Assembly (NCBI GenBank): GCA_007571325.1
Contig: RKRQ01000098.1
Location: forward strand, 729 to 64,728
Direction of reading: 5' to 3'
Source of the DNA: Candidatus Dadabacteria bacterium
GTDB lineage: Bacteria > Desulfobacterota_D > UBA1144 > Nemesobacterales > Nemesobacteraceae
DNA: 64,000 bases
The notes under the pieces are model-generated. The model was given only the letters and a program-made list of their open reading frames with translations. It made no database searches and was not told where the DNA came from. The position numbers and the translations under genes are program-made. The first letter of the stretch is position 1. Each line of letters opens with the position of its first letter. Below are positions 1 to 64,000 of the stretch, piece after piece.

Positions 1-1091
1 CCGCAGGAACCAGGTTCTTCATCTTCGGGATCTTTCCAAAGTACCATACCCATCTCAGTTGAGCCATAGCCTTCCACTATCTTAGTGTTGAATCTTTTCT
101 CAAACTCACGAAGCTTTTTCGGTGCGGGGCCGGAAAGCATGATCCTTATAAGGTGCTTTGAATCCCACTCGGATAACGGGGAAGCCCATATGTACTCGGG
201 CACCGCCCCCAGCATGTTTGCCCCTGTAGCCCCGCAGCCCGCAGCCCACTTCCAGAAATTGGAAGCGGAAAACCTTGGAAAAAAAACTGCCGAACCACCA
301 ACAGCTATTGAGACAAAAAGGCACATCACCTGGGCGTTTGCGTGTCCCAGAGAGAGAACTGTCATCAAAACATCCTCGCTTCTAAGTCCCTGCTGCTGTA
401 TAAAAGAGCGGACCGTCATTATCACTCCTCCATGGTCGCGGATAACCCCTTTGGGCATTCCGGTAGTTCCAGAAGTGAACATGCACCTCTCTTTGTCTGC
501 AATCGTCACATCAACCGCGGGATTTTCTGAAGAGTACTGACCAAAATAAGAGAAAGGAAGCGTCCTTATCCCCCCAATGTCCACCGGGACTTTTTCTGAA
601 ACTAGAAAAATCGCCTCAAGGTTCTCAAGCTTGTCCGCTATTTCACTTATGTAAGGAAGACTCTGAGTGTCGATAACGAGCACCCGCATCTCAGAGTAGT
701 TTATTACGTAGGCCAGTCTTTCACCTTTTTCATCTTTGTTTATTGGAACCTGAACGGCACCTGATTTGTGTGCGGCAATAATCGATATGACGTATTCAGA
801 ACAGTTGAGCATATACATACCGACCTTGTCTCCCTTTTTTATATCAAACTCTTCTATAAGACCGTTTGCTACTCTATTGGCCCAGGAATTGGTTTCCTCG
901 TAGCTGTAGCTTTCTACCACGTTGCCGTCTGAATCTCCCAGGCTAAACATAGTTTTTTCTGGGTAAGACTCCGCCCCCGCCTCAAGATACCTAGTTATTG
1001 GGAGCCATTTGTCGGTGTCATCTAAGGAACCATTAGGCAGGGTTCCTTTTCCTATGTATTTTTCGTCTCTCGGACGTGTTGTAAGTTTCAT
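1..1091 (-). CDS. AMP-dependent synthetase/ligase (acyl-CoA synthetase family), N-terminal ~363 codons; 3' end lies outside the window
   Basis: Absent from the ORF track because it runs off the window edge. Own translation of the minus strand from ATG (1091-1089) gives MKLTTRPRDEKYIGKG..., with the AMP-binding signature FTSGTTGMPKGV and the later EGYGSTE motif. The frame stays open to position 1, and AGGGG lies about 5 nt upstream of the ATG. Track ORFs 85..540, 106..324 and 342..530 are other-frame shadows. Confidence 0.85.
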   Translation of the reverse strand, partial: MKLTTRPRDEKYIGKGTLPNGSLDDTDKWLPITRYLEAGAESYPEKTMFSLGDSDGNVVESYSYEETNSWANRVANGLIEEFDIKKGDKVGMYMLNCSEYVISIIAAHKSGAVQVPINKDEKGERLAYVINYSEMRVLVIDTQSLPYISEIADKLENLEAIFLVSEKVPVDIGGIRTLPFSYFGQYSSENPAVDVTIADKERCMFTSGTTGMPKGVIRDHGGVIMTVRSFIQQQGLRSEDVLMTVLSLGHANAQVMCLFVSIAVGGSAVFFPRFSASNFWKWAAGCGATGANMLGAVPEYIWASPLSEWDSKHLIRIMLSGPAPKKLREFEKRFNTKIVEGYGSTEMGMVLWKDPEDEEPGSC

Positions 1092-1477
1092 TTTTCCCCT
1101 ATTGCGTATTTTCGGCTCTATAAAATAAGTCAGTCTTTTCTAACCGTCAGATGTTTTTTATCGTCCCTAGTCTACCTGAAAAAAAAGATTCTTGAGATAC
1201 ACTTTTTGACGGTATAGGGAGGTCAGGTGCGGCTGGTGTATGTTCCATAATTCAGGCTTTTACACGAATATACACTTATAACAGTTGAGTCCGTTGATTT
1301 ACAGGCTTGGGATAGATTGTGGCTGATATCGTAAGCTTGAAATAAAATTCTTGAACATAACAGAAGAAAGTGTGCTAAGCCAAGGTATTTTCTTGTAGCT
1401 TGAAAGCATCATTTTCCGGTTGCACGGAAAAGTACTGACTTTTTAATTCCCTGCTTGCAGAGCAAGAGCAGAATAAA

Positions 1478-2068
1478 TCATCCATAAAAGTCAATGAAAT
1501 TCCTAAGAATATCTTTCCCACTCTTGGTAAGTATCGACTCGGGATGGAATTGTACACCTTCAACGGAAAATTCCTTGTGCCTTATTCCCATTATTTCACC
1601 TTCCTCCGTCCAAGCGGAAATCTCAAACTCTGGGGGTAGGGACTCCTTTTCAACAAGAAGTGAATGGTACCTAGTAGCCTCAAAAGGGTTTGGAAGATTC
1701 TGAAAGGAAGTTTTTTCGTCATGAATAATCGGAGAGGTTTTTCCGTGTAAAAGCCTCCCGGCCCGGACTATGTTCGCTCCGTAGGCATAGGCAACCGCCT
1801 GATGACCAAGGCAGACGCCCAGAATAGGTTTTTCCCCTACATACTTTTTTATTATGTCAACTGAAAGTCCTGCTTCTTTTGGCGTGCAGGGTCCAGGAGA
1901 AATTACGATCATATCGGGGTTAAGATCTTCTATGAAGTCGAAATCAAGACAATCGTTTCGCTTCACCTCAATCTGCTGGCCAAGTTCCCCAAAGTAGTGA
2001 ACTAGGTTATAGGTAAAAGAGTCATAGTTATCGATCATTAAAATCTTTTTCTTTTTGACTTCGCTCAT
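1478..2068 (-). CDS. trpG: anthranilate synthase component II (class-I glutamine amidotransferase; TrpG/PabA type)
   Basis: 196 aa with GATase triad contexts GVCLGHQ and GVQFHPES. TAATG stop/start overlap (2066-2070) with the upstream trpE suggests translational coupling. Confidence 0.85.
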   Translation of the reverse strand: MSEVKKKKILMIDNYDSFTYNLVHYFGELGQQIEVKRNDCLDFDFIEDLNPDMIVISPGPCTPKEAGLSVDIIKKYVGEKPILGVCLGHQAVAYAYGANIVRAGRLLHGKTSPIIHDEKTSFQNLPNPFEATRYHSLLVEKESLPPEFEISAWTEEGEIMGIRHKEFSVEGVQFHPESILTKSGKDILRNFIDFYG

Positions 2069-3591
2069 TAGAATCCACCCTCTGCAAGTTCAACAGATTT
2101 TACCAAGGCTTTTACCTTGTTAACCGTTTCCTGGTATTCGGTCTCGGGGTTTGAATCAGCCACTATGCCAGCTCCTGCCTGTATGTAGATTTTATCGTCT
2201 TTTATAACAAATGTTCTTATTGTTATACAGCTGTCCATGTTGCCCGAAAAGCTAAAATAGCAAATGCAGCCTCCATATGCCCCTCTTGTTCCCGGTTCGG
2301 TTTCCTCAATTATCTCCATCGCTCTCACCTTGGGTGCTCCTGAAAGCGTACCCGCCGGAAAAGTAGCTCTTATTACATCAAAAGCATCAGTCCCTTCGTC
2401 AAGCAGGGCCGTCACATTGGAAACTATGTGCATCACATGGGAGTATCTCTCCACAATCATGAATTCGTCAACCTTGACCGAGCCCGTATCGGAAACCCTG
2501 CCCAGATCATTTCTCGCGAGGTCAACTAGCATTATGTGCTCCGCTCTTTCCTTAGGGTCGGAAATTAGTTCGGCCGCTAAACTTTCATCCTCAGAAACAG
2601 TTTTTCCCCTAGGCCTAGTTCCGGCTATAGGTCGGCTCGCGATTCTTTTCCCCTCTACCCTAACCATGACCTCGGGAGAAGATCCGGTGAGTATTTCGTC
2701 TCCCATTCTCAGGAAAAATATATAAGGGGAGGGATTAAGTATCCTAAGAGCCCTGTAAAGATCAAAAGGGTCGACTCTTAGGTCCGTTTTCCATCTCTGC
2801 GATATGACCGCCTGTATTATGTCCCCCGATTTTATGTATTCCTTGGTCCGCAGAACAGCGTCTTTAAACTCAGACGGTTCAAAATTGGATTCAAGCTTAA
2901 ATTCTCTCTCGCTCCCTATAGAGGAAACACTGTTGAGAAGCGATCTGCCAAGGGAATTTTTAAGCTTGTTTTTAAGTCCAGATATCTTAGCCAAGGATTT
3001 TTTGTATTCCTCTTTTGCGTTTTTTACATCGGGAACGTAGGCATTTGAAACAATTTTTATTTTGTTTGTCACATTATCAAATGCCAAAACGGTATCCATA
3101 ACCATATAAATTGAGTCCCAGAGTTTAAGCTCGTCGGGCGAAGTCTCGGGAATATTTTCGATAAATCTGACTATGTCGTAGCCAAAATAGCCGACTGCTC
3201 CCCCAGAAAATCTTGGAAATTCCTCTGAAGAAACCAGCCTGTAGCGTGACAGCAGGTCTCTTAGCGCAAGAATAGGATCGCCTTCAAACCTTTCGGTTTC
3301 CCCGCCTGAGTGAATTATTTCGATGTTTCGGCCTTTTGAACGGAACACTACAGAGGGTTCGCTACCCATGAAGCTGTAGCGCGCCCATTTATCTCCACCT
3401 TCTACACTTTCAAAAAGAAAAGAGTAATCTGATGAATCTATCTTCCTGAAAACTGAAATCGGGGTATCGTAATCGGCCAAAATCTCCTCCCAGACGGGGA
3501 TTAGGTTTCCGTATTTAAGATTTTCAAGGAACTGTTCGTAGGAGGGAGAAATCATGAAAGGAAATGATAAGACCCGAGAAACTAAAGTCAA
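2068..3591 (-). CDS. trpE: anthranilate synthase component I
   Basis: 507 aa with FLFESVEGG...RYSF, NPSPYIFFL, PIAGTRPRG (Ala, not the Lys of E. coli-type PabB) and a chorismate-binding C-terminal domain. Start is uncertain: TTG at 3591, or ATG at 3555 giving MISPSYEQF. Confidence 0.85.
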   Translation of the reverse strand: MTLVSRVLSFPFMISPSYEQFLENLKYGNLIPVWEEILADYDTPISVFRKIDSSDYSFLFESVEGGDKWARYSFMGSEPSVVFRSKGRNIEIIHSGGETERFEGDPILALRDLLSRYRLVSSEEFPRFSGGAVGYFGYDIVRFIENIPETSPDELKLWDSIYMVMDTVLAFDNVTNKIKIVSNAYVPDVKNAKEEYKKSLAKISGLKNKLKNSLGRSLLNSVSSIGSEREFKLESNFEPSEFKDAVLRTKEYIKSGDIIQAVISQRWKTDLRVDPFDLYRALRILNPSPYIFFLRMGDEILTGSSPEVMVRVEGKRIASRPIAGTRPRGKTVSEDESLAAELISDPKERAEHIMLVDLARNDLGRVSDTGSVKVDEFMIVERYSHVMHIVSNVTALLDEGTDAFDVIRATFPAGTLSGAPKVRAMEIIEETEPGTRGAYGGCICYFSFSGNMDSCITIRTFVIKDDKIYIQAGAGIVADSNPETEYQETVNKVKALVKSVELAEGGF

Positions 3592-3675
3592 GGAAGACGC
3601 CTTTTATAAATCCCCGAGGATATTATAATTGATCCTCTAAAATATAAGCATATTGTCAGGGTCACAACAGGTAGA

Positions 3676-3849
3676 ATGGGGAAGGAAAAAGGAGATCGCA
3701 AAATAAAGGTTTTTGTTATACAGGCGGAAGGTGAACACCGCTGGATTTTCCTAGTCGGGGATGCTAACGGCGTGTGGTGCGTTTCTTACATAGCCCGGCG
3801 GGATTTACTCAATTGGAAAAAAAGGGAGGGGGTGAAGAATGACCATTAA
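3676..3849 (+). CDS. hypothetical 57-aa protein (below the ORF-track cutoff)
   Basis: Own translation: MGKEKGDRKIKVFVIQAEGEHRWIFLVGDANGVWCVSYIARRDLLNWKKREGVKNDH*. Its last 11 nt overlap the start of ORF 3839..4066. No clear SD and no family recognised. Confidence 0.3.
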   Translation: MGKEKGDRKIKVFVIQAEGEHRWIFLVGDANGVWCVSYIARRDLLNWKKREGVKNDH

Positions 3850-4066
3850 CACGGCAATTAAGATTATGGTTCTTATCATATTGGCACTGGTTGCCATTTT
3901 GATTGTGGAGAAGGGGTTTGATGAAGGATGCTATAGACCGTGTTTTGAGGTTGAAATGTTAGAATGTAACGAAGAAGCGTGTACGCAAGAGCCTACAAAT
4001 GAATGTTACCGGTGTTTTAAAACTGCTAGCGAATTCTGCCAGATGCGTTGCGGAAGTGAAGAGTGA
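3839..4066 (+). CDS. hypothetical membrane-anchored cysteine-rich small protein (75 aa)
   Basis: N-terminal hydrophobic helix (IKIMVLIILALVAILIV) followed by an acidic domain with 8 Cys. GGGAGGGGG SD lies 6-7 nt upstream of the ATG. Confidence 0.5.
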   Translation: MTINTAIKIMVLIILALVAILIVEKGFDEGCYRPCFEVEMLECNEEACTQEPTNECYRCFKTASEFCQMRCGSEE

Positions 4067-4188
4067 TAAAAAGAATTTTGATGTTTGTGGGGACTATAAC
4101 AGTACTTGCTTTTGGAACCATATTGAGAAAGTCCAGACAATTGAAGGAGGTCAAAAGTGACAAGAACTAAAGAAGGAGCAAGTCAACT

Positions 4189-5550
4189 TTGATTCCCGAT
4201 AAATCCATATTTAGAGAATATGACATAAGGGGCGTAGCAGGGGAAAGCATAACCGAAGAAGTTGTCCAGAGAATCGGAAAAGCTTACGGGAGCATGATAG
4301 CCGATGGCGGAGGCGTGGAGGTTTCAGTGGGGTACGATTGCAGAAAATCTTCCCCGGTATTTCGCGATGCGCTTTGCGAAGGAATAACATCTACCGGCAT
4401 AAATGTTGTTGATATAGGAATGGTTACGACTCCAATGGTTTATTTTTCAACTTTCTCCTCAGGAGTCGACGGTGGTGTAATGGTAACGGCAAGTCATAAC
4501 CCCTCGCAGTACAACGGACTTAAAATGTGCGTCGGCCAAGACTCTCTTTTCGGCGAAGGCATACAGAAAATAAGGGAATCTGTTGAGAAAGGAAATTTTA
4601 GAAAAGGCAGAGGAAAAAAAACAGAGACAAGTATAGTTGAACGTTACCTGGAATTTTTCGAACAGAATCTTAATATAGAACCGGGGATAAAAGTTGCTGC
4701 TGACGGCGGCAACGGAACCGCTGGGGTGGCTTGTCCGCAGATACTCCGAAGATTTGGCTGCGAACTTCACGAACTTTACATGGATCCTGATGGAGATTTT
4801 CCAAACCACCACCCAGACCCTACTGTTGAGAAGAACCTGTCGCACATAAAGAAAAAAGTGACGGAATCAGGTCTTGACCTAGGTTTGGCGTTTGACGGAG
4901 ATGTCGACAGAATAGGAATAGTCGATGAACGGGGAAACTCAATGAGTGGAGATATGTTGCTTCTCGTTTATTCGCTGGATCTTTTAGAAACACTTCCCGG
5001 AGCGACTATAATAGGGGATGTTAAATGTTCGGGAAATCTCTTCTCCAAGATCCGGGAAGCCGGTGGGAACCCTATAATGTGGAAAACTGGCCACTCTTTA
5101 ATCAAAGATAAGATGAAGAAGGAAAATGCGGAACTCGGAGGTGAAATGAGCGGCCACATCTTCTTTAAAAACAGGTTCTTCGGATATGATGACGCTATAT
5201 ACGCGGGACTTCGGTTTCTTGAAATCCTTTCAAAAACAGGAAAGAAGGCTTCGGAACTGCTGATCGGGCTTCCAAAAACCTTCTCGACTCCAGAAATAAG
5301 AATAGATTGTCCTGATGAAATAAAGTTTCAGGTTACAGAAACGGTAAAAAAGAAACTCAGGAAAGCAAATGAAGTGATTGATATAGACGGAGTCAGAGTT
5401 GAGTATCCAGATGGCTGGGGGCTTCTACGAGCATCTAACACCCAGCCGGCTCTTGTGCTACGATTTGAAGCGCAGACAGAGCCGAGGCTCGCAGAAATAA
5501 GGGAAACTGTGGAAAAAACCCTGGAAGAAACGATCAGTGAAATAGGCTGA
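4189..5550 (+). CDS. phosphomannomutase/phosphoglucomutase (alpha-D-phosphohexomutase family)
   Basis: 453 aa with active-site loop TASHNPSQYNGLK, metal loop FDGDVDR and GEMSGH sugar-binding loop. TTG start is preceded by AAGGAG. Confidence 0.9.
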   Translation: MIPDKSIFREYDIRGVAGESITEEVVQRIGKAYGSMIADGGGVEVSVGYDCRKSSPVFRDALCEGITSTGINVVDIGMVTTPMVYFSTFSSGVDGGVMVTASHNPSQYNGLKMCVGQDSLFGEGIQKIRESVEKGNFRKGRGKKTETSIVERYLEFFEQNLNIEPGIKVAADGGNGTAGVACPQILRRFGCELHELYMDPDGDFPNHHPDPTVEKNLSHIKKKVTESGLDLGLAFDGDVDRIGIVDERGNSMSGDMLLLVYSLDLLETLPGATIIGDVKCSGNLFSKIREAGGNPIMWKTGHSLIKDKMKKENAELGGEMSGHIFFKNRFFGYDDAIYAGLRFLEILSKTGKKASELLIGLPKTFSTPEIRIDCPDEIKFQVTETVKKKLRKANEVIDIDGVRVEYPDGWGLLRASNTQPALVLRFEAQTEPRLAEIRETVEKTLEETISEIG

Positions 5551-5964
5551 TCAAGAATGTTCTTTTGCAGGAATAAATTTGTAGGATTTTATATCCGTTC
5601 CATCAGGTGCTTTTTTTATCACTCCGACCGTAACAGCCATTTCCTCGCCAAATTCAAGAGAATCGGGGTTTTCTGTTTCAACCTGTGCCATGACTCTTAC
5701 GCCTTCGGGAAAATCTACAAGGGCAAGCACATAAGGCACTTTAAACTCCGGCATGCTTCTTCTCACGACAGTATAGGAATGTAAGACGCCTGTGGGGCTA
5801 AGGAACCTTTCTTCCACATCGTCTGAAAAGCTCACTGGGTCCGCAAGGTACTTCGGAAAAGTCCAGTTGTCAGATTCTTTGCAGTACCCCGCTATCAGTC
5901 TCACTCTACCCTCATCATCGGTTGAAAACAAATCATCTCTGAAAAAATTTTCGCTTTCGCTCAT
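5551..5964 (-). CDS. DUF35-type OB-fold protein (acyl-CoA-associated)
   Basis: 137 aa. The C-terminal portion (GVLHSYTVV...VPYVLALVDFPEGVRVMAQV) matches my memory of the DUF35 OB-fold. The usual N-terminal 4-Cys zinc ribbon is not present (single Cys). Confidence 0.65.
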   Translation of the reverse strand: MSESENFFRDDLFSTDDEGRVRLIAGYCKESDNWTFPKYLADPVSFSDDVEERFLSPTGVLHSYTVVRRSMPEFKVPYVLALVDFPEGVRVMAQVETENPDSLEFGEEMAVTVGVIKKAPDGTDIKSYKFIPAKEHS

Positions 5965-6002
5965 GACACTTTCTCCTTAAACGATCTTTAGCGTAGAGGG
6001 GA

Positions 6003-6030
6003 ATTATATACGACTGAAAACAGTTTTCAA
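6003..6030 (-). promoter_or_regulatory. sigma70-like promoter for the DUF35 gene
   Basis: Minus strand reads TTGAAA-16 nt-TATAAT, about 35 nt upstream of AAGGAG and the ATG at 5964. Confidence 0.4.
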
Positions 6031-6106
6031 TTCCTGTATAACCCCGATGCCAAGACACTCTAATCATAGGTTTGTAAAAAACGGTTGAATTTGTAGAATC
6101 CTTAAA

Positions 6107-6901
6107 GTGTCGGAAAAAATCTCAAGAGCACTTACCGTAGCGGGCTCCGATTCAAGCGGAGGGGCAGGAATCCAAGCAGACATTAAGACTTTTACCGCCC
6201 TTGGAGTATACGGTCTTTCCGTATTGACTTCCGTTACCGCTCAAAACACCGTTGAAGTAAGCGCGATATACGACCTTCCCGAACAGTTTGTGGGATTGCA
6301 GTTTGACTCTGTGATGAAAGACATAGGCTGCGACGCTGCAAAGCTCGGCATGCTCTGCAATGAAAAAATCGTTGAAACCGTAGCGGAAAAAATAGATCAG
6401 TACAAAATTGAAAAGCTGGTTGTCGACCCGGTAATGCATTCAAAAAGTGGAGTTTCTCTTTTAAAAAACTCAACTGAGGTTTTCAAAAAAGAGATACTCC
6501 CAAAGGCACTGATAGTAACTCCCAATATACTCGAGGCAGAAATACTGAGCTCTGTAAGCATAGGCACCATAAGCGATATGAAGACCGCTGCTGAGAGAAT
6601 CCATTCGCTTGGAGCTAAGATGGTTTTTGTAAAAGGGGGACATCTAGAGAAAAAATATCCCGCGACAGATATTTTCTTTAATGGAGAGACTTTCGAAGAA
6701 CTGGTTTGTCAGAGAATAGAAACGAAAAACACCCATGGGACTGGTTGCACTCTTTCGGCAGCCGTATGCGCTTTTCTCGCAAAGGGAATGGATATTTCTA
6801 TTTCCCTCAAAAATTCAAAAGACTTTATCACAGACGCAATTAGAAACTCTTTGGAAATGGGAAAGGGTCACGGACCCCTCAATCACTTCAGAAAAACCTG
6901 A
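6107..6901 (+). CDS. thiD: hydroxymethylpyrimidine/phosphomethylpyrimidine kinase
   Basis: 264 aa with [21 protein letters not shown] and the later [11 protein letters not shown] motifs typical of ThiD. GTG start. Confidence 0.9.
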
Positions 6902-7111
6902 ATATTAGGGTTCTAAGTGGTTCCTTAAGGAACAAGACTTTTAACCTTGCCCAGTGATTTCCTAAACTTTCCACACTTTGTCGAACCAAATCCCTAAAAG
7001 ACTAAACTTTCTCTGAAACTGTTTCTTTTTTCTTAAATAGTCTTTTGTTTTCAGCGGGTTAACTATTGACCGGTTTTTTATAATGTGTAATCTAACTTGC
7101 CGGGTGAAATT

Positions 7112-9526
7112 ATGATTTTTCCTCTAGGATGGCTTACTGATTACCTAAAAATAGATGTTTCCCCAGAAGAGTTGGGGGAAATGCTCACCATGGCCGGTCT
7201 AGAGCTTGAAGCCCTTGAAGACAAGGGAAAAGCTGTTGCGGATGTATGTGTTGTACAGATAGACAGCATTGGAAAACATCCAAATGCCGACAGGCTAAGT
7301 CTCTGCGAGGTTACGGACGGGCAAGACCGTTACACTGTTGTCTGTGGTGCGGATAACATGAAGGAAGGAGATAAGGTTGCTTTTGCCCGTGCTGGTACCG
7401 TTCTTCCCTCTACTTTACGGTTTCCAGAAGGTATTAAGATAAAACGCTCAAAAATCCGTGGCGAAAAATCCGAAGGGATGCTGTGTTCTGCGGATGAAAT
7501 GGGTCTCCCAGGTGGGCAGGACGGGATAATGATCCTTTCCCCTACAGCTGAGCTTGGTACCAGCATAAGCGACGAGATAGGCTATGACGGGGTTATATTC
7601 GAGGTAGGAGTTACACCCAACCGTCCCGATTGCATGAGTATTTTTGGTATCGCAAGAGAAGTTTCGGCGATACTTGGGGAGAGTCTTCAAAAACCGGATT
7701 TTTTCATAGAAGAAAAAGGAGAGAGCATTTCAGAGAAAGTAACTGTGGAAGTTGCAGATGTGCAGGCGTGTCCTAGATACTGCTGCCGGCTCATTGAAGG
7801 AGTCAGAATCAAGCCTTCTCCCGCTTGGCTTAGGGAAAGGCTTGAGTACTGTGGCATCCGTTCTGTTAACAATGTCGTTGATATTACTAACTTCGTTTTG
7901 CTTGAGCAGGGACAGCCTCTTCATGCTTTTGATTACGACAAGCTTGATCAAGGTCAGATCTCTGTCAGAAAAGCTGGACGAGGAGAAACAATACAAACAC
8001 TTGACGGTGTCGAGAGACAACTGCTTGGCGAAGATCTTGCTATTTGTAGCGGTGACCAACCGATAGCACTCGCTGGGGTCATGGGGGGTGCTAATACCGA
8101 AATAGACGATGCAACGAGCAATGTTTTGCTTGAGGCTGCTTATTTTTCTCCCGCGGGCATAAGAAAAACGTCTAGGAGAAACGGCCTTAAGAGTGAAGCT
8201 TCAAGCAGGTTTGAAAAAGGCATTGACATAAACAACGTTTCTTTTGCGCTTGATCGCGCAACAGAACTTATAAGTCGCTTGTCTGGAGGAACAGTTGCAA
8301 AGGGAATTGTCGACGTATATCCCAATCCTGTAAGCCCGAGGGAGATTTCCCTGTCAGTTGACAGGGTCTGTAATCTAGTTGGTATTTCCACCGATTCTCA
8401 TGAGATGGCGGAGATTCTGGAGAGTCTTGGTTTTGAGGTTATCGACTTATCTGCTGGTGAGCTTTTGCTTCGTGTTCCAACTTTTAGGGTGGACATAGAA
8501 CGCGAGGTGGATATAGTCGAGGAAGTCGCACGTCTTTTGGGGTATGACAACATTCCCTCTGTGCTGCCGGAGGTTCCCATGGTAGCTAGGCAACCCAATG
8601 TCATAACAGTAATGGAGAAAAGACTCAGGGACATTTTTGTTTCCTATGGTTTTCTTGAAGCCATAAACTACAGTTTTGAGTCTCCAGAATTTCTCAGGAC
8701 ATTCGGCTTCCAGGAATTACTGCGCATTATGAACCCAATATCACGGGAGCTTTCGGAAATGAGGATGAGTCTAATTCCTTCTTTAGTAAGGAATGTGAGA
8801 CTCAACCTCTCAAGGCAAAACCAGGATGTGAGACTTTTTGAATCTGCCAAGGTCTTTTATCCCAAGGACATGGATCAGTTGCCAAACGAAGTGAAGAAAT
8901 TCGCTGCGATTGCGACGGGAAAAAGGGTGCCGGAGATATGGAATGAAGAAAAATTTGATTTCTTCGACATCAAAAGCGTACTTGAAAGAAGCTTGGAAGT
9001 TCTTTCGGTGGATTCCAAAATAGACTTTCAGTCCGTTTCCTACGATCATGGATTTCTTTGGCCGGGGAAATCTTCAACTCTTCTGGTTGATGGAAATGTT
9101 CTAGGCGTGATAGGGGAGCTTCATCCTAATCTTCTTGAGAAACTTGAGATAAACGAAAGCGTGTATGTGCTTGAACTCGATCTGTCCCTTCTTTCAGTTG
9201 TCTATATTAGTTATGAAAGAAAATTTTCCCCGCTTCCCAAATTTCCTTCCCTTCGCCGCGACATCGCGCTTGTGGTTGACGATATGGTGACAGTGCGGGA
9301 AATTCTTTCCGTTATAAAAAAGACTGGCTCTGGTATAATAGAAAATGCTTGGGTGTTTGACGTTTACAAAGGGAACTCACTTGAGAAGGGAAAAAAGAGT
9401 GTTGCTCTGTCACTTGTCCTCAGGAACAGGCAGAAGACCCTTACTGACGAGGATGCGAACAGGGTTCAGCAAGATGTTCTCAAAAGATTGGAAAAAACGA
9501 TAGGAGCGGAGTTGCGTTCGGTCTAA
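7112..9526 (+). CDS. pheT: phenylalanine--tRNA ligase beta subunit
   Basis: About 804 aa with N-terminal tRNA-binding domain, B3/4, B5 and FDX-ACB domains (MIFPLGWLTDYL...). ATG at 7112 is preferred over the track's TTG at 7097. Confidence 0.95.
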   Translation: MIFPLGWLTDYLKIDVSPEELGEMLTMAGLELEALEDKGKAVADVCVVQIDSIGKHPNADRLSLCEVTDGQDRYTVVCGADNMKEGDKVAFARAGTVLPSTLRFPEGIKIKRSKIRGEKSEGMLCSADEMGLPGGQDGIMILSPTAELGTSISDEIGYDGVIFEVGVTPNRPDCMSIFGIAREVSAILGESLQKPDFFIEEKGESISEKVTVEVADVQACPRYCCRLIEGVRIKPSPAWLRERLEYCGIRSVNNVVDITNFVLLEQGQPLHAFDYDKLDQGQISVRKAGRGETIQTLDGVERQLLGEDLAICSGDQPIALAGVMGGANTEIDDATSNVLLEAAYFSPAGIRKTSRRNGLKSEASSRFEKGIDINNVSFALDRATELISRLSGGTVAKGIVDVYPNPVSPREISLSVDRVCNLVGISTDSHEMAEILESLGFEVIDLSAGELLLRVPTFRVDIEREVDIVEEVARLLGYDNIPSVLPEVPMVARQPNVITVMEKRLRDIFVSYGFLEAINYSFESPEFLRTFGFQELLRIMNPISRELSEMRMSLIPSLVRNVRLNLSRQNQDVRLFESAKVFYPKDMDQLPNEVKKFAAIATGKRVPEIWNEEKFDFFDIKSVLERSLEVLSVDSKIDFQSVSYDHGFLWPGKSSTLLVDGNVLGVIGELHPNLLEKLEINESVYVLELDLSLLSVVYISYERKFSPLPKFPSLRRDIALVVDDMVTVREILSVIKKTGSGIIENAWVFDVYKGNSLEKGKKSVALSLVLRNRQKTLTDEDANRVQQDVLKRLEKTIGAELRSV

Positions 9527-9539
9527 ACGGGGAGTTTTC

Positions 9540-9827
9540 ATGACAAAAAAGGATCTGGCAGGTGTCATATATTCAGAAATAGGGTTTTCAAGAAGAGAAT
9601 CTGCGGAGATAGTCAACTTTTTTTTTGATTTGATCATAGAGAAGCTTAGGTCCGGCGAAGAGGTTAAACTGCCCGGGTTCGGAATCTTCAAGGTCACTAG
9701 AAGAAAGTCCAGAATAGGAAGGAATCCCTCCACGGGAGAGGAAGTAACAATACCTTCACGCCTCACGGTTGTTTTCAAACCCAGCAGGTTTTTAAGGAAA
9801 AAGGTTGATCAGAAAAGGGAGGACTAA
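9540..9827 (+). CDS. ihfA: integration host factor alpha / HU-family DNA-binding protein
   Basis: 95 aa with GFGIFKVTRRKSRIGRNPSTGEEVTIP beta-arm. It sits directly after pheT, as in the proteobacterial pheST-ihfA arrangement. Confidence 0.75.
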   Translation: MTKKDLAGVIYSEIGFSRRESAEIVNFFFDLIIEKLRSGEEVKLPGFGIFKVTRRKSRIGRNPSTGEEVTIPSRLTVVFKPSRFLRKKVDQKRED

Positions 9828-10506
9828 AATACCAGACCCAAAAACTCCCCAATCCTCTTTTCTCAAGCAGAGCTTCATCGCTGGCATCCTAATTATCGTT
9901 CCTTTCGGGGTGACCATTTTCGTTCTCTACGAGTTGATAAAGTGGATGCTTTTCTTTTTCAGCACTGGTCCAGCCGGGATACTCCACCATTTTATAGATG
10001 TTCCTCCCTACATATTTCAGGGACTATCTTTCATAATAGGAATCTTAGCCACTCTGCTGGTGATCCTTTTTTTAGGAGCCGTGACAAGAAACTTTATAGG
10101 TAGAAGAATGCTTCTGTTCGGCGAGTCACTCATCTCGAAAATTCCTCTAGCGAGAACATTCTACACAAGCGTTAAGCAGGTCGTTAGGACATTTGTTGTT
10201 TCCTCCCACACTCAGAATCTGAAAAGAGTCGTACTGGTTGAATACCCTAGAAAAGGGATTCGCGCTATAGCTTTTGTAACTGGAGTTACGGAAGCCGGGA
10301 AAAACCACAACATCACCGATTGTAGACTCGTCAGTTTATTCATTCCCACAACTCCTAATCCGACAAGCGGTATCTATTTGATGGCTCCCGAAGACGAACT
10401 GCAAGAACTGGATATTTCCGTGGAAGATGCGTTTCAGCTTATAGTCTCCGCCGGGATTTCTCAAAACAATTCAGATGTTTCTGAGCAAAATAAGGAAAAC
10501 GGTTGA
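9805..10506 (+). CDS. DUF502 family membrane protein
   Basis: 233 aa with two N-terminal TM helices, then IPLARTFYTSVKQV and a PTTPNPTSG motif as I recall for DUF502. TTG start overlaps the ihfA end. Confidence 0.7.
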   Translation: MIRKGRTKIPDPKTPQSSFLKQSFIAGILIIVPFGVTIFVLYELIKWMLFFFSTGPAGILHHFIDVPPYIFQGLSFIIGILATLLVILFLGAVTRNFIGRRMLLFGESLISKIPLARTFYTSVKQVVRTFVVSSHTQNLKRVVLVEYPRKGIRAIAFVTGVTEAGKNHNITDCRLVSLFIPTTPNPTSGIYLMAPEDELQELDISVEDAFQLIVSAGISQNNSDVSEQNKENG

Positions 10507-11890
10507 TTCCTTCGGGATGCTCGGTCCTGGAGACGTAATTGTCACGGGAGTGTCTGGGGGGTCAGATTCCATGGCATTACTTCTAGTTCTTCGGGACCTG
10601 CGGGAATTTTATCCAAATATAGACGTGATCGTTTCCCATGTCGACCACGGGCTCAGGGGGCTTGAATCTGAAGAAGATGCAGAGTTCGTAAAGGAAGCAG
10701 CTGAGAAGCTTGGTTTCTCGTTTGAATGCCTTCAGGTCGACACGGAAGCATTCAGAAAAAAGCACAAACTTTCCCTTGAGGATGCCGCTAGAGAGCTTCG
10801 CTATGAATTTTTTAACGACATACTTGTGAAACACTCGGCCCAGAAAATCGCCACGGCTCACACTCTTAACGATCAAGCGGAGACGGTAATAATGAGGTTT
10901 ATAAGAGGAAGCGGTTCCCAAGGACTCGGCGGAATAAGGCCTTCAGTCGGCAACATAATCCGTCCTCTAATAAGTGTCACCAAACTTGAGGCAAGGAAAT
11001 ACCTTCAGTCAAAAGGTTTGTCTTGGAGAGAAGATTCGACCAACAGTTCCGATAAATTTCTAAGAAACAGAATAAGGAACGAACTTATTCCACTGCTTGA
11101 GAGTTACAACCCCGCCATTGAGCAAATTCTTTCCCGAATGGCAATGGTATGCGCTGCGGAGGCGGATTTTATTTCTGCTGAAACTGAGAAGAAATTCAAG
11201 GAGATCGTCCGTGTTGTGCCCGGCGGTTTGCTTGGAGATACTGAAAAACTTTTTCGTGAACCTTCAGCTCTTAGGTTCTGCATAATGAGAAAATCGCTCT
11301 TAACCGTAAAAGGGGACCTTGATTCGATTTCTGCCAAGCATCTCTTCTCTATTGAAGAAGTTATAAAATCTGGGCAATCCTCTGCGGAGGTGACTTTGCC
11401 AGGCGGAGTCGTCTTTTATATGGGTCACGGTTTTTTCTTTTTCGCCCGCCAGGAGAGTCTTTGCGAGTTTCTGCGGACCGAGATAAAAAGCCGGGGAACC
11501 TACGAGATTTCCAAAAACTTTGAGGTTAAAGTTGAACTTACAGACGATATATCCCTTTGGGATTCAGAAAACGTCGGGTACTTTGCACCCGAAAAGGTCA
11601 ACTTTCCCATAACTCTTAGAAGCTTTTCTGAAGGAGACAGGTTCGTTCCGCTTGGAATGAGGGGAACTAAAAAGCTCAAAGATTTTTTTATTGACGAAAA
11701 AATACCGAGATTTATCAGAAAAAAAGTGCCGGTTTTTGAAACCTGCAACGGGATAATCTGGTTGGGTGGGATAAGAACGGACAATAGGTTCAAAGCTGAT
11801 AAAGCGAAAGGACCGTGGCTTAGGATAATGATTCTCGGTTCTTTTCGTAAACTACTTGATCTTGTTGTTAAAAAGCCCAAAATTTCCTAG
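10475..11890 (+). CDS. tilS: tRNA(Ile)-lysidine synthase
   Basis: 471 aa with PP-loop VSGGSDSMAL, HVDHGLRG and a TilS C-terminal domain. Confidence 0.9.
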   Translation: MFLSKIRKTVDSFGMLGPGDVIVTGVSGGSDSMALLLVLRDLREFYPNIDVIVSHVDHGLRGLESEEDAEFVKEAAEKLGFSFECLQVDTEAFRKKHKLSLEDAARELRYEFFNDILVKHSAQKIATAHTLNDQAETVIMRFIRGSGSQGLGGIRPSVGNIIRPLISVTKLEARKYLQSKGLSWREDSTNSSDKFLRNRIRNELIPLLESYNPAIEQILSRMAMVCAAEADFISAETEKKFKEIVRVVPGGLLGDTEKLFREPSALRFCIMRKSLLTVKGDLDSISAKHLFSIEEVIKSGQSSAEVTLPGGVVFYMGHGFFFFARQESLCEFLRTEIKSRGTYEISKNFEVKVELTDDISLWDSENVGYFAPEKVNFPITLRSFSEGDRFVPLGMRGTKKLKDFFIDEKIPRFIRKKVPVFETCNGIIWLGGIRTDNRFKADKAKGPWLRIMILGSFRKLLDLVVKKPKIS

Positions 11891-12831
11891 CAGTTTTTCT
11901 CAAGCCCGCTTTTGGCCACGTAGCATGCTCCCAACACTCCCGCATCGTCTCCCAAAAAAGCCTTTTTTATCTGAAGTCCTCTAGCATGAGCACCAAGAGA
12001 CCTTTTTTCGACTTCTTCAATCGTTTTATCGATAAAAAGTTGCCAAGAGCCTGAGAGCCCTCCGCCTACAACTACCGTTTTTATATCTAGGACATTAACA
12101 AGAATTGATATCCCCACTCCAAGATTTGTCCCGAAGTTGTTCCATATCTCGATTGCCGATTCATCTCTTTTGTGTGCTAATTCCGCTAGGCGTTTAGGGA
12201 TGGACGATTCTTCAGTACCGGCGAGTTTTTTACACAGTTCCGGGTATTCACAGACAATTCTTTTTATCGCTACCTGTGAAACGTAGGTTTCAACGCATCC
12301 ATTTGCACCACAGGCGCAACGTGGTCCCAGTGGGTTAATAGTCATGTGTCCAACTTCTCCGGCAAAGCCATCTTCTCCCGACCAGAGTTTTCCGTCGAGA
12401 ATTATTCCTCCTCCGAATCCGGTCCCTAAAGTTATCATTATCATTGAATTTGATCCTTTGCCTGCCCCTGCACCATATTCTCCGAGAGCTGCGCATGCGG
12501 CGTCGTTTTCAATAAAAATGGGCGTTGTGGCCCCTATTTTTTCAATAAGAGCTTTGGTAAAAGGAAAATTCTTCGTATTGGCTATGTTTGGCGCCTGAAT
12601 CAGCATGCCATCTCCACGGTCAATGGTTCCCGGTATTCCTATACCAATTGCTGATACTTCTTCGCAGGGGAATTCTTTTATGAAGCTAGACAAATTCTCG
12701 ATGAGCCTAGAAATGCCCATATGAGCGTCAGAGCAGGTTTTTCTCTCCGCAAGTGGTTTTCCGTCCTCGGAGATAATTTTTCCCCTAAGGTTGGTTCCTC
12801 CTATGTCTATGCCAAGAAATTTGCGCTTCAT
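11887..12831 (-). CDS. glk: ROK-family glucokinase
   Basis: 314 aa with N-terminal LGIDIGGTN, ROK zinc motif CACGANGCVE and GHM context. Confidence 0.8.
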   Translation of the reverse strand: MKRKFLGIDIGGTNLRGKIISEDGKPLAERKTCSDAHMGISRLIENLSSFIKEFPCEEVSAIGIGIPGTIDRGDGMLIQAPNIANTKNFPFTKALIEKIGATTPIFIENDAACAALGEYGAGAGKGSNSMIMITLGTGFGGGIILDGKLWSGEDGFAGEVGHMTINPLGPRCACGANGCVETYVSQVAIKRIVCEYPELCKKLAGTEESSIPKRLAELAHKRDESAIEIWNNFGTNLGVGISILVNVLDIKTVVVGGGLSGSWQLFIDKTIEEVEKRSLGAHARGLQIKKAFLGDDAGVLGACYVAKSGLEKNC

Positions 12832-13041
12832 TTTCTGATTTCATATAGTGAAAAACCACGGATGCCCGCTATAGTACTGCCCCAAAAATTCTATTTTACC
12901 CTGTCTTTTTGAAAAAATGTTGCACTAAGTTCTGACTCAGAGCTCTAGATTTTTACCCAAGACACGCTTAACAGGGTATAAACTATTCTGACTTACGGTG
13001 TTTTACGTTGCATATTTCTGTGGAGAAACAATAGGTTTGAA

Positions 13042-14325
13042 ATGAGCCCAAAAGCTAAAGGTATCCTCCTAGCTATCTTTTCTGTTTTTCTCTTTACTTC
13101 CTGTCAAAAAGCCCAAAAAATTCTGGGACCCGAGTCAATGCGCACCGTTCCGGTTGTTCCCGAAATGGACGACGACATTTTTCCCGAAGGACTCAAGGAA
13201 TCTGTTAGCGCAAGCGTTGAGAAACTTTTGCAGGTAAAAGATTCTCAACTTATTCTTGGAAAGAGGACCGTTTCCGCAGGGGATTACGCTCTGGCACTCA
13301 ATTATCTTCTTGCAAAGCTAGACGCAGGCGTGACCAAGGAGGATTTCATAAAAGATGTAAGGAGGAATTTTGATTTCTACGGCTTTCCAGGAGAACCTTT
13401 TGGCAAAGTTTTTGTAACCTCTTATTTTTCTCCCGTATTTTCCGCTTCCCGCATCAGGACTTCAAAACATACTCATCCCCTCTACAAGGTTCCGGATGAC
13501 TTGGTGCGTCTACGGATTGACAAGTTCATTGAGAGGTTCGAAAAATTTTCGTTTCTTGAGAACGACAAGATTTCCCGGGCAAAATTTCAATCCCTTTACG
13601 GGAGAATTGCACCAGGAGGCCCGGGCAGGACATCTGAACTGGTTCCCTACTATTCTCGAAGCGAAATTGATTCTGAGGGAAGGCTCAAAGGGAAAAAGCT
13701 TGAGATCGCTTGGGTTGATCCCCTTGATGCATTTATTCTCCAGATTCAGGGTTCCGGCAAAATAAGGTTCGCTGACGGAGAGCAGCAGATCATAGGCTAC
13801 GCCGCGCAGAACGGACATGATTACGTGGCTATAGGAAAATTTCTCTTAGAGTGGATTCCTAAGGAAAAAATGAGCCTTTGGGCCATAGAAAGCCACTTAA
13901 GATCTCTTTCCTACGAGGAACGAATGAATATCCTTTACAAGAACCCCAGTTACATTTTTTTCCGAAAACTCCCTGGAAGACCTCAGACTTCTTTTGGAAC
14001 GGAGGTGGTTGATGGAAGAACCATAGCAACGGACAAGGCTTTTTTCCCTCGAGGTTTGCTAGTGTTCATTGAATTTCAAAGACCGACTTTTGAGACTTCG
14101 TCTTCAGTTGAGCCTTCGCAGTGGAAGCCGAGTTCCCGCTTTGTAGTGAACCACGACAGTGGAGGAGCTATAAAAGGAGCCAGGCGAGTCGACCTTTTCT
14201 GGGGAGAGGGAAAAGATGCTTCTCGCCATGCCGGTGTCATTAAGAACTGGGGAAAATTTTTCTGTCTGATGCCGAAGGAAGGATTTCTAGCAATACTTAG
14301 GGAAAAAAGCGGCGGGAAAAGTTAA
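13042..14325 (+). CDS. mltA: membrane-bound lytic murein transglycosylase A (lipoprotein)
   Basis: 427 aa with signal peptide and lipobox-like LFTSC. MltA-specific domain plus C-terminal 3D domain (VNHDSGGAIKGARRVDLFWG). Confidence 0.85.
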   Translation: MSPKAKGILLAIFSVFLFTSCQKAQKILGPESMRTVPVVPEMDDDIFPEGLKESVSASVEKLLQVKDSQLILGKRTVSAGDYALALNYLLAKLDAGVTKEDFIKDVRRNFDFYGFPGEPFGKVFVTSYFSPVFSASRIRTSKHTHPLYKVPDDLVRLRIDKFIERFEKFSFLENDKISRAKFQSLYGRIAPGGPGRTSELVPYYSRSEIDSEGRLKGKKLEIAWVDPLDAFILQIQGSGKIRFADGEQQIIGYAAQNGHDYVAIGKFLLEWIPKEKMSLWAIESHLRSLSYEERMNILYKNPSYIFFRKLPGRPQTSFGTEVVDGRTIATDKAFFPRGLLVFIEFQRPTFETSSSVEPSQWKPSSRFVVNHDSGGAIKGARRVDLFWGEGKDASRHAGVIKNWGKFFCLMPKEGFLAILREKSGGKS

Positions 14326-14335
14326 GGAGGATGAT

Positions 14336-15268
14336 ATGACCAACGAAAAAACTCTTACATGTTCCCAGATGTCTTCCCTTAGTGGAGAACATCTATATGG
14401 AACCGCTCCACAGGTGAAAAACTGGTTTTTGCTCGAATACTCAGGGATGTGGAAAAAAGAGGCTTTTGCGCAGAGTAAACTGCCGCAAGCCGTAAAGGGG
14501 CACCTGGAGAAATTTCTTTTGTCTTTTGAAGAATCTAGGATTCAGTTAATAGGAGGGTCCGGCCCGCGTCAAGGCAGTCTTGTTTTTTACTATGCGTCCG
14601 TTTCTGAATTTTTCCCCAAGCTCTACAAATTCGAAATGGAGACGTACGAAGACCTTCTCTCAATAGATATTGTTGAACTCGTTCACACGGGGGAAATAGA
14701 AAAATTTTCCTGTGAGGAAAAACTTGTTTTAGTGTGCACTCATGGAGCTCGTGACAATTGCTGTGCCGCCGCGGGGTCCATGGTTTACAAGGAGCTTATA
14801 CAAAAGGAAGGAATCTATCCATGGAGGACTACCCATGTTGGCGCTCACCGTTTTGCAGCTAACCTTGTCATGCTTCCTGAAGGTATATACTATGGAAGGG
14901 TAACCACCGAGAACTTCAATGATATTGTTTCTTCTCATCTCCGCGGCGAAATTTTTCTTGACTGTTACAGAGGAAGATCATGTTTTTCTCAGACTTCACA
15001 GGTGTCAGATTATTTTTTGAGAAAAGAGATACAGAAACTTGGCATATACGACATAAGATGGGAATTTGAAAAGGACAGGGAGGATTATACGGCCGTTGAG
15101 TTCGGAATTAAAGGGGAAACCACTATTTACAGCGTAAACACGGTGGTTATGAACCAAGCGATAAAACTCAAAACAAGCTGCGAAGAACCAGAGGTAAAGG
15201 CGCTGCCTCAGTTTTACTTCTACAGCCTCATTCCCTATGAGCCACTGAGAAGAGAAAAAGAGGATTGA
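14336..15268 (+). CDS. sucrase/ferredoxin-like family protein (thioredoxin-like fold)
   Basis: 310 aa with LVCTHGARDNCCAAAG and an N-terminal GEHLYGTAP...LLEYSG pattern, as I recall for this family. Function unknown. Confidence 0.55.
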   Translation: MTNEKTLTCSQMSSLSGEHLYGTAPQVKNWFLLEYSGMWKKEAFAQSKLPQAVKGHLEKFLLSFEESRIQLIGGSGPRQGSLVFYYASVSEFFPKLYKFEMETYEDLLSIDIVELVHTGEIEKFSCEEKLVLVCTHGARDNCCAAAGSMVYKELIQKEGIYPWRTTHVGAHRFAANLVMLPEGIYYGRVTTENFNDIVSSHLRGEIFLDCYRGRSCFSQTSQVSDYFLRKEIQKLGIYDIRWEFEKDREDYTAVEFGIKGETTIYSVNTVVMNQAIKLKTSCEEPEVKALPQFYFYSLIPYEPLRREKED

Positions 15269-15326
15269 GTTTAGGGTTTGATTTTAGCTAAGAGGGAGAA
15301 AGGTTGTCGACTTAAAATTTATAATT

Positions 15327-15367
15327 CCAGTACCTTGCTAAATCTAAGCTTTTAGAAAAGGTACTGG
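15327..15367. terminator. long stem-loop between convergent genes (possible bidirectional terminator)
   Basis: CCAGTACCTT (15327-36) pairs perfectly with AAGGTACTGG (15358-67). An inner CTAAA/TTTAG stem is also present. An A/T-rich tract follows on the minus strand; there is no T-run on the plus strand. Confidence 0.4.
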
Positions 15368-15566
15368 GGGGTCATGCCCGTGTTGCTAATTCACGCTTCA
15401 TGGTAACAGGACAAGCGTCAATCTACTTCAAAACCGGGATATCGATTAGTTGCCTCACTATCTCTTCAAAACACATAGTTTTTCGGGTCCAAGACGGCTT
15501 TACAAACTTGCTGACTGTTTGTAATAAATATTATGTTGTAATATGATCAACGGTCTTTTCTATTCC

Positions 15567-16517
15567 TCATTTGTTAGAAGTCCGGTCTAGAGATTCAATA
15601 AAATGAAGAATTTCCCGCGAAAGACGCTCTGAGCTTTGGTCGTCAGGGATTACGGTATCGGTAACAAGAACGCTTATTCCAAGTGCTTCTATAGCAGCTT
15701 TTTCTCTTTCGTCTGAACGGTCTATTATTAGTACGTCAAGAAAATCGGCGTAAAGCTTTGCTACCTGAGTTGAGGAAGCTTCCATCCCTATCCCTTTCAT
15801 GAGTTTGTCAGCTGGTCCCTTGAGGGGTTTCCCGCGCATAAGAGGGCTTATGGCAACTTTGAGTCCAGATGCATTTATGAGCCTTTCCCTTACTCCTTTT
15901 ATCTTAAGTATTGGTCCTATACTTATTATAGGATTGCTTGGACATATGATCAGAATGTCAGCTCCGTCTATCGATTCGAGAACCAGCGGGGCTGGCGAGG
16001 CCTCAAGAGTGCCTTTTATATTAACCCCATGAACCGTGGGACGCATCGAATACTTTATGTAATATTCCTGAAAATGCATCTCCCCCGCATCTGTCTCCAC
16101 CCATGTTTCTATCCAGTCGTTGCTCATGGGGAGTATGCGTATTTCCCCGATTCCAAAGCGCTGCGCTATACTAGCTGTGGATTCGCTTAGGGTCCCGCCC
16201 CCGTCTATAATGCTTTTTCTGAACAGATGAGTTGCTAGATCCCTGTCGCCCAGTCCGAACCAAGCAGGAAAACCGAACCTCGTGGCTGCCCTCAGAAACT
16301 CAAACGTGTCGCCACGAAGCCCCCACCCTTTTTTTTCGTCTATGTTTTCTGAAAGCCTATAGATTATGGTGTCTATGTCTGGAGAGACTCTAATTCCGTA
16401 AATATCCATGTCATCCGCGGTGTTAACTATTACGGTGAGTTCCGATGGGGAGATTACCCCTGTGAGCCCCTTAAGGAATTTTGCTGCTCCGCTTCCGCCG
16501 CCAAGTGCCGTTATCAT
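15567..16517 (-). CDS. cofD: 2-phospho-L-lactate transferase (F420 biosynthesis, CofD family)
   Basis: 316 aa with LGGGSGAAKFLKGL, VNTADDMDIYGIRVSPDIDT and PSNPIISIGPIL motifs. These match archaeal CofD as I remember it, not the YvcK branch. Confidence 0.8.
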   Translation of the reverse strand: MITALGGGSGAAKFLKGLTGVISPSELTVIVNTADDMDIYGIRVSPDIDTIIYRLSENIDEKKGWGLRGDTFEFLRAATRFGFPAWFGLGDRDLATHLFRKSIIDGGGTLSESTASIAQRFGIGEIRILPMSNDWIETWVETDAGEMHFQEYYIKYSMRPTVHGVNIKGTLEASPAPLVLESIDGADILIICPSNPIISIGPILKIKGVRERLINASGLKVAISPLMRGKPLKGPADKLMKGIGMEASSTQVAKLYADFLDVLIIDRSDEREKAAIEALGISVLVTDTVIPDDQSSERLSREILHFIESLDRTSNK

Positions 16518-16687
16518 CTTAGTTCAGTTTTAGTTTTCTTATGCCTGTGGGCATTTCATCTGTAAACTATTTAAGTGCCTTATAGGTGTCAAGCTAGAGG
16601 AAAAGCAATTCTAACCGTGTGCGGCTTGAAAGTTAATACCGGGTTATATAGAGTTTAGGTCGTCTTTCCAAGCGAAGGAAAACCCCG

Positions 16688-18283
16688 TTGGCTTTTGATA
16701 TCATAAAAAACAAACAGAACATGCTCACAAGAGCGGTACTTTTACTTCTTGCTCTTACCTTTGTTATTGGTTTCGGGTACGTGGGAGGAATAAGTATAGG
16801 TGGGCGTGGCCCGAGCGGTGGAGTGGCGGTTGAGGTAAACGGGGACAAGATTTCCCTTGCGCAGTTCTACAACCTAAGAGACTCAATGCTTGATCGTATG
16901 CGTCGAAGCAACCAGGAAATTTCAGACGAGCTTATGGAATACGTGGATTTTTCTGTAATCGACTTGCTGGTTAATAAAAAGCTGCTCGCCCAAAAAGCAA
17001 ATGAGCTTGGAATCAGAGTAAGTCAGCAGGAGCTTTCAGATGCCATAAAAAATGACCCCGGTTTTCAGGTAGACGGTGCTTTCGTGGGGTTTGAACAATA
17101 CAAGGATTTCATTTCAAGGAGACTTAATCGTACTTTGAAGGATTTTGAAGACTCCTATAAAGAGGACCTTCTGGTGGAGAAACTCGTTTCGATTATTGAC
17201 AGTTCGGCGGTAGTAAGCGACGAAGAACTTTTGAGTATTTACAGAATGAGTGAAGAGAAAATCGATCTTTACTACGTTTCGTTTGCTGCAGAGGATTACC
17301 TTGAGAGCCAGGCGGGAAGCGAGGATGAAATAGCACGGTATTATAAGGAACGCTCAGATCTTTTCTGGGAGCCCGAAAAGAGAAAGGTGCGCTACGTAAA
17401 GCTTTCCCCCGAGGATTTCGCCGAGAACGCCCAAGTCTCTGATGAGGAGATTGAAGCCTACTACAGAACCTATCCAGATGAATTTGCTTCCGACGGCTCA
17501 CCGAGACCTTTTGAAGAAGTAAAGAAGGAGATAAAAGAGCAGCTTGTTGAGGGTAAGTCTCAGCTTCTTTACAACAGATTTCTTGAGGAGTTTCTTCGAA
17601 AAAAACGCTCTTTTTCGGATATCCTTTCCAAAAAAAGCTCTCTTGAGGTTAAGGAAACTAAGGAGTTTGCACTTGGGGGAACTGGTGGAGATGTTCCCGG
17701 GTCCATAAGAAGGGAGGCTTTTTCAGTCAAGAAAAACAGTCTTTCAGATGTAGTTCTCCGAGATTTTACTTGGTTCTTTGAAGTAACACATGTGGAGTCG
17801 TCAAAGCGCTCAGAGGTTGAGTTTGTGAGGGAAGAGATTCTTGAGGCTTTAAAAAAGGAAAAATCCATTGACCAGGCCGGAGAGTCGGCTGAAATAAATC
17901 TAGGAAAAATAAAAGCCTCGGGCAAAAGTTTCAAAACCGTTGCCAAGTCTCTTGGTTTTGTGGTGGAGCAGACAGGCTTTTTCTCAAGGTCTGATAACCC
18001 TCTCGGTACCGAATACAGAGACTTTATCTCAGAAGTTTTCTCACTAAGAAACGATCGACCAACTCCAGACCAGATATACAAATCTGGAGAGACTTTCTAC
18101 ATAGTATCGCTTGCTGATAGAAAGTCCATTGACAGTGAAGCGTTGGTAGAGTCCGAGAAAGACTATTTAAGACAACGGCAAATTTCAATGCAGAAAAGGC
18201 TTGTGGTTGAACGCCTGCTTGAGAATCTTAGAGAGAATTCAAAAATCGTTCCAAATAAAAACCTCCTTTCCCATGGGGGATGA
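16688..18283 (+). CDS. PpiD-like periplasmic chaperone (SurA N-terminal domain protein)
   Basis: 531 aa with an N-terminal membrane anchor (LLLLALTFVIGFGYVGG) and a SurA_N-like region. I cannot see a convincing parvulin PPIase core. TTG start. Confidence 0.6.
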   Translation: MAFDIIKNKQNMLTRAVLLLLALTFVIGFGYVGGISIGGRGPSGGVAVEVNGDKISLAQFYNLRDSMLDRMRRSNQEISDELMEYVDFSVIDLLVNKKLLAQKANELGIRVSQQELSDAIKNDPGFQVDGAFVGFEQYKDFISRRLNRTLKDFEDSYKEDLLVEKLVSIIDSSAVVSDEELLSIYRMSEEKIDLYYVSFAAEDYLESQAGSEDEIARYYKERSDLFWEPEKRKVRYVKLSPEDFAENAQVSDEEIEAYYRTYPDEFASDGSPRPFEEVKKEIKEQLVEGKSQLLYNRFLEEFLRKKRSFSDILSKKSSLEVKETKEFALGGTGGDVPGSIRREAFSVKKNSLSDVVLRDFTWFFEVTHVESSKRSEVEFVREEILEALKKEKSIDQAGESAEINLGKIKASGKSFKTVAKSLGFVVEQTGFFSRSDNPLGTEYRDFISEVFSLRNDRPTPDQIYKSGETFYIVSLADRKSIDSEALVESEKDYLRQRQISMQKRLVVERLLENLRENSKIVPNKNLLSHGG

Positions 18284-18300
18284 TATCACCTGGCAGAGTG

Positions 18301-18330
18301 TTGAAACTATTCTGGAATTTGTGGTATAAT
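18301..18330 (+). promoter_or_regulatory. sigma70-like promoter with extended -10
   Basis: TTGAAA (18301-06), 18-nt spacer, TGgTATAAT (18322-30). It lies about 200 nt upstream of the smc ATG. Confidence 0.4.
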
Positions 18331-18530
18331 TCCACCTGACTGGAAGGCCGTGATCGATAAGGAATCTTTTACCTACCACCGGAGTTGTATTGCTGTAGGT
18401 TCTATTCAGGATTCTAGTCCCGTCAGGGTCTCTAATATAAAATACGGATTTTAATTCTCGCTTGCCGCACGGGTGTTGTGCAAGACGGGTGACGGTGCGT
18501 GAACGTCGCGATGCCGTACCGCATACTTAC

Positions 18531-21500
18531 ATGAGAATTAAAGCACTTGAAATAGCAGGCTTTAAATCTTTTTACCTGAAGACGAAGATAGACTTCTCCG
18601 AGGGAATAACTGCCATAGTCGGTCCCAACGGCTGTGGGAAATCCAACATACTTGATGCAATAAAATGGGTAATAGGTGAACATAACCCGAGACATCTGCG
18701 CGCCGGAGGTATGGAAGCTGTTATTTCCAACGGGAGTACAGAACTCAAGCCTCTAGGAATGGCTGATGTATCACTTGTCCTTGAAGGGGTGGAAGGCTTC
18801 GGTTTTGAAGAAGTCAGAATCCGAAGAAAACTTTATCGCTCGGGAGAGAGCGAATACAGCATAAACGGTGTTAAATGCCGCCTGAAAGACGTAACGGAGA
18901 TGCTTCTTGACACCGGAATAGGTGCGAGGGCCTATTCAATTGTTGAGCAGGGACAGGTCGAATCCTTCATAATGTCAAAACCTGAAGATAAAAGAAAATT
19001 CATAGAAGAAGTTGCGGGGGTCGAAAAATATAAACTAAGAAGAAAAGAAACCCGAAGCAGAATAGAGTCAACAAGAGAGAACCTCTCTCGCGTTCTGGAC
19101 ATGAAGCGGGATATATCAGATCGCATAGAGGAAGTAGCTGTGCAGGCAAAGCGCGCAAGACAGTATGAGGAACTTACCGAACGGGCCCGCTCTCTTGAAT
19201 TCAATATTCTTTCAGCAAAGCTCCAAAACTCAGAGAAGCGGAGAAACACGCTTCTGGAAAAAAAGGTAGAGATAGAACAACTTGTCAGCTTAACCGAAGC
19301 TGAAAAAGAGAAAAAACACAGCTTGCTTCAGGACACTAAGGAGAAAAACTCCATTTCGGGAAAGCAACTCGGGTCCCTTGATAAAGAAATCTACGAACTT
19401 CGTGCACAGAAGAAAGAGAACGAATATCAAAAGGTGTTGATTGATAGGGAGATCACCGGGATTTCTGGATACTTAAGGGAAATTGAAGTCGAGATAGAAA
19501 ATCTCGTATGCGAAGTTTCGAACATGGAGGAAAAAAGCAGTCGTGCTGAGCGTCAGTCCGAGGAACTTAAAAACACTCGTCTTTCAGCTTCTGAGGAGAT
19601 CTTGCGCGACGAGCAGAATCTTGCGACCCTAAAAAGCGAATGGAATCAGAGTAAAAAGGAGCTTGAGGAAACGGGAACACTGATCTCTGATGTTATGACT
19701 AGAAGAAGTTCTCTTGGAAGCACTATAGGTGCTTTTTCGAAAGAGCTTGAAGAACTTGCCGAGAAAAAAAAGGAACTTGAAACGGAAGTTTCCACTTTGG
19801 GACTTGAAAAACTTGAGTATGAGAGCAAGCTTGATTCGCTTCGTTGTCGCGAAGGCGAAATAAAAAACGAATTTACCTCAGCCACCAAGGAAAAAGAAGA
19901 GCTTGATTCACGTCTTTACGATCTTCGTATTGAATACGAGGGTAAACTCGGAGAACTGAGAGGTCTTGAAGGTAGGCAAAAAGACTGTGTATCAAGAATG
20001 GAGGCTCTCAAAAAAATACAGAGTAATTACGAGTGGCTACCCGATGTAACGCGTAAGTTTGTTCTTGAGCGCAAACAAAAGGGCGTGCTGGGTGTCGTTT
20101 CCGATTTTGTTTCCGTTCCGAGAAATTACGAAAGAGCCGTCGAGGCTGCCTTCGGGGAGAAACTCAACTGGATAGTTGTCGAGGGGAGCACGGAGGCAGT
20201 AGCCGCTATTGAGCTTCTAAGAGAGTTTGACGCAGGGAGAGGAACCTTTATGCCGGCTACGAACCAGTTCGCCGCCCGAAACGGGAAAAGCAACGGTCAA
20301 AGAGCAAGCAATAACCACAGTACGCTTAAGACCACTTCGCTAAACAGCCTTGTTGACGTAAAGGTGATAGAAAAGAGTCTTGTCGACTCAATGCTTCAAA
20401 AAGTCTATGTAGCTTCCGACCTGCAAGAAGCTATCATGCTTAAAAGCCGAACGGCAAACGGTGTGTGTTTTGCCACCCTTGAGGGAGACTACTTGGATTC
20501 TAATGGAGCGATAACGGGCGGGAAATCTTCGGCGGGAGTGTTTGAGAGAAAAAGAGAGATTGAGGAACTTGAGGAACAGATACAAATCCTTTCAGACCAC
20601 GTTGGAGAGTCAGAATCGGCCTGCAAAACAATTCAAGAGGAGATGGATAGACTTGAGAGCAGGAGCGCAGAGGTCAAGGAGCTTCTTCGGTGCTGTGAAA
20701 TAAGTTCTGTTGAAAACGCAAAGGACCGATCAAATGTGGAAACTAAAATAGAGGAAATGGAGATGAAAACCGAACACCTCGACACGCAACGCGACGACCT
20801 TGAGCGTAAGCTCGGTAGTAAAAACCGAACCGTCGAGGAAATGGGATTGCTTATAGAACAGCTTGACGGTCAGAGAAATGCCCTTGAATTGAAGTATGGA
20901 GAAATCGAAAAACAGGCTCTTGAGTTTGCTGAGAAAGAAAACGTGTTTCAGGAGAAAATCACTAAACTCAGGATAGAAAACGCAGGAGTTCTTGAAAGAG
21001 AAAAGGCTCTTGAACATGAGATATCGGAAGCCGAGAGAATAAAAGCTGTTATCAAAGATAAGCTTTCGCTTAGAAAAAAAGATGTGGAACTCAAAAAACG
21101 CGAGAGGGAAGAGTGTGTATTGTCAAAATGTAAGACAGAAGAGGGATTTGAGAAAATTTCCCGCGAGCTGAGCCTGAGGGAAAAGTCGTTTGGGGAACTC
21201 AAGGACAAAGTATCACGTTACGAAGAGGAACTCCAAATAAATGAAGAAGAATTTGAAACTGCTTCTAGGAAGCTCTATTCAAGCAGGGAACAGCTTGCCT
21301 CCGCACAGGCTCAGCTTGAACGCGCGGAAGATGAGTTTGGGTATTTAAGTGAACAGTACAAAGTTTCATTCGGTGACTGTCCCCCTAATATATCGAAGGA
21401 AACTGGTCCCTCCGAAGTTTCAATACCCGAGGGAGAGAAAGAACTTAAGACGCTTCGAAGACGCATAGAAAAATTCGGTCCCGTTAATCTGCTGGCGCCC

Positions 21501-22070
21501 GAGGAGTTTGATAAACTTGAAGAGAGAAACGGTTTTCTTCAGAATCAGACAGACGACCTAGCCCGAGCGCTCGATTATCTTGAAAGCGCTATAAGGAAAC
21601 TCGACAGGGAGTCGGTTTCGAGGTTCAAAGAGGCGTTTGAAGCCGTGAACAAGAAATTCTCAGAGACTTTCTGCAGGCTTTTTGAAAACGGTGAGGCACG
21701 CCTTGAACTTGTAGACTCCACAAACCTGCTTGAAAGCGGAGTTGAGGTCATGATCAGGCCTGGGGGGAAGAAATTCCAACCCATAAACCTTCTGTCAGGA
21801 GGAGAAAAAGCCCTTTCGGCCATAGCAGTGATAATCTCTGCGTGCCTTGTAAAGCCCGTTCCTTTTGTTTTCCTTGATGAAATAGATGCCGCGCTGGATG
21901 AAGTGAACACCGTTAGATTCAATAAAATCCTGAACACGATCTCATCCCACTCCCAAGTTGCTGTTATCACGCATAACAGAACAACTATGCAAGAAGCCAG
22001 TGCACTTATAGGTATAACCGCAGATGGCACCGCAGCTTCTAGGGTAGTAAGCGTGAATCTTGACTCCTAA
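18531..22070 (+). CDS. smc: chromosome segregation protein SMC
   Basis: About 1179 aa: MRIKALEIAGFKSF...GPNGCGKSN Walker A, long coiled coils, hinge, and C-terminal LSGGEKAL...FVFLDEIDAALD. ATG at 18531 is preferred over the track's upstream start at 18462. Confidence 0.95.
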   Translation: MRIKALEIAGFKSFYLKTKIDFSEGITAIVGPNGCGKSNILDAIKWVIGEHNPRHLRAGGMEAVISNGSTELKPLGMADVSLVLEGVEGFGFEEVRIRRKLYRSGESEYSINGVKCRLKDVTEMLLDTGIGARAYSIVEQGQVESFIMSKPEDKRKFIEEVAGVEKYKLRRKETRSRIESTRENLSRVLDMKRDISDRIEEVAVQAKRARQYEELTERARSLEFNILSAKLQNSEKRRNTLLEKKVEIEQLVSLTEAEKEKKHSLLQDTKEKNSISGKQLGSLDKEIYELRAQKKENEYQKVLIDREITGISGYLREIEVEIENLVCEVSNMEEKSSRAERQSEELKNTRLSASEEILRDEQNLATLKSEWNQSKKELEETGTLISDVMTRRSSLGSTIGAFSKELEELAEKKKELETEVSTLGLEKLEYESKLDSLRCREGEIKNEFTSATKEKEELDSRLYDLRIEYEGKLGELRGLEGRQKDCVSRMEALKKIQSNYEWLPDVTRKFVLERKQKGVLGVVSDFVSVPRNYERAVEAAFGEKLNWIVVEGSTEAVAAIELLREFDAGRGTFMPATNQFAARNGKSNGQRASNNHSTLKTTSLNSLVDVKVIEKSLVDSMLQKVYVASDLQEAIMLKSRTANGVCFATLEGDYLDSNGAITGGKSSAGVFERKREIEELEEQIQILSDHVGESESACKTIQEEMDRLESRSAEVKELLRCCEISSVENAKDRSNVETKIEEMEMKTEHLDTQRDDLERKLGSKNRTVEEMGLLIEQLDGQRNALELKYGEIEKQALEFAEKENVFQEKITKLRIENAGVLEREKALEHEISEAERIKAVIKDKLSLRKKDVELKKREREECVLSKCKTEEGFEKISRELSLREKSFGELKDKVSRYEEELQINEEEFETASRKLYSSREQLASAQAQLERAEDEFGYLSEQYKVSFGDCPPNISKETGPSEVSIPEGEKELKTLRRRIEKFGPVNLLAPEEFDKLEERNGFLQNQTDDLARALDYLESAIRKLDRESVSRFKEAFEAVNKKFSETFCRLFENGEARLELVDSTNLLESGVEVMIRPGGKKFQPINLLSGGEKALSAIAVIISACLVKPVPFVFLDEIDAALDEVNTVRFNKILNTISSHSQVAVITHNRTTMQEASALIGITADGTAASRVVSVNLDS

Positions 22071-22179
22071 AAACTCCCGGAGAAATTCCTTGTCTATTTT
22101 CTATGGATTATTACACTGTTTTAAGAGTAATGTTCCCGCATGTCTTGGTACTGTTTAGCAAAGGAGACTGCTTCAGCAC

Positions 22180-25035
22180 ATGATTTCTTACGTGCTAAAA
22201 AAAATAGTTGGTTCACAGAATGAGAGGGAAGTGAAAAAGCTCGGCGACTTAGCCAAGCAGATAAACGCCCTTGAAGAGGCCTTGGTCCAAGTTCCTACTT
22301 CGGAACTTCAAATGAAAACTGCGCAATTCCGGGAACTGATCCTCTCCCGCCTCGGTTCAAACGGGAACCCAGCCGACGAGAAATACTTTGAGGAAAGGGA
22401 AAGGGTGCTAGAGGAAATTCTTCCCGAGGCATTTGCGGTAGTTAGGGAAGCATCAAGAAGAACGATAGCCATGAGACATTTCGATGTCCAGCTTATAGGA
22501 GGAATAGTTCTTCACAAAGGCAGAATAGCCGAGATGAGAACTGGGGAAGGAAAGACTCTGGTGGCCGTCCTTCCTCTTTATCTTAACGCTCTTACCGGAC
22601 TTGGTTCTCATCTAGTCACAGTAAACGATTACCTAGCCGCAAGGGACGCCAATTGGATGTCACCGGTTTTCATGGTTCTTGATATGAAAGTCGGGGTTAT
22701 AAATCATGACGCATCCTACGTGCTTGCCTGGGAAGACCCGAAACGGGCTGAAGAATCCATAGAGAAGAATTTGACTGCATGGCCTAATGAGTACGTTGCA
22801 AGCGATATTCTTCCCGAAAAAAATCTTGAGATCATCAATTTCTTCAAAACCTGCCTCGCACCCTCTTCAAGGCAGGATGCGTACGAGGCAGATATCACTT
22901 ATGGCACTAACAACGAATTTGGTTTTGACTACCTGCGCGACAACATGAAATTTTCCCTTAAAGACTATGTTCAACGCGGCCACAATTTCGCCATAGTGGA
23001 CGAGGTAGACAGCATTCTTATAGACGAGGCGAGAACCCCTCTTATAATTTCGGGACCTTCGGAGGACTCAACCGATCTTTATTACAAGGTGGATAGGGTA
23101 GTAAAAACGCTTTCAAAGCAAAGCGATTTCACAATGGATGAGAAATCAAGACAGGTGGATTTGAGTGAAGAAGGGGTTTCCAAAGTGGAAAAGGCTCTTG
23201 ATATCCCCAATTTATATGACCCGGTTAATCTCAAGGTTCTTCACCACGTGAACCAGTCTCTTCGTGCCAATACCCTTTTCAGTCGCGACGTCGACTACAT
23301 GGTGCAGGATGAAAAGGTTGTTATAGTCGACGAGTTTACGGGACGGCTAATGCCTGGTCGTAGGTGGAGTGACGGGCTTCATCAGGCTGTTGAAGCCAAA
23401 GAAGGGGCGAAAATCGAAAGTGAAAACCAAACGATGGCCACCATAACTATCCAGAACTATTTTAGGATGTACAAAAAACTTGCCGGGATGACCGGTACTG
23501 CTGACACCGAGGCCTTTGAGTTCAAGCATATATACGATCTTGATGTTACGGTGATACCAACTCACAAGCCGCTCGTAAGAAAGGATTATGACGATGTTAT
23601 CTATAGAACCGAGCGTGAGAAGTTCAATGCGGCGTGTGCCGAGATAGAGGAATTGAATTCTTGTGGAAGACCAGTGCTTGTTGGCACTTCATCAATTGAA
23701 CAGTCGGAGAAACTTAGTGCTTATCTTGAAAAAATGGGTCTTCGACACAACATCTTAAATGCCAAGCAACATGGAAAGGAGGCAGAGATCGTTGCCCAGG
23801 CTGGCAGGAAGAGAGCGATAACCATAGCAACCAACATGGCAGGGCGAGGGACGGACATACTGCTTGGCGGAAACCCCGAGTTTCTGGCTAGAGATATTCT
23901 CAGGAAGAAATTCGGAACTCGGTCCGACGAAGTGGAGCAAAAGGAGTATGAGGAAGCGCTGTTTGAAGCGAAATCAATCTGTGATTCCGAAAAAGAAGAA
24001 GTAAAGGAACTCGGCGGTCTTCATATTCTCTCGGTGGAAAGACACGAGGCCAGAAGAATAGATAATCAGTTCAGAGGAAGAGCGGGAAGACAGGGAGATG
24101 ATGGGTCTTCAAGATTCTATGTCTCGCTTGAAGATGATCTTATGCGCATTTTCGCCTCTGAAAAAATAACGGGTGTTATGGATAAGCTAGGTTGGCAGGA
24201 AGGAGAGCCGATTGAGCACTCAATGATAACTAGGTCGATTGAAAACGCGCAAAAAAAAGTTGAGGGAAGGAATTTTGACATACGTAAGCATCTTTTAAGG
24301 TATGACGATGTGCTCAATACGCAAAGGGATGTTGTCTACAAGCAACGTCGCGAGATTCTTGAAGGTGGAGAGAGTCTCAGGGAAATGCTTTTTTCTTTTC
24401 TAGAAGATGTTGCGCGGGACATAGTGGGTAATTACCTAGCGGAGCGTGGTGACCGCTCGGAATCGGATTTCTCCGAACTCTCTGAAATTCTTGGAAGAAT
24501 ATTCGGAACGCAAATCGATATAGAAGTTAATGCAAATGCAGATGTGGAAACAATAAAGGATGAAATTGTGACCAAGCTGGTCGCTGTATACCAGGAAAAA
24601 CAAGAGAAGATAGGTTCTGAAAACCTCTCGCAGGTTGAGCGTTACGTCATGCTTCAGCACATAGACTATCTCTGGAAGGAGCATCTTCTTAACATGGATC
24701 ACCTGAGAGAAGGAGTGGGACTCAGGGGGTACGCTCAGAAGGATCCACTGCGAGAGTATACGAAAGAAGGTTTCGACATGTTTACCATCATGATGGATAA
24801 GTTCAATATGGATGTCTGCTCGAATCTCTTCAGAATACAACCGGCAAGCGAAGAGCACATTAGGGAACTTGAAAATCGAAGACAACTTGAGGAAAGAAAT
24901 GTAGTTCTCAGTCGGGGGAATGATTCAGAAGAAAAAACCAGGACCCCGGTTAGGAGAGTACAGAAAAAAGTCGGTAGGAACAGTCCGTGTCCTTGTGGCA
25001 GTGGCAAAAAATACAAAAAATGTTGCGGTCGTTGA
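22180..25035 (+). CDS. secA: preprotein translocase ATPase SecA
   Basis: 951 aa with MRTGEGKTL Walker A, DEVDSILIDEARTPLIISG and the C-terminal zinc motif CPCGSGKKYKKCCG. Confidence 0.97.
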   Translation: MISYVLKKIVGSQNEREVKKLGDLAKQINALEEALVQVPTSELQMKTAQFRELILSRLGSNGNPADEKYFEERERVLEEILPEAFAVVREASRRTIAMRHFDVQLIGGIVLHKGRIAEMRTGEGKTLVAVLPLYLNALTGLGSHLVTVNDYLAARDANWMSPVFMVLDMKVGVINHDASYVLAWEDPKRAEESIEKNLTAWPNEYVASDILPEKNLEIINFFKTCLAPSSRQDAYEADITYGTNNEFGFDYLRDNMKFSLKDYVQRGHNFAIVDEVDSILIDEARTPLIISGPSEDSTDLYYKVDRVVKTLSKQSDFTMDEKSRQVDLSEEGVSKVEKALDIPNLYDPVNLKVLHHVNQSLRANTLFSRDVDYMVQDEKVVIVDEFTGRLMPGRRWSDGLHQAVEAKEGAKIESENQTMATITIQNYFRMYKKLAGMTGTADTEAFEFKHIYDLDVTVIPTHKPLVRKDYDDVIYRTEREKFNAACAEIEELNSCGRPVLVGTSSIEQSEKLSAYLEKMGLRHNILNAKQHGKEAEIVAQAGRKRAITIATNMAGRGTDILLGGNPEFLARDILRKKFGTRSDEVEQKEYEEALFEAKSICDSEKEEVKELGGLHILSVERHEARRIDNQFRGRAGRQGDDGSSRFYVSLEDDLMRIFASEKITGVMDKLGWQEGEPIEHSMITRSIENAQKKVEGRNFDIRKHLLRYDDVLNTQRDVVYKQRREILEGGESLREMLFSFLEDVARDIVGNYLAERGDRSESDFSELSEILGRIFGTQIDIEVNANADVETIKDEIVTKLVAVYQEKQEKIGSENLSQVERYVMLQHIDYLWKEHLLNMDHLREGVGLRGYAQKDPLREYTKEGFDMFTIMMDKFNMDVCSNLFRIQPASEEHIRELENRRQLEERNVVLSRGNDSEEKTRTPVRRVQKKVGRNSPCPCGSGKKYKKCCGR

Positions 25036-25057
25036 TAATTCTGAACAAGGTGTTTTA

Positions 25058-25324
25058 ATGGCGAGAAAGATCTACGTTGATAAGGGAAGGATTTCTTTTT
25101 TCTCTCTTCCGTTTATCACACTTTTTGTTGTTGCAACCATCGGTCTTTTCGCATTTTTTGGTGTCTTGGCCCTGGTTGGGGCTGCTGTACTGGGATGTGG
25201 AGCTTCGGTTTTGAGGAGACTGTTTTCTGGAAAGGATAAGGAGATAGGTCCACGCATTGGCGGAACCGAAGGAGATACTATTACCCTCGGGGAGGATGAT
25301 TACAAAATCAGGGATATCGACTAG
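25058..25324 (+). CDS. hypothetical small membrane protein (88 aa)
   Basis: ATG at 25058, just after the secA stop. Two hydrophobic segments (FFSLPFITLFVVATIGLFAFFGVLALVGAAVLG). The track's longer form (24920) overlaps secA and was trimmed. Confidence 0.45.
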   Translation: MARKIYVDKGRISFFSLPFITLFVVATIGLFAFFGVLALVGAAVLGCGASVLRRLFSGKDKEIGPRIGGTEGDTITLGEDDYKIRDID

Positions 25325-25347
25325 TCAATTACAGAACAGAATTGGCA

Positions 25348-25626
25348 TCAAGCTACTTTTTCTATTTCCTCAGCCAAAATCAAGTCTTTTTCCGTTATTC
25401 CTCCCTCGCTATGGGTTGAAAGCGTGATGGAAACTTTGTTCCACCGAATCAGAATATCGGGGTGATGGTCCGCTTTTTCAGAAAGAAGAGCGATTTTATT
25501 TACAAAACCCATGGAATTAACGAAATTCTTTAGAACAAATGTCTTTTCTATCTGTTCTCCCTTTCTCTGCCATCCATTAAGTTTTTTAAGTACGCAAGAA
25601 ATTTTTTCTTCGGTTAAAAGTGCCAT
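25348..25626 (-). CDS. 4a-hydroxytetrahydrobiopterin (pterin-4-alpha-carbinolamine) dehydratase
   Basis: 92 aa from the ATG at 25626, with AAGGAG 7 nt upstream. Motif EKADHHPDI...W..V...L.TH is typical of PCD/DCoH. Confidence 0.85.
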   Translation of the reverse strand: MALLTEEKISCVLKKLNGWQRKGEQIEKTFVLKNFVNSMGFVNKIALLSEKADHHPDILIRWNKVSITLSTHSEGGITEKDLILAEEIEKVA

Positions 25627-25673
25627 ATATTTTCTCCTTGCGAAATTATATATTAACCGGGGTGAGTATTCCA

Positions 25674-26186
25674 TTGAATAAATCAGAAGCTTTGCCTAGT
25701 GCCGTTTTCATAGGTATTGGAGCAAACATCGGTCCCGTTTCTAAAAACTTTGCCCGTGCTCTAGCTAACATAGAAAAATACGCCCGCGTTTTGGCCCTAT
25801 CTTCTCTTTACGAATCGGATCCCGTGGGACCGCAAGACCAGCCAAAGTTTACAAATGCCGTGATCAAAGTGGAAACAAGACTTTCCCCTTTTAAACTTCT
25901 GCTTCTTCTACAGACAATAGAAAAAGAGATTGGGAGAGAAAAAACTGTTTTATGGGGACCGAGGGTAATTGATCTTGACATAATTTTCTACGGGGATCTG
26001 ATAATAAACACCGATTCTCTCGTGATCCCTCATCCTAAAGCGCATGAAAGAAGATTTGTAATGGAACCCTTGCTTGAGATAGAGCCAACTGCCTGGCATC
26101 CAGCGAAAAAGATGGCGATAAGAGATATCTGTGCTCAGCTTAAGGATTCTCAGATGATTCTGAAAACTGACTTTCCAAGGTTTTAG
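25674..26186 (+). CDS. folK: 2-amino-4-hydroxy-6-hydroxymethyldihydropteridine diphosphokinase
   Basis: AVFIGIGANIG..., SSLYESDPVGPQDQPKFTN, WGPRVIDLDII, PHPKAHERRFV. Start is uncertain: TTG at 25674 is preferred, and the track gives 25620. Confidence 0.85.
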   Translation: MNKSEALPSAVFIGIGANIGPVSKNFARALANIEKYARVLALSSLYESDPVGPQDQPKFTNAVIKVETRLSPFKLLLLLQTIEKEIGREKTVLWGPRVIDLDIIFYGDLIINTDSLVIPHPKAHERRFVMEPLLEIEPTAWHPAKKMAIRDICAQLKDSQMILKTDFPRF

Positions 26187-26196
26187 CTGACCTTGG

Positions 26197-27060
26197 TTAA
26201 GGATATTTATCCCCAGCGAATATCTCTGCTGCCTTAAGAGTGTTCCAAAGAAGCATGGTTATGGTCATCGGTCCCACTCCCCCAGGAACCGGCGTTAGGT
26301 AGGAGGCTTTTTCCTTTACGTCCTCGAAGTCAACATCCCCGACGATCTTTCCAGTCTCGTTTCTGTTGATTCCGACGTCAACTATAACCGCTCCGTCCTT
26401 TACCATCTCCTTTTTTATAAACTGGGGATCGCCTATGGCTACTATCAGTATATCCGCCGCAGTGGTTATGGGTCTTAGGTTCTCGGTTTCAAGATGTGCT
26501 ATGGTAACTGTGGCATCCCGGTTTAACATCACCGCGGCGGCGGGTTTTCCCACTATATTGCTTCTTCCTACGACTACAACATGTTTTCCATATATCTCTA
26601 TGTTGTAGTAATCAAGAAGTTTTTCTATTCCATACGGTGTGCAGGATACTAGACCGGGTTCTCCTTGAAGAAGTTTTCCTGTGTTTTCAGGGTGAAAACC
26701 GTCGACATCCTTGACAGGAGATACCTTTCTTATTGCTTTTGTGGGGTCTATATGAAGTGGAAGTGGAAGCTGTACAAGTATGCCATGTATGCTTTTATTT
26801 ATATTTAGTTGATTTATCAATGAAAGAAGCTCATTTTCTGTAGTTTCTTCCGGAAGATTGTATTCCTCTGAATGCATTCCACATCTTCCACAAGCCGTTC
26901 TCTTGTTCCTAACGTATATTTCAGACGCGGGGTCGTTGCCTATTAGGATAGAGGCAAGACCGGGCACTATCCCAGTGCGTTCTTTTAATTCCTTGGTCTT
27001 TCTGATTATCTCTTTCTCAGTGTCTTGGGCGACCTTTCTGCCGTCCATGATCTTAGACAT
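26197..27060 (-). CDS. folD: bifunctional methylenetetrahydrofolate dehydrogenase/methenyl-THF cyclohydrolase
   Basis: 287 aa with GILVQLPLP, VVVVGRSNIVGKP and TPVPGGVGPMT. Confidence 0.95.
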   Translation of the reverse strand: MSKIMDGRKVAQDTEKEIIRKTKELKERTGIVPGLASILIGNDPASEIYVRNKRTACGRCGMHSEEYNLPEETTENELLSLINQLNINKSIHGILVQLPLPLHIDPTKAIRKVSPVKDVDGFHPENTGKLLQGEPGLVSCTPYGIEKLLDYYNIEIYGKHVVVVGRSNIVGKPAAAVMLNRDATVTIAHLETENLRPITTAADILIVAIGDPQFIKKEMVKDGAVIVDVGINRNETGKIVGDVDFEDVKEKASYLTPVPGGVGPMTITMLLWNTLKAAEIFAGDKYP

Positions 27061-27291
27061 ATTCAGCCCCCTTTTTTGGAAAATAGTCTAGTTGGAAAGG
27101 CCGTTAGTATAATCAATTTCTTTAGGTTAATCCATATTGTATCAGCTTTGCGTAGGGAGTTTTGACTGTGCTCTACAACTATGCGCTTGGGAAAAAATCA
27201 AAAGGAAAATGGTAATAGAATTAAAGATACTGAGTACGAGTAGTTACGTCTACTGTAGTTGAGCTTGAGCTAAAGATCACAGAAAACACGC

Positions 27292-27320
27292 AGTCCTGTT
27301 CCTTAATTAGGACTTTTTTT
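27292..27320 (+). terminator. weak rho-independent terminator-like hairpin in the folD/acd intergenic region
   Basis: AGTCCT (27292-97), 11-nt loop, AGGACT (27309-14) running into T7 (27314-20). The stem is only 6 bp. Confidence 0.35.
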
Positions 27321-27426
27321 AACGCGTATTTGGAGTTCATCTATCTGATAGTCAGTTAAACTCTTATTAGAATATTTAACTCTGGCTTTGCAAAAGGATA
27401 ATTTTTTACCACGAGGAATTGATAGA

Positions 27427-28641
27427 ATGCGTAGGTTGCCCTCAAGAATGCAGACAAAGCTTTACAAGGATCACTTTTTTCCCGAGGAAACAAGGGAAAT
27501 AAGACAGAAAGTGAGGACTTTTGCGGAAAAAGAGGTCTTTCCCCTAGCCTGGGATATAGGAGAGCGAACCGAGAAGAACGAGAACTTTCCTCATGAGCTT
27601 TTCAGGAAGATGGCGTCCGAAGGGCTTTTTCGTATTCCTTTTTCGAAAGACGATGGAGGACTGGGTCTTTCCTACCCAGCGTGCGGGGCCGCGGTCATGG
27701 CCGAGGAACTGGCCTATATAAGCGCCAGCGTTGCAGGAACCATAAACGCTCACTTCCTACTTTCGGGAAAGACTCTTGCCATGGGTTCATCCCGCATAAA
27801 GGAAAAATATCTCGCTCCCGCGCTTGATGGAACTTCGGTTGCGTCATTTGCTATGACAGAACCCCAGTCGGGTTCTGACGTAAGGACTGAGTCTCTTGTT
27901 ACAAAAGCCCGCAAGAAGGGCGAAAAATACGTTATAAATGGCCGCAAGCGCTATATAACTAACGCTGGAGTGGCGGATTTTGTGACCTTGCTCGCAAGTG
28001 TGAAAGACAAATCCATAATGATAGTGGTTGATCTTGATTCGCCGGGCTGTTCTGTCAGTGCTCCAGACAAGAAACTGGGAAACAGGGGAGAACTTACATA
28101 CGACATATATCTAGAAGATGTAGAGGTTCCTAGGGAAAACCGCATAGGGGAAGAGGGGGAAGGTCTTAGAGTGGCCGTAAACTCTCTTCTTTACGGAAGG
28201 ACCGGGATAGGAGCAAGCGGAGTCGGAATGGCTCAGTCAGCGTTTGATGAATGTGTGGAGTTTATGAACGAAAGGGAGGCTTTTGGCAAAAAGATAGCGG
28301 ATTTTCAGTACTGGCAGTTTCTGCTTGCACAAAGGGCCGTGGAGATAGAAAATGCAAGAAATCTGTATTTAAAAGCAGCTCTTTGTCTTGACAAGGGAGA
28401 TTCTTTCCCGACATTCGAGACATCCGCCGCCAAATACTATGGCTCCGATATAAGCGTTACCATGGCGCGTGACGCGATTCAAATATTTGGAGGTCTCGGC
28501 CTTATGGTGGAACTTGCCCATGATTCTTCTACCTATAAGGTTCAAGAGATTTACAGGGACTCTAAAGTTGGCGAGATCTATGAAGGTACAAACGAGATAC
28601 ATAAAATGATAATAGCTAGGTCCATTTTCGGAAAGAGGTAG
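27427..28641 (+). CDS. acyl-CoA dehydrogenase
   Basis: About 404 aa with typical ACAD N-, middle- and C-domains (AMTEPQSGSD, YITNAGVAD, IYEGTNEI). ATG at 27427 has GAGGA 9 nt upstream; the track start is TTG at 27388. Confidence 0.9.
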   Translation: MRRLPSRMQTKLYKDHFFPEETREIRQKVRTFAEKEVFPLAWDIGERTEKNENFPHELFRKMASEGLFRIPFSKDDGGLGLSYPACGAAVMAEELAYISASVAGTINAHFLLSGKTLAMGSSRIKEKYLAPALDGTSVASFAMTEPQSGSDVRTESLVTKARKKGEKYVINGRKRYITNAGVADFVTLLASVKDKSIMIVVDLDSPGCSVSAPDKKLGNRGELTYDIYLEDVEVPRENRIGEEGEGLRVAVNSLLYGRTGIGASGVGMAQSAFDECVEFMNEREAFGKKIADFQYWQFLLAQRAVEIENARNLYLKAALCLDKGDSFPTFETSAAKYYGSDISVTMARDAIQIFGGLGLMVELAHDSSTYKVQEIYRDSKVGEIYEGTNEIHKMIIARSIFGKR

Positions 28642-28777
28642 TTCTGCTTTGGAGTTGGTAGGTGTGGAAAACCACAACATTAATAGCCTGAAAAATCCCC
28701 AGGACCGCCTATGGCGCAATATTGTTGTCAATACAAAAGAGGTTTCTTCTCGGGAAAAGAAAAGAGTCAGAGACGAT

Positions 28778-29278
28778 ATGCGTATTGTCTATGGGGTTCA
28801 TGGCACACAGTTTGGAAGATGCCTTGTAGGGGTTTGCCAAGAAGGTATATGCTATATGAGTTTTTTTCTCTCCGATGTCAAAACCCACATAGGGAAATTC
28901 AAGAAGATATGGCAGAATCCAGAGAATAGAAGGGATGATGAAAAAACTTTTAAAGAATTGAAAGGAATATTTTTCTCTAATAAAAAACAGAAGCCTGAAA
29001 TACTGCTTCTTGGAACACGGTTTCAGAACAGAGTCTGGAAGAAGCTTCTGGAAGTTAAAGAAGGGGAAGTCCTTTCCTATTCAGACCTTGCAGAATTAAT
29101 TGGAGAGCCTAGGGCTGTAAGAGCCGTATCAAACGCCGTAGCGAACAATCCGGTTGCTTATCTGGTACCATGTCACCGCGTCCTGGGTAAAACAGGCGAC
29201 CTTCACGGTTACCGCTGGGGTTTAGATATAAAAAAGGCAATTCTTGAATACGAAGGAGTCAATCTGGGTTCAAACTGA
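28778..29278 (+). CDS. ogt: methylated-DNA--protein-cysteine methyltransferase
   Basis: Active-site VPCHRV plus RAVSNAVANNP helix-turn-helix region. ATG at 28778 gives a normal 166-aa Ogt; the track's 28649 start adds 43 unrelated residues. Confidence 0.85.
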   Translation: MRIVYGVHGTQFGRCLVGVCQEGICYMSFFLSDVKTHIGKFKKIWQNPENRRDDEKTFKELKGIFFSNKKQKPEILLLGTRFQNRVWKKLLEVKEGEVLSYSDLAELIGEPRAVRAVSNAVANNPVAYLVPCHRVLGKTGDLHGYRWGLDIKKAILEYEGVNLGSN

Positions 29279-29302
29279 AGAATTTAATTTAAGCTCTTCG
29301 AG

Positions 29303-30358
29303 TCAGCATATGGGCTCTTCTTTTGTCATACAATGAATTGCGCCACCTCCCCACACTAGGTCAACACAGTTTATTCCGACGACATCTCTTGTGGGAAAAA
29401 GTTCTGACAATATACCAAGTGCTTCTTGATCCTTCGGATCGTCATAGGTAGGAGTGAGAATTTTTTCGTTCGAGATATAGAAATTGGCGTAAGTCGCCGG
29501 GAGTCTTTCCCCCTTAAAGAACATTGGGGAAGGCATGGGAAGAGGGACAATTTCAATTGTTCTTCCATCCTCAAATCTAAAGTCTTGGAGTATTTCAAGG
29601 TTTTTGCGAAGAAGGGAGCAGTTCGGATATCTAGGATTGTTCTCAAGGCATAAAACAACCGTTTCAGGACCGGTAAAACGGCATATACCGTCAATATGAC
29701 CGTTTGTATCATCCCCTTCTATTGCTCCGTTTAGCCAAACAACATCCGTTATGCCCAAGTATTCAGAAAATGTTTCTTCGTAGTCCTTTTTTCTAAAAGA
29801 AGGATTTCTCACTTGTTTGTCCAAGCTTAGAAGGCACTGCTTAGTCGTGATCAGGCAACCTCTTCCATTTACGTCGATACTTCCACCTTCAAGGACGATT
29901 TCTTTTCCAAAACGGGTCGGCTTCTGGGAGTCAAAACAAAGGGTTTCAGCAATGAATTTCGGAACTAGGTTATCATTTTTCCAGTCCGGGTATTTTGCCC
30001 ATCCGTTAAAGCTGAAATCAAGAACGTTAAGTTCTTTTAGATCCTTCTTTACGAAAAAAGGGCCTGAATCTCTTATCCATGACCTGTTAGTTGAGCACTC
30101 GTGAAACTCCACATTGGTTAGGTCAACCGAATCTTTTTTGAGAAAATTCTCAACCCGCTTTTGCGTTTCCCCTGGGTTAACTATTATTTTTACTTTCTCT
30201 GATGTTGAAAGGTTACTTATGATCTTGCTGTAAACCCACTTGATCTTGGAGAATTTTCCCGGCCAGTCACTTGCATTCTGCGGCCACACAATCCATGTGG
30301 CTTTGTGAGGTTCCCATTCAGCCGGAAGTCTGTAGCTAATCGTTTGAGAATCGCTCAA
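29303..30358 (-). CDS. aguA: agmatine deiminase
   Basis: 351 aa, guanidino-modifying fold, with C-terminal GGGAIHCMTKEEP (catalytic Cys) and an N-terminal RLPAEWEPH-type motif. Confidence 0.9.
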   Translation of the reverse strand: MSDSQTISYRLPAEWEPHKATWIVWPQNASDWPGKFSKIKWVYSKIISNLSTSEKVKIIVNPGETQKRVENFLKKDSVDLTNVEFHECSTNRSWIRDSGPFFVKKDLKELNVLDFSFNGWAKYPDWKNDNLVPKFIAETLCFDSQKPTRFGKEIVLEGGSIDVNGRGCLITTKQCLLSLDKQVRNPSFRKKDYEETFSEYLGITDVVWLNGAIEGDDTNGHIDGICRFTGPETVVLCLENNPRYPNCSLLRKNLEILQDFRFEDGRTIEIVPLPMPSPMFFKGERLPATYANFYISNEKILTPTYDDPKDQEALGILSELFPTRDVVGINCVDLVWGGGAIHCMTKEEPIC

Positions 30359-31257
30359 TTTCGAGTCCCGGGATCATTATCGATAAATCTTTGGCTAATC
30401 TCTGAATAGGCGTCAATTCTTCGGTCCCGAAAAAATGGCCAATTTCTTCGGGTCTCCTCAAGTTTGCGAAGGTCTATATCGGCCAGAATGATTTCTTCTC
30501 TCTTGTCTGAGGCTTCGCATACCACTACTCCTTGAGGGTCGCATACAAAGGAACTTCCCCAGAAGTCTATTCCTTCACCACTTTTCCCCGATTCTTCAAA
30601 CCCCACCCTGTTCACGGCCACGACATAGATTCCGTTTGAAATGGCATGGGCGCGTTGAACAGTTTTCCATGCTTCAAGTTGGTTGTTTTTTGAGAGTTCA
30701 TTTTCATCCGTTCTCCATCCTATGGCGGTTGGATAGAAAATAATATCTGCTCCTTTGAGCGAGACTATGCGTGAAGCTTCTGGATACCACTGATCCCAGC
30801 AGATAAGCGTTCCTATTTTCGCAAAACCGGTTTCAAAACACGAAAAACCCTTGTCTCCAGGAGTAAAATAGAATTTCTCAAAATAGCCCGGGTCATCCGG
30901 TATATGCATCTTTCTGTAAATGCCGGATATTTTTCCTGCCGGATTGATCAGGACAAGAGAGTTGTGATATATGCCGGAAGCTCTTTTTTCAAAAAGCGGG
31001 CATACGATAAAGACTCCTCTTTTTCTCGCCTCTCCACAGAATCTGTTTGTGGCTGGACCGGGTATTGACTCAGCGAAGTCAAAACAGCCTGTATCTTCTG
31101 ATTGACAGAAGTATCTTGTAAGAAAAAGCTCGGGAAGACAGACTATATTCGCTCCAAGGGACGAAGCCTTCTCTACATTTAATATTGCTTGTTTCAGATT
31201 TTCTTCTCTGTTTTTGTGGGCAACGCTCTGAACAAGTGCGATTTTAAAACTGTTCAT
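30355..31257 (-). CDS. aguB: N-carbamoylputrescine amidase (nitrilase superfamily)
   Basis: About 300 aa from MNSFKIALVQ, with CN-hydrolase E-K-C contexts (CLPELF; ICWDQWYPE). The 4-nt overlap with aguA implies an operon. Confidence 0.85.
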   Translation of the reverse strand: MNSFKIALVQSVAHKNREENLKQAILNVEKASSLGANIVCLPELFLTRYFCQSEDTGCFDFAESIPGPATNRFCGEARKRGVFIVCPLFEKRASGIYHNSLVLINPAGKISGIYRKMHIPDDPGYFEKFYFTPGDKGFSCFETGFAKIGTLICWDQWYPEASRIVSLKGADIIFYPTAIGWRTDENELSKNNQLEAWKTVQRAHAISNGIYVVAVNRVGFEESGKSGEGIDFWGSSFVCDPQGVVVCEASDKREEIILADIDLRKLEETRRNWPFFRDRRIDAYSEISQRFIDNDPGTRN

Positions 31258-31452
31258 AAAATATAGAATAACTCCCAAAGAAAAAGAATAGAAGAAGATA
31301 AGTAGGCCTTAAAACGTGAATTTTTAATCGGGCAAACAGGTTTTTGTAATCTTTTTTTGTTTCGTTTTGTCAGGCAACGTCTTGTAAAAAACTGATGGGT
31401 CGACAATTTTTTTGTTACATTTTTCATCAAACTACCTGCTCCTTGCTCTATT

Positions 31453-31482
31453 CTGACAACCAATGGCATTTAGTGGTATGAT
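31453..31482 (+). promoter_or_regulatory. possible sigma70-like promoter with extended -10
   Basis: CTGACA, 18-nt spacer, TGgTATGAT. It lies about 160 nt upstream of the TauE/SafE gene. Confidence 0.3.
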
Positions 31483-31642
31483 TTAAGAATTTGAAAGAGC
31501 ATGGAGAATATCTACAGGACACAATCATGCCGGAATGGATTCTGCCAAGTAGTGTAATCAGTTCGAGAGAGTCAATCTCAAGGGAGATAACGATTTTAAA
31601 ATTTCTTCAACTGATTTCTATTGAGGCCGGATCTGGATAAAT

Positions 31643-32404
31643 ATGTACGAATACGACTTTCTTTCTTTGGCTCTGCTTTTTTTCACGGGCGTTCTTGCGG
31701 GAGTCATAAACGTAATGGCGGGCGGTGGAAGCAGCATAGTGCTCCCCGTTCTCATATTCCTTGGAATTGATCCCACAGTTGCTAATGGAACAAACAGGGT
31801 GGCAATTCTGTTTCAGAATTTTTTTGCTATTCTTTCTTTTAGAAAAGAGGGTATTGCTGACATAAGAACGGGTATTAAGCTTGCGATTTTTACCCTTCCG
31901 GGTGTTTTATTAGGAGCTTTTGCGGCGGTAAGGGTGGGAGACGAGCTTTTCCAAAAGATACTCGCCGTCGTACTTATTTTTGTTTGTGCCTCTTTTTTCC
32001 TCAATGTTGGTTCGTTCGGAAATTTGCTCGGTGGGCGCGAAGGAAAGAGTAAGAGATGGGTTCTTTACCCAGCGCTTGTTCTCATAGGTTTTTACGGGGG
32101 TTTTATACAGGTTGGGGTGGGGCTGTTTATAATGGCCGCTCTTTACCATCTTATGGGAGCTTCCCTTGCCAAGGTAAACGTGCACAAAGTTGTTGTAGTT
32201 CTTTTTTATACTATTCCTGTGATTCTTATATTTTTTCTCAGTGGAAATATAAGCTGGTTTATCGGTGTATGTCTTGCCGCGGGGAATTCGGTCGGAGGAT
32301 GGTTTGGTGCCACATTTTCCGTAAGGGGTGGGGAAAAATATATAAGAGTGGTTCTCGTAGTTGCCGTCGGTCTTATGGCTCTTAAGCTTCTTGGGATATT
32401 CTAG
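31643..32404 (+). CDS. TauE/SafE-family anion (sulfite-type) exporter
   Basis: 253 aa, about 8 TM helices, with duplicated GGGS/PVL-type motifs (MAGGGSSIVLPVLIFLG). Confidence 0.8.
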   Translation: MYEYDFLSLALLFFTGVLAGVINVMAGGGSSIVLPVLIFLGIDPTVANGTNRVAILFQNFFAILSFRKEGIADIRTGIKLAIFTLPGVLLGAFAAVRVGDELFQKILAVVLIFVCASFFLNVGSFGNLLGGREGKSKRWVLYPALVLIGFYGGFIQVGVGLFIMAALYHLMGASLAKVNVHKVVVVLFYTIPVILIFFLSGNISWFIGVCLAAGNSVGGWFGATFSVRGGEKYIRVVLVVAVGLMALKLLGIF

Positions 32405-32418
32405 GCGCTTGTCTGATT

Positions 32419-34446
32419 TTATACTCTCATGCCGGGTAGAGGGTCTGAGGTGGTTTTTCTCAGAAATTCATAAAGTGTGTAATAGATGTTCTTATTTTGA
32501 AGGAGCTTCTGATGAGTTCCCTGTTCCACCACCTCTCCTTTGTGGATAACTATTACCTTATCCATGTTCTTTAGGGTCGAGAGCTTATGGGTTATCACAA
32601 GCCTTGTTTTGGAGCCTGTGTTTTTCTTTAGCGCTTCCTGTATTTTCCGCTCGGTTTCCACATCTAGGTGTGAAGTGGCTTCATCCATGATCAGGAATTT
32701 GGAATTTTTCCTGATAGCTTTTTCTATTGACCGGGCCTGAGTTTCTCCAGAAGAAAGTTTTTCACTTACTGATACCGTGCCGCTTGTCTCATCTCTTTCG
32801 TCTGACACGTCCTTTTCAAACAAAAACAGGTCTTGGAAAATAGAGGTTATGTTAGAGCGTACGTAATAGTTAGAAAGCTTCTCAATATTTACGCCGTTAA
32901 ACAAGATTTCTCCTTTTTGGGGTTTGTAAAATTTCAGAATGAGGTTCACTATAGTTGATTTTCCCGCCCCCGTTATTCCCACAAGAGCGGCATTTTCCCC
33001 TGGTCTTATTGAGAAGGAAGCGTCTTTAAGCACCCATTCCCTCTCGTTATATGAAAACCATACTCCTCGGAACTCAAGTGAACCTTCAACCTCTGCAGGT
33101 ACTAAAGGCCCACTTGTCTCAGGTTTTTCCGAGAGAGTTTCATATAGATTTTCAGAGGCGGCCACCGCGGACTGAAAAACATTGAATTTTTCTGAGAGCT
33201 CTTGTATAGGTTTGAATATCATCCTTACGTAGTAAAGAAATGCTATCAGGGCCCCGAGAGAGAGGTCAGAGTTTATAATTCTTATCGCTCCGTACCACAG
33301 AATTATCCCCGTTGCTGCTATGCCTACATACTCTATAGAGGGGCGGAAAATCACATAGACCCAGAGTTGCCGTATGTTGGCCCTGTAGTTCTCCCTGTTA
33401 ACTTGCCAGAATTTCTCGAAGTTTTTCTCCTCTTTTCCATAGAGCTTAAGAAGCACTATTCCCTTCAGGCTTTCCGCAACAAAAGTGTTTAGCTTGGCTA
33501 TTGTTTTTCGTATTTCTCTGTACACCAATCGGAGTTTCATCCGGAAAATCAAGACCATGAAAACCAGAAACGTTGTAAGCGCGACAATTATAAGAGTGAG
33601 ACCGACATTCATTCTGAACATGATTACCAGAGTGCCGATTATGATTATAATGTCCTTTACAAAATGTATGAGAACGGAGGTGTACATCTCATTTATGGCA
33701 TTCACGTCGTTTGTAATGCGGGTGGTTATCCTGCCCACGGGATTTCGGTCGAAGTATTGCTGGGGGAGAGAAAGTATGTGGGAGAGCGTATGGTTTCGTA
33801 TGTCGTGCATTATGCGATGGCCCGAGTAATGAAGAATGTAGTTAAATGAGGAGGTGAAAATGAAAATTCCTACAATGGATAAAAACACGTAGACAACAAG
33901 AGTCCCGAGCCTTTCTGTTTCTTTTGAGCGAAGAAGGGACACTTCGTCTTTGCTAAGCGCTGAAAGGTCTGAGTGAGCTATAAGTGAGATTTCTTCTGCT
34001 TGTTCAAACAACGAAGCGTTCCGGTCTATTATCCCGAGAATCTTCTGTTTTTCATCCCCTTTGAATTCTCTGGGGTCAATCACTATGTATTTTGTCTGCG
34101 AGAACTTTATGCCTGAGCGCTCAATTCTATCTTTCTCAGAAGAGGAAAGTTTTGAGAAATCTACTAGAAATTCTCCATTGGAAAGAGCGAGAGTGGCTTT
34201 TCCCTGAAGACCAAAGAGGATTTGTTTAGTATGCTTGCCGCTTTCCACCTTACTCCATGTGGGATAGATATGATTATCGACCGCGGTTTTAATAAGGTAT
34301 GGAACCGTTATCTCAAGCGCGGCAGTAGCGATCATAAAGAGAAACGAAAGGGCGAAGTGAATTCGGTACTTTGCCACGAATCCGAGAACCCATCCTAAAA
34401 TCTTGATATCGTAGGTTGGTTTTCTGTTTTTTTCCAAGCCGTTCAT
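32419..34446 (-). CDS. ABC exporter half-transporter (TMD-NBD), subunit with degenerate signature motif and large TM1-TM2 loop insertion
   Basis: 675 aa. Walker A GITGAGKST, Walker B LIMDEATSHLD and switch ITHKL are intact. The signature reads LSSGETQARS and the Q-loop-to-signature spacing is short. About 120 hydrophilic residues lie between TM1 and TM2. Confidence 0.85.
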   Translation of the reverse strand: MNGLEKNRKPTYDIKILGWVLGFVAKYRIHFALSFLFMIATAALEITVPYLIKTAVDNHIYPTWSKVESGKHTKQILFGLQGKATLALSNGEFLVDFSKLSSSEKDRIERSGIKFSQTKYIVIDPREFKGDEKQKILGIIDRNASLFEQAEEISLIAHSDLSALSKDEVSLLRSKETERLGTLVVYVFLSIVGIFIFTSSFNYILHYSGHRIMHDIRNHTLSHILSLPQQYFDRNPVGRITTRITNDVNAINEMYTSVLIHFVKDIIIIIGTLVIMFRMNVGLTLIIVALTTFLVFMVLIFRMKLRLVYREIRKTIAKLNTFVAESLKGIVLLKLYGKEEKNFEKFWQVNRENYRANIRQLWVYVIFRPSIEYVGIAATGIILWYGAIRIINSDLSLGALIAFLYYVRMIFKPIQELSEKFNVFQSAVAASENLYETLSEKPETSGPLVPAEVEGSLEFRGVWFSYNEREWVLKDASFSIRPGENAALVGITGAGKSTIVNLILKFYKPQKGEILFNGVNIEKLSNYYVRSNITSIFQDLFLFEKDVSDERDETSGTVSVSEKLSSGETQARSIEKAIRKNSKFLIMDEATSHLDVETERKIQEALKKNTGSKTRLVITHKLSTLKNMDKVIVIHKGEVVEQGTHQKLLQNKNIYYTLYEFLRKTTSDPLPGMRV

Positions 34447-34454
34447 TGCTTTAC

Positions 34455-36170
34455 CTAAGTCGATTGCAGTTTTTCAAGGGCGTAGTAAAGCCCGCGTTTT
34501 TCCATGAGTTCCCCATGTTTTCCAATCTCAACTATTTGCCCGTCTTTCATAACTGCTATTTGCGAGAGCCTGCTTACTGAAGACATTCTGTTTGAGATTA
34601 TAACAACCGTGCGTCCGCGCATTGCCTCGGTCACATTTGTTATAACAGTATTTTCCGTCTGTGGGTCAAGGGAGGAAAGCACGTCATCAAGTATCAGAAC
34701 CTCTGGTTTCAGTACCAACGCCCTCGCTATTGCGAGACGTTGCCTCTGTCCTCCCGAAAGACTGAGTCCCCGTTCTCCTACCACAGTTTCGAACCCTTGT
34801 TGAAATTCCATTACCTGTTCGTATATTCCCGCTGTCTTAGCCGCTTGTTCAACCTGCTCACGGGTTATTTTGGGGTTTATGAAAGTGATATTGTCATAGA
34901 TTGTTCCGCTGAACACGGTTATTTCCTGAGGCACATAGACAATGGTATCTTGGAGGCTTTTTCTCGATATCTTTTCTATTGCGGTTTCGTCAATCGTTAT
35001 GGTGCCCGACTCAATCTTGTGGACTTTTAACAACAGTTTCATCAGAGTGGTTTTCCCCGAACCGATAAGACCCGTTATTCCCAGAGTCGTTCCGCAGGGT
35101 ATGCGGAGGCTAACATTGCGCAGGGCAGGAGTAGAGCCATAAGAAAACGAAACACCGGAGAATCTTATGTCTCCCTTGAGTTCATAATCCTTTTCTTCTG
35201 TCAAAATTGCTTCTTTCGGTGCGACCGCGAAAATGTCGTTTAACCGGTTTATAGACGCGTTCCCCCTCTTTAGCAGATCGACCGCCCATCCCATGGCCAT
35301 CATGGGCCAAGCGAGCATTACTAGATAAACCAGTATGGCGGAGAACTCCCCGAGGGTTATTTCTGTACCAATCGCGCCCGCTCCGCCGAAATAAAGAAAC
35401 AAAGCCATAGCGACTGAGGGTACAAAATATATAAATGGCTGAAAGGCACCCCATATTTTCACAAGGTGCACGTTTTTCTCAAAGTAGTCTTTACTTGCGC
35501 GGTCAAAATCCCGTCTTTCCTCCCGCTCAAGTCCGAATGCCTTTACCACTTTGATTCCCGATATCGACTGCCTTGCGCTTTCAGTAAGATCAGAGAAGGA
35601 ATCTTGGGAGCGCTGAAATCTTCTTTCTATCATATTTCCAAACTTGTATATGAAGACGGCAAGTAGTGGAAACGGCAAAAAAGCGTAGAGAGCCATCTGT
35701 GGAGAGATGTAGACAATCGCGGCGAAAATGAAGAAAAACAGAAAGACTCCGTCGTAAGCTATGAGGAGGCCGAGGCCGCAGGAGAACTTAAGAGTCTCTA
35801 TATCGTTTACCGTATGCGCCATCAGGTCTCCGACCTTTCTTCCAGAAAAAAAGTCGAAGTTAAGCTTCTGCAGGTGCTCAAAGAAATCGTTTCTAAGCGA
35901 ATTCTCTATTTTTCTTGCCCCTCCCATTATGAAGTATCTCCAACCAAGTCTGAAAAGTGCCATAAGTAAGCCGAGGCCGAGTATGTAGAGCGAGTACCTG
36001 GTTATTAAAGAGAGATCTGTGCTCTGTAGCGTAAGTTCGTCTATTATCCACTGGATTACTATGGGGACTGAAAGTTGGGCTAGGTCCACCACAGTGAGAG
36101 AGGCTATACCCGTTAGAAATGAGTACTTATAGCGAAGAATTAGGGAAGAGATGCTTGTTTTTCTTAGCAA
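34455..36170 (-). CDS. ABC exporter half-transporter (TMD-NBD), subunit with non-catalytic Walker B / switch
   Basis: 571 aa. Walker A GLIGSGKTT and signature LSGGQRQRLAIARAL are canonical. Walker B reads LILDDVLSSLD (Asp for the catalytic Glu) and the switch reads IISNRMS (Asn for His). TTG start. Confidence 0.9.
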   Translation of the reverse strand: MLRKTSISSLILRYKYSFLTGIASLTVVDLAQLSVPIVIQWIIDELTLQSTDLSLITRYSLYILGLGLLMALFRLGWRYFIMGGARKIENSLRNDFFEHLQKLNFDFFSGRKVGDLMAHTVNDIETLKFSCGLGLLIAYDGVFLFFFIFAAIVYISPQMALYAFLPFPLLAVFIYKFGNMIERRFQRSQDSFSDLTESARQSISGIKVVKAFGLEREERRDFDRASKDYFEKNVHLVKIWGAFQPFIYFVPSVAMALFLYFGGAGAIGTEITLGEFSAILVYLVMLAWPMMAMGWAVDLLKRGNASINRLNDIFAVAPKEAILTEEKDYELKGDIRFSGVSFSYGSTPALRNVSLRIPCGTTLGITGLIGSGKTTLMKLLLKVHKIESGTITIDETAIEKISRKSLQDTIVYVPQEITVFSGTIYDNITFINPKITREQVEQAAKTAGIYEQVMEFQQGFETVVGERGLSLSGGQRQRLAIARALVLKPEVLILDDVLSSLDPQTENTVITNVTEAMRGRTVVIISNRMSSVSRLSQIAVMKDGQIVEIGKHGELMEKRGLYYALEKLQST

Positions 36171-36199
36171 CGGTATACGCGTAAATATTCTTGTTGGAC

Positions 36200-36232
36200 C
36201 TAAAGAACCCGGTGCTTGCCTTGGTTCTTTAG
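36200..36232. promoter_or_regulatory. perfect 10-bp inverted repeat upstream of the ABC exporter operon
   Basis: CTAAAGAACC (36200-09), 13-nt spacer, GGTTCTTTAG (36223-32). It starts 30 nt upstream of the 36170 start codon. Could be an operator or a 5'-UTR hairpin. Confidence 0.35.
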
Positions 36233-36344
36233 AATAAAAGCTAATTCTGAAATTTGAGCGGCTAGTGAACCGCCACGAATCAGTATACAGTGAAAAATCC
36301 AGGGAGGGTAATTGTCAATGCCCACAGGCGTTTTTGCTTGAGCG

Positions 36345-36995
36345 ATGATGTATAAGGTATTTTTTCATACGGAGGCAAGAAGCGTGGAGTATCTCTTCTA
36401 TAGGGTCCCTGCAGGAATAGCTACGGCACAGATGATTGTTAGGAAAAGCAGATTTGTAGCCACGGTTGGTAGTGCGGGTACAAAGCAGGAGGCTCAAGAT
36501 TTTATCGAGAATGTGAGAAATTTTCACCCTGCGGCTACTCATAATTGCTATGCATTTCTTGCCTGCGCTCCAGGCGGAACGGATACTGGTTTCGGTGACG
36601 ATGGAGAAGTGTCGGGAACTGCGGGACGACCGATGCTCACTCTCTTGGAGCACAGCAACATAGGAGAGATAGTTGCTGTCGTAAGCCGCTATTTTGGAGG
36701 AGTAAAGCTTGGTTCTGGCGGGCTTTTAAGAGCCTATACGGACTCCTTGCGGATGGCGCTTGGAGAGCTTGCACTAAAAAAACATATTCCGGTTCAGTCG
36801 GGACATCTCGTTTTCCCCTACGTGCGGGAGAATTTGATACGGATACTGTTCAAAAAATCGGGCGTTATAATAACAAATGTTGAACATGGGGAGGATGTTC
36901 GTTTCGATTTCTCAGCCCCATTTAACGTCGCTAAGAGTCTTGAGGAAAAGATTGCTTCCCTTACAAGAGGAAAATTTAAGCTTGTGTGGAGATAG
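36345..36995 (+). CDS. YigZ/IMPACT-family protein (UPF0029)
   Basis: 216 aa with KSRFVATVG, ATHNCYAF, DDGEVSGTAGRPML and SRYFGGVKLGSGGLLRAY. Confidence 0.8.
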   Translation: MMYKVFFHTEARSVEYLFYRVPAGIATAQMIVRKSRFVATVGSAGTKQEAQDFIENVRNFHPAATHNCYAFLACAPGGTDTGFGDDGEVSGTAGRPMLTLLEHSNIGEIVAVVSRYFGGVKLGSGGLLRAYTDSLRMALGELALKKHIPVQSGHLVFPYVRENLIRILFKKSGVIITNVEHGEDVRFDFSAPFNVAKSLEEKIASLTRGKFKLVWR

Positions 36996-37080
36996 GAGAG
37001 CACTCTTGGGACGGACTTTCTATTCTGATGCTTGTTCAAAGTCGGTATACTATCAATCAATTTTGCTGGCGGAGGTTTTT

Positions 37081-37593
37081 ATGAATGTTTACGAATGCGT
37101 AAGTTCCCTTAGTTCCGTAAGAAACTACACAGAGGGAGAAGTTTCCGACGAAATCATAATGAAAGTCATGGAGTCGGGAAGGTTGTCTCCAAGCGCTCAC
37201 AACAGCCAGCCATGGGAATTTGTGCTTATAAAGGACCACGGGATGCTGCAGGAAATGAGAAAATACTGCACAAGTGGCAGTTTCATAGCCCAGGTAGCTT
37301 TTGCTGTGGTGCTTTTGGTGGACCCAAAAAGCAAGTGGCATCAGATTGACGGCACCAGAGCTGCGCAGAACATGGTTTTAGTAGGTTGGAGCTATGGACT
37401 TGGATCTTGCTGGATAGGAAGGATAGAGAAAGAAGAACTTAAAAAATATCTTGGAGTGCCGGATGAACTTGATGTCCTTACAGTGCTTCCATTTGGCTAC
37501 TTTGATAAAAGGCGAGTCATTACGGAGAAGTTCAGGAAAAATCCAGACGAGGTTTTTCATCTAAATGGTTATGGAACAAGGATTTCCCGGTAA
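37081..37593 (+). CDS. nitroreductase-family protein
   Basis: 170 aa from the ATG at 37081: SVRNYT..., RLSPSAHNSQPWEFVLI. The track's 36877 start overlaps the YigZ gene and was trimmed. Confidence 0.8.
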   Translation: MNVYECVSSLSSVRNYTEGEVSDEIIMKVMESGRLSPSAHNSQPWEFVLIKDHGMLQEMRKYCTSGSFIAQVAFAVVLLVDPKSKWHQIDGTRAAQNMVLVGWSYGLGSCWIGRIEKEELKKYLGVPDELDVLTVLPFGYFDKRRVITEKFRKNPDEVFHLNGYGTRISR

Positions 37594-37651
37594 GGAGTTT
37601 GTCAAGATTTTTGCGTAGAGAATGTAAAAGCGGACTGACGGAGGATTTTGA

Positions 37652-38272
37652 ATGAAAAAATATTTTGTTGAATTCATAGGCACTTTTTTTCTCGTCTTCA
37701 CTATAGGAACCGTAGTAATTGCCCCTGGAATCGGGCTCTTCGCACCTCTGGCCATAGGAGCCGTGCTGACTGCGATGATCTACGCTGGCGGACATATCTC
37801 GGGAGCTCACTATAACCCAGCAGTAACGCTGGCAGTGTGGTTCAGGGGGAAAATAAACTCAGGGGATGTTTTTCCCTATATCATCACACAGATCATAGCC
37901 GCAGCAGTAGCTGCACTAGCCGTTCTGTTTATAAAGGGCAATCCGGAGTCGCCGATGGAAATATCAGCCCTCCCCGCCATTGTTGCCGAAATACTTTTTA
38001 CATTTGCTCTATGCCTTGTAATACTTGAAGTCGCAACTTCGGAAACGACTCGAGGCAATTCCTATTATGGTATTGCCATAGGATTTACGGTTATGGCCGG
38101 AGCGTACGCTGTCGGGAGTGTCTCTGGAGGCGTTTTCAATCCCGCAGTGGCGGTGGGAATAACCATAATGGGGATATCAGCTCCTTCTTCCATATGGATT
38201 TACCTTTTTGCGAATATCATCGGAGGATTTCTCGCGGCGGCGATTTATAAATTAATTCATTCAGACGACTGA
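37652..38272 (+). CDS. MIP-family channel (aquaporin-like)
   Basis: 206 aa, six TM helices, two NPA boxes (HYNPAVT, FNPAVAV). Confidence 0.9.
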   Translation: MKKYFVEFIGTFFLVFTIGTVVIAPGIGLFAPLAIGAVLTAMIYAGGHISGAHYNPAVTLAVWFRGKINSGDVFPYIITQIIAAAVAALAVLFIKGNPESPMEISALPAIVAEILFTFALCLVILEVATSETTRGNSYYGIAIGFTVMAGAYAVGSVSGGVFNPAVAVGITIMGISAPSSIWIYLFANIIGGFLAAAIYKLIHSDD

Positions 38273-38313
38273 CCTAGCGATGTATATTCATATAAGTGCG
38301 TGAACTTCGCCAT

Positions 38314-39093
38314 ATGAACTTCAAGAGGCTTGGAAACACTGGAGTTTTAGTTCCGGAGATAGGACTGGGCACGTGGAACTACAAAGGAGGGGTCAAACCT
38401 CTTAGAGCAGGTATCGAACTTGGTGCCTTGCTTATAGACACTGCCGAAGGGTACTACACAGAAGATATAGTCGGCGAAGCAGTACTGCCCTTTCGAGACG
38501 AGGTTATCATAGCCACTAAGGTTTCGGGAAGAAATCTTGCCCATGACAGCGTTCTTAGATCATGTGAGACGAGTCTAAGGAAGCTTCGCACAGACTGCAT
38601 AGACCTTTACCAGATACACTGGCCGAATCCCGTTTACCCTATAGACAAGACGATGAGTGCGATTGAGAAGCTGGTTGACCGTGGATGTGTGAGCTATGTA
38701 GGAGTGAGCAATTTTTCCGTTGAGCAGATAGAAGAGGCACAGCACTATTTTCCTAATTATCCAATAGTTTCAAACCAAGTGCTCTACAATCTTAACTCAA
38801 GAGATATAGAAAAAGATTTGCTTCCCTACTGTTGTGATAACAACATAACGGTGATGGCTTACACTCCACTTGATTTTGGAAGACTTTGTCGCTTAGATAG
38901 CGGAGTCTTATCCATTATAGCGGCCGAGACGGGGAAGACAGAAGCTCAAGTCGCCCTTAACTGGTGCGTTTGCCGAGAGAACGTTATTGCAATTCCCAAG
39001 GCGGATTCAGTTGCGAAAACAGTTGAAAACTGCGGGGCTTCTGGTTGGAGACTTTCCGCAGAGCAGCTTCGCAGGCTGGATAAGGCTTTCTGA
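38314..39093 (+). CDS. aldo/keto reductase
   Basis: About 259 aa from MNFKRLGNTG, with IDTAEGY, LYQIHWP and GVSNF motifs. Confidence 0.85.
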   Translation: MNFKRLGNTGVLVPEIGLGTWNYKGGVKPLRAGIELGALLIDTAEGYYTEDIVGEAVLPFRDEVIIATKVSGRNLAHDSVLRSCETSLRKLRTDCIDLYQIHWPNPVYPIDKTMSAIEKLVDRGCVSYVGVSNFSVEQIEEAQHYFPNYPIVSNQVLYNLNSRDIEKDLLPYCCDNNITVMAYTPLDFGRLCRLDSGVLSIIAAETGKTEAQVALNWCVCRENVIAIPKADSVAKTVENCGASGWRLSAEQLRRLDKAF

Positions 39094-39167
39094 TCTCGTG
39101 GTTTTAGCTTCACGTTATGTGATATACTTAAAAGATTAGCGTGGGATTAAAAGGAGGAGTGTTTGTG

Positions 39168-40493
39168 ATGAATCTAAAAAAAACGTTTTCGCTTCTAATT
39201 TTCTTTTTTCTATTGGCTTTTTTTTCTTTTACGGATACAGCTTCCGCAAGTGGGCTTGATACGGGCGATACGGCTTGGATACTGATTTCAACCGGGCTTG
39301 TTCTTTTCATGATGATTCCTGGACTTGCTCTTTTCTACGGAGGGCTTGTAGGCAAGAAGAACATTCTTTCCGTTCTGATGCAGTGCTTTTCGATTACCGC
39401 GGTCGTGACGCTTATATGGACGGCTTTCGGTTACAGCCTCACTTTTGACACCACTGGGATGGTTGGAGGAGAGCTTGGAGTTAGTGCTTTTGTGGGAGGT
39501 TTTTCAAAGGCGTTTCTAAATGGAGTTAGTACTGATAGTCTTTCGGGAACTATTCCCGAAGTGCTGTTTTTCGCATTTCAGCTTACTTTTGCAATTATCA
39601 CTCCTGGACTTATAATAGGGGCGTTTGCGGAGAGAATGAAGTTCTCGGCGATGCTTTTGTTCAGTGCTCTGTGGGTAATCTTCTGTTACTTCCCTATTGC
39701 TCACATGGTCTGGGGAGGAGAAGGTTCTTACCTAGGAGATATGGGATTGATCGACTTTGCCGGAGGCATAGTTGTTCATATCACCGCGGGTACAGCGGCT
39801 CTTGTGGCTGCAATACTTATCGGTAAAAGAAGAGGTTACCCGAATCAGGTTCCACTTCCTCATAATCTCACTCTTACGATGATAGGTACGGCAATGCTTT
39901 GGGTTGGATGGTTTGGGTTTAACGGAGGAAGTGCTCTGGCAGCGGGAGGACAGGCAGCCATGGCAGTTGTCGTAACTCAGATTTCTCCGTGCGTAGCCGC
40001 TCTCACTTGGATATTCCTTGAATACGTGAGATCTGGTAAACCGAGCGCTCTCGGGTTTGCGACGGGAGCTATCGCGGGTCTTGCAGCGATAACGCCTGCT
40101 TCGGGTACAGTCGGACCAATTGGAGCTATATCTATAGGAATTGTTTCCTCGATATTGGCCTATATAGCCGCTACCTATGTAAAGTTCCGCTTTAAGTATG
40201 ACGATGCCCTTGACGTTGTGGGGGTTCATGGTGTTGGAGGCTTGGTTGGAATCATAATGGTTGCAATTTTTGCCTCAACCTCTTACGGTGGTTCAATAGC
40301 GGACCTCAATATAAGCGCCCAACTCGGCGTGCAGGTCTACGGCGCTATGTTCGCTATTGTCTATACGGCGGTAGTGAGCTTTATAGTTCTTAAGATTGTT
40401 GATCTTTTAGTGGGACTCAGGGTCAATGAGGATGAGGAGAGCCAAGGCCTTGACATAACAGACCATGGAGAAGTGGGCTATTATGACGTCTAG
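39168..40493 (+). CDS. amt: ammonium transporter (Amt family)
   Basis: About 441 aa from MNLKKTF with a signal-like N-terminus. Motifs DTAWILISTGLVLFM, DFAGGIVVHITAG and GVHGVGGLVG. Confidence 0.95.
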   Translation: MNLKKTFSLLIFFFLLAFFSFTDTASASGLDTGDTAWILISTGLVLFMMIPGLALFYGGLVGKKNILSVLMQCFSITAVVTLIWTAFGYSLTFDTTGMVGGELGVSAFVGGFSKAFLNGVSTDSLSGTIPEVLFFAFQLTFAIITPGLIIGAFAERMKFSAMLLFSALWVIFCYFPIAHMVWGGEGSYLGDMGLIDFAGGIVVHITAGTAALVAAILIGKRRGYPNQVPLPHNLTLTMIGTAMLWVGWFGFNGGSALAAGGQAAMAVVVTQISPCVAALTWIFLEYVRSGKPSALGFATGAIAGLAAITPASGTVGPIGAISIGIVSSILAYIAATYVKFRFKYDDALDVVGVHGVGGLVGIIMVAIFASTSYGGSIADLNISAQLGVQVYGAMFAIVYTAVVSFIVLKIVDLLVGLRVNEDEESQGLDITDHGEVGYYDV

Positions 40494-40758
40494 AGCCAAA
40501 GCGGGGATTTATGTGCATGGTTTAGAACTGGACTCCAGAGCAAGCAATACAAGGGTCTGCGATTGTGGTTACTCCGTCGGGGATCCTTGGGTGGTTCCAA
40601 AACAAAAGTACTCGCTTTTCGGCTGGTTCGTAATGAGTTGCGGAATAAGTTATCCGCCTAAGCTTATTAACATAGAGTGTGACCGTTGCGGGGAGATTTT
40701 CAATGTAATTGAGGGAGACAGGAAATTCCTTGACGAATATATGCGCCTTAACCGATGA
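40483..40758 (+). CDS. hypothetical small protein with CxC...CxxC (zinc-ribbon-like)
   Basis: 91 aa from the ATG at 40483 (the track gives 40465). It overlaps the amt stop by 11 nt. VCDCG ... ECDRCG. No family recognised, and it abuts the convergent BFN gene with no spacer. Confidence 0.4.
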   Translation: MTSRAKAGIYVHGLELDSRASNTRVCDCGYSVGDPWVVPKQKYSLFGWFVMSCGISYPPKLINIECDRCGEIFNVIEGDRKFLDEYMRLNR

Positions 40759-41235
40759 TTACATCTTGTACTTGCCGAACTCTTCAGTAGGTATGTCTTC
40801 CAGTATATCGCCCGCGCTTTGATCTTTATCCCCAATTTTTACGCTCAGAGAGGCTTTTATCACATCTTCTTCAACCATAATACGGCACCCGACCCTGAGA
40901 GCTATCGCTATTGCGTCGCTTGGGCGGGAATCCACCAAACACTCTTCTCCGTCTTTTTTAATGCGAAGACGAGCGTAAAATGTGTTTTCCCGAAGTTCCG
41001 TGATCTCTATTTCACTGACCTCGTATCCTGTCGCGATAATTACGTTTTTCAGAAGATCGTGGGTGAGAGGTCTCGGCCTTGGGGTTTTCTTGATCTCCAT
41101 GGCTATAGCGCTTGCCTCCTCAAATCCCACCCAAAGAGGAAGACTCTTCTCTCCATTCTCTTCGTTTAGAATGACGACGGGCATATCGGTAAACGGGTCG
41201 GCAACTATGCAGGAAACTTTCATTTCAAGAAACAT
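40759..41235 (-). CDS. bifunctional nuclease family protein (DUF151)
   Basis: 158 aa with PVVILNEENGEKSLPLWVG..EA.AIA, RPLTHDL and SRPSDAIAIALR. Confidence 0.8.
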   Translation of the reverse strand: MFLEMKVSCIVADPFTDMPVVILNEENGEKSLPLWVGFEEASAIAMEIKKTPRPRPLTHDLLKNVIIATGYEVSEIEITELRENTFYARLRIKKDGEECLVDSRPSDAIAIALRVGCRIMVEEDVIKASLSVKIGDKDQSAGDILEDIPTEEFGKYKM

Positions 41236-41255
41236 TTTTTCTCCTCCCTTCTTAC

Positions 41256-42566
41256 TTAATTCAGATATTGTCCTCTAAGCGAATTTGCAAGTCCTTCGGT
41301 TATCCTTACGTCCACCATTTTTCCGATAAGCTCTTTTCTCCCCGCGAAATTCACTATTCTGTTATGCTGCGTCCTGCCGCAAAGCCATGAGGAGTCGTTC
41401 CTACTTTCCTCTTCAACCAGCACCTGTTCAGCTTTTCCTACCCTCTCCATGTTTTTCGCAAGTGTTATTCCTCTCTGATAATTCTGAAGACGCGCGAGCC
41501 TCTCTCTCGCCGTCAAGTCTTTTACACGTTCATCTGATCTCCAGAGTTCTTCACCTACCGTTCCTGGTCGCGGGGAATACTTAAACGAGAAGAAACTGTC
41601 AAACTCTATTTCCTCTACGAGGCTCATAGTCTGCTCAAAGTCCTCTTCGGTCTCTCCTGGAAATCCCACTATCATATCAGAAGATATAGCTATGTCCGGC
41701 ATAGCATCCCTTAGCCTTTTAACCGAGTCTATGTACCAATTCCTTGTATAAGTCCTGTTCATGAGTTTTAGTACCCTGTCGGAACCGGACTGCACGGGAA
41801 GGTGGATATGATGGCATACTTTGGGTATCTGCGCCATTGCTTCCACCATTTTCTTTGTTATGTCTCTGGGATAAGATGTAGTGAACCTTATTCTCTCAAG
41901 ACCGTCGATTTCCCCGATTGTCCGAAGCAGGTCTCCGAACTTAAGTTTTCCCAGTTTCCATGAGTTGACCGTCTGCCCTATCAGAGTTATCTCTTTTACT
42001 CCTTTTGCTATCAAGTACTGCGCTTCGGCCTTTATATCGTTGACCGGTCTGTTCACTTCCGCCCCCCTTACCGTGGGTACTATGCAGTAAGCGCATTTCT
42101 TGTTGCATCCTTGCTGTATGGAAACAAACGCCGTGGGTTTTCCCTCCTGGTGATAGGGAAGAATATCAAAGGGTTCTTCCACATCAAAAGACGTTTCGAT
42201 GGGTCGTGACCTTGTTTCCCTTATATCTTTTATGAGGCTTGCAAGTCCTGGGATTGCGCGGGGTCCGAGCACGAAGTCTAGATGAGGAATTTTTTGTATG
42301 AGTTCTTCTCCGTAGAGTTGCGCCACGCATCCCGATACGCCTACGATGAGCTCAGGGTTTTTAGCCTTAAGGTGTTTGAATCGTCCTAGGCTGCTAAGCG
42401 CCTTCTGGTCGGCTTTTTCCCTTATGGCGCAGGTGTTAACTATTACTATGTTGGCTTCCTTGGGGTTTTTGGTGATACTGGCGCCGAGAGCATTTTGTAT
42501 CCTGTCCGAATCATACTCGTTCATCTGGCATCCGTAGGTTTCGATATAAAGGGTTTCCGTCTTCAT
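41256..42566 (-). CDS. miaB: tRNA-2-methylthio-N6-dimethylallyladenosine synthase
   Basis: 436 aa with N-terminal YIETYGCQMN, radical-SAM CNKKCAYC and a TRAM domain. Confidence 0.95.
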   Translation of the reverse strand: MKTETLYIETYGCQMNEYDSDRIQNALGASITKNPKEANIVIVNTCAIREKADQKALSSLGRFKHLKAKNPELIVGVSGCVAQLYGEELIQKIPHLDFVLGPRAIPGLASLIKDIRETRSRPIETSFDVEEPFDILPYHQEGKPTAFVSIQQGCNKKCAYCIVPTVRGAEVNRPVNDIKAEAQYLIAKGVKEITLIGQTVNSWKLGKLKFGDLLRTIGEIDGLERIRFTTSYPRDITKKMVEAMAQIPKVCHHIHLPVQSGSDRVLKLMNRTYTRNWYIDSVKRLRDAMPDIAISSDMIVGFPGETEEDFEQTMSLVEEIEFDSFFSFKYSPRPGTVGEELWRSDERVKDLTARERLARLQNYQRGITLAKNMERVGKAEQVLVEEESRNDSSWLCGRTQHNRIVNFAGRKELIGKMVDVRITEGLANSLRGQYLN

Positions 42567-42805
42567 GAGTAAGGGAAATCCTAACGCATGGCAGTATAAG
42601 TATCAAGAAGATTGAAAAGAGAATCTTTCAGCAAGTAAAGAGTTTAGGCGTCTCCGTGGAGGTTTAGGATGATTTTTTTTGATAAATTGTCATTCATACA
42701 TTAAAATATCAGTCCTAAGGCGTTGAGAAGATAAGTTTGGGGTCAGCTTGAGAGCCTTTCGTTAGGAGGATAATTCGAAACAAAAGATGTTCTGAGAATG
42801 TAAGA

Positions 42806-44116
42806 ATGGCAACCGATAGATCGCAATTTCAGTCACCAAATGCTCCGGACCGAGGGGGGTTGTTTGGTTGGACGGCGGATATTAACAGTGATCAGTGGAA
42901 GTCTTTTATAGCCGCCTTTTTGGGATGGTCGCTTGATGCTATGGATCTTCTGCTTTTTGCTTTTGCAGTCGGAAGCATCGCAGAAGTTTTCAATCTTTCT
43001 CCTGAAAAAGTAGGTTTGCTTTTCTCCGTGACGCTTTTTTCCTCCGCTTTCGGAGGAGCCCTGTTCGGCATAGTTTCAGACTATATAGGAAGGGTAAGAG
43101 CCCTTACCTACACTATTCTGCTCTATTCCTTTTTCACCGGTCTTAGCGCATTTTCTCCCAACGTAATTTTTCTTCTTGTTTGCAGGGCGTTTCTCGGGCT
43201 CGGTATGGGCGGCGAGTGGGCCTCGGGAGAAGTTCTTGTGGCCGAATCATGGCCGAAGAAACACAGGGGAAAAGTTATTGGAATGGTGCAAAGCGGCTGG
43301 GCAGTCGGCTACATTCTGGCAGCCCTTCTGGCCACTTTGATTCTTCCGTATTTTGAAGTAGATCTTGGATGGAGAATACTCTTTTTGATCGGAGTGACTC
43401 CGGCGTTTCTGGTCTTTTACATAAGGCGCAATCTTTCTGAACCTGAGATATGGCGAAAAACCTCCCGCATGAGAAAAGAGAAGAAACTTGAGGATGGGGG
43501 GAATGAATTTACCCTGAGTCAGATATTTAAGGGAGGTCTTCTCCGTTACACAATATCGGCTACTCTTCTTACAAGTCTCTGTATGCTTGCTTACTGGGGT
43601 CTTATGTTCTGGGTTCCCCAGTTTTTTGCAAAACCCATTGAGGAGGGGGGAGTAGGACTTGGCCTAAAAGGATTTATTTGGGTAATCCCCCTTAATATTG
43701 GAGCTTTTCTCGGGTGCAATACTTTCGGATGGATAAGCGACAGGTTAGGTAGGAGACCGGTTTTCATCTCTTACTTGCTGATCATGGCCGTGCTTACATA
43801 TTTCTTTGGACAGTCAACTACTCTTACGCAGGTTCTCATTCTTGGTCCGCTTGTAGGATTCTTCGGAACGGGCTTTTATTCAGGATTCGGTGCTATGTTC
43901 TCCGAAATATTCCCCACCAGAGCCAGAGGAACCGCCCAGGGCTTCTGCTATAACGTGGGAAGGGGGGTATCGGCAATCGCACCTCCTCTCGTGGGCTATA
44001 TAGCGGGAATGAAAGGTTATGGTTCAGCTCTCGTCACTGTTTCAATTTTTGCTATTCTTGCTGCTTTGGTCGTTCTGACTCTTCCTGAGACGAGAGGCAA
44101 GGAGCTTGAAATATAG
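42806..44116 (+). CDS. MFS transporter (metabolite:H+ symporter type)
   Basis: 436 aa, 12 TM pattern, with SDYIGRVR and ISDRLGRRP loop motifs. Confidence 0.85.
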   Translation: MATDRSQFQSPNAPDRGGLFGWTADINSDQWKSFIAAFLGWSLDAMDLLLFAFAVGSIAEVFNLSPEKVGLLFSVTLFSSAFGGALFGIVSDYIGRVRALTYTILLYSFFTGLSAFSPNVIFLLVCRAFLGLGMGGEWASGEVLVAESWPKKHRGKVIGMVQSGWAVGYILAALLATLILPYFEVDLGWRILFLIGVTPAFLVFYIRRNLSEPEIWRKTSRMRKEKKLEDGGNEFTLSQIFKGGLLRYTISATLLTSLCMLAYWGLMFWVPQFFAKPIEEGGVGLGLKGFIWVIPLNIGAFLGCNTFGWISDRLGRRPVFISYLLIMAVLTYFFGQSTTLTQVLILGPLVGFFGTGFYSGFGAMFSEIFPTRARGTAQGFCYNVGRGVSAIAPPLVGYIAGMKGYGSALVTVSIFAILAALVVLTLPETRGKELEI

Positions 44117-44139
44117 CGCTTCGGTATTTTCTGCCTCTG

Positions 44140-45951
44140 ATGCGTGAAAAGATTCTTGAGCTTTCTAACTCGTTTCCCACCACCACCGGTATTTATATAA
44201 TGAAAGGCTCGGGTGGTAAACCTATCTACATAGGCAAGGCCAAGAATCTCCGTGCCCGCGTAATGTCCTATTTCCAGAAGCAGAGAGATAGAGGACAGAT
44301 TCCTTACATGGTAAGGGAAGTCGACTCGATCGATTACGTGGTTACTGATGGGGAAAGCGAGGCTCTTTTTATCGAAAACTCCCTTATAAAACGTCATAAG
44401 CCAAAGTACAACATACGGCTTAAGGACGACAAGACTTTCTCGTCTCTTCGTCTCTCCATTGAAGAGAAGTTTCCGAGGCTTTCGCGTACGAGGAGGATAA
44501 AAGACGGTGGAGCGTTTTATTTCGGCCCGTTTGCCTCGGGCAAGTTTCTTAAAAACACCATAAGCCTGGTTCACAGACTTTTTCCCCTAAGGGATTGTAC
44601 GCAGAGCAAGTTTGAAAGGCACAAGACTCGTCCTTGTCTCAACTACTTTATGAAGCTTTGTTCAGGGCCCTGCGCGGGCAAAATCTCGGAGGAAGACTAT
44701 GGAGAACTTGTGCGCCAGGCGACGTCGTTTCTTCGCGGGGAGAGAAAGAAACTGGTCAAAATGATCAGGGAGATGATGGAGAAAGCCTCAGAAGAGGCAA
44801 GGTATGAAAAAGCAGCTTATTATCGTGACCAGCTCGTGAGCCTCAGGGAGAACGCCGAAATTGAGAAGATTACTTCCTCAAGGTTCGAAGATATGGATAT
44901 AGTAGGTTTTTACCGGGAGTCTGAGCACTATGAATTTACTGTTCTTTTGTCAAGAGGAGGTTCCATAGTAGACAAGCTAGATTTTTCCGTGAAAAGTTTC
45001 CACGGCGATGAAACTGAATCCCTAAGGGAATTTCTCGGCAGATTTTACTTCTCCGATCACTACATTCCCAAGAGGGTGCTATTTCCGGTTTCCATAAGGG
45101 ACCGTGAAGGATACTGTCAGTGGCTCACCGAAAAAAAAGGAAAGCGGGTTTACCTTGAGTCTCCTAAGAAGGGATCCAAGAACGAGCTTGTACGCCTCGC
45201 TATGAGAAATGCGCGTGAGAGTTTCTCCAGAAAAGCTGAGGAAAAAGCCAAGCAGGGAAAGCTTCTTAAAAGCATAAGAAAGTCAGCCGGAATAAAACGC
45301 GTCCCGTGCACCATAGAGTGTTTTGACATATCGAATATCCAGGGGCACCAGATAGTCGCGTCGCTTGTCAGGTTTCGAAACGCAAAGCCGGAAAGAGACA
45401 GGTATAGAAGGTACAGGATTACGACTACCTCCGGTCAGGATGATTTTCAGTCAATGTATGAGGTTGTCTACAGAAGGGCGCTTAGGGCAACGGAGAATAA
45501 CTGGGACCTTCCAGACCTGATTCTTATAGATGGGGGAAAGGGACAGCTAAATGCTGCCCGTGAGGCGCTTCAGGAGTGCAAGGTGGAAAATGACGTTGAT
45601 CTTGCCTCGATAGCTAAAGCCGAAGGACGAACGAGAATCGATAAAATCTACCTATACGGAAAAGATGAGCCTTGCGATTTTTCATCTAATAAAAAGGGCA
45701 TTTACTTTCTGATGAGAATAAGAGATGAGGCTCACCGTTTCGCGATTACCCATCACAGAGAATTGAGAAAGGATAAAACCTTGGCTTCGCAGATGGATGG
45801 TGTTCCGGGGATAGGAAAAAAAAGAAAAATTTTGCTGCTTAACCACTTCGGAACCGTGGAGAAAATAAAGGGAGCCACTGCCGAAGAACTTGCCTCCATA
45901 AAAGGTATGACAAAACAGGCCGCGCGTAATGTAAAGGAGTTTTTACACTGA
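44140..45951 (+). CDS. uvrC: excinuclease ABC subunit C
   Basis: 603 aa with a GIY-YIG N-terminus (GIYIMKG...IYIGKAKNL), UVR domain, endonuclease V-like domain and C-terminal (HhH)2. Confidence 0.95.
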   Translation: MREKILELSNSFPTTTGIYIMKGSGGKPIYIGKAKNLRARVMSYFQKQRDRGQIPYMVREVDSIDYVVTDGESEALFIENSLIKRHKPKYNIRLKDDKTFSSLRLSIEEKFPRLSRTRRIKDGGAFYFGPFASGKFLKNTISLVHRLFPLRDCTQSKFERHKTRPCLNYFMKLCSGPCAGKISEEDYGELVRQATSFLRGERKKLVKMIREMMEKASEEARYEKAAYYRDQLVSLRENAEIEKITSSRFEDMDIVGFYRESEHYEFTVLLSRGGSIVDKLDFSVKSFHGDETESLREFLGRFYFSDHYIPKRVLFPVSIRDREGYCQWLTEKKGKRVYLESPKKGSKNELVRLAMRNARESFSRKAEEKAKQGKLLKSIRKSAGIKRVPCTIECFDISNIQGHQIVASLVRFRNAKPERDRYRRYRITTTSGQDDFQSMYEVVYRRALRATENNWDLPDLILIDGGKGQLNAAREALQECKVENDVDLASIAKAEGRTRIDKIYLYGKDEPCDFSSNKKGIYFLMRIRDEAHRFAITHHRELRKDKTLASQMDGVPGIGKKRKILLLNHFGTVEKIKGATAEELASIKGMTKQAARNVKEFLH

Positions 45952-46033
45952 CCGGTCTTGTATATGGGATAAATTGAGAGCGGTAGTGGGATAAAAAACA
46001 GTTGGCGAATGTGTTGCCCGGTTTTTTGTCCAC

Positions 46034-46939
46034 CTAATCCAGAAGACAGAATTCAAGTATGGCTTTTCCCGCATGAAGTTTGTTTTCTGCCTGCGCAAAA
46101 GCGATACAGAAGGGACTGTCCATGACTTGCGCGGTTATTTCTTCTCCTCTGTGTGCCGGAAGACAGTGCATCACAAAAGGGTTTTTACTGCACAAAGAGA
46201 GAAGCTTGCTGTTTACTTGAAAAGGTTTGAAAACTTCTGTTCCCTTTCGCTCTTCCCCCATACTTATCCAGACATCGGTGTATATTATATCGGCGTCTCT
46301 TACGGCGTCAGCAGGATTGTAAGTAACTCCAATTTCGGAATTTCCAAGTTCCATGGCCTCGCCCATAACTCTTGCGTTGGGTTCATGTCCGGGAGGAACG
46401 CAAATTGACAGGTTAAAGCCCATTGTGGCGGATGCCGCCACAAAAGAATTGGCTATATTATTTCCATCACCGAGAAAAGCGAGCTTAAAGTTTTCAAGAT
46501 CAATTCCTTGTTCCGAGATAGAAAAAAGATCAGAGATTATCTGTGTTGGATGTTCAAGATCGGTAAGGGCGTTTATTACCGGAACTGATGAGTGATAAGA
46601 GAGTTCTAGGGCCTTGTTCTGTCCGTAAGTTCTTATGATTATTCCGTCAAGGTAGGATGAGAGAATCTTTGCCGTGTCAGCTATGGTTTCTCCTCTTCCC
46701 AGTTGCGTATCCACAGGGTTCAAATAAATTGCTTGGGCCCCCAGTTGGAAAAGACCCGCTTGGAATGAAAGTCTTGTTCTGGTTGACTGTTTTTCAAAAA
46801 GAAGACCGACAGACATGCCCTCAAGGCTCTTGAGACTCTTGCCCTGTTTTTTCAACTCCTTAAGTTCACCCGCCCGGCGTATTATCTTTTTTATGTCGTT
46901 TTTTTTAAGATCCGAGATTTCAAGAAGATTCCTACCCAC
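46034..46939 (-). CDS. argF: ornithine carbamoyltransferase
   Basis: 301 aa with FEKQSTRTRLSF and HCLPAHRGEE, in an arginine-gene context. A related transcarbamylase specificity cannot be excluded from sequence alone. Confidence 0.85.
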   Translation of the reverse strand: MGRNLLEISDLKKNDIKKIIRRAGELKELKKQGKSLKSLEGMSVGLLFEKQSTRTRLSFQAGLFQLGAQAIYLNPVDTQLGRGETIADTAKILSSYLDGIIIRTYGQNKALELSYHSSVPVINALTDLEHPTQIISDLFSISEQGIDLENFKLAFLGDGNNIANSFVAASATMGFNLSICVPPGHEPNARVMGEAMELGNSEIGVTYNPADAVRDADIIYTDVWISMGEERKGTEVFKPFQVNSKLLSLCSKNPFVMHCLPAHRGEEITAQVMDSPFCIAFAQAENKLHAGKAILEFCLLD

Positions 46940-48140
46940 TTGAAATTACCTCCTCAATAGATTTTTTTATTACCGTGACGGCGAAATTAATTTCTTCTTC
47001 ACTAGTATTTAGGGGAGGAAGAATCCGAAACACACGCTCAACTGTGAGTATAACTAGAAGACCATTGCTAACCGAAGAGGAAAAACAATCCCTCGCGAAG
47101 TTGCGGTCTGAGAACTCGACCCCGAGCATGAGCCCTTTTCCTCTCGCATCCTTTATTTGCTTGGGATATTTTTTCTGCACCTCTTTTAGTCTAAAGAGAA
47201 AATACTCCCCCAGCCTATCCGCTTTCTGGACAAGATTTTCTTCAATTATAGTTTCGACCGTAGCGCAAGCCGCCCTAGTTGCCAAGGGGTTGCCCCCAAA
47301 AGTACTTCCGTGAGTTCCTTGAGTAAAGTGCCTAGCTATGCCTTCCTTAGCTAAAACCGCGCCGCACGGCACTCCTCCACCCAAGGCCTTTGCGAGAGCT
47401 ACTATATCGGGCTCTACCTTCTCGTGCTCGTAGGCAAAGAGTTTTCCCGTTCTCCCCATCCCGGTTTGGATTTCATCCAGTATTAGCAGCATATTATTTT
47501 TCTCACAGATTTCTTTTACCCGTATCAGGTATCCAGGGGGCGGAATGATAACTCCGTTTTCTCCTTGCACTGGCTCAAGAATCACTGCGCACGGGTTTGT
47601 TTTAGATGCTAGATGGGCAATCGCGTCAGGGTCCGCGTAAGGAACAAAGTAAAATCCTTCGAGGAGAGGAGAAAATCCTTCCCTGTATTTCTCCGGTCCA
47701 GTGGCGCTCAGTGCTCCGAAAGTCCTTCCGTGGAAAGCTCCCTCTGTTGAGATAATTGCGTATCTTCCACCGTTTTGCTCTCCCCATTTTCTAGCGAGTT
47801 TTATTGACCCTTCAACGGCCTCGGTTCCGCTGTTGCAGAAAAACACCCTGTCGGCAAATGAGTTTGAAACAAGTATTTCAGATAGAGAGCTCTGGTTTTC
47901 TATGTTAAAAAGATTTGATGTATGAACCAGCCTAGTAGCCTGAGATATTATTGCATTGGTGATTTTGGGATGACAGTGACCGAGATTGTTAACTGCTATC
48001 CCAGTTGTATAGTCGAGATATTTTTTCCCCTCCATGTCCCAGAGCCATGAACCGCTTCCGCTGCGCATTGTCAGGGGAAGACGACCGTAGGTCTTCATAA
48101 GGTATTTGCCTTGCAGGTCTTTTATCTCCCCCAAAGTCAA
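46932..48140 (-). CDS. argD: acetylornithine aminotransferase
   Basis: 402 aa, class-III PLP aminotransferase, with DEIQTGMGRTG and LAKALGGG. 8-nt overlap with argF. Confidence 0.9.
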   Translation of the reverse strand: MTLGEIKDLQGKYLMKTYGRLPLTMRSGSGSWLWDMEGKKYLDYTTGIAVNNLGHCHPKITNAIISQATRLVHTSNLFNIENQSSLSEILVSNSFADRVFFCNSGTEAVEGSIKLARKWGEQNGGRYAIISTEGAFHGRTFGALSATGPEKYREGFSPLLEGFYFVPYADPDAIAHLASKTNPCAVILEPVQGENGVIIPPPGYLIRVKEICEKNNMLLILDEIQTGMGRTGKLFAYEHEKVEPDIVALAKALGGGVPCGAVLAKEGIARHFTQGTHGSTFGGNPLATRAACATVETIIEENLVQKADRLGEYFLFRLKEVQKKYPKQIKDARGKGLMLGVEFSDRNFARDCFSSSVSNGLLVILTVERVFRILPPLNTSEEEINFAVTVIKKSIEEVISSG

Positions 48141-49018
48141 AGGGTTATCTCCGTTCCTATTCCCGAATTGGTAAGAAGCTCCAGTATCAGAGCCCTTTTT
48201 GTCGTTCCGTTTATTATATGAACCTTGTCTACTCCTTCTTCTAGGGCATCAAGCGCGCACATCACCTTCGGGATCATTCCACTGTTTATAGTTTCGTTCC
48301 TGATAAGTCTTTCACACTCTTTTTTTGTTACGGAGGATATGAGATTTCCTTTCTTATCGAGTATGCCGTCCACGTTGGTCAACAGTATGAGCTTTGATGC
48401 GCCAAGCGCTCCAGCTATTTTTCCCGCCACCTGGTCCGCGTTTATGTTGTAGGTGGTTCCATCCTCCCCTGAACCTATAGGAGCTATAATCGGAATTACT
48501 TCTTTACTCTCAAGAACCTTTATTATCTCAGGGTTTATTTCAAGGATTTCCCCGACATATCCTAGGTCGGAGTCCTCAGGGATATTTATGTTGTGCTCGG
48601 AAGCAAATTTATGCACGTTGAATTTTTTGGCTTTTATGAGATTTCCTTCTTTGCCCGAAAGCCCTACCGCTTCCATGTTGTGGCGGTTTATCGACGTTAT
48701 AATTTGCTGGTTTATCTTTCCGACAAGAACCATCTCTACCACTTCCATTACACGCTCTTCAGTGATGCGGAGTCCGGCTATGAAGTCTGATTTTATTCCC
48801 AGCAAATCAAGATGCTCTTGGATCTGGGGTCCACCACCGTGTACGACCACCGGTTTTATTCCGACATACTTCATCAATACAAGATCGCGCACGAAATTCG
48901 ATAGATCCTCCCTGCCGATGCTCCCCCCGTATTTGACCACTACGGTTTTACCGTGAAACATCTCTATGTATGGAAGCGCTTCAACCAGTATTTCGGCCCT
49001 TATTGTCGAGTCCTTCAT
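48137..49018 (-). CDS. argB: acetylglutamate kinase
   Basis: VVKYGGS, VVHGGGPQI and NINADQVAG motifs. ATG at 49018 has AAGGAG 7 nt upstream and is preferred over the track's 49057. 4-nt overlap with argD. Confidence 0.9.
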   Translation of the reverse strand: MKDSTIRAEILVEALPYIEMFHGKTVVVKYGGSIGREDLSNFVRDLVLMKYVGIKPVVVHGGGPQIQEHLDLLGIKSDFIAGLRITEERVMEVVEMVLVGKINQQIITSINRHNMEAVGLSGKEGNLIKAKKFNVHKFASEHNINIPEDSDLGYVGEILEINPEIIKVLESKEVIPIIAPIGSGEDGTTYNINADQVAGKIAGALGASKLILLTNVDGILDKKGNLISSVTKKECERLIRNETINSGMIPKVMCALDALEEGVDKVHIINGTTKRALILELLTNSGIGTEITL

Positions 49019-49128
49019 AAAAAACTCCTTTGCATAAAAACGAACATTATATAGCAACCGAGGTTTTTATTACAACACCTCAGGAATAATCATATACCAG
49101 AATCCAGAATTGCGGGTGGAGAGGGGGC

Positions 49129-50010
49129 TTACAAGAGGCCCAAGGCTCGTTTTTCCTTTAGCGAGGTTTTCTTTATTCTTACTTGGAACCGCAGTTCGGC
49201 TTCAGCTTCGTCCCCGTAGAAACTTCCTGAAACGGGGGCGACAAGTTCATTGGTCGCTCCGCTTGCGACCGCAACATGGCTGTCTGCGACTGCTAAGCCT
49301 GATGAAGGGTCATATCCCCTCCATCCTCCGCCCGGGATATAGACTTCGACCCAGGCGTGAAGTTCATTCTCTCTCTTTTTTTTACTGAATGCATAGCCGC
49401 TTACGTGCCTACACGCAAGTCCGGTGGAGCGACATACACTCGCAAAAAGTTCCACAAGATCCCTGCAGGAGCCTCTTTTTTCTCTGAGAGTTTTTTCAGG
49501 CGTCCACGGGGCGCCATGCTTTCTTGCTACATGGGAGAAATTCTTGTGTATGTGGTTGCAGAGTGAAAGAATGAAGTCTAAGGTTTTTCCTTGAGTTTGA
49601 GAGAGAATAGTCTCACGAAGCTTTGAAACCTCAAGAGCGGTTTTTTTGCTTACGCTCAGATAAGGACTCAGAGCGATTTGCTGCTCCGGCGGATATCGCA
49701 TCGGTAGATATAGAAACCTTATGTCTGAGACTATGAAGTCAAAGGGATTTTTCCTAAGTGTTTCAACGACGCAGCGTGTATCAATCACCAAACGGTTGAA
49801 TTCGCCTGAGAACCAAAGGGTGACTGTTGTATTTCCGTCAAGGTCTGAGTTTACGGTTCTTCCGGCTTCTGGAGGGTCGGTCTCAAGAGAGAACATGTGG
49901 GTTATCTGTTGTCCCACGTTTTGTTTGGGGTAAATCCTCACGATGTGAGGAGCGAGGACGATTTTTTTCCCGTACGAGTAGGTCGTATTGTGATCTATGC
50001 TAAGGAACAC
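49129..50010 (-). CDS. transglutaminase-like protein (Anbu cassette gene 4)
   Basis: 293 aa. N-terminal bacterial transglutaminase-N-like region plus a core with Cys (GSCRDL), His (HAWVEVY) and Asp (GYDPS). The GTG start overlaps the upstream gene by 11 nt. Confidence 0.85.
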   Translation of the reverse strand: MFLSIDHNTTYSYGKKIVLAPHIVRIYPKQNVGQQITHMFSLETDPPEAGRTVNSDLDGNTTVTLWFSGEFNRLVIDTRCVVETLRKNPFDFIVSDIRFLYLPMRYPPEQQIALSPYLSVSKKTALEVSKLRETILSQTQGKTLDFILSLCNHIHKNFSHVARKHGAPWTPEKTLREKRGSCRDLVELFASVCRSTGLACRHVSGYAFSKKKRENELHAWVEVYIPGGGWRGYDPSSGLAVADSHVAVASGATNELVAPVSGSFYGDEAEAELRFQVRIKKTSLKEKRALGLL

Positions 50011-50737
50011 TTTTAGGGTTTCCGTTAAGAACTTTCTTTACCCATTCGGCGGGAAGTTCCTCAGCCGATTTCCTGAGTCTCTCCTGCCACCACTCGGATA
50101 TGTCGGCCAGTTCGTTTTCGCTAAAACTATACTGCTCAAGGCAAAATGAATTAGCCTTGTAGATGATCAAGTCTATCGGGAAATCGACGTCTATGGCATT
50201 TATGCGGCTGGAATCAAACGCTAGGTAAGCGATGCGAAGCGCGGTGTCGAGGCTCGTGTCGTAGGTAAGGGTTCTTTTTATAATCGGTTTTCCATATTTT
50301 GACTCGCCTATTATGACGTAGGGAGACGTGACCCCAACATTGATCCAGTTTGCCTGAGGATATACGAGGAAAAGCTGGGGTTCAGGGTCGTTTTCAAACT
50401 GTCCTCCTATTATGGAGTATATGTTAAATGAAAATCCAGATTCAGAAAGCGCCTGTCCATCTTCTTTTTTTACTTTGCGAAGTTGTTTTGAGAAAAGGTT
50501 CACGGCCTTGTAGAGACGGTCGAGGGATTCTCCAGAGTGCTCAAGCGCCTCATCAAGATAGGTGATCGTCTTGTCCCTAGCGGAGCGAAGGCCCGAAGTC
50601 ATAAGAAAAAAAGAATTGTTCCCGACCCTGTGAACGGTGACCTTCTTTGCCCGTATAGATTCGTTTCCCGTTATTATGAGATTATCGGCAAGCCCAATTA
50701 TCCCTTCTTTGAGCCTCATTCCAATACAGAAAGTCAT
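50000..50737 (-). CDS. proteasome-type Ntn peptidase, Anbu family (Anbu cassette gene 3)
   Basis: 245 aa starting MTFCIGMRLKEGIIGLAD (Thr right after Met1). Proteasome-beta-like pattern ...RAKKV...FLMTSGLRS. The conserved neighbours (ATP-grasp, alpha-E, transglutaminase) support the call. Confidence 0.8.
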   Translation of the reverse strand: MTFCIGMRLKEGIIGLADNLIITGNESIRAKKVTVHRVGNNSFFLMTSGLRSARDKTITYLDEALEHSGESLDRLYKAVNLFSKQLRKVKKEDGQALSESGFSFNIYSIIGGQFENDPEPQLFLVYPQANWINVGVTSPYVIIGESKYGKPIIKRTLTYDTSLDTALRIAYLAFDSSRINAIDVDFPIDLIIYKANSFCLEQYSFSENELADISEWWQERLRKSAEELPAEWVKKVLNGNPKSVP

Positions 50738-50752
50738 TTCGTTCTTCCCTAA

Positions 50753-51733
50753 TTAAATATCGTCAAAGTCTCGAAGGCTTTTGCCGCCTACTTGATAACT
50801 GAAGTAATCGTCGTATATACAGTTTCCTATCTCGTTTATGTACGACTGGAACCGGTTTAGGTATTCGTGCATACCGTGCTGTATTATCTCCTCAACGCTT
50901 ATAAACCGAAGGTCTGATAGAAGTCTTCCCATCTTTTTCTCAGTTTCGTTGTTGTACGTACCTGAAGGGCTGTTTGATATACAGTGAAGCGACTCGTCAG
51001 CGCGCTTGATGCAGTAGATTATAGAACGGGGAAACTGATTGTCTAGTATGAGAAAATTAAGCACGTTTTCTATGGATATCTGTTGATGCTTCGCCTTGTA
51101 GGTCTCAAGAGCATCTGAAGATTTTAGAAGCGATATCCACTGCATATTGTCTATTGAAGTTCCCACAAGCTCTGCTTTGGGAAGCAGTGTGTAATACTTT
51201 ACGTCTAGTGTCCTTGATGTGTTATCTGCCCGTTCCATTTGTTTTCCGAGTTCTGAGAAATGCCATGCTTCTCCATGCGATATGGTGACGTACCCGGAAC
51301 CGTGAAAAAGAAGACTTTGCACTTTCGCCACTTCACAGAACTTGCCGGGGTTGTCAAGCAGTTTTTTCTTGGCCTCTTCGCTGTTTAGCCTGTGATAGAA
51401 ACGGTTTATAAGAAGCCACATCTCAGAGGAGATTATCTCCCTGATGGAGCTTGCGTTCTCTCGGGCTTTGTTAACGCAGGATATAATGGAGTTTGAATTA
51501 TTGTGGTCAAGCACCATGAAGTTTATGACGTTCTCCCGGGTTACGCTGTCATACAGGCTCCTAAAAAGCTCCAAGTCTCCTGTAACCCTTACTATGGGGT
51601 CCCACTCCTGCTCCAGTGAGTCGTGTATGTCTATTGCGAGGCCGAGGTTAACGCTTATGAGCCTTGCTGTGTTTCCTGCACGCTCGGCGTAGCGGCTCAT
51701 CCAGTATATCGATTCTGCGACGCGGCTTAGAAT
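50753..51733 (-). CDS. alpha-E domain protein (Anbu cassette gene 2), probable ATT start
   Basis: The track starts at the ATG at 51700 (MSRYAERAGNTARL). The frame is open upstream and encodes (I)LSRVAESIYW, the conserved family N-terminus. ATT at 51733-31 lies 6 nt after GGAGG (51744-40), and an in-frame TAA sits at 51739-37. Confidence 0.75.
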   Translation of the reverse strand: MLSRVAESIYWMSRYAERAGNTARLISVNLGLAIDIHDSLEQEWDPIVRVTGDLELFRSLYDSVTRENVINFMVLDHNNSNSIISCVNKARENASSIREIISSEMWLLINRFYHRLNSEEAKKKLLDNPGKFCEVAKVQSLLFHGSGYVTISHGEAWHFSELGKQMERADNTSRTLDVKYYTLLPKAELVGTSIDNMQWISLLKSSDALETYKAKHQQISIENVLNFLILDNQFPRSIIYCIKRADESLHCISNSPSGTYNNETEKKMGRLLSDLRFISVEEIIQHGMHEYLNRFQSYINEIGNCIYDDYFSYQVGGKSLRDFDDI

Positions 51734-53199
51734 TTTTTACCTCCATTCCCGCCGTTGTTCTTTTCCGGGGCAAGCACCCATGTGTCCTTGCTTCCTCCTC
51801 CCTGGGAAGAATTAACTATCATTGAACCTTTGCGAAGAGCCACTCTCGTTAACCCTCCCGGCAGAACGAATATATCCTTTCCGTAGAGAATAAAGGGTCT
51901 TAAATCGACGTGGCGCCCCTCAAAGTGGTCGTCTACTATCACGGGAGCCCGGGATAGGGACATTGTCTTCTGGGCTATGTAGTTTCTGGGATTTGCTTTT
52001 ATGTTCTTTTTGGCTTGAGACAGTTCTTCTTTCGTTGCCTTGGGTCCGAACACTATTCCATATCCTCCGGATTCGTTCGCAGGTTTTACCACCAGCTTCT
52101 CAATATTGTCAAGCACGTATTTTCTCGCCTCATCCTCCTCGCAGATATACGTAGGCACGTTTGATACCACAGGGTCTTCCCCTAGATAATACTTTATTAT
52201 CTTCTCAACGTAGGCGTATATTATCTTGTCGTCGGCAACTCCTCCTCCAGGGGCGTTTGCTATGGCTACGTTGCCTGCCTTGTAAGCATTGAAAAGCCCC
52301 GGAACTCCAAGCACCGAATCCGGCCGGAACACCTGTGGGTCAAGGAAGTTGTCATCTATTCTTCTGTATATGACATCCACTTTTTCAAGTCCCTTCGTTG
52401 TTTTTAGATGAACGAAGTTATCAACCACAACAAGGTCCCTTCCCTCAACGAGTTCTATCCCCATTTCCTTTGCCAAAAACGAGTGTTCAAAGTAAGCCGA
52501 GTTGTAAATCCCGGGGGTGAGAAGCACAACCTTTGGGTTTGCGCTTCTGTCAGACAGAAGATACTGGAGCGTGTCTAGCAGATGGAGCCCGTAATCGCTT
52601 ATGGGCATTATCTTCACTGCGTCGAATACTTTTGGGAAGGTTCGCTTTAGAAGCTCGCGATTTTCAAGCACGTAGGATACTCCCGAAGGAGAGCGTAGAT
52701 TATCCTCAAGGATGTAAAAATTGCCGTCAGAGTGTCTTATAAGATCCGTTCCCGTTATATGGCACCAGATTTTTCTCGGTGGAGAAAAACCGATGCAATC
52801 AAGACGAAACTCCCTGCTTGAGAGAATTAGTTCCTTGGGTACAACCTTGTCTCTTAGGATCTTACGGTCGTTGTATATATCGTCTATAAAGAGATTCAGC
52901 GCGTGGATTCTCTGCTTGAGGCCCCTCTCAATCTTCTCCCAGTCTTCGGCAGACACTATTCTAGGGATTATGTCGAATGGGAAAATGTTTTCCTCTGAAC
53001 CTTTTTTCTCCGAGTAAAGCGTGAAGGTTACTCCCATATCGAACAGGTTTATTTCAGCTGCTTTCTGCCGTTCGATAAGTTCTCCGTCAGAAAGACTTTC
53101 TATCCTGTCGGTGAGAAAACGGGTCCACTCGTACGGGGTGGCACTGTCCTTGAAAACTTCGTCGTAAAATCCTTCCGTATCATAATTTTTGAAATCCAT
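51727..53199 (-). CDS. circularly permuted type-2 ATP-grasp protein (Anbu cassette gene 1)
   Basis: 490 aa with NAPGGGVADDK, KPANESGGYG and the C-terminal PGGLTRVALRKGSMIVNSSQGGGSKDTWVL hallmark, as I recall for this family (COG2308-type). Confidence 0.85.
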   Translation of the reverse strand: MDFKNYDTEGFYDEVFKDSATPYEWTRFLTDRIESLSDGELIERQKAAEINLFDMGVTFTLYSEKKGSEENIFPFDIIPRIVSAEDWEKIERGLKQRIHALNLFIDDIYNDRKILRDKVVPKELILSSREFRLDCIGFSPPRKIWCHITGTDLIRHSDGNFYILEDNLRSPSGVSYVLENRELLKRTFPKVFDAVKIMPISDYGLHLLDTLQYLLSDRSANPKVVLLTPGIYNSAYFEHSFLAKEMGIELVEGRDLVVVDNFVHLKTTKGLEKVDVIYRRIDDNFLDPQVFRPDSVLGVPGLFNAYKAGNVAIANAPGGGVADDKIIYAYVEKIIKYYLGEDPVVSNVPTYICEEDEARKYVLDNIEKLVVKPANESGGYGIVFGPKATKEELSQAKKNIKANPRNYIAQKTMSLSRAPVIVDDHFEGRHVDLRPFILYGKDIFVLPGGLTRVALRKGSMIVNSSQGGGSKDTWVLAPEKNNGGNGGKKF

Positions 53200-53525
53200 T
53201 TTTGCTTCAAGGGCCTTTTTCGAAAAATTTAACTAAAAGACTAAACCATGACAAAGAAAAGTCGGGAGTTTTTGCCTGATTTTTTAATTTGATGCATTGA
53301 AGAATTGGTATGAAATTATGTAGGTCCAAACACACCGATTAATTCCGAGTATATATACGACTGAAATCTTAGGGCAGAAAGAAATTTCATGGTTTTGATA
53401 TGAACATATTTTTGGATTTCCAGATGCTGCGTGTGCCTAGCCTGGATTTCTCACAGAGAGTATAGAAACTGCTGTATGCGTCCAGGCTTTAGGAGAGGCT
53501 TTATTATGTAGAATAAATCATCTTT

Positions 53526-54854
53526 TTACAGTATGTACCTGCTTAAGTCTCGGTCTTTAACGATATCTGCTATTTTTTCATCTACATAGTTTTTATCTAT
53601 AACGAAATTTTTCTCCTTCATGTCAGGAGCGTTAAAGGAAATTTCATCAAGCAGTTTCTCAAGAACTGTGTGAAGTCTTCTTGCTCCTATGTTTTCGGTG
53701 GAGCCGTTAACCTCGGCCGCAGTCTCGGCTATTTTTTCTATTGCCTCGTTGCTGAACACAAGATTTATACCCTCGGTTTTCATAAGTGCGGTGTATTGTT
53801 TTATAAGAGCGTTTTTGGGTTCGGTAAGGATACGTATGAAGTCATCTTTTGTAAGCGCCTCAAGCTCAACCCTTATGGGAAAACGTCCTTGGAGTTCGGG
53901 TATGAGGTCTGAAGGCTTTGAAACGTGAAACGCCCCGGCTCCAATAAAAAGTATGTGATCGGTTCTCACCATCCCGTGCTTTGTGGTTACGCTGCTTCCC
54001 TCGATTATAGGGAGAAGATCTCTCTGCACCCCTTCTCTTGAAACATCAGGACCGGAGACGCTGTTTTTTCCGGCAACCTTATCTATCTCATCTATAAATA
54101 TTATCCCGGAGTTCTCAGTTCTCTCCAAGGCAAGCTGGGTAACCTTGTCTACGTCTATAAGTTTTCGGGCTTCCTCTTCGGTAAGAATCTCTATGGCTTC
54201 TGGGACCTTAACCTTTCTTATCTTAGATTTTTTTGGCATGAGGTTTCCGATCATTTCTGAGATTCCAGGATCCATTTCCTCTACTCCAGCCTGACTGAAT
54301 ACCTGTATGGGGAGGTTCCTCGCGGTTATCTCTATTTCGACTTCTCTTTCGTCAAGTTTCCCGTCCCAAAGAAGTTTTCTCATCTTTTTCTTCGTCTCGC
54401 TCATATCCGTTTCCGCCTCGGCTTCTGGACGAGTAGGAACGAGCAGGTCAATCAGTTTGTCTTCGGCAAGCTCTCTTGCTCTAGTGTTAACGGAAAGGGT
54501 TTCCTCCTCGGTAACCATGTTTATCGCTATTTCCGTAAGATCCCGTATCATCGATTCAACGTCCCTACCCACATAGCCAACCTCCGTAAATTTTGACGCC
54601 TCAACTTTTACAAAGGGCGCTTGGGCAAGTTTCGCCAGCCGTCTCGCTATTTCAGTTTTGCCCACCCCCGTAGGTCCCATCATAAGTATGTTCTTGGGAG
54701 AAATCTCGTCTCGAAGTTCAGCCGATACCTTTTGTCTTCTCCACCTGTTTCTGAGCGCTACACCAACGGCCCTTTTGGCCATGTTCTGTCCAACTATGTA
54801 CTTGTCAAGCTCCGATACTATTTCTCTGGGAGTAAGATAGGACTCTTTAGACAT
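53526..54854 (-). CDS. hslU: ATP-dependent protease ATPase subunit HslU
   Basis: 442 aa with [41 protein letters not shown] and an I-domain. Confidence 0.97.
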
Positions 54855-55391
54855 TTACGCTATCTCCTCTATGGATATGTGGTTGTTTGTGTAAATGCAT
54901 ATCCCCGCGGCGATCTCGAGAGAATGCTTTACTATTTCCGTTGCGCAAAGTTCGGAATGCTTAGCAAGAGCTAAGGCGGCCGCTTGGGCAAAGGGACCAC
55001 CGGAACCTATGGCTATAACGCTTTCATCGGGTTCTATTATGTCTCCGCTTCCCGAGATTATAAGCATGGTTTCAGAATTTGCGACTATGAGCAGAGCCTC
55101 AAGTCTTCTTAGTATCCTGTCAGTTCTCCATTCCTTTGCCAGTTCAACAGCGGCGCGTTGCAAGTTTCCCCGGAATTCTTCGAGCTTCCCCTCGAACTTG
55201 TCAAAAAGCGTCATGGCATCTGCGGTTGAGCCCGCAAATCCAGCGCAGATCTTTCCGCCGTACATTTTTCTTATCTTCTTTGCGTTATGTTTTACCGCGG
55301 TTGTTCCCATTGTTACTTGGCCGTCGCCCCCGAGCGCCACTCTACCGTCTTTTTTGACGCAGAGTATTGTGGTTCCATGAAACTGACTCAT
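54855..55391 (-). CDS. hslV: ATP-dependent protease peptidase subunit HslV (CodW-like N-terminus)
   Basis: 178 aa: [12 protein letters not shown]...GDGQVT...GFAGSTADA...GSGG. It is immediately contiguous with hslU. Confidence 0.95.
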
Positions 55392-55415
55392 AGTTTTTTC
55401 CTCTCTTCCCGTTGC

Positions 55416-56288
55416 CTAAGCATTGGGGTGGGTTTTATCGTAGACTTCCATTATCCTCTCAATCGAAAGATGTGTATATCTCTGGGTAGTCGAGAGGCTT
55501 GAGTGGCCAAGCATTTCCTGTATAGCCCGAAGGTCGGCACCACCCGCGAGAAGGTGAGTGGCGAATGAGTGCCTGAGCACATGGGGACTTACGTTTTTTG
55601 ATATACCGGAGACAAGGCCGTATTTTTTAATTATCCGCGCTAGACTCCTTGTGGTTATCCCGTTTCCTCTTGAATTTAAGAATATATGGTTGGATGTAGG
55701 TTTAAATTCCTCTCTAATTTCCAGATACTTTTCTAAGGCGGAAAGAGCCTTTGATCCAACGGGAATGATCCTTTCCTTGTTTCCCTTTCCTCGAATCCTT
55801 ATTATCGCCTCCCCCATGTTCAAGTCACCTAAGGTGGCTCCCGCCAGTTCGCTTACCCGAAGGCCGCTTGAGTAAAGCAACTCGAGAATTGCTCTGTCGC
55901 GAATATTAAGAGGATTTTTCTCCGTATTTATGTCCACGAGGTTAAACACCTCATCCACACTTAGAAATACCGGAAGATGTTTTTCCTTTTTCGGAGTGCG
56001 TACGAGTTTTGCCGGATTTTGCGTCAGGAAATCTATCCTTACCAGAAATGAAAAAAAAGACCTTATGGTAGATATTTTTCTCTCAACTGAAGCAGGTGAG
56101 TTTTTTCCGTAAAGAGTGGATACGTATGCGTTTATGGTTGAAACGTTTACCTCTTCAATCTTTTTTCCTTCTTTTAGTAGGAAATCGCGAAAATTCTCAA
56201 GATCACCCCTATAGGCTTTTACCGTGTGTTCCGAATAGTTTCTTTCATCGGAAAGATGCTCTATGAAGCTTTCAAACAATTGGTTCAT
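55416..56288 (-). CDS. xerC: tyrosine recombinase XerC
   Basis: 290 aa with a SAM-like N-domain and the catalytic R..HxLRHSFATHLL..GADLR..LGH...TTQRYTH. The position upstream of hslVU is the classic xerC context; XerD cannot be fully excluded. Confidence 0.8.
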   Translation of the reverse strand: MNQLFESFIEHLSDERNYSEHTVKAYRGDLENFRDFLLKEGKKIEEVNVSTINAYVSTLYGKNSPASVERKISTIRSFFSFLVRIDFLTQNPAKLVRTPKKEKHLPVFLSVDEVFNLVDINTEKNPLNIRDRAILELLYSSGLRVSELAGATLGDLNMGEAIIRIRGKGNKERIIPVGSKALSALEKYLEIREEFKPTSNHIFLNSRGNGITTRSLARIIKKYGLVSGISKNVSPHVLRHSFATHLLAGGADLRAIQEMLGHSSLSTTQRYTHLSIERIMEVYDKTHPNA

Positions 56289-56414
56289 CTGTCATTGAAA
56301 TATATATGCTCATTTGCTTTGGACAAGTATTGTTAGAGGAGAGTGACTCAGAAGGCTTTTTCTACAGATTTTTATGTGTTTAATACCATGATGATTTTGT
56401 TATAGAAGGGCAAA

Positions 56415-57557
56415 TTACAGATTAACAAGAATTTCTTCGTAGCCAGAAACCATTCTGTCCTTGGAAAAGTATCGTGAACGTTTTTTTGCTTCAGTTGCAA
56501 TGTCAGTCCTGAGTTTTTCGTCTTTAATAAGCCTTAAAATTCCAGAGGCCATTTTCTGGGGATCAGCAACTGGAACCAAGAGTCCACTTTTTTCATTCTC
56601 TATTATTTCATTAGGTCCATAATCACAGTCCGTTGAAATCACCGGCATTCCGAGAGACATAGCCTCAAGCAACACCAATGAAAAACCTTCTGAAATAGAG
56701 GAAACAACAAAAATATCACCATGGCGCATATACGCATATGGCACTTTTTCCCCAACCATGTCCACTTTTTCACTTATTCCAAGCGATTTTGCTTTCAGGA
56801 GCAACTTATTTTTCAGCTTGCCGTCACCAACTATTATTAAACGTGCGTTGGTTGTTTTATTCACGATTTTGAGTGCTTCAAGAAGATATGAGTAGCCTTT
56901 CAGTATATTCATACGTCCCGTAGCAATGAGAACAGGGGAATTATCATTAAAGTATTTGTGAGAGCGGGAAAAACTATCTGCCATTTTGGATTTTTCTACA
57001 ATTTCCTCAATATCTATGCCGTTATGAACCGTTTTAACTTCATTTATCTGGAAAAGTTCTGCGGCTGCTTTTGAAACCCCTTTTGAAACTCCAACTACTA
57101 CATCTGCAAGACTGTAAGTTTTTTTCCTATAAAAAAGAACAAAAGACTTGGGACAAATTCGCCATCGTTTCGGCAAACCATCTGATAGTTGAATAATTGG
57201 GTTGCCAGATTGTACCAAAACAACCTTAGTTCCCAAAAGCCGTCCAGCAATTGCTGATACGGGTTTTGTAATCCAAGTCATGGAACAAAGCACGTCAGGT
57301 TTCCATTTGGAAATTGCTCTTGCTACCTCATAATTTCCTCTAAGGAAAAAGGGTTTGAGGTAATTGCTCTGTGCAGAAATAACTTCTATCTTAGGGTTAA
57401 CATCTTCTATTCTTGCACCTTTCAGGTTTTTGAGATCAAAGACTAAAATTGCTACTGCGTGCCCTTTCTCACAAAGTCCATTTGCAAGGTCTACTATATG
57501 TTTCTCAGCCCCCCCTGCAAGAGCTAAATTCTTGGTTACAAACAATATTCGTTTCAT
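56415..57557 (-). CDS. glycosyltransferase family 4 (GT-B, GT1-type C-domain)
   Basis: About 380 aa from MKRILFVTKNLALAGGAEKH, with C-terminal SEGFSLVLLEAMSLGMPVIST (EX7E-type). The track start at 57608 adds 17 residues. Confidence 0.85.
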   Translation of the reverse strand: MKRILFVTKNLALAGGAEKHIVDLANGLCEKGHAVAILVFDLKNLKGARIEDVNPKIEVISAQSNYLKPFFLRGNYEVARAISKWKPDVLCSMTWITKPVSAIAGRLLGTKVVLVQSGNPIIQLSDGLPKRWRICPKSFVLFYRKKTYSLADVVVGVSKGVSKAAAELFQINEVKTVHNGIDIEEIVEKSKMADSFSRSHKYFNDNSPVLIATGRMNILKGYSYLLEALKIVNKTTNARLIIVGDGKLKNKLLLKAKSLGISEKVDMVGEKVPYAYMRHGDIFVVSSISEGFSLVLLEAMSLGMPVISTDCDYGPNEIIENEKSGLLVPVADPQKMASGILRLIKDEKLRTDIATEAKKRSRYFSKDRMVSGYEEILVNL

Positions 57558-57809
57558 TCTCTTTTTTATACTGATTGTTTTGAGGGTACGTAGTGTAACA
57601 CGAACCATATTTGATTTCTATTCAGTAGCATCTCAAGTAATTTTCCAAATTTTTTATGAATTCTCTTTTATCAGTGAGAAAATGGTTTCCGCTCAACCGG
57701 GTAAGGTTTATGTTTATATTTATGGAAATCTGTTTAAAATTGCGAGATTGTATTTAAGAAAACCAAAAATCTGTTTTAACACATAGAACTAGTTTCTAGA
57801 CTTTGAGCC

Positions 57810-59120
57810 ATGCGAGAGTTAAAAGCGGAAAAAAAAGAATTTATGAAAAATGTATCTTGGCTTGTTGTAGCAAAGTCTATTCCATCGTTCGCTAACATTG
57901 TTGAGATGATTATTCTGGCAAGAGTTTTAGGTGTTGAAATGTTTGGCCTCATGACTTTAGTAATAGCCTATGTGAGAGTTGTGAGTTCTTTAGTGGATTT
58001 TAGGGTATGGGAGTCTGTTGTGAGATATGTTGGCGAGTTTCTTGAGAAAAAGGAACTAGACAAGGCTTTGTCAATGATAAAGTTTTCCTACATCGTTGAT
58101 GCTGTAACAGGTCTGCTTGCCTTTGGAGTCTGTATCTTACTTGCAAGTGTAGCTAACGATATATTCATAAAATCTGCTGACGGCGTCAGCCTTGTTCTTA
58201 TTTTTTCCTTTACTCTTGTAGTTGCGAGCGTAAATACTACCTCGGAAGCACTTTTCAGGGTCTTTGACAAGTTCAAGGTGATAGTTTTCATCCAGTTGGC
58301 AAAATCAGTTTTTAAGCTGGGTTCTATAATTTTGGCTCTGTATCTTGGTTATGGAATAAAGGGCGTATTGGTTGCTTATGTGGCCGTTTCATTCTTTGAA
58401 TTTCTATTGACTCAAGCAGTTGTAAATTGGGTTCTTAGGGAAAAAGGTCTTCATAGCTGGTTCTCATCGAAAGTGATACTTCTCTCTAGCAGAATGAGAG
58501 AGATAACTTGGTTTTTAGTTAATACGAGTTTTAATGCCGCGTTGACAATTGCCAGCGAGGGCAGAGTAGCTGTTTTGATTCTGGGTTATTTTTTCGGAAG
58601 TGGTGCTGCAGGTCTTTACAAGATTGCAAGAGCTGTGATCAAGGTTATTTATAGAATCATAGATCCCTTGGACGAGGCTATTTTCCCGAAACTCGTTAGT
58701 TTTTCAACATCAAATCTTTACTACAGATTCGCTGAGATACTTAAATTTTCTGTAAAAAACCTACTTAAACTAATAATCCCTGTCTTGATAATAGTGTTTC
58801 TGTTCACGGAACGTTTAATAGAACTAATTTTTGGCGGTCAATACATACCGGCTTCAGATACCATGAGGGTGCTTGCCGTAGCTGTTTTGTTTACAGGTGG
58901 GGCATTCTGGCTTACGCCTATGTTACTTGCAATTGGAAAACCGGGACTGAGAACTGCAGTCAGTATATTCAAGGCACTAACCTACCTAGCTTTGTTGCTT
59001 TTGCTAATTCCAGAGCACTCATATTTTGGAGCCGGTATTGCTTATTTGATCGTTGAATTTGTACATTTTTTAGCGGCCGTTTACTTAGCACACAAGTTTC
59101 ACCGTACATATCTAGGATAA
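57810..59120 (+). CDS. polysaccharide/O-unit flippase (MOP/Wzx-like)
   Basis: 436 aa, about 12 TM helices, typical polysaccharide-biosynthesis-protein pattern. Divergent from the GT4 gene. Alternative ATG at 57843. Confidence 0.75.
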   Translation: MRELKAEKKEFMKNVSWLVVAKSIPSFANIVEMIILARVLGVEMFGLMTLVIAYVRVVSSLVDFRVWESVVRYVGEFLEKKELDKALSMIKFSYIVDAVTGLLAFGVCILLASVANDIFIKSADGVSLVLIFSFTLVVASVNTTSEALFRVFDKFKVIVFIQLAKSVFKLGSIILALYLGYGIKGVLVAYVAVSFFEFLLTQAVVNWVLREKGLHSWFSSKVILLSSRMREITWFLVNTSFNAALTIASEGRVAVLILGYFFGSGAAGLYKIARAVIKVIYRIIDPLDEAIFPKLVSFSTSNLYYRFAEILKFSVKNLLKLIIPVLIIVFLFTERLIELIFGGQYIPASDTMRVLAVAVLFTGGAFWLTPMLLAIGKPGLRTAVSIFKALTYLALLLLLIPEHSYFGAGIAYLIVEFVHFLAAVYLAHKFHRTYLG

Positions 59121-59337
59121 ATATTGAGACGGGTGCTTAATCACACCTGCCACTCGATTATTTCAAAGGCCTTCTCAGTTGTTATTTGTTAAGTACCTCT
59201 TCTCTCTTTGTCTAAATTCTTATTTTCCCTCTACGAGGAAAGCTCTGTTCTGTGAAGTATTTTACTGTATTACAAAATCTACGTTCTCCCTAGAACATAA
59301 CAACTCAACTTACATAGAGACCCATGGACTCAAGATA

Positions 59338-59370
59338 TTATTCATATCTTAGGGCTTCTATAGGATTTAG
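59338..59370 (-). pseudogene. remnant of the 3' end of an FtsX/MacB-type permease gene
   Basis: Minus strand encodes LNPIEALRYE followed by TAA. This is the near-invariant C-terminal end of this permease family; compare LNPIDALRYE in the intact plus-strand gene at 59390..60640. Family similarity stops immediately upstream of the Leu. Confidence 0.55.
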
Positions 59371-59389
59371 CTGATCAGTTACAATTAGT

Positions 59390-60640
59390 TTGATGAATCC
59401 TTTTCTATCAATTGGTATCTCTTATAGGGCGATAAAAAGTAACAAAGTTAGATCATTTCTTACCACTTTGGGAATAATCATAGGAGTTGCGGCCGTGATC
59501 TCTCTCGTTTCTATAACAGGTGGAGCGAAAAACATGATAGAGGGACAGCTCTCATTGCTTGGAGCAAACTCTCTAGTGGTTAGTAGCGGGAAAAGAACTA
59601 AGAGCGGAAAAACTGTCGTTGCCGGAGATATAAAACCACTCACGGGAAGGGATGTCGAAGCAATAGAAAGCTTAGATTCTGTAAAATACGTTTCTGCTAT
59701 ATCAAACACTACCGCAAATGTAGTTTCGGGAAATAGAAATGTATTTACAGCAATAATTGGAGTAGGAGAGGAGTTCGTCTTCATAAACGACTGGTTTCCA
59801 GAACGTGGGACATTTTTTAACAAGATTGATGTAAGGGAAACAGCCCTTGTATGTGTTCTCGGGAAAACAGTTAAGGAAAATCTGTTCGGAAGCCAGAACC
59901 CTATAGGAAAAACTGTAAGAATTGGCAAGTATACTTACAGCGTTATAGGTGTAATGTCCCCCATAGGCCCCACTCCCAGTGGAAAAGATCAAGATGATAT
60001 TGTCCTTCTGCCCTACACGTCAGTTCAGAAAAAACTTATCGGATCAAAATCACTCAATAAAATCACGATTTTCGTAGACCTAGCCTATGACCTCTGGTAC
60101 GCGAAGGCAGAAATAGAAAGAACTATCAGAAGACAACACGGAATAAAGGACGCGATAGATGATGACTTTTTCGTAAAAACCCAGCAAACGCAGATCAATA
60201 CTATAAAGAATGTTTCGAGGATTCTAACCGTGCTTTTAGGAGGCATAGCTTCAATTTCCCTAGTAGTGGGAGGAATTGGAATAATGAACATAATGCTGGT
60301 TTCTGTAGGAGAAAGGACGAGAGAGATAGGAATAAGGCTTGCAGTAGGAGCTAAAGAGAAAAATATATTGGTCCAGTTTCTCATTGAATCCATTATGCTT
60401 TCCCTTGTCGGAGGCTTGATTGGTACAGCTGTCGGTATATTGATTTCCAAATTCGCCTCGGCGATTACAGGCTGGCCAACTCAGATATCAGTACTGTCCA
60501 TATTTGTAGCCTTTGTGTTCTCGGCACTTGTCGGAATCGTCTTTGGAATATACCCAGCAAAAAAAGCTGCGAAACTCAACCCAATAGATGCATTGAGATA
60601 TGAACAAAACCGTAAATCATATAAAAAAATCTCGTTGTAA
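59390..60640 (+). CDS. ABC transporter permease, MacB/FtsX family (no ATPase domain)
   Basis: 416 aa with N-terminal TM (SFLTTLGIIIGVAAVISLV), a periplasmic MacB-type domain and a C-terminal FtsX 3-TM bundle (REIGIRLAVGA). TTG at 59390 and ATG at 59393. It carries 12 extra residues after the usual ...ALRYE end. Confidence 0.85.
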   Translation: MMNPFLSIGISYRAIKSNKVRSFLTTLGIIIGVAAVISLVSITGGAKNMIEGQLSLLGANSLVVSSGKRTKSGKTVVAGDIKPLTGRDVEAIESLDSVKYVSAISNTTANVVSGNRNVFTAIIGVGEEFVFINDWFPERGTFFNKIDVRETALVCVLGKTVKENLFGSQNPIGKTVRIGKYTYSVIGVMSPIGPTPSGKDQDDIVLLPYTSVQKKLIGSKSLNKITIFVDLAYDLWYAKAEIERTIRRQHGIKDAIDDDFFVKTQQTQINTIKNVSRILTVLLGGIASISLVVGGIGIMNIMLVSVGERTREIGIRLAVGAKEKNILVQFLIESIMLSLVGGLIGTAVGILISKFASAITGWPTQISVLSIFVAFVFSALVGIVFGIYPAKKAAKLNPIDALRYEQNRKSYKKISL

Positions 60641-60771
60641 CTCTAGACCTAATAGAAGAAGGAGCCCAGATACAACTCATTAATATTGTTAATGGCTTTC
60701 ACGAAAAAGGGTACGAAGTATCAGTATTTATGTTTTACGACAAAGGAGAGTTGAGGAGTTTCCTTAAATAA
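60625..60771 (+). pseudogene. start-less N-terminal fragment of a GT4 glycosyltransferase
   Basis: Own translation: KNLVVTLDLIEEGAQIQLINIVNGFHEKGYEVSVFMFYDKGELRSFLK*. It aligns by eye with the N-terminus of the intact GT4 at 56415..57557 (KRILFVTKNLALAGGAEKHIVDLANGLCEKGHAVAILVF). An in-frame TAA precedes it, there is no ATG/GTG/TTG, and it ends after 48 codons. Confidence 0.5.
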
Positions 60772-60775
60772 GAAA

Positions 60776-61195
60776 ATGAAAAAAATTTGTTCCGCTCTAT
60801 CTTTTTTTCTAGTATTTTCAGTTTATTCTCACGCAAAGCAGGAGGTTTATAAAACATACACAGATATTGGCAAGGTAGAAAAACCAACTTTAACTATTTC
60901 TGAAGTTATTTCTTCTGGCAAGAAATTTCACAGGAAAATGGTAACCCTTGAAGGATACATAGGAGAATTGAAATTCAAAGAAATGGCAAAGGGAAGAAAA
61001 TTTACCCTGTTTCAGTTTTTTGAAGATGACCCAGAAGAAAGAATAAGCGTTTATGCTAGAGGTTTTATAGAAGGCATTGAGAGTGGAACCAGAATAAGAA
61101 TTTGGGGGTTTTATAGTGAGAGCAAAAGGTTCTTTCTCAGAAGACGCAAGAATATTATGAAGGCGCACAAAATCCAGATTCTTAGTGACAAATAA
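60776..61195 (+). CDS. hypothetical secreted protein (139 aa)
   Basis: Signal peptide MKKICSALSFFLVFSVYSHA|KQE. The mature part looks beta-rich and possibly OB-like. No family recognised and the SD is weak. Confidence 0.5.
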   Translation: MKKICSALSFFLVFSVYSHAKQEVYKTYTDIGKVEKPTLTISEVISSGKKFHRKMVTLEGYIGELKFKEMAKGRKFTLFQFFEDDPEERISVYARGFIEGIESGTRIRIWGFYSESKRFFLRRRKNIMKAHKIQILSDK

Positions 61196-61296
61196 ATTTC
61201 GTGGTTTTTCTGCCAGCGAAATCCCTACTTAATGAAAAACCTAACTCCTTCGGCTAGCCAAGAGCTCCTCTTTTCTCTATATTCTTCTACACTTTA

Positions 61297-63210
61297 TCAG
61301 TGCCATCTCTCATACCACATTTGGAACATAAGAAGATTCCATATTCGGTCCGGTTTAATAGAAGAATCATTGTAGAATCTATCCGTCCACTTAGAAACTT
61401 CTTCTGAATCAAAAAATCCGCTTTTTTCTATTTCGTTCTTACTAAGATATTCCATGACCATAGGGCGAAGTTTTCCCCTGAGCCATGAGTCTATGGGACC
61501 AACAAATCCTGTTTTGGGGCGGTTGTAAAGGTTTTTGGGAAGATGGTTAGAAAGTACTTTCTTCAATAGATATTTACTTTCTCCGTTTTTATACTTGAGA
61601 TTTGTAGGAATTCTTGACGCAAAATCTACAACCCTATGATCAAGCAATGGTTCTCTAGCTTCAAGACCAACACTCATCGATGCCCTATCGACCTTCGTCA
61701 ATATGTTATCTGGAAGCCACACATTAAAGTCTGCATAAAGCATTTGCGTCATTAATTCTCCGCTTTCAATAGCTCCAAAATCCACACTGAATGTCTCATC
61801 ATGTGTATCAAGCGGTTTTTTTAAAAGACTCGGGAAATCTTCAGGAGCCCAAGCACTCCATTTGCTCCTGTACATATTAGCCATATCTTTTCCTAAAATG
61901 CTGAGCAAAACCGCCCGAGACTTCCCATAATTTCTGGCAAATGAAGAATAACCCAAGGTTTTTCCGATAGACTCAATTCTAGCAACGCTCAGGTTAGTCA
62001 GTGCAGTCTTCAATCCGTTTTTTATTATTTTGGGAGTTTTTCCAATCATATCTGTGGAACGTGCTAATATAGGATAGTGCTTATAACCACAGAACAACTC
62101 ATCCCCTCCATCACCCGACATTACTACTTTTACATGCTCCCGGGCCAGCCTAGACACTATGCATGTAGGTATTGATGAATCATCTCCAAAAGGCTCATCA
62201 TATATTGAGGGAAGTTCAGAGACCACATCCAGCGTTTTATCTTCCGAAACATAGAATTCTGTATGTTCCGTCCCAAGATAATCAGCCAGCTTTTTTGCCC
62301 AAATAGCCTCGTTGTATTTTTGTTCTTCAAACCCTATAGTAAAAGTCTTGATTGGCGTCGAGACATTTTTTTGAAGTAGGGTAACAAGCATGCTTGAATC
62401 TATGCCCCCGCTCAAAAAAACTCCTACTGGCACATCTGAAACTAGTCTGTGCTTAAGAGAGTCTATCATTACCTCCTCAAACATATCGCAGGCTTCTTCT
62501 TCGCAAATATTATGATGCTCTGTGTTAAAAGATTTTGTAACATCCCAGTACCTGTGTTTTTCCGTCTTTCCATTTTGTATGCATATGTAGCAACCAGGCT
62601 CAAGTTTAAAAGTATTTTCAAATATGGTGTAAGGATTTCTTATGTAATCGTATTTTAAAAAAAGAAGAAGAGCATCGGAGTTTATTCTCTTTGTGAAGCC
62701 TGGGTGACTCATTATAGCTTTCAACTCCGAGCCAAAAAGGAAAAGCTCGTTTTCCATGCAGTAGTAAAGAGGTTTTATTCCCACACGATCTCTAGCAAGA
62801 TACAATTTGTTCTTCCTTCCATCCCAGATAGCTAAAGCGAACATACCTACGAACTTGTGAAGACATTCAATACCCCATTGTTCATAAGATCTGACAAGCA
62901 CTTCAGTATCACAGTTAGTTCTAAAAAAGTGACCTTTGGAACGTAGTTCCTCGCGAATTTCCCTATAGTTGTATATTTCTCCGTTGTAACTCACCTGTAT
63001 TTTATTGTCATCGCTCGCCATGGGTTGGCGTCCTTTTGCAGACAGATCTAGGATCGAGAGCCTTGTGTGTCCCAGACCTACTTCTCCGTTTTGGCTCACG
63101 TAAGTACCAGAATCATCTGGACCCCTATGAGAAAGAGTATTGGTCATGGCCATAAGAACCGACGGGTCAACGGACTTAGTTGTACTGTAAATTCCTGTTA
63201 TACCACACAT
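61297..63210 (-). CDS. asnB: asparagine synthase (glutamine-hydrolysing), polysaccharide-locus type amidotransferase
   Basis: 637 aa with N-terminal MCGITGIY (Cys2 Ntn-GATase) and the PP-loop FLSGGIDSS. Confidence 0.9.
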   Translation of the reverse strand: MCGITGIYSTTKSVDPSVLMAMTNTLSHRGPDDSGTYVSQNGEVGLGHTRLSILDLSAKGRQPMASDDNKIQVSYNGEIYNYREIREELRSKGHFFRTNCDTEVLVRSYEQWGIECLHKFVGMFALAIWDGRKNKLYLARDRVGIKPLYYCMENELFLFGSELKAIMSHPGFTKRINSDALLLFLKYDYIRNPYTIFENTFKLEPGCYICIQNGKTEKHRYWDVTKSFNTEHHNICEEEACDMFEEVMIDSLKHRLVSDVPVGVFLSGGIDSSMLVTLLQKNVSTPIKTFTIGFEEQKYNEAIWAKKLADYLGTEHTEFYVSEDKTLDVVSELPSIYDEPFGDDSSIPTCIVSRLAREHVKVVMSGDGGDELFCGYKHYPILARSTDMIGKTPKIIKNGLKTALTNLSVARIESIGKTLGYSSFARNYGKSRAVLLSILGKDMANMYRSKWSAWAPEDFPSLLKKPLDTHDETFSVDFGAIESGELMTQMLYADFNVWLPDNILTKVDRASMSVGLEAREPLLDHRVVDFASRIPTNLKYKNGESKYLLKKVLSNHLPKNLYNRPKTGFVGPIDSWLRGKLRPMVMEYLSKNEIEKSGFFDSEEVSKWTDRFYNDSSIKPDRIWNLLMFQMWYERWH

Positions 63211-63440
63211 ATCATTTCTAGCTAAATAGCTATGGAACTGTCTGCATCATAAATAAATAGGCATATAATACATAAAACACAACTGAAAGAATAATGACCC
63301 GATTACTTGAATGCATTGTTTCTCATTTCTAAAAATCAATTATTGAGCGGAAAAAGATATAGAGGTGGGCCCCAAAAACCAGACAGCGTCTTAAGTGTAT
63401 TTCCGTAATAGAATATAGAATCAAAAACAGGAGGTTCATT

Positions 63441-64000
63441 ATGAGACGAAAAAGACGTAATCATTCAGCTAGGTTCAAAGCCAAGGTAGCTCTGGCGGCA
63501 ATAAAGATGAGGATAAAAAGTTGTTGAACTTGCCAGGCAGTTTAGCGTACATCCAAACCAGATTACAGAGTGGAAGAAGCGATTGTTGGACAATGCGGAA
63601 ACCGTCTACTAAAGTTCCCGAGACAGTAAAGGGGAACGGCAGGCCAACACCAGGAAACTGCATGCTAAGATAGGTCAACTGACCCTTGAGATAGATTTTT
63701 ATCCAAAGTGCTCGGTCGCTAGAACCACAATCATGATCTAAGCGTTGTGATACAGTGAGAGGCTGCTTGACGTAAGCCGTTGCGGGGTCTACTATCGCAA
63801 AAAGCAACTGTCTGAAGAGAATGAGGAACTTATGAGGATTATTGACAAGATATATCTTGAGTATCCGTTTAAGGGTTCACGGAGGTTGCGTGATGATGTC
63901 AGGGCGAGGCATGGGATCCGTGTTAACCGCAAGCGTATCATCAGGTTAATGAGATTGTCTGGTATCACAGCCCTTAGAATTACTACTCTCAAAATTTACA
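63441..64000 (+). mobile_element. degraded IS3-family transposase gene (orfA plus the start of orfB), truncated by the window end
   Basis: AGGAGG then ATG: MRRKRRNHSARFKAKVALAAIK... The expected continuation (D)EDKK / VVELARQFSVHPNQITEWKKRLLDNAETVY appears only after two 1-nt shifts in A-runs. In-frame TAA/TGA stops follow, before KLHAKIGQLTLEIDF and LLDVSRCGVYY...LMRIIDKIYLEYPFKGSRRLRD. Confidence 0.8.

Follow-up and report, generated by a model that had tools for sequence, protein, structure and literature searches.

Gene content and order

The window analyzed here is a 64,000-nt stretch of a Candidatus Dadabacteria contig, in which positions 49129-53199 of the minus strand hold four co-oriented genes. 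Their products are an ATP-grasp ligase of the circularly permuted kind, a member of the Alpha-E family, a peptidase of the Anbu family and a transglutaminase-like protein. All four open reading frames lie where a preliminary description of this DNA had placed them, and every motif and junction quoted there was found again in the sequence. The junction geometry, re-read from the reading frames, is likewise as described: genes 1 and 2 overlap by 7 nt if gene 2 starts at an ATT codon (an ATG start leaves a 26-nt gap), a 15-nt spacer lies between genes 2 and 3, and 11 nt are shared by genes 3 and 4. Such short or overlapping junctions are compatible with translational coupling of the cassette genes.

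Gene 1 (51727..53199, minus strand, ATG start) encodes a 490-aa amide ligase of the COG2308 type. It matches the Pfam model PF14403 (CP_ATPgrasp_2) over the full profile length with E = 4.5e-164, and PF04174 with E = 2e-142; its closest match of known structure is PDB 3N6X (E = 1.1e-154), deposited as 'putative glutathionylspermidine synthase'. These matches bear out the proposed assignment to circularly permuted ATP-grasp enzymes, and the C-terminal hallmark of these enzymes is seen as PGGLTRVALRKGS at residues 447-459 and VNSSQGGGSKDTWVL at residues 462-476. Identity of the ligase across the clade is 90-96 %, a level of conservation equal to that of HslU and HslV.

Gene 4 (49129..50010, minus strand, GTG start) encodes a 293-aa transglutaminase-like Cys-His-Asp enzyme of the COG1305 type, with matches to PF01841 (Transglut_core, E = 1.3e-20) and PF08379 (Bact_transglu_N, E = 3.3e-15), in agreement with its suggested family. 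The motifs put forward as its catalytic triad are located at residues 180-184 (GSCRD), 218-224 (HAWVEVY) and 233-236 (YDPS), and alignment with PDB 3ISR, 'putative cysteine protease' (E = 1e-9), places Cys182, His218 and Asp234 on the triad of the template. COG2308, COG2307 and COG1305, the family numbers expected for the three non-peptidase genes, are those used for the operon families by Valas and Bourne.

A consensus scan located a sigma70-like promoter (TTGTCA, 17 nt, TAAATT) at 53226..53254 on the minus strand, approximately 26 nt upstream of the ATG of the ATP-grasp gene. About 60 nt around it (TTTGTCAT, 16-17 nt, TTAGATT, GGAG, ATG) are kept in relatives ahead of the gene for the ATP-grasp enzyme, and this does not depend on what is found farther upstream, be it hslU, IS elements or other DNA; this block probably acts as the promoter of the cassette. 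Judging from the sequence, the four genes appear to be transcribed as one unit, in the order ATP-grasp, Alpha-E, Anbu, transglutaminase, from this promoter of their own. No sigma54/NtrC-type site was found upstream of the cassette in the window.

The quartet stands side by side in 30 related Dadabacteria and Thermodesulfobacteriota genomes, and is also contiguous in one Deltaproteobacteria MAG and one Acidobacteriota genome. The modules are separable: in one genome (L031) transglutaminase and Anbu occur with no ATP-grasp or Alpha-E gene detectable alongside, in another (L033) the ATP-grasp gene is frameshifted and Alpha-E contains two in-frame TGA codons while Anbu and transglutaminase are intact, and Anbu of Azospirillum is solitary.

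The cassette is the Anbu operon already familiar from earlier work (Valas & Bourne 2008; Fuchs 2017; Piasecka 2018), now seen in a Dadabacteria MAG, and the same gene set has been described in the literature under that name. The preliminary description spoke of the exact quartet; this holds for gene content and fails for the canonical arrangement, as Anbu precedes the transglutaminase in the window. That this Candidatus Dadabacteria genome carries, at this locus, an Anbu operon of the Anbu-2 subtype in intact form is in our view at least nearly certain. Only two properties of the Dadabacteria copy are distinctive, a conserved non-standard start codon of Alpha-E and the swapped order of the last two genes.

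The Anbu-1 operon of proteobacteria and cyanobacteria (as in P. aeruginosa, where Anbu is PA1733, Yersinia bercovieri, and Ralstonia solanacearum CP025986) is made of the same four families, co-oriented and tightly packed as in the window. In the Anbu-1 operon, as in Ralstonia, the order is, however, ATP-grasp, Alpha-E, transglutaminase, Anbu; Alpha-E of the window clade starts with AUU or AUC in place of AUG, and the promoter in the window is sigma70-like, with the sigma54 site absent.

The start of the Alpha-E gene

Gene 2 (minus strand, COG2307 type) has been annotated automatically by gene callers as a 315-aa protein starting at an ATG (50753-51700), and reads as 326 aa from the ATT codon (50753..51733). 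This ATT, at 51731-51733, overlaps the TAA stop of gene 1, at 51727-51729, in a compact ATT-C-TAA arrangement (51727..51733, minus strand); a GGAGG Shine-Dalgarno sequence lies 6 nt upstream of it, at 51740..51744 on the minus strand, and an in-frame TAA is found two codons upstream. The RYAER motif noted earlier falls on residues 14-18, counted from the ATT. The Alpha-E assignment itself holds with either start: PF04168 is matched from profile position 12 onward when translation begins at the ATG (289.5 bits, E = 4.8e-86), and from position 2 onward when it begins at the ATT (317.5 bits, E = 1.5e-94).

The ATT start proposed in the preliminary description is borne out by comparison with relatives. 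At this codon ATC is found in 29 of 29 relatives, ATG in the outgroups and ATT in the window; GGAGG or GGAGA precedes the AUY codon of relatives at equal spacing, and these genomes also retain ATY-YTA-AGY, including its embedded TAA, at the junction of the two genes. Downstream codons vary synonymously: in codons 2-22 of 30 genomes, 16 third positions are variable, compared with two first positions and no second positions. Alpha-E thus most probably begins at an AUU/AUC codon that is non-canonical, conserved throughout the clade and overlapping with the ATP-grasp stop. Its synthesis would then either rely on termination-reinitiation or be slow compared with that of the ligase. In E. coli, Met is still incorporated when AUC or AUU serves as the start.

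The alternative is that the true start is the internal ATG (Met12, 51700), with the upstream 33 nt conserved for another reason, for example because ribosomes use it as a standby site or because it is what remains of a lost ATG. It has on its side the automatic annotation (P0121) and the weakness of AUC and AUU as start codons in E. coli, where they reach only 1-2 % of the AUG level. Against it, the 11 added residues bring 28 more bits and fill profile positions 2-11, substitutions in the upstream stretch are synonymous across the 30 genomes, the GGAGG is ideally spaced for the AUY codon and not for the ATG, the outgroup ATG falls on exactly the AUY codon, and in the AlphaFold2 model (pLDDT 88) predicted helix 1 begins at residue 4 and extends to residue 33. 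We therefore consider an internal start improbable. No similar protein was found for Alpha-E among solved structures, and its fold offers no functional hint.

The Anbu protein and its subtype

Gene 3 (50000..50737, minus strand, ATG start) encodes a 245-aa protein that begins with MTFCIG at residues 1-6, with Thr directly after Met1, as had been pointed out. The generic Pfam Proteasome model is matched with 23.9 bits, barely above the cutoff of 22.4, and no NCBIfam model is matched. In a phmmer search against PDB, only Anbu entries were retrieved, representing all five solved Anbu sequences with E = 2e-36 to 2.4e-29. The AlphaFold2 model (pLDDT 90, pTM 0.86) includes a C-terminal helix at residues 207-227, and the top 31 Foldseek matches of this model are all Anbu chains (TM 0.85-0.90), followed by proteasome beta subunits at approximately 0.62. 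Sequence and predicted fold thus agree with the suggested identity. Numbered from Thr1, the protein is expected to be a Thr1 Ntn hydrolase with Thr1, Asp17, Lys30 and a Gly47 equivalent; in the homologue alignment Thr1, Asp17 and the equivalent of Lys32/33 are conserved, as had been anticipated for Thr1, Asp/Glu17 and Lys33, and the catalytic triad columns are kept in all homologues examined.

HslV, encoded next door with HslU (53526-55391), is likewise a Thr1 Ntn hydrolase of the proteasome-like family, and both are found in this genome. HslV of the window scores 275-283 bits on HslV equivalog models, carries a propeptide of 6 residues and has the AAA+ protein HslU as its partner, whereas the C-terminal region of Anbu is about 65 residues longer, with the extra helix, and no ATPase partner of Anbu is known.

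Like Anbu-1 proteins, the window protein lacks a propeptide, has Thr1 after Met1, keeps Asp17 and the catalytic Lys, and is predicted to share their fold, C-terminal helix included. Its identity to them is, however, just 28-34 %, it has a 2-residue deletion at F30, and its S1 pocket is basic (I20, A29, T46, R50 and R53, numbered from Thr1), in contrast to the amphiphilic pocket of Anbu-1 (T20, F30, T48, L52, S55). It groups with a planctomycete homologue from Pirellula (42 % identity, versus 31 % to Pa-Anbu). The 120 best homologues together with the planctomycete sequence show 41-62 % identity to the window protein, compared with only 28-31 % to Pa-Anbu, and all of them share the basic S1 pattern, i.e., the 2-residue deletion and LMTSGLRSxRDK.

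By its sequence the protein is assigned to the Anbu-2 subtype, for which Fuchs et al. 2017 described a highly basic pocket with possible acidic specificity. The published Anbu-2 of C. hutchinsonii (CHU_3460) shows the same 2-residue shift relative to Pa-Anbu and a basic S1 pocket in which, by the published residues, I20, A29 and R50 are identical; the agreement extends to three of the five positions, as the window protein and its 120 closest homologues have T46 and R53 in place of the published R46 and T53. Dadabacteria, a lineage close to the former delta-proteobacteria, are not among the Anbu-2 phyla of the 2017 paper. Solved Anbu structures all represent Anbu-1 or a designed consensus, and none Anbu-2. 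Thr1 of Pa-Anbu reacts with epoxomicin and MG132, whereas Anbu-2 of C. hutchinsonii does not bind proteasome inhibitors (Fuchs et al. 2017).

Possible roles of the cassette

The explanation that we favor for the locus as a whole, tentatively and a little short of calling it probable, is an Anbu-2 operon engaged in turnover coupled to modification. Its mechanism, pieced together from the chemistry of the domains and from what has been published on other organisms, is possible, if rather doubtful in detail. The ATP-grasp protein, with Alpha-E, would convert a carboxylate into an activated acyl-phosphate at the expense of ATP. On a peptide or protein it would then form a new bond, either amide or isopeptide, which may be of gamma-glutamyl or other acidic type. 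Met removal would expose Thr1 of Anbu, and Anbu would hydrolyze the ligase product after an acidic residue, because two arginines line its S1 pocket. Trimming, transfer or deamidation of the linkage made by the ligase would fall to the Cys-His-Asp transglutaminase-like enzyme, and the net role of the cassette would be turnover of peptides or proteins coupled to their modification, a role tied to nitrogen limitation in proteobacteria. We infer the substrate, the coupling of the enzymes and the acidic-P1 specificity. Points against this explanation are the negative activity assays of Anbu, the lack of inhibitor binding by Anbu-2 of C. hutchinsonii, the agreement with its S1 residues at no more than three of five positions, the separability of the modules, the absence of stable complexes among the operon's proteins, and the missing sigma54-type site.

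Such a scheme resembles Pup-proteasome and ubiquitin-like tagging, as a functional analogy only, in combining an ATP-dependent amide ligase, a reversing or processing hydrolase and a peptidase of the proteasome family. The ligase of the Pup system, PafA, is glutamine-synthetase-like, whereas that of the Anbu operon is an ATP-grasp protein, and the operon encodes no tag protein, AAA+ unfoldase or alpha-ring. A tagging hypothesis for the operon is cited by Piasecka et al. 2018, who also report that the ATP-grasp protein of Yersinia releases orthophosphate from ATP; no modified protein has been reported in the literature. In agreement with the preliminary description, published work names no substrate, unfoldase or role for the Anbu system, and stable complexes among the proteins of the operon were not detected (Fuchs 2017; Piasecka 2018).

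A role in biosynthesis of small molecules or short peptides, first proposed by Iyer et al. 2009, as cited in Fuchs 2017, is in our view unlikely, yet deserves serious weight. The product of ATP-grasp and Alpha-E would here be a peptide-like metabolite, such as a conjugate of gamma-glutamyl or polyamine type, and Anbu and the transglutaminase-like enzyme would be maturation or recycling amidases rather than protein degraders. The annotation of the ligase's closest solved relative points in this direction, and so does the record of Anbu assays, in which peptidase or amidase activity has never been seen on test substrates including Z-LLE-AMC (Fuchs 2017; Piasecka 2018) and degradation of a protein or standard peptide has never been reported. 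Moreover, Ntn hydrolases are not necessarily peptidases (Piasecka et al. 2018), and Anbu forms an open split ring, the chamber of which is not closed. Fuchs et al. 2017, however, held peptide synthesis less likely, as the identical active sites in the ring, inhibitor binding and diversified S1 pockets favor protein degradation; the literature links no metabolite to the operon, and the mycobacterial homologue Rv2567 gave a negative result in the single metabolite assay that was located.

Bulk nitrogen scavenging appears distinctly improbable for this cassette. Here, Anbu would degrade proteins non-specifically in nitrogen starvation, the transglutaminase-like enzyme would free ammonia, and ATP-grasp and Alpha-E would play a regulatory or salvage part. 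This is among the published hypotheses (Piasecka et al. 2018), and in proteobacteria a role of the operon has been tied to nitrogen limitation: it was the most strongly induced operon in nitrogen-limited P. putida (Valas & Bourne 2008), and the cluster of ATP-grasp, Alpha-E and transglutaminase genes in B. cenocepacia depends on NtrC/sigma54. In addition, the next genes downstream of the cassette in the window, after a gap of 71 nt, are argB-argD-argF. Yet a TonB-receptor-like gene separates it from the arg genes in most relatives, the conserved promoter is sigma70-like with no sigma54-type site, so that the nitrogen-limitation link may not transfer to the Dadabacteria host, and non-specific degradation is at odds with a specialized basic S1 pocket.

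The proposal that HslU is the missing unfoldase of Anbu, with xerC-hslV-hslU and the cassette forming one proteolytic locus in this clade, draws on hslU lying directly upstream on the same strand (326 nt away in the window, about 60 nt in many relatives, with no recognizable terminator) and on synteny that reaches L033, where Anbu is just 62 % identical; it is highly improbable, as several relatives have 1.7-5.8 kb of unrelated DNA in the gap (among them L005, L007, L011, L019, L021, L022, which carries opposite-strand transposase-like genes there, and L029), L026 has no hslVU within 7.5 kb, none is near the Anbu-2 operons of Deltaproteobacteria and Acidobacteriota, the cassette has its own conserved promoter, and the literature ties Anbu to no AAA+ ATPase and finds no co-regulation with HslV. 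The adjacency is a lineage-specific synteny and no pointer to an unfoldase partner. The simpler reading is that the cassette is lodged inside an older hslVU-arg gene block; in Desulfuromonas, hslVU and argF are found in one operon (Valas & Bourne 2008).

The four genes and their protein families

Four co-oriented genes on the minus strand occupy positions 49129-53199. Gene 1 (51727-53199) starts with ATG and encodes an ATP-grasp protein of 490 aa. Gene 2, delineated from its open reading frame and from the reading of the junction, encodes an Alpha-E protein and spans 50753-51700 from its first ATG, with a proposed ATT start at 51731-51733. Gene 3 (50000-50737, ATG start) encodes a proteasome-like protein of 245 aa, and gene 4 (49129-50010, GTG start) a transglutaminase-like protein (TGase) of 293 aa. 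Recomputation of the open reading frames bears out in full the four genes and coordinates proposed in the preliminary description, as well as its junctions. Genes 1 and 2 overlap by 7 nt with the ATT start and are separated by 26 nt with the ATG start, the spacer between genes 2 and 3 is 15 nt, and genes 3 and 4 overlap by 11 nt. All peptide motifs quoted there from the four proteins are present, and the families it expected (ATP-grasp, Alpha-E, Anbu and transglutaminase-like) are recovered by Pfam, PDB sequence and fold matches.

The Anbu operon is defined by co-occurrence of COG2308 (ATP-grasp), COG2307 (Alpha-E) and COG1305 (transglutaminase-like) (Valas & Bourne), and all three partner families stand beside Anbu here in one predicted operon. 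The idea that this quartet is the known Anbu neighbourhood thus holds for gene content, which matches the Valas and Bourne set, but not for gene order, as Anbu precedes the TGase gene. Chance adjacency of the four genes is excluded, since the same four-gene order recurs throughout the clade of close relatives and also outside it, in one MAG of Deltaproteobacteria and one genome of Acidobacteriota.

In phmmer searches of PDB sequences, the 245-aa protein matches every solved Anbu (5loy, 5lox, 5nyj, 5nyw and 5nyf, E = 2e-36 to 2.4e-29) and nothing else. Its AlphaFold2 model, built with 44 homologues (pLDDT 90, pTM 0.86), has a long C-terminal helix at residues 207-227; the corresponding helix H5 is a published Anbu-specific element, absent from HslV and proteasome beta subunits. 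In Foldseek, the top 31 matches of the model are Anbu chains (TM 0.85-0.90, rmsd 1.6-2.2 Å over about 237 columns, 24-30 % identity), followed by proteasome beta subunits at TM of about 0.62. Equivalents of Thr1, Asp17 and Lys32/33 are present in the alignment of homologues. The generic Pfam Proteasome model scores marginally (23.9 bits, cutoff 22.4), and no HslV or proteasome model of NCBIfam, nor any NCBIfam model for the other three cassette proteins, gives a match. The weak Proteasome score is no reason to doubt the Anbu assignment, because the PDB matches, the Foldseek ranking, the C-terminal helix and the catalytic residues all agree on it.

The N-terminus of this Anbu reads MTFCIG, with Thr directly after Met1 and no propeptide. 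In Pseudomonas aeruginosa Anbu, Thr1 is the reactive N-terminal nucleophile and binds epoxomicin and MG132; by analogy with that enzyme, Met1 would be removed in vivo. Thr2 (ORF numbering) is conserved in at least 90 % of 44 homologues. The putative catalytic columns read T, D and K in the window protein, as they do in almost every homologue, with Asp18 and Lys32 (ORF numbering) invariant.

Gene 1 is predicted to encode a circularly permuted ATP-grasp ligase. The protein matches CP_ATPgrasp_2 (Pfam PF14403/PF04174 type) over profile positions 1-374 of 374, at 546 bits against a cut-off of 32 and E = 4.5e-164, and is closely matched by the structural-genomics entry 3N6X (E = 1.1e-154). The TGase scores above the Pfam cut-offs for Transglut_core (PF01841, E = 1.3e-20) and Bact_transglu_N (PF08379, E = 3.3e-15), and the triad residues of 3ISR are matched in the alignment by its Cys182, His218 and Asp234, which suggests a Cys-His-Asp active site. 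None of the four proteins matches any PADLOC model at E <= 0.001, so the cassette is not a catalogued defence system. Two papers on mycobacterial proteins were set aside: a GABA-trehalose preprint uses Rv2567 and Rv2411c as negative controls and in no other way, and a paper on the protease Rv2569c, a possible homologue of the window TGase, reports an activity sensitive to serine-protease inhibitors.

Anbu subtype, gene order and conservation

Two subtypes of Anbu have been distinguished (Fuchs et al. 2017). Anbu-1, found in alpha-, beta- and gamma-proteobacteria, cyanobacteria and actinobacteria, has an S1 pocket made of T20-F30-T48-L52-S55, while the S1 pocket of Anbu-2 is basic, I20-A29-R46-R50-T53 in Cytophaga hutchinsonii, and may be tuned to cleavage after acidic residues. 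All solved Anbu structures are Anbu-1 or a designed consensus. The pocket of the window Anbu reads I20-A29-T46-R50-R53; it is basic, with two arginines, agrees at three of the five positions with the sole published Anbu-2 example, and comes with the same 2-residue deletion. Compared by published positions only, the arginines lie at 50 and 53 in the window protein and at 46 and 50 in C. hutchinsonii. A motif MTSGxRSxR is common to the best 120 homologues and to the Pirellula and Lindowbacteria sequences, and its longer form LMTSGLRSxRDK is shared by the window Anbu with the Pirellula and Deltaproteobacteria MAG homologues. Identity to the homologues bearing the motif is 41-62 % (42 % for Pirellula, 51 % for the Deltaproteobacteria MAG), against 31-34 % to the Anbu-1 structures. 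On the strength of the basic pocket with its deletion, the shared motif and the higher identity to Anbu-2-type sequences, we assign the window protein to Anbu-2, with the reservation that two of five pocket positions are unlike the single published example. A plasmid collection searched for an annotated Anbu-2 locus gave only matches at Anbu-1 distance, about 30 % identity.

A few Anbu-2-type homologues carry Ser directly after Met1 (MSFCLGM); these are the Acidobacteriota protein (CP070717, positions 8001-8762 of its locus) and the homologues P0095, P0096 and P0117. Their sequences suggest a Ser1 nucleophile variant.

The order ATP-grasp, Alpha-E, Anbu, TGase is found in the window and in the outgroup loci L033-L035. 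In the annotated Ralstonia Anbu-1 operon the last two genes are swapped relative to this (ATP-grasp, Alpha-E, TGase, Anbu), and Piasecka et al. list the operon genes in the same Ralstonia-like order, with TGase before Anbu. The difference is one of arrangement, not of content.

The closest loci all come from Candidatus Dadabacteria or Thermodesulfobacteriota MAGs with genomes of 1.5-2.4 Mb, and wherever the region is covered they carry this quartet in an unchanged order. Identity to the window proteins within this clade is 90-96 % for the ATP-grasp protein, with L026, the most distant relative, at 86 %. Alpha-E shows about 81-90 %, falling to 73-74 % in the remotest loci, and the ranges for Anbu and the TGase are 78-90 % and 61-79 %. 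Conservation of the ligase thus equals that of HslU and HslV (87-94 %). Such strong purifying selection on a full cassette in small Dadabacteria genomes argues for a housekeeping-level role, and not for a dispensable accessory.

Beyond this clade the cassette comes apart in several ways. Azospirillum has a solitary Anbu, and in Lindowbacteria TGase and Anbu are paired with no ligase detectable beside them. In L033, which is more distantly related (62 % identity in Anbu, GC 37 %), the region 5585-7960 holds an ATP-grasp gene frameshifted in an A7 run and an Alpha-E gene with two in-frame TGA codons, one of them at a conserved Trp, next to intact Anbu and TGase genes; these lesions may reflect module-specific decay, or the TGA codons may be recoded. 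Together the three cases are a hint of two modules, ATP-grasp/Alpha-E and Anbu/TGase, that can separate.

The system as such has been known since 2008 and is structurally characterised, and the window adds one more intact copy, from a phylum that the 2017 survey does not list; our literature search found no paper linking Dadabacteria with Anbu. Three features deserve note, each of them an incremental addition: the pocket of the Anbu-2 type, the exchanged order of the last two genes and the conserved AUY start of Alpha-E.

The probable AUY start of Alpha-E

Counted from its ATG, Alpha-E matches Pfam PF04168 with E = 4.8e-86 and 289.5 bits, and the match begins only at profile position 12. Addition of 11 upstream codons raises the score to 317.5 bits and extends the match to profile positions 2-294 of 294. 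The AlphaFold2 model of the protein is all-helical (pLDDT 88), with helix 1 at residues 4-33, so that a start at Met12 would truncate this helix. Residues E17 and R18, which make up the ER motif, are invariant, and so are E167 and R168. Alpha-E has no solved relative, either by PDB sequence or by fold (Foldseek, PDB to April 2026; best E = 0.37), and the fold search gave no clue to its mechanism.

The ATT at 51731-51733 overlaps the TAA stop of the ligase gene (overlap 51727-51733, minus strand). Two codons upstream of it the window has an in-frame TAA, which rules out a canonical start further upstream there. The aligned codon is ATC in 29 of the 29 relatives in which the junction is available, five of which have a stop one codon upstream. 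The outgroups L033-L036 carry ATG at exactly this codon, reading MLSRVAD/N; the replacement of ATG by ATY is, by this alignment, a derived change retained in the clade. Across 30 genomes, codons 2-22 vary at 16 third positions, two first positions and no second position, with a single amino-acid difference, and a GGAGG lies 6-8 nt 5' of the AUY codon, with the TAA of gene 1 embedded as ATY-YTA-AGY.

The ATT start, offered at first as tentative, is therefore well supported by the Pfam gain, the ATC of the relatives, the ATG of the outgroups and the synonymous variation, and we consider it quite likely that the AUY codon is a real, selected initiation site. A -1 frameshift that would fuse ATP-grasp to Alpha-E was rejected on two grounds: the A-run varies among the relatives (loci L003 and L015, for instance), and an in-frame stop stands just before the AUY codon in six genomes, the window included.

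AUC and AUU support initiation in E. coli at about 1-2 % of the AUG level, with Met still inserted, and infC and pcnB, both with AUU, are the only confirmed natural cases for either codon. By inference, Alpha-E synthesis would either follow that of the ligase by termination-reinitiation or run at a deliberately low rate. Whether the AUY start serves to set a low Alpha-E:ligase ratio, or ties Alpha-E synthesis to the level of initiation factor 3, is more doubtful, and we propose it as a possibility. If confirmed, the AUC codon would be a rare natural AUC start kept across roughly 30 species. Conservation of the AUY start suggests limited or coupled synthesis, and means that the current annotations of Alpha-E in the clade, like the public gene call for this protein (P0121, 315 aa), are 11 residues short.

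Possible function and the hslVU neighbourhood

Anbu is the one widespread proteasome relative without a known substrate, partner or role, and natural variation that constrains hypotheses is useful. The function of Anbu was not known as of 2021, and we found no later functional paper in the literature. None of the test substrates tried has been cleaved by an Anbu, and the operon proteins were not seen to form complexes with one another. The ATP-grasp protein of the Yersinia operon releases phosphate from ATP. The best-supported model, which we hold tentatively, is a modification-coupled hydrolysis system. First, the ligase and Alpha-E would create an amide or isopeptide linkage on a protein or peptide; then Anbu-2 would cleave after an acidic residue in the ligase product; and finally the Cys-His-Asp enzyme would trim or transfer the same linkage. 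The basic S1 pocket and the order with Anbu before TGase are leads that make acidic-P1 or gamma-glutamyl-type substrates candidates to consider, and that suggest viewing the cassette as two modules, ATP-grasp/Alpha-E and Anbu/TGase. This copy of the cassette does not reveal the function, and, as the host is uncultured, the practical gain is modest.

Next to modification-coupled hydrolysis, a role in the biosynthesis of a small molecule or peptide appears unlikely, if by a smaller measure than the readings that follow; the hypothesis of Iyer et al. 2009 is considered here in the form in which it is cited by Fuchs 2017 and Piasecka 2018. Bulk nitrogen scavenging is less probable again. The Anbu operon is the most induced gene set in nitrogen-limited Pseudomonas putida, and its ATP-grasp/Alpha-E/TGase part is NtrC/sigma54-dependent in Burkholderia cenocepacia; on the coding strand upstream of the window cassette there is no sigma54 site (TGGCAC-N5-TTGCW-like), and the count of such sites across the window is that expected by chance. 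Instead, about 60 nt upstream of the ATP-grasp ATG are conserved whatever DNA adjoins them, and contain a sigma70-like TTGTCA-17-TAAATT (53254 to 53226) and a GGAG. Since this block is conserved regardless of the sequence beyond it, the cassette appears to have its own putative sigma70-like promoter. The 265 nt further upstream (53261-53525) match nothing in the relatives or in the rest of the window. An Rfam scan of 48900-53700 at E <= 1 gave no match, and the predicted folding of the 326-nt leader is no stronger than that of shuffled sequence (z = -0.14), so that no riboswitch or leader RNA was found.

Directly upstream of the cassette, on the same minus strand, lie hslU (53526-54854) and hslV (54855-55391), both above their equivalog cut-offs, preceded by xerC (55416-56288); downstream of the cassette are argB, argD and argF. 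With exceptions, hslVU holds this place across the clade (L001-L030) and in L033. Between hslU and the ATP-grasp gene lie 326 nt in the window, about 60 nt in many relatives and 1.7-5.8 kb in several others; in L022, one of the relatives, the gap contains opposite-strand transposase-like genes and what we take to be a toxin-antitoxin pair. No hslVU is found within 7.5 kb in L026, and none near the Anbu-2 operons of the Deltaproteobacteria MAG (L034) and the Acidobacteriota genome (L035). That HslU might be the unfoldase partner which Anbu lacks, as the location of the cassette just downstream of hslVU in Dadabacteria could suggest, is highly improbable in view of the variable, insert-bearing gap, the three loci without hslVU and the cassette's own conserved promoter block. 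The gap behaves like a hot spot for insertions rather than a functional link, and the adjacency is best read as lineage-specific synteny, with the cassette inside an older hslVU-arg gene block; in Desulfuromonas, hslVU is in one operon with argF (Valas & Bourne).

The HslV of the window has a 6-residue propeptide, MSQFHG, before its catalytic Thr (the TIGR03692 match begins at residue 7); the neighbouring Anbu has none. Most relatives have a 748-aa ORF between the TGase gene and argB (11740-13986 in L001), which by its sequence looks like a TonB-dependent receptor. In the window, L030 and L033 this ORF is missing and the TGase gene adjoins argB, an arrangement that is probably the older one. 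At the other end of the region, between 56000 and 64000, the GC content of the window falls from about 0.45 to 0.37-0.41. Two ORFs there resemble, by the look of their sequences, a glycosyltransferase (56415-57608) and a polysaccharide-flippase-type membrane protein (57810-59120), and the segment may be a surface-polysaccharide island of different origin.
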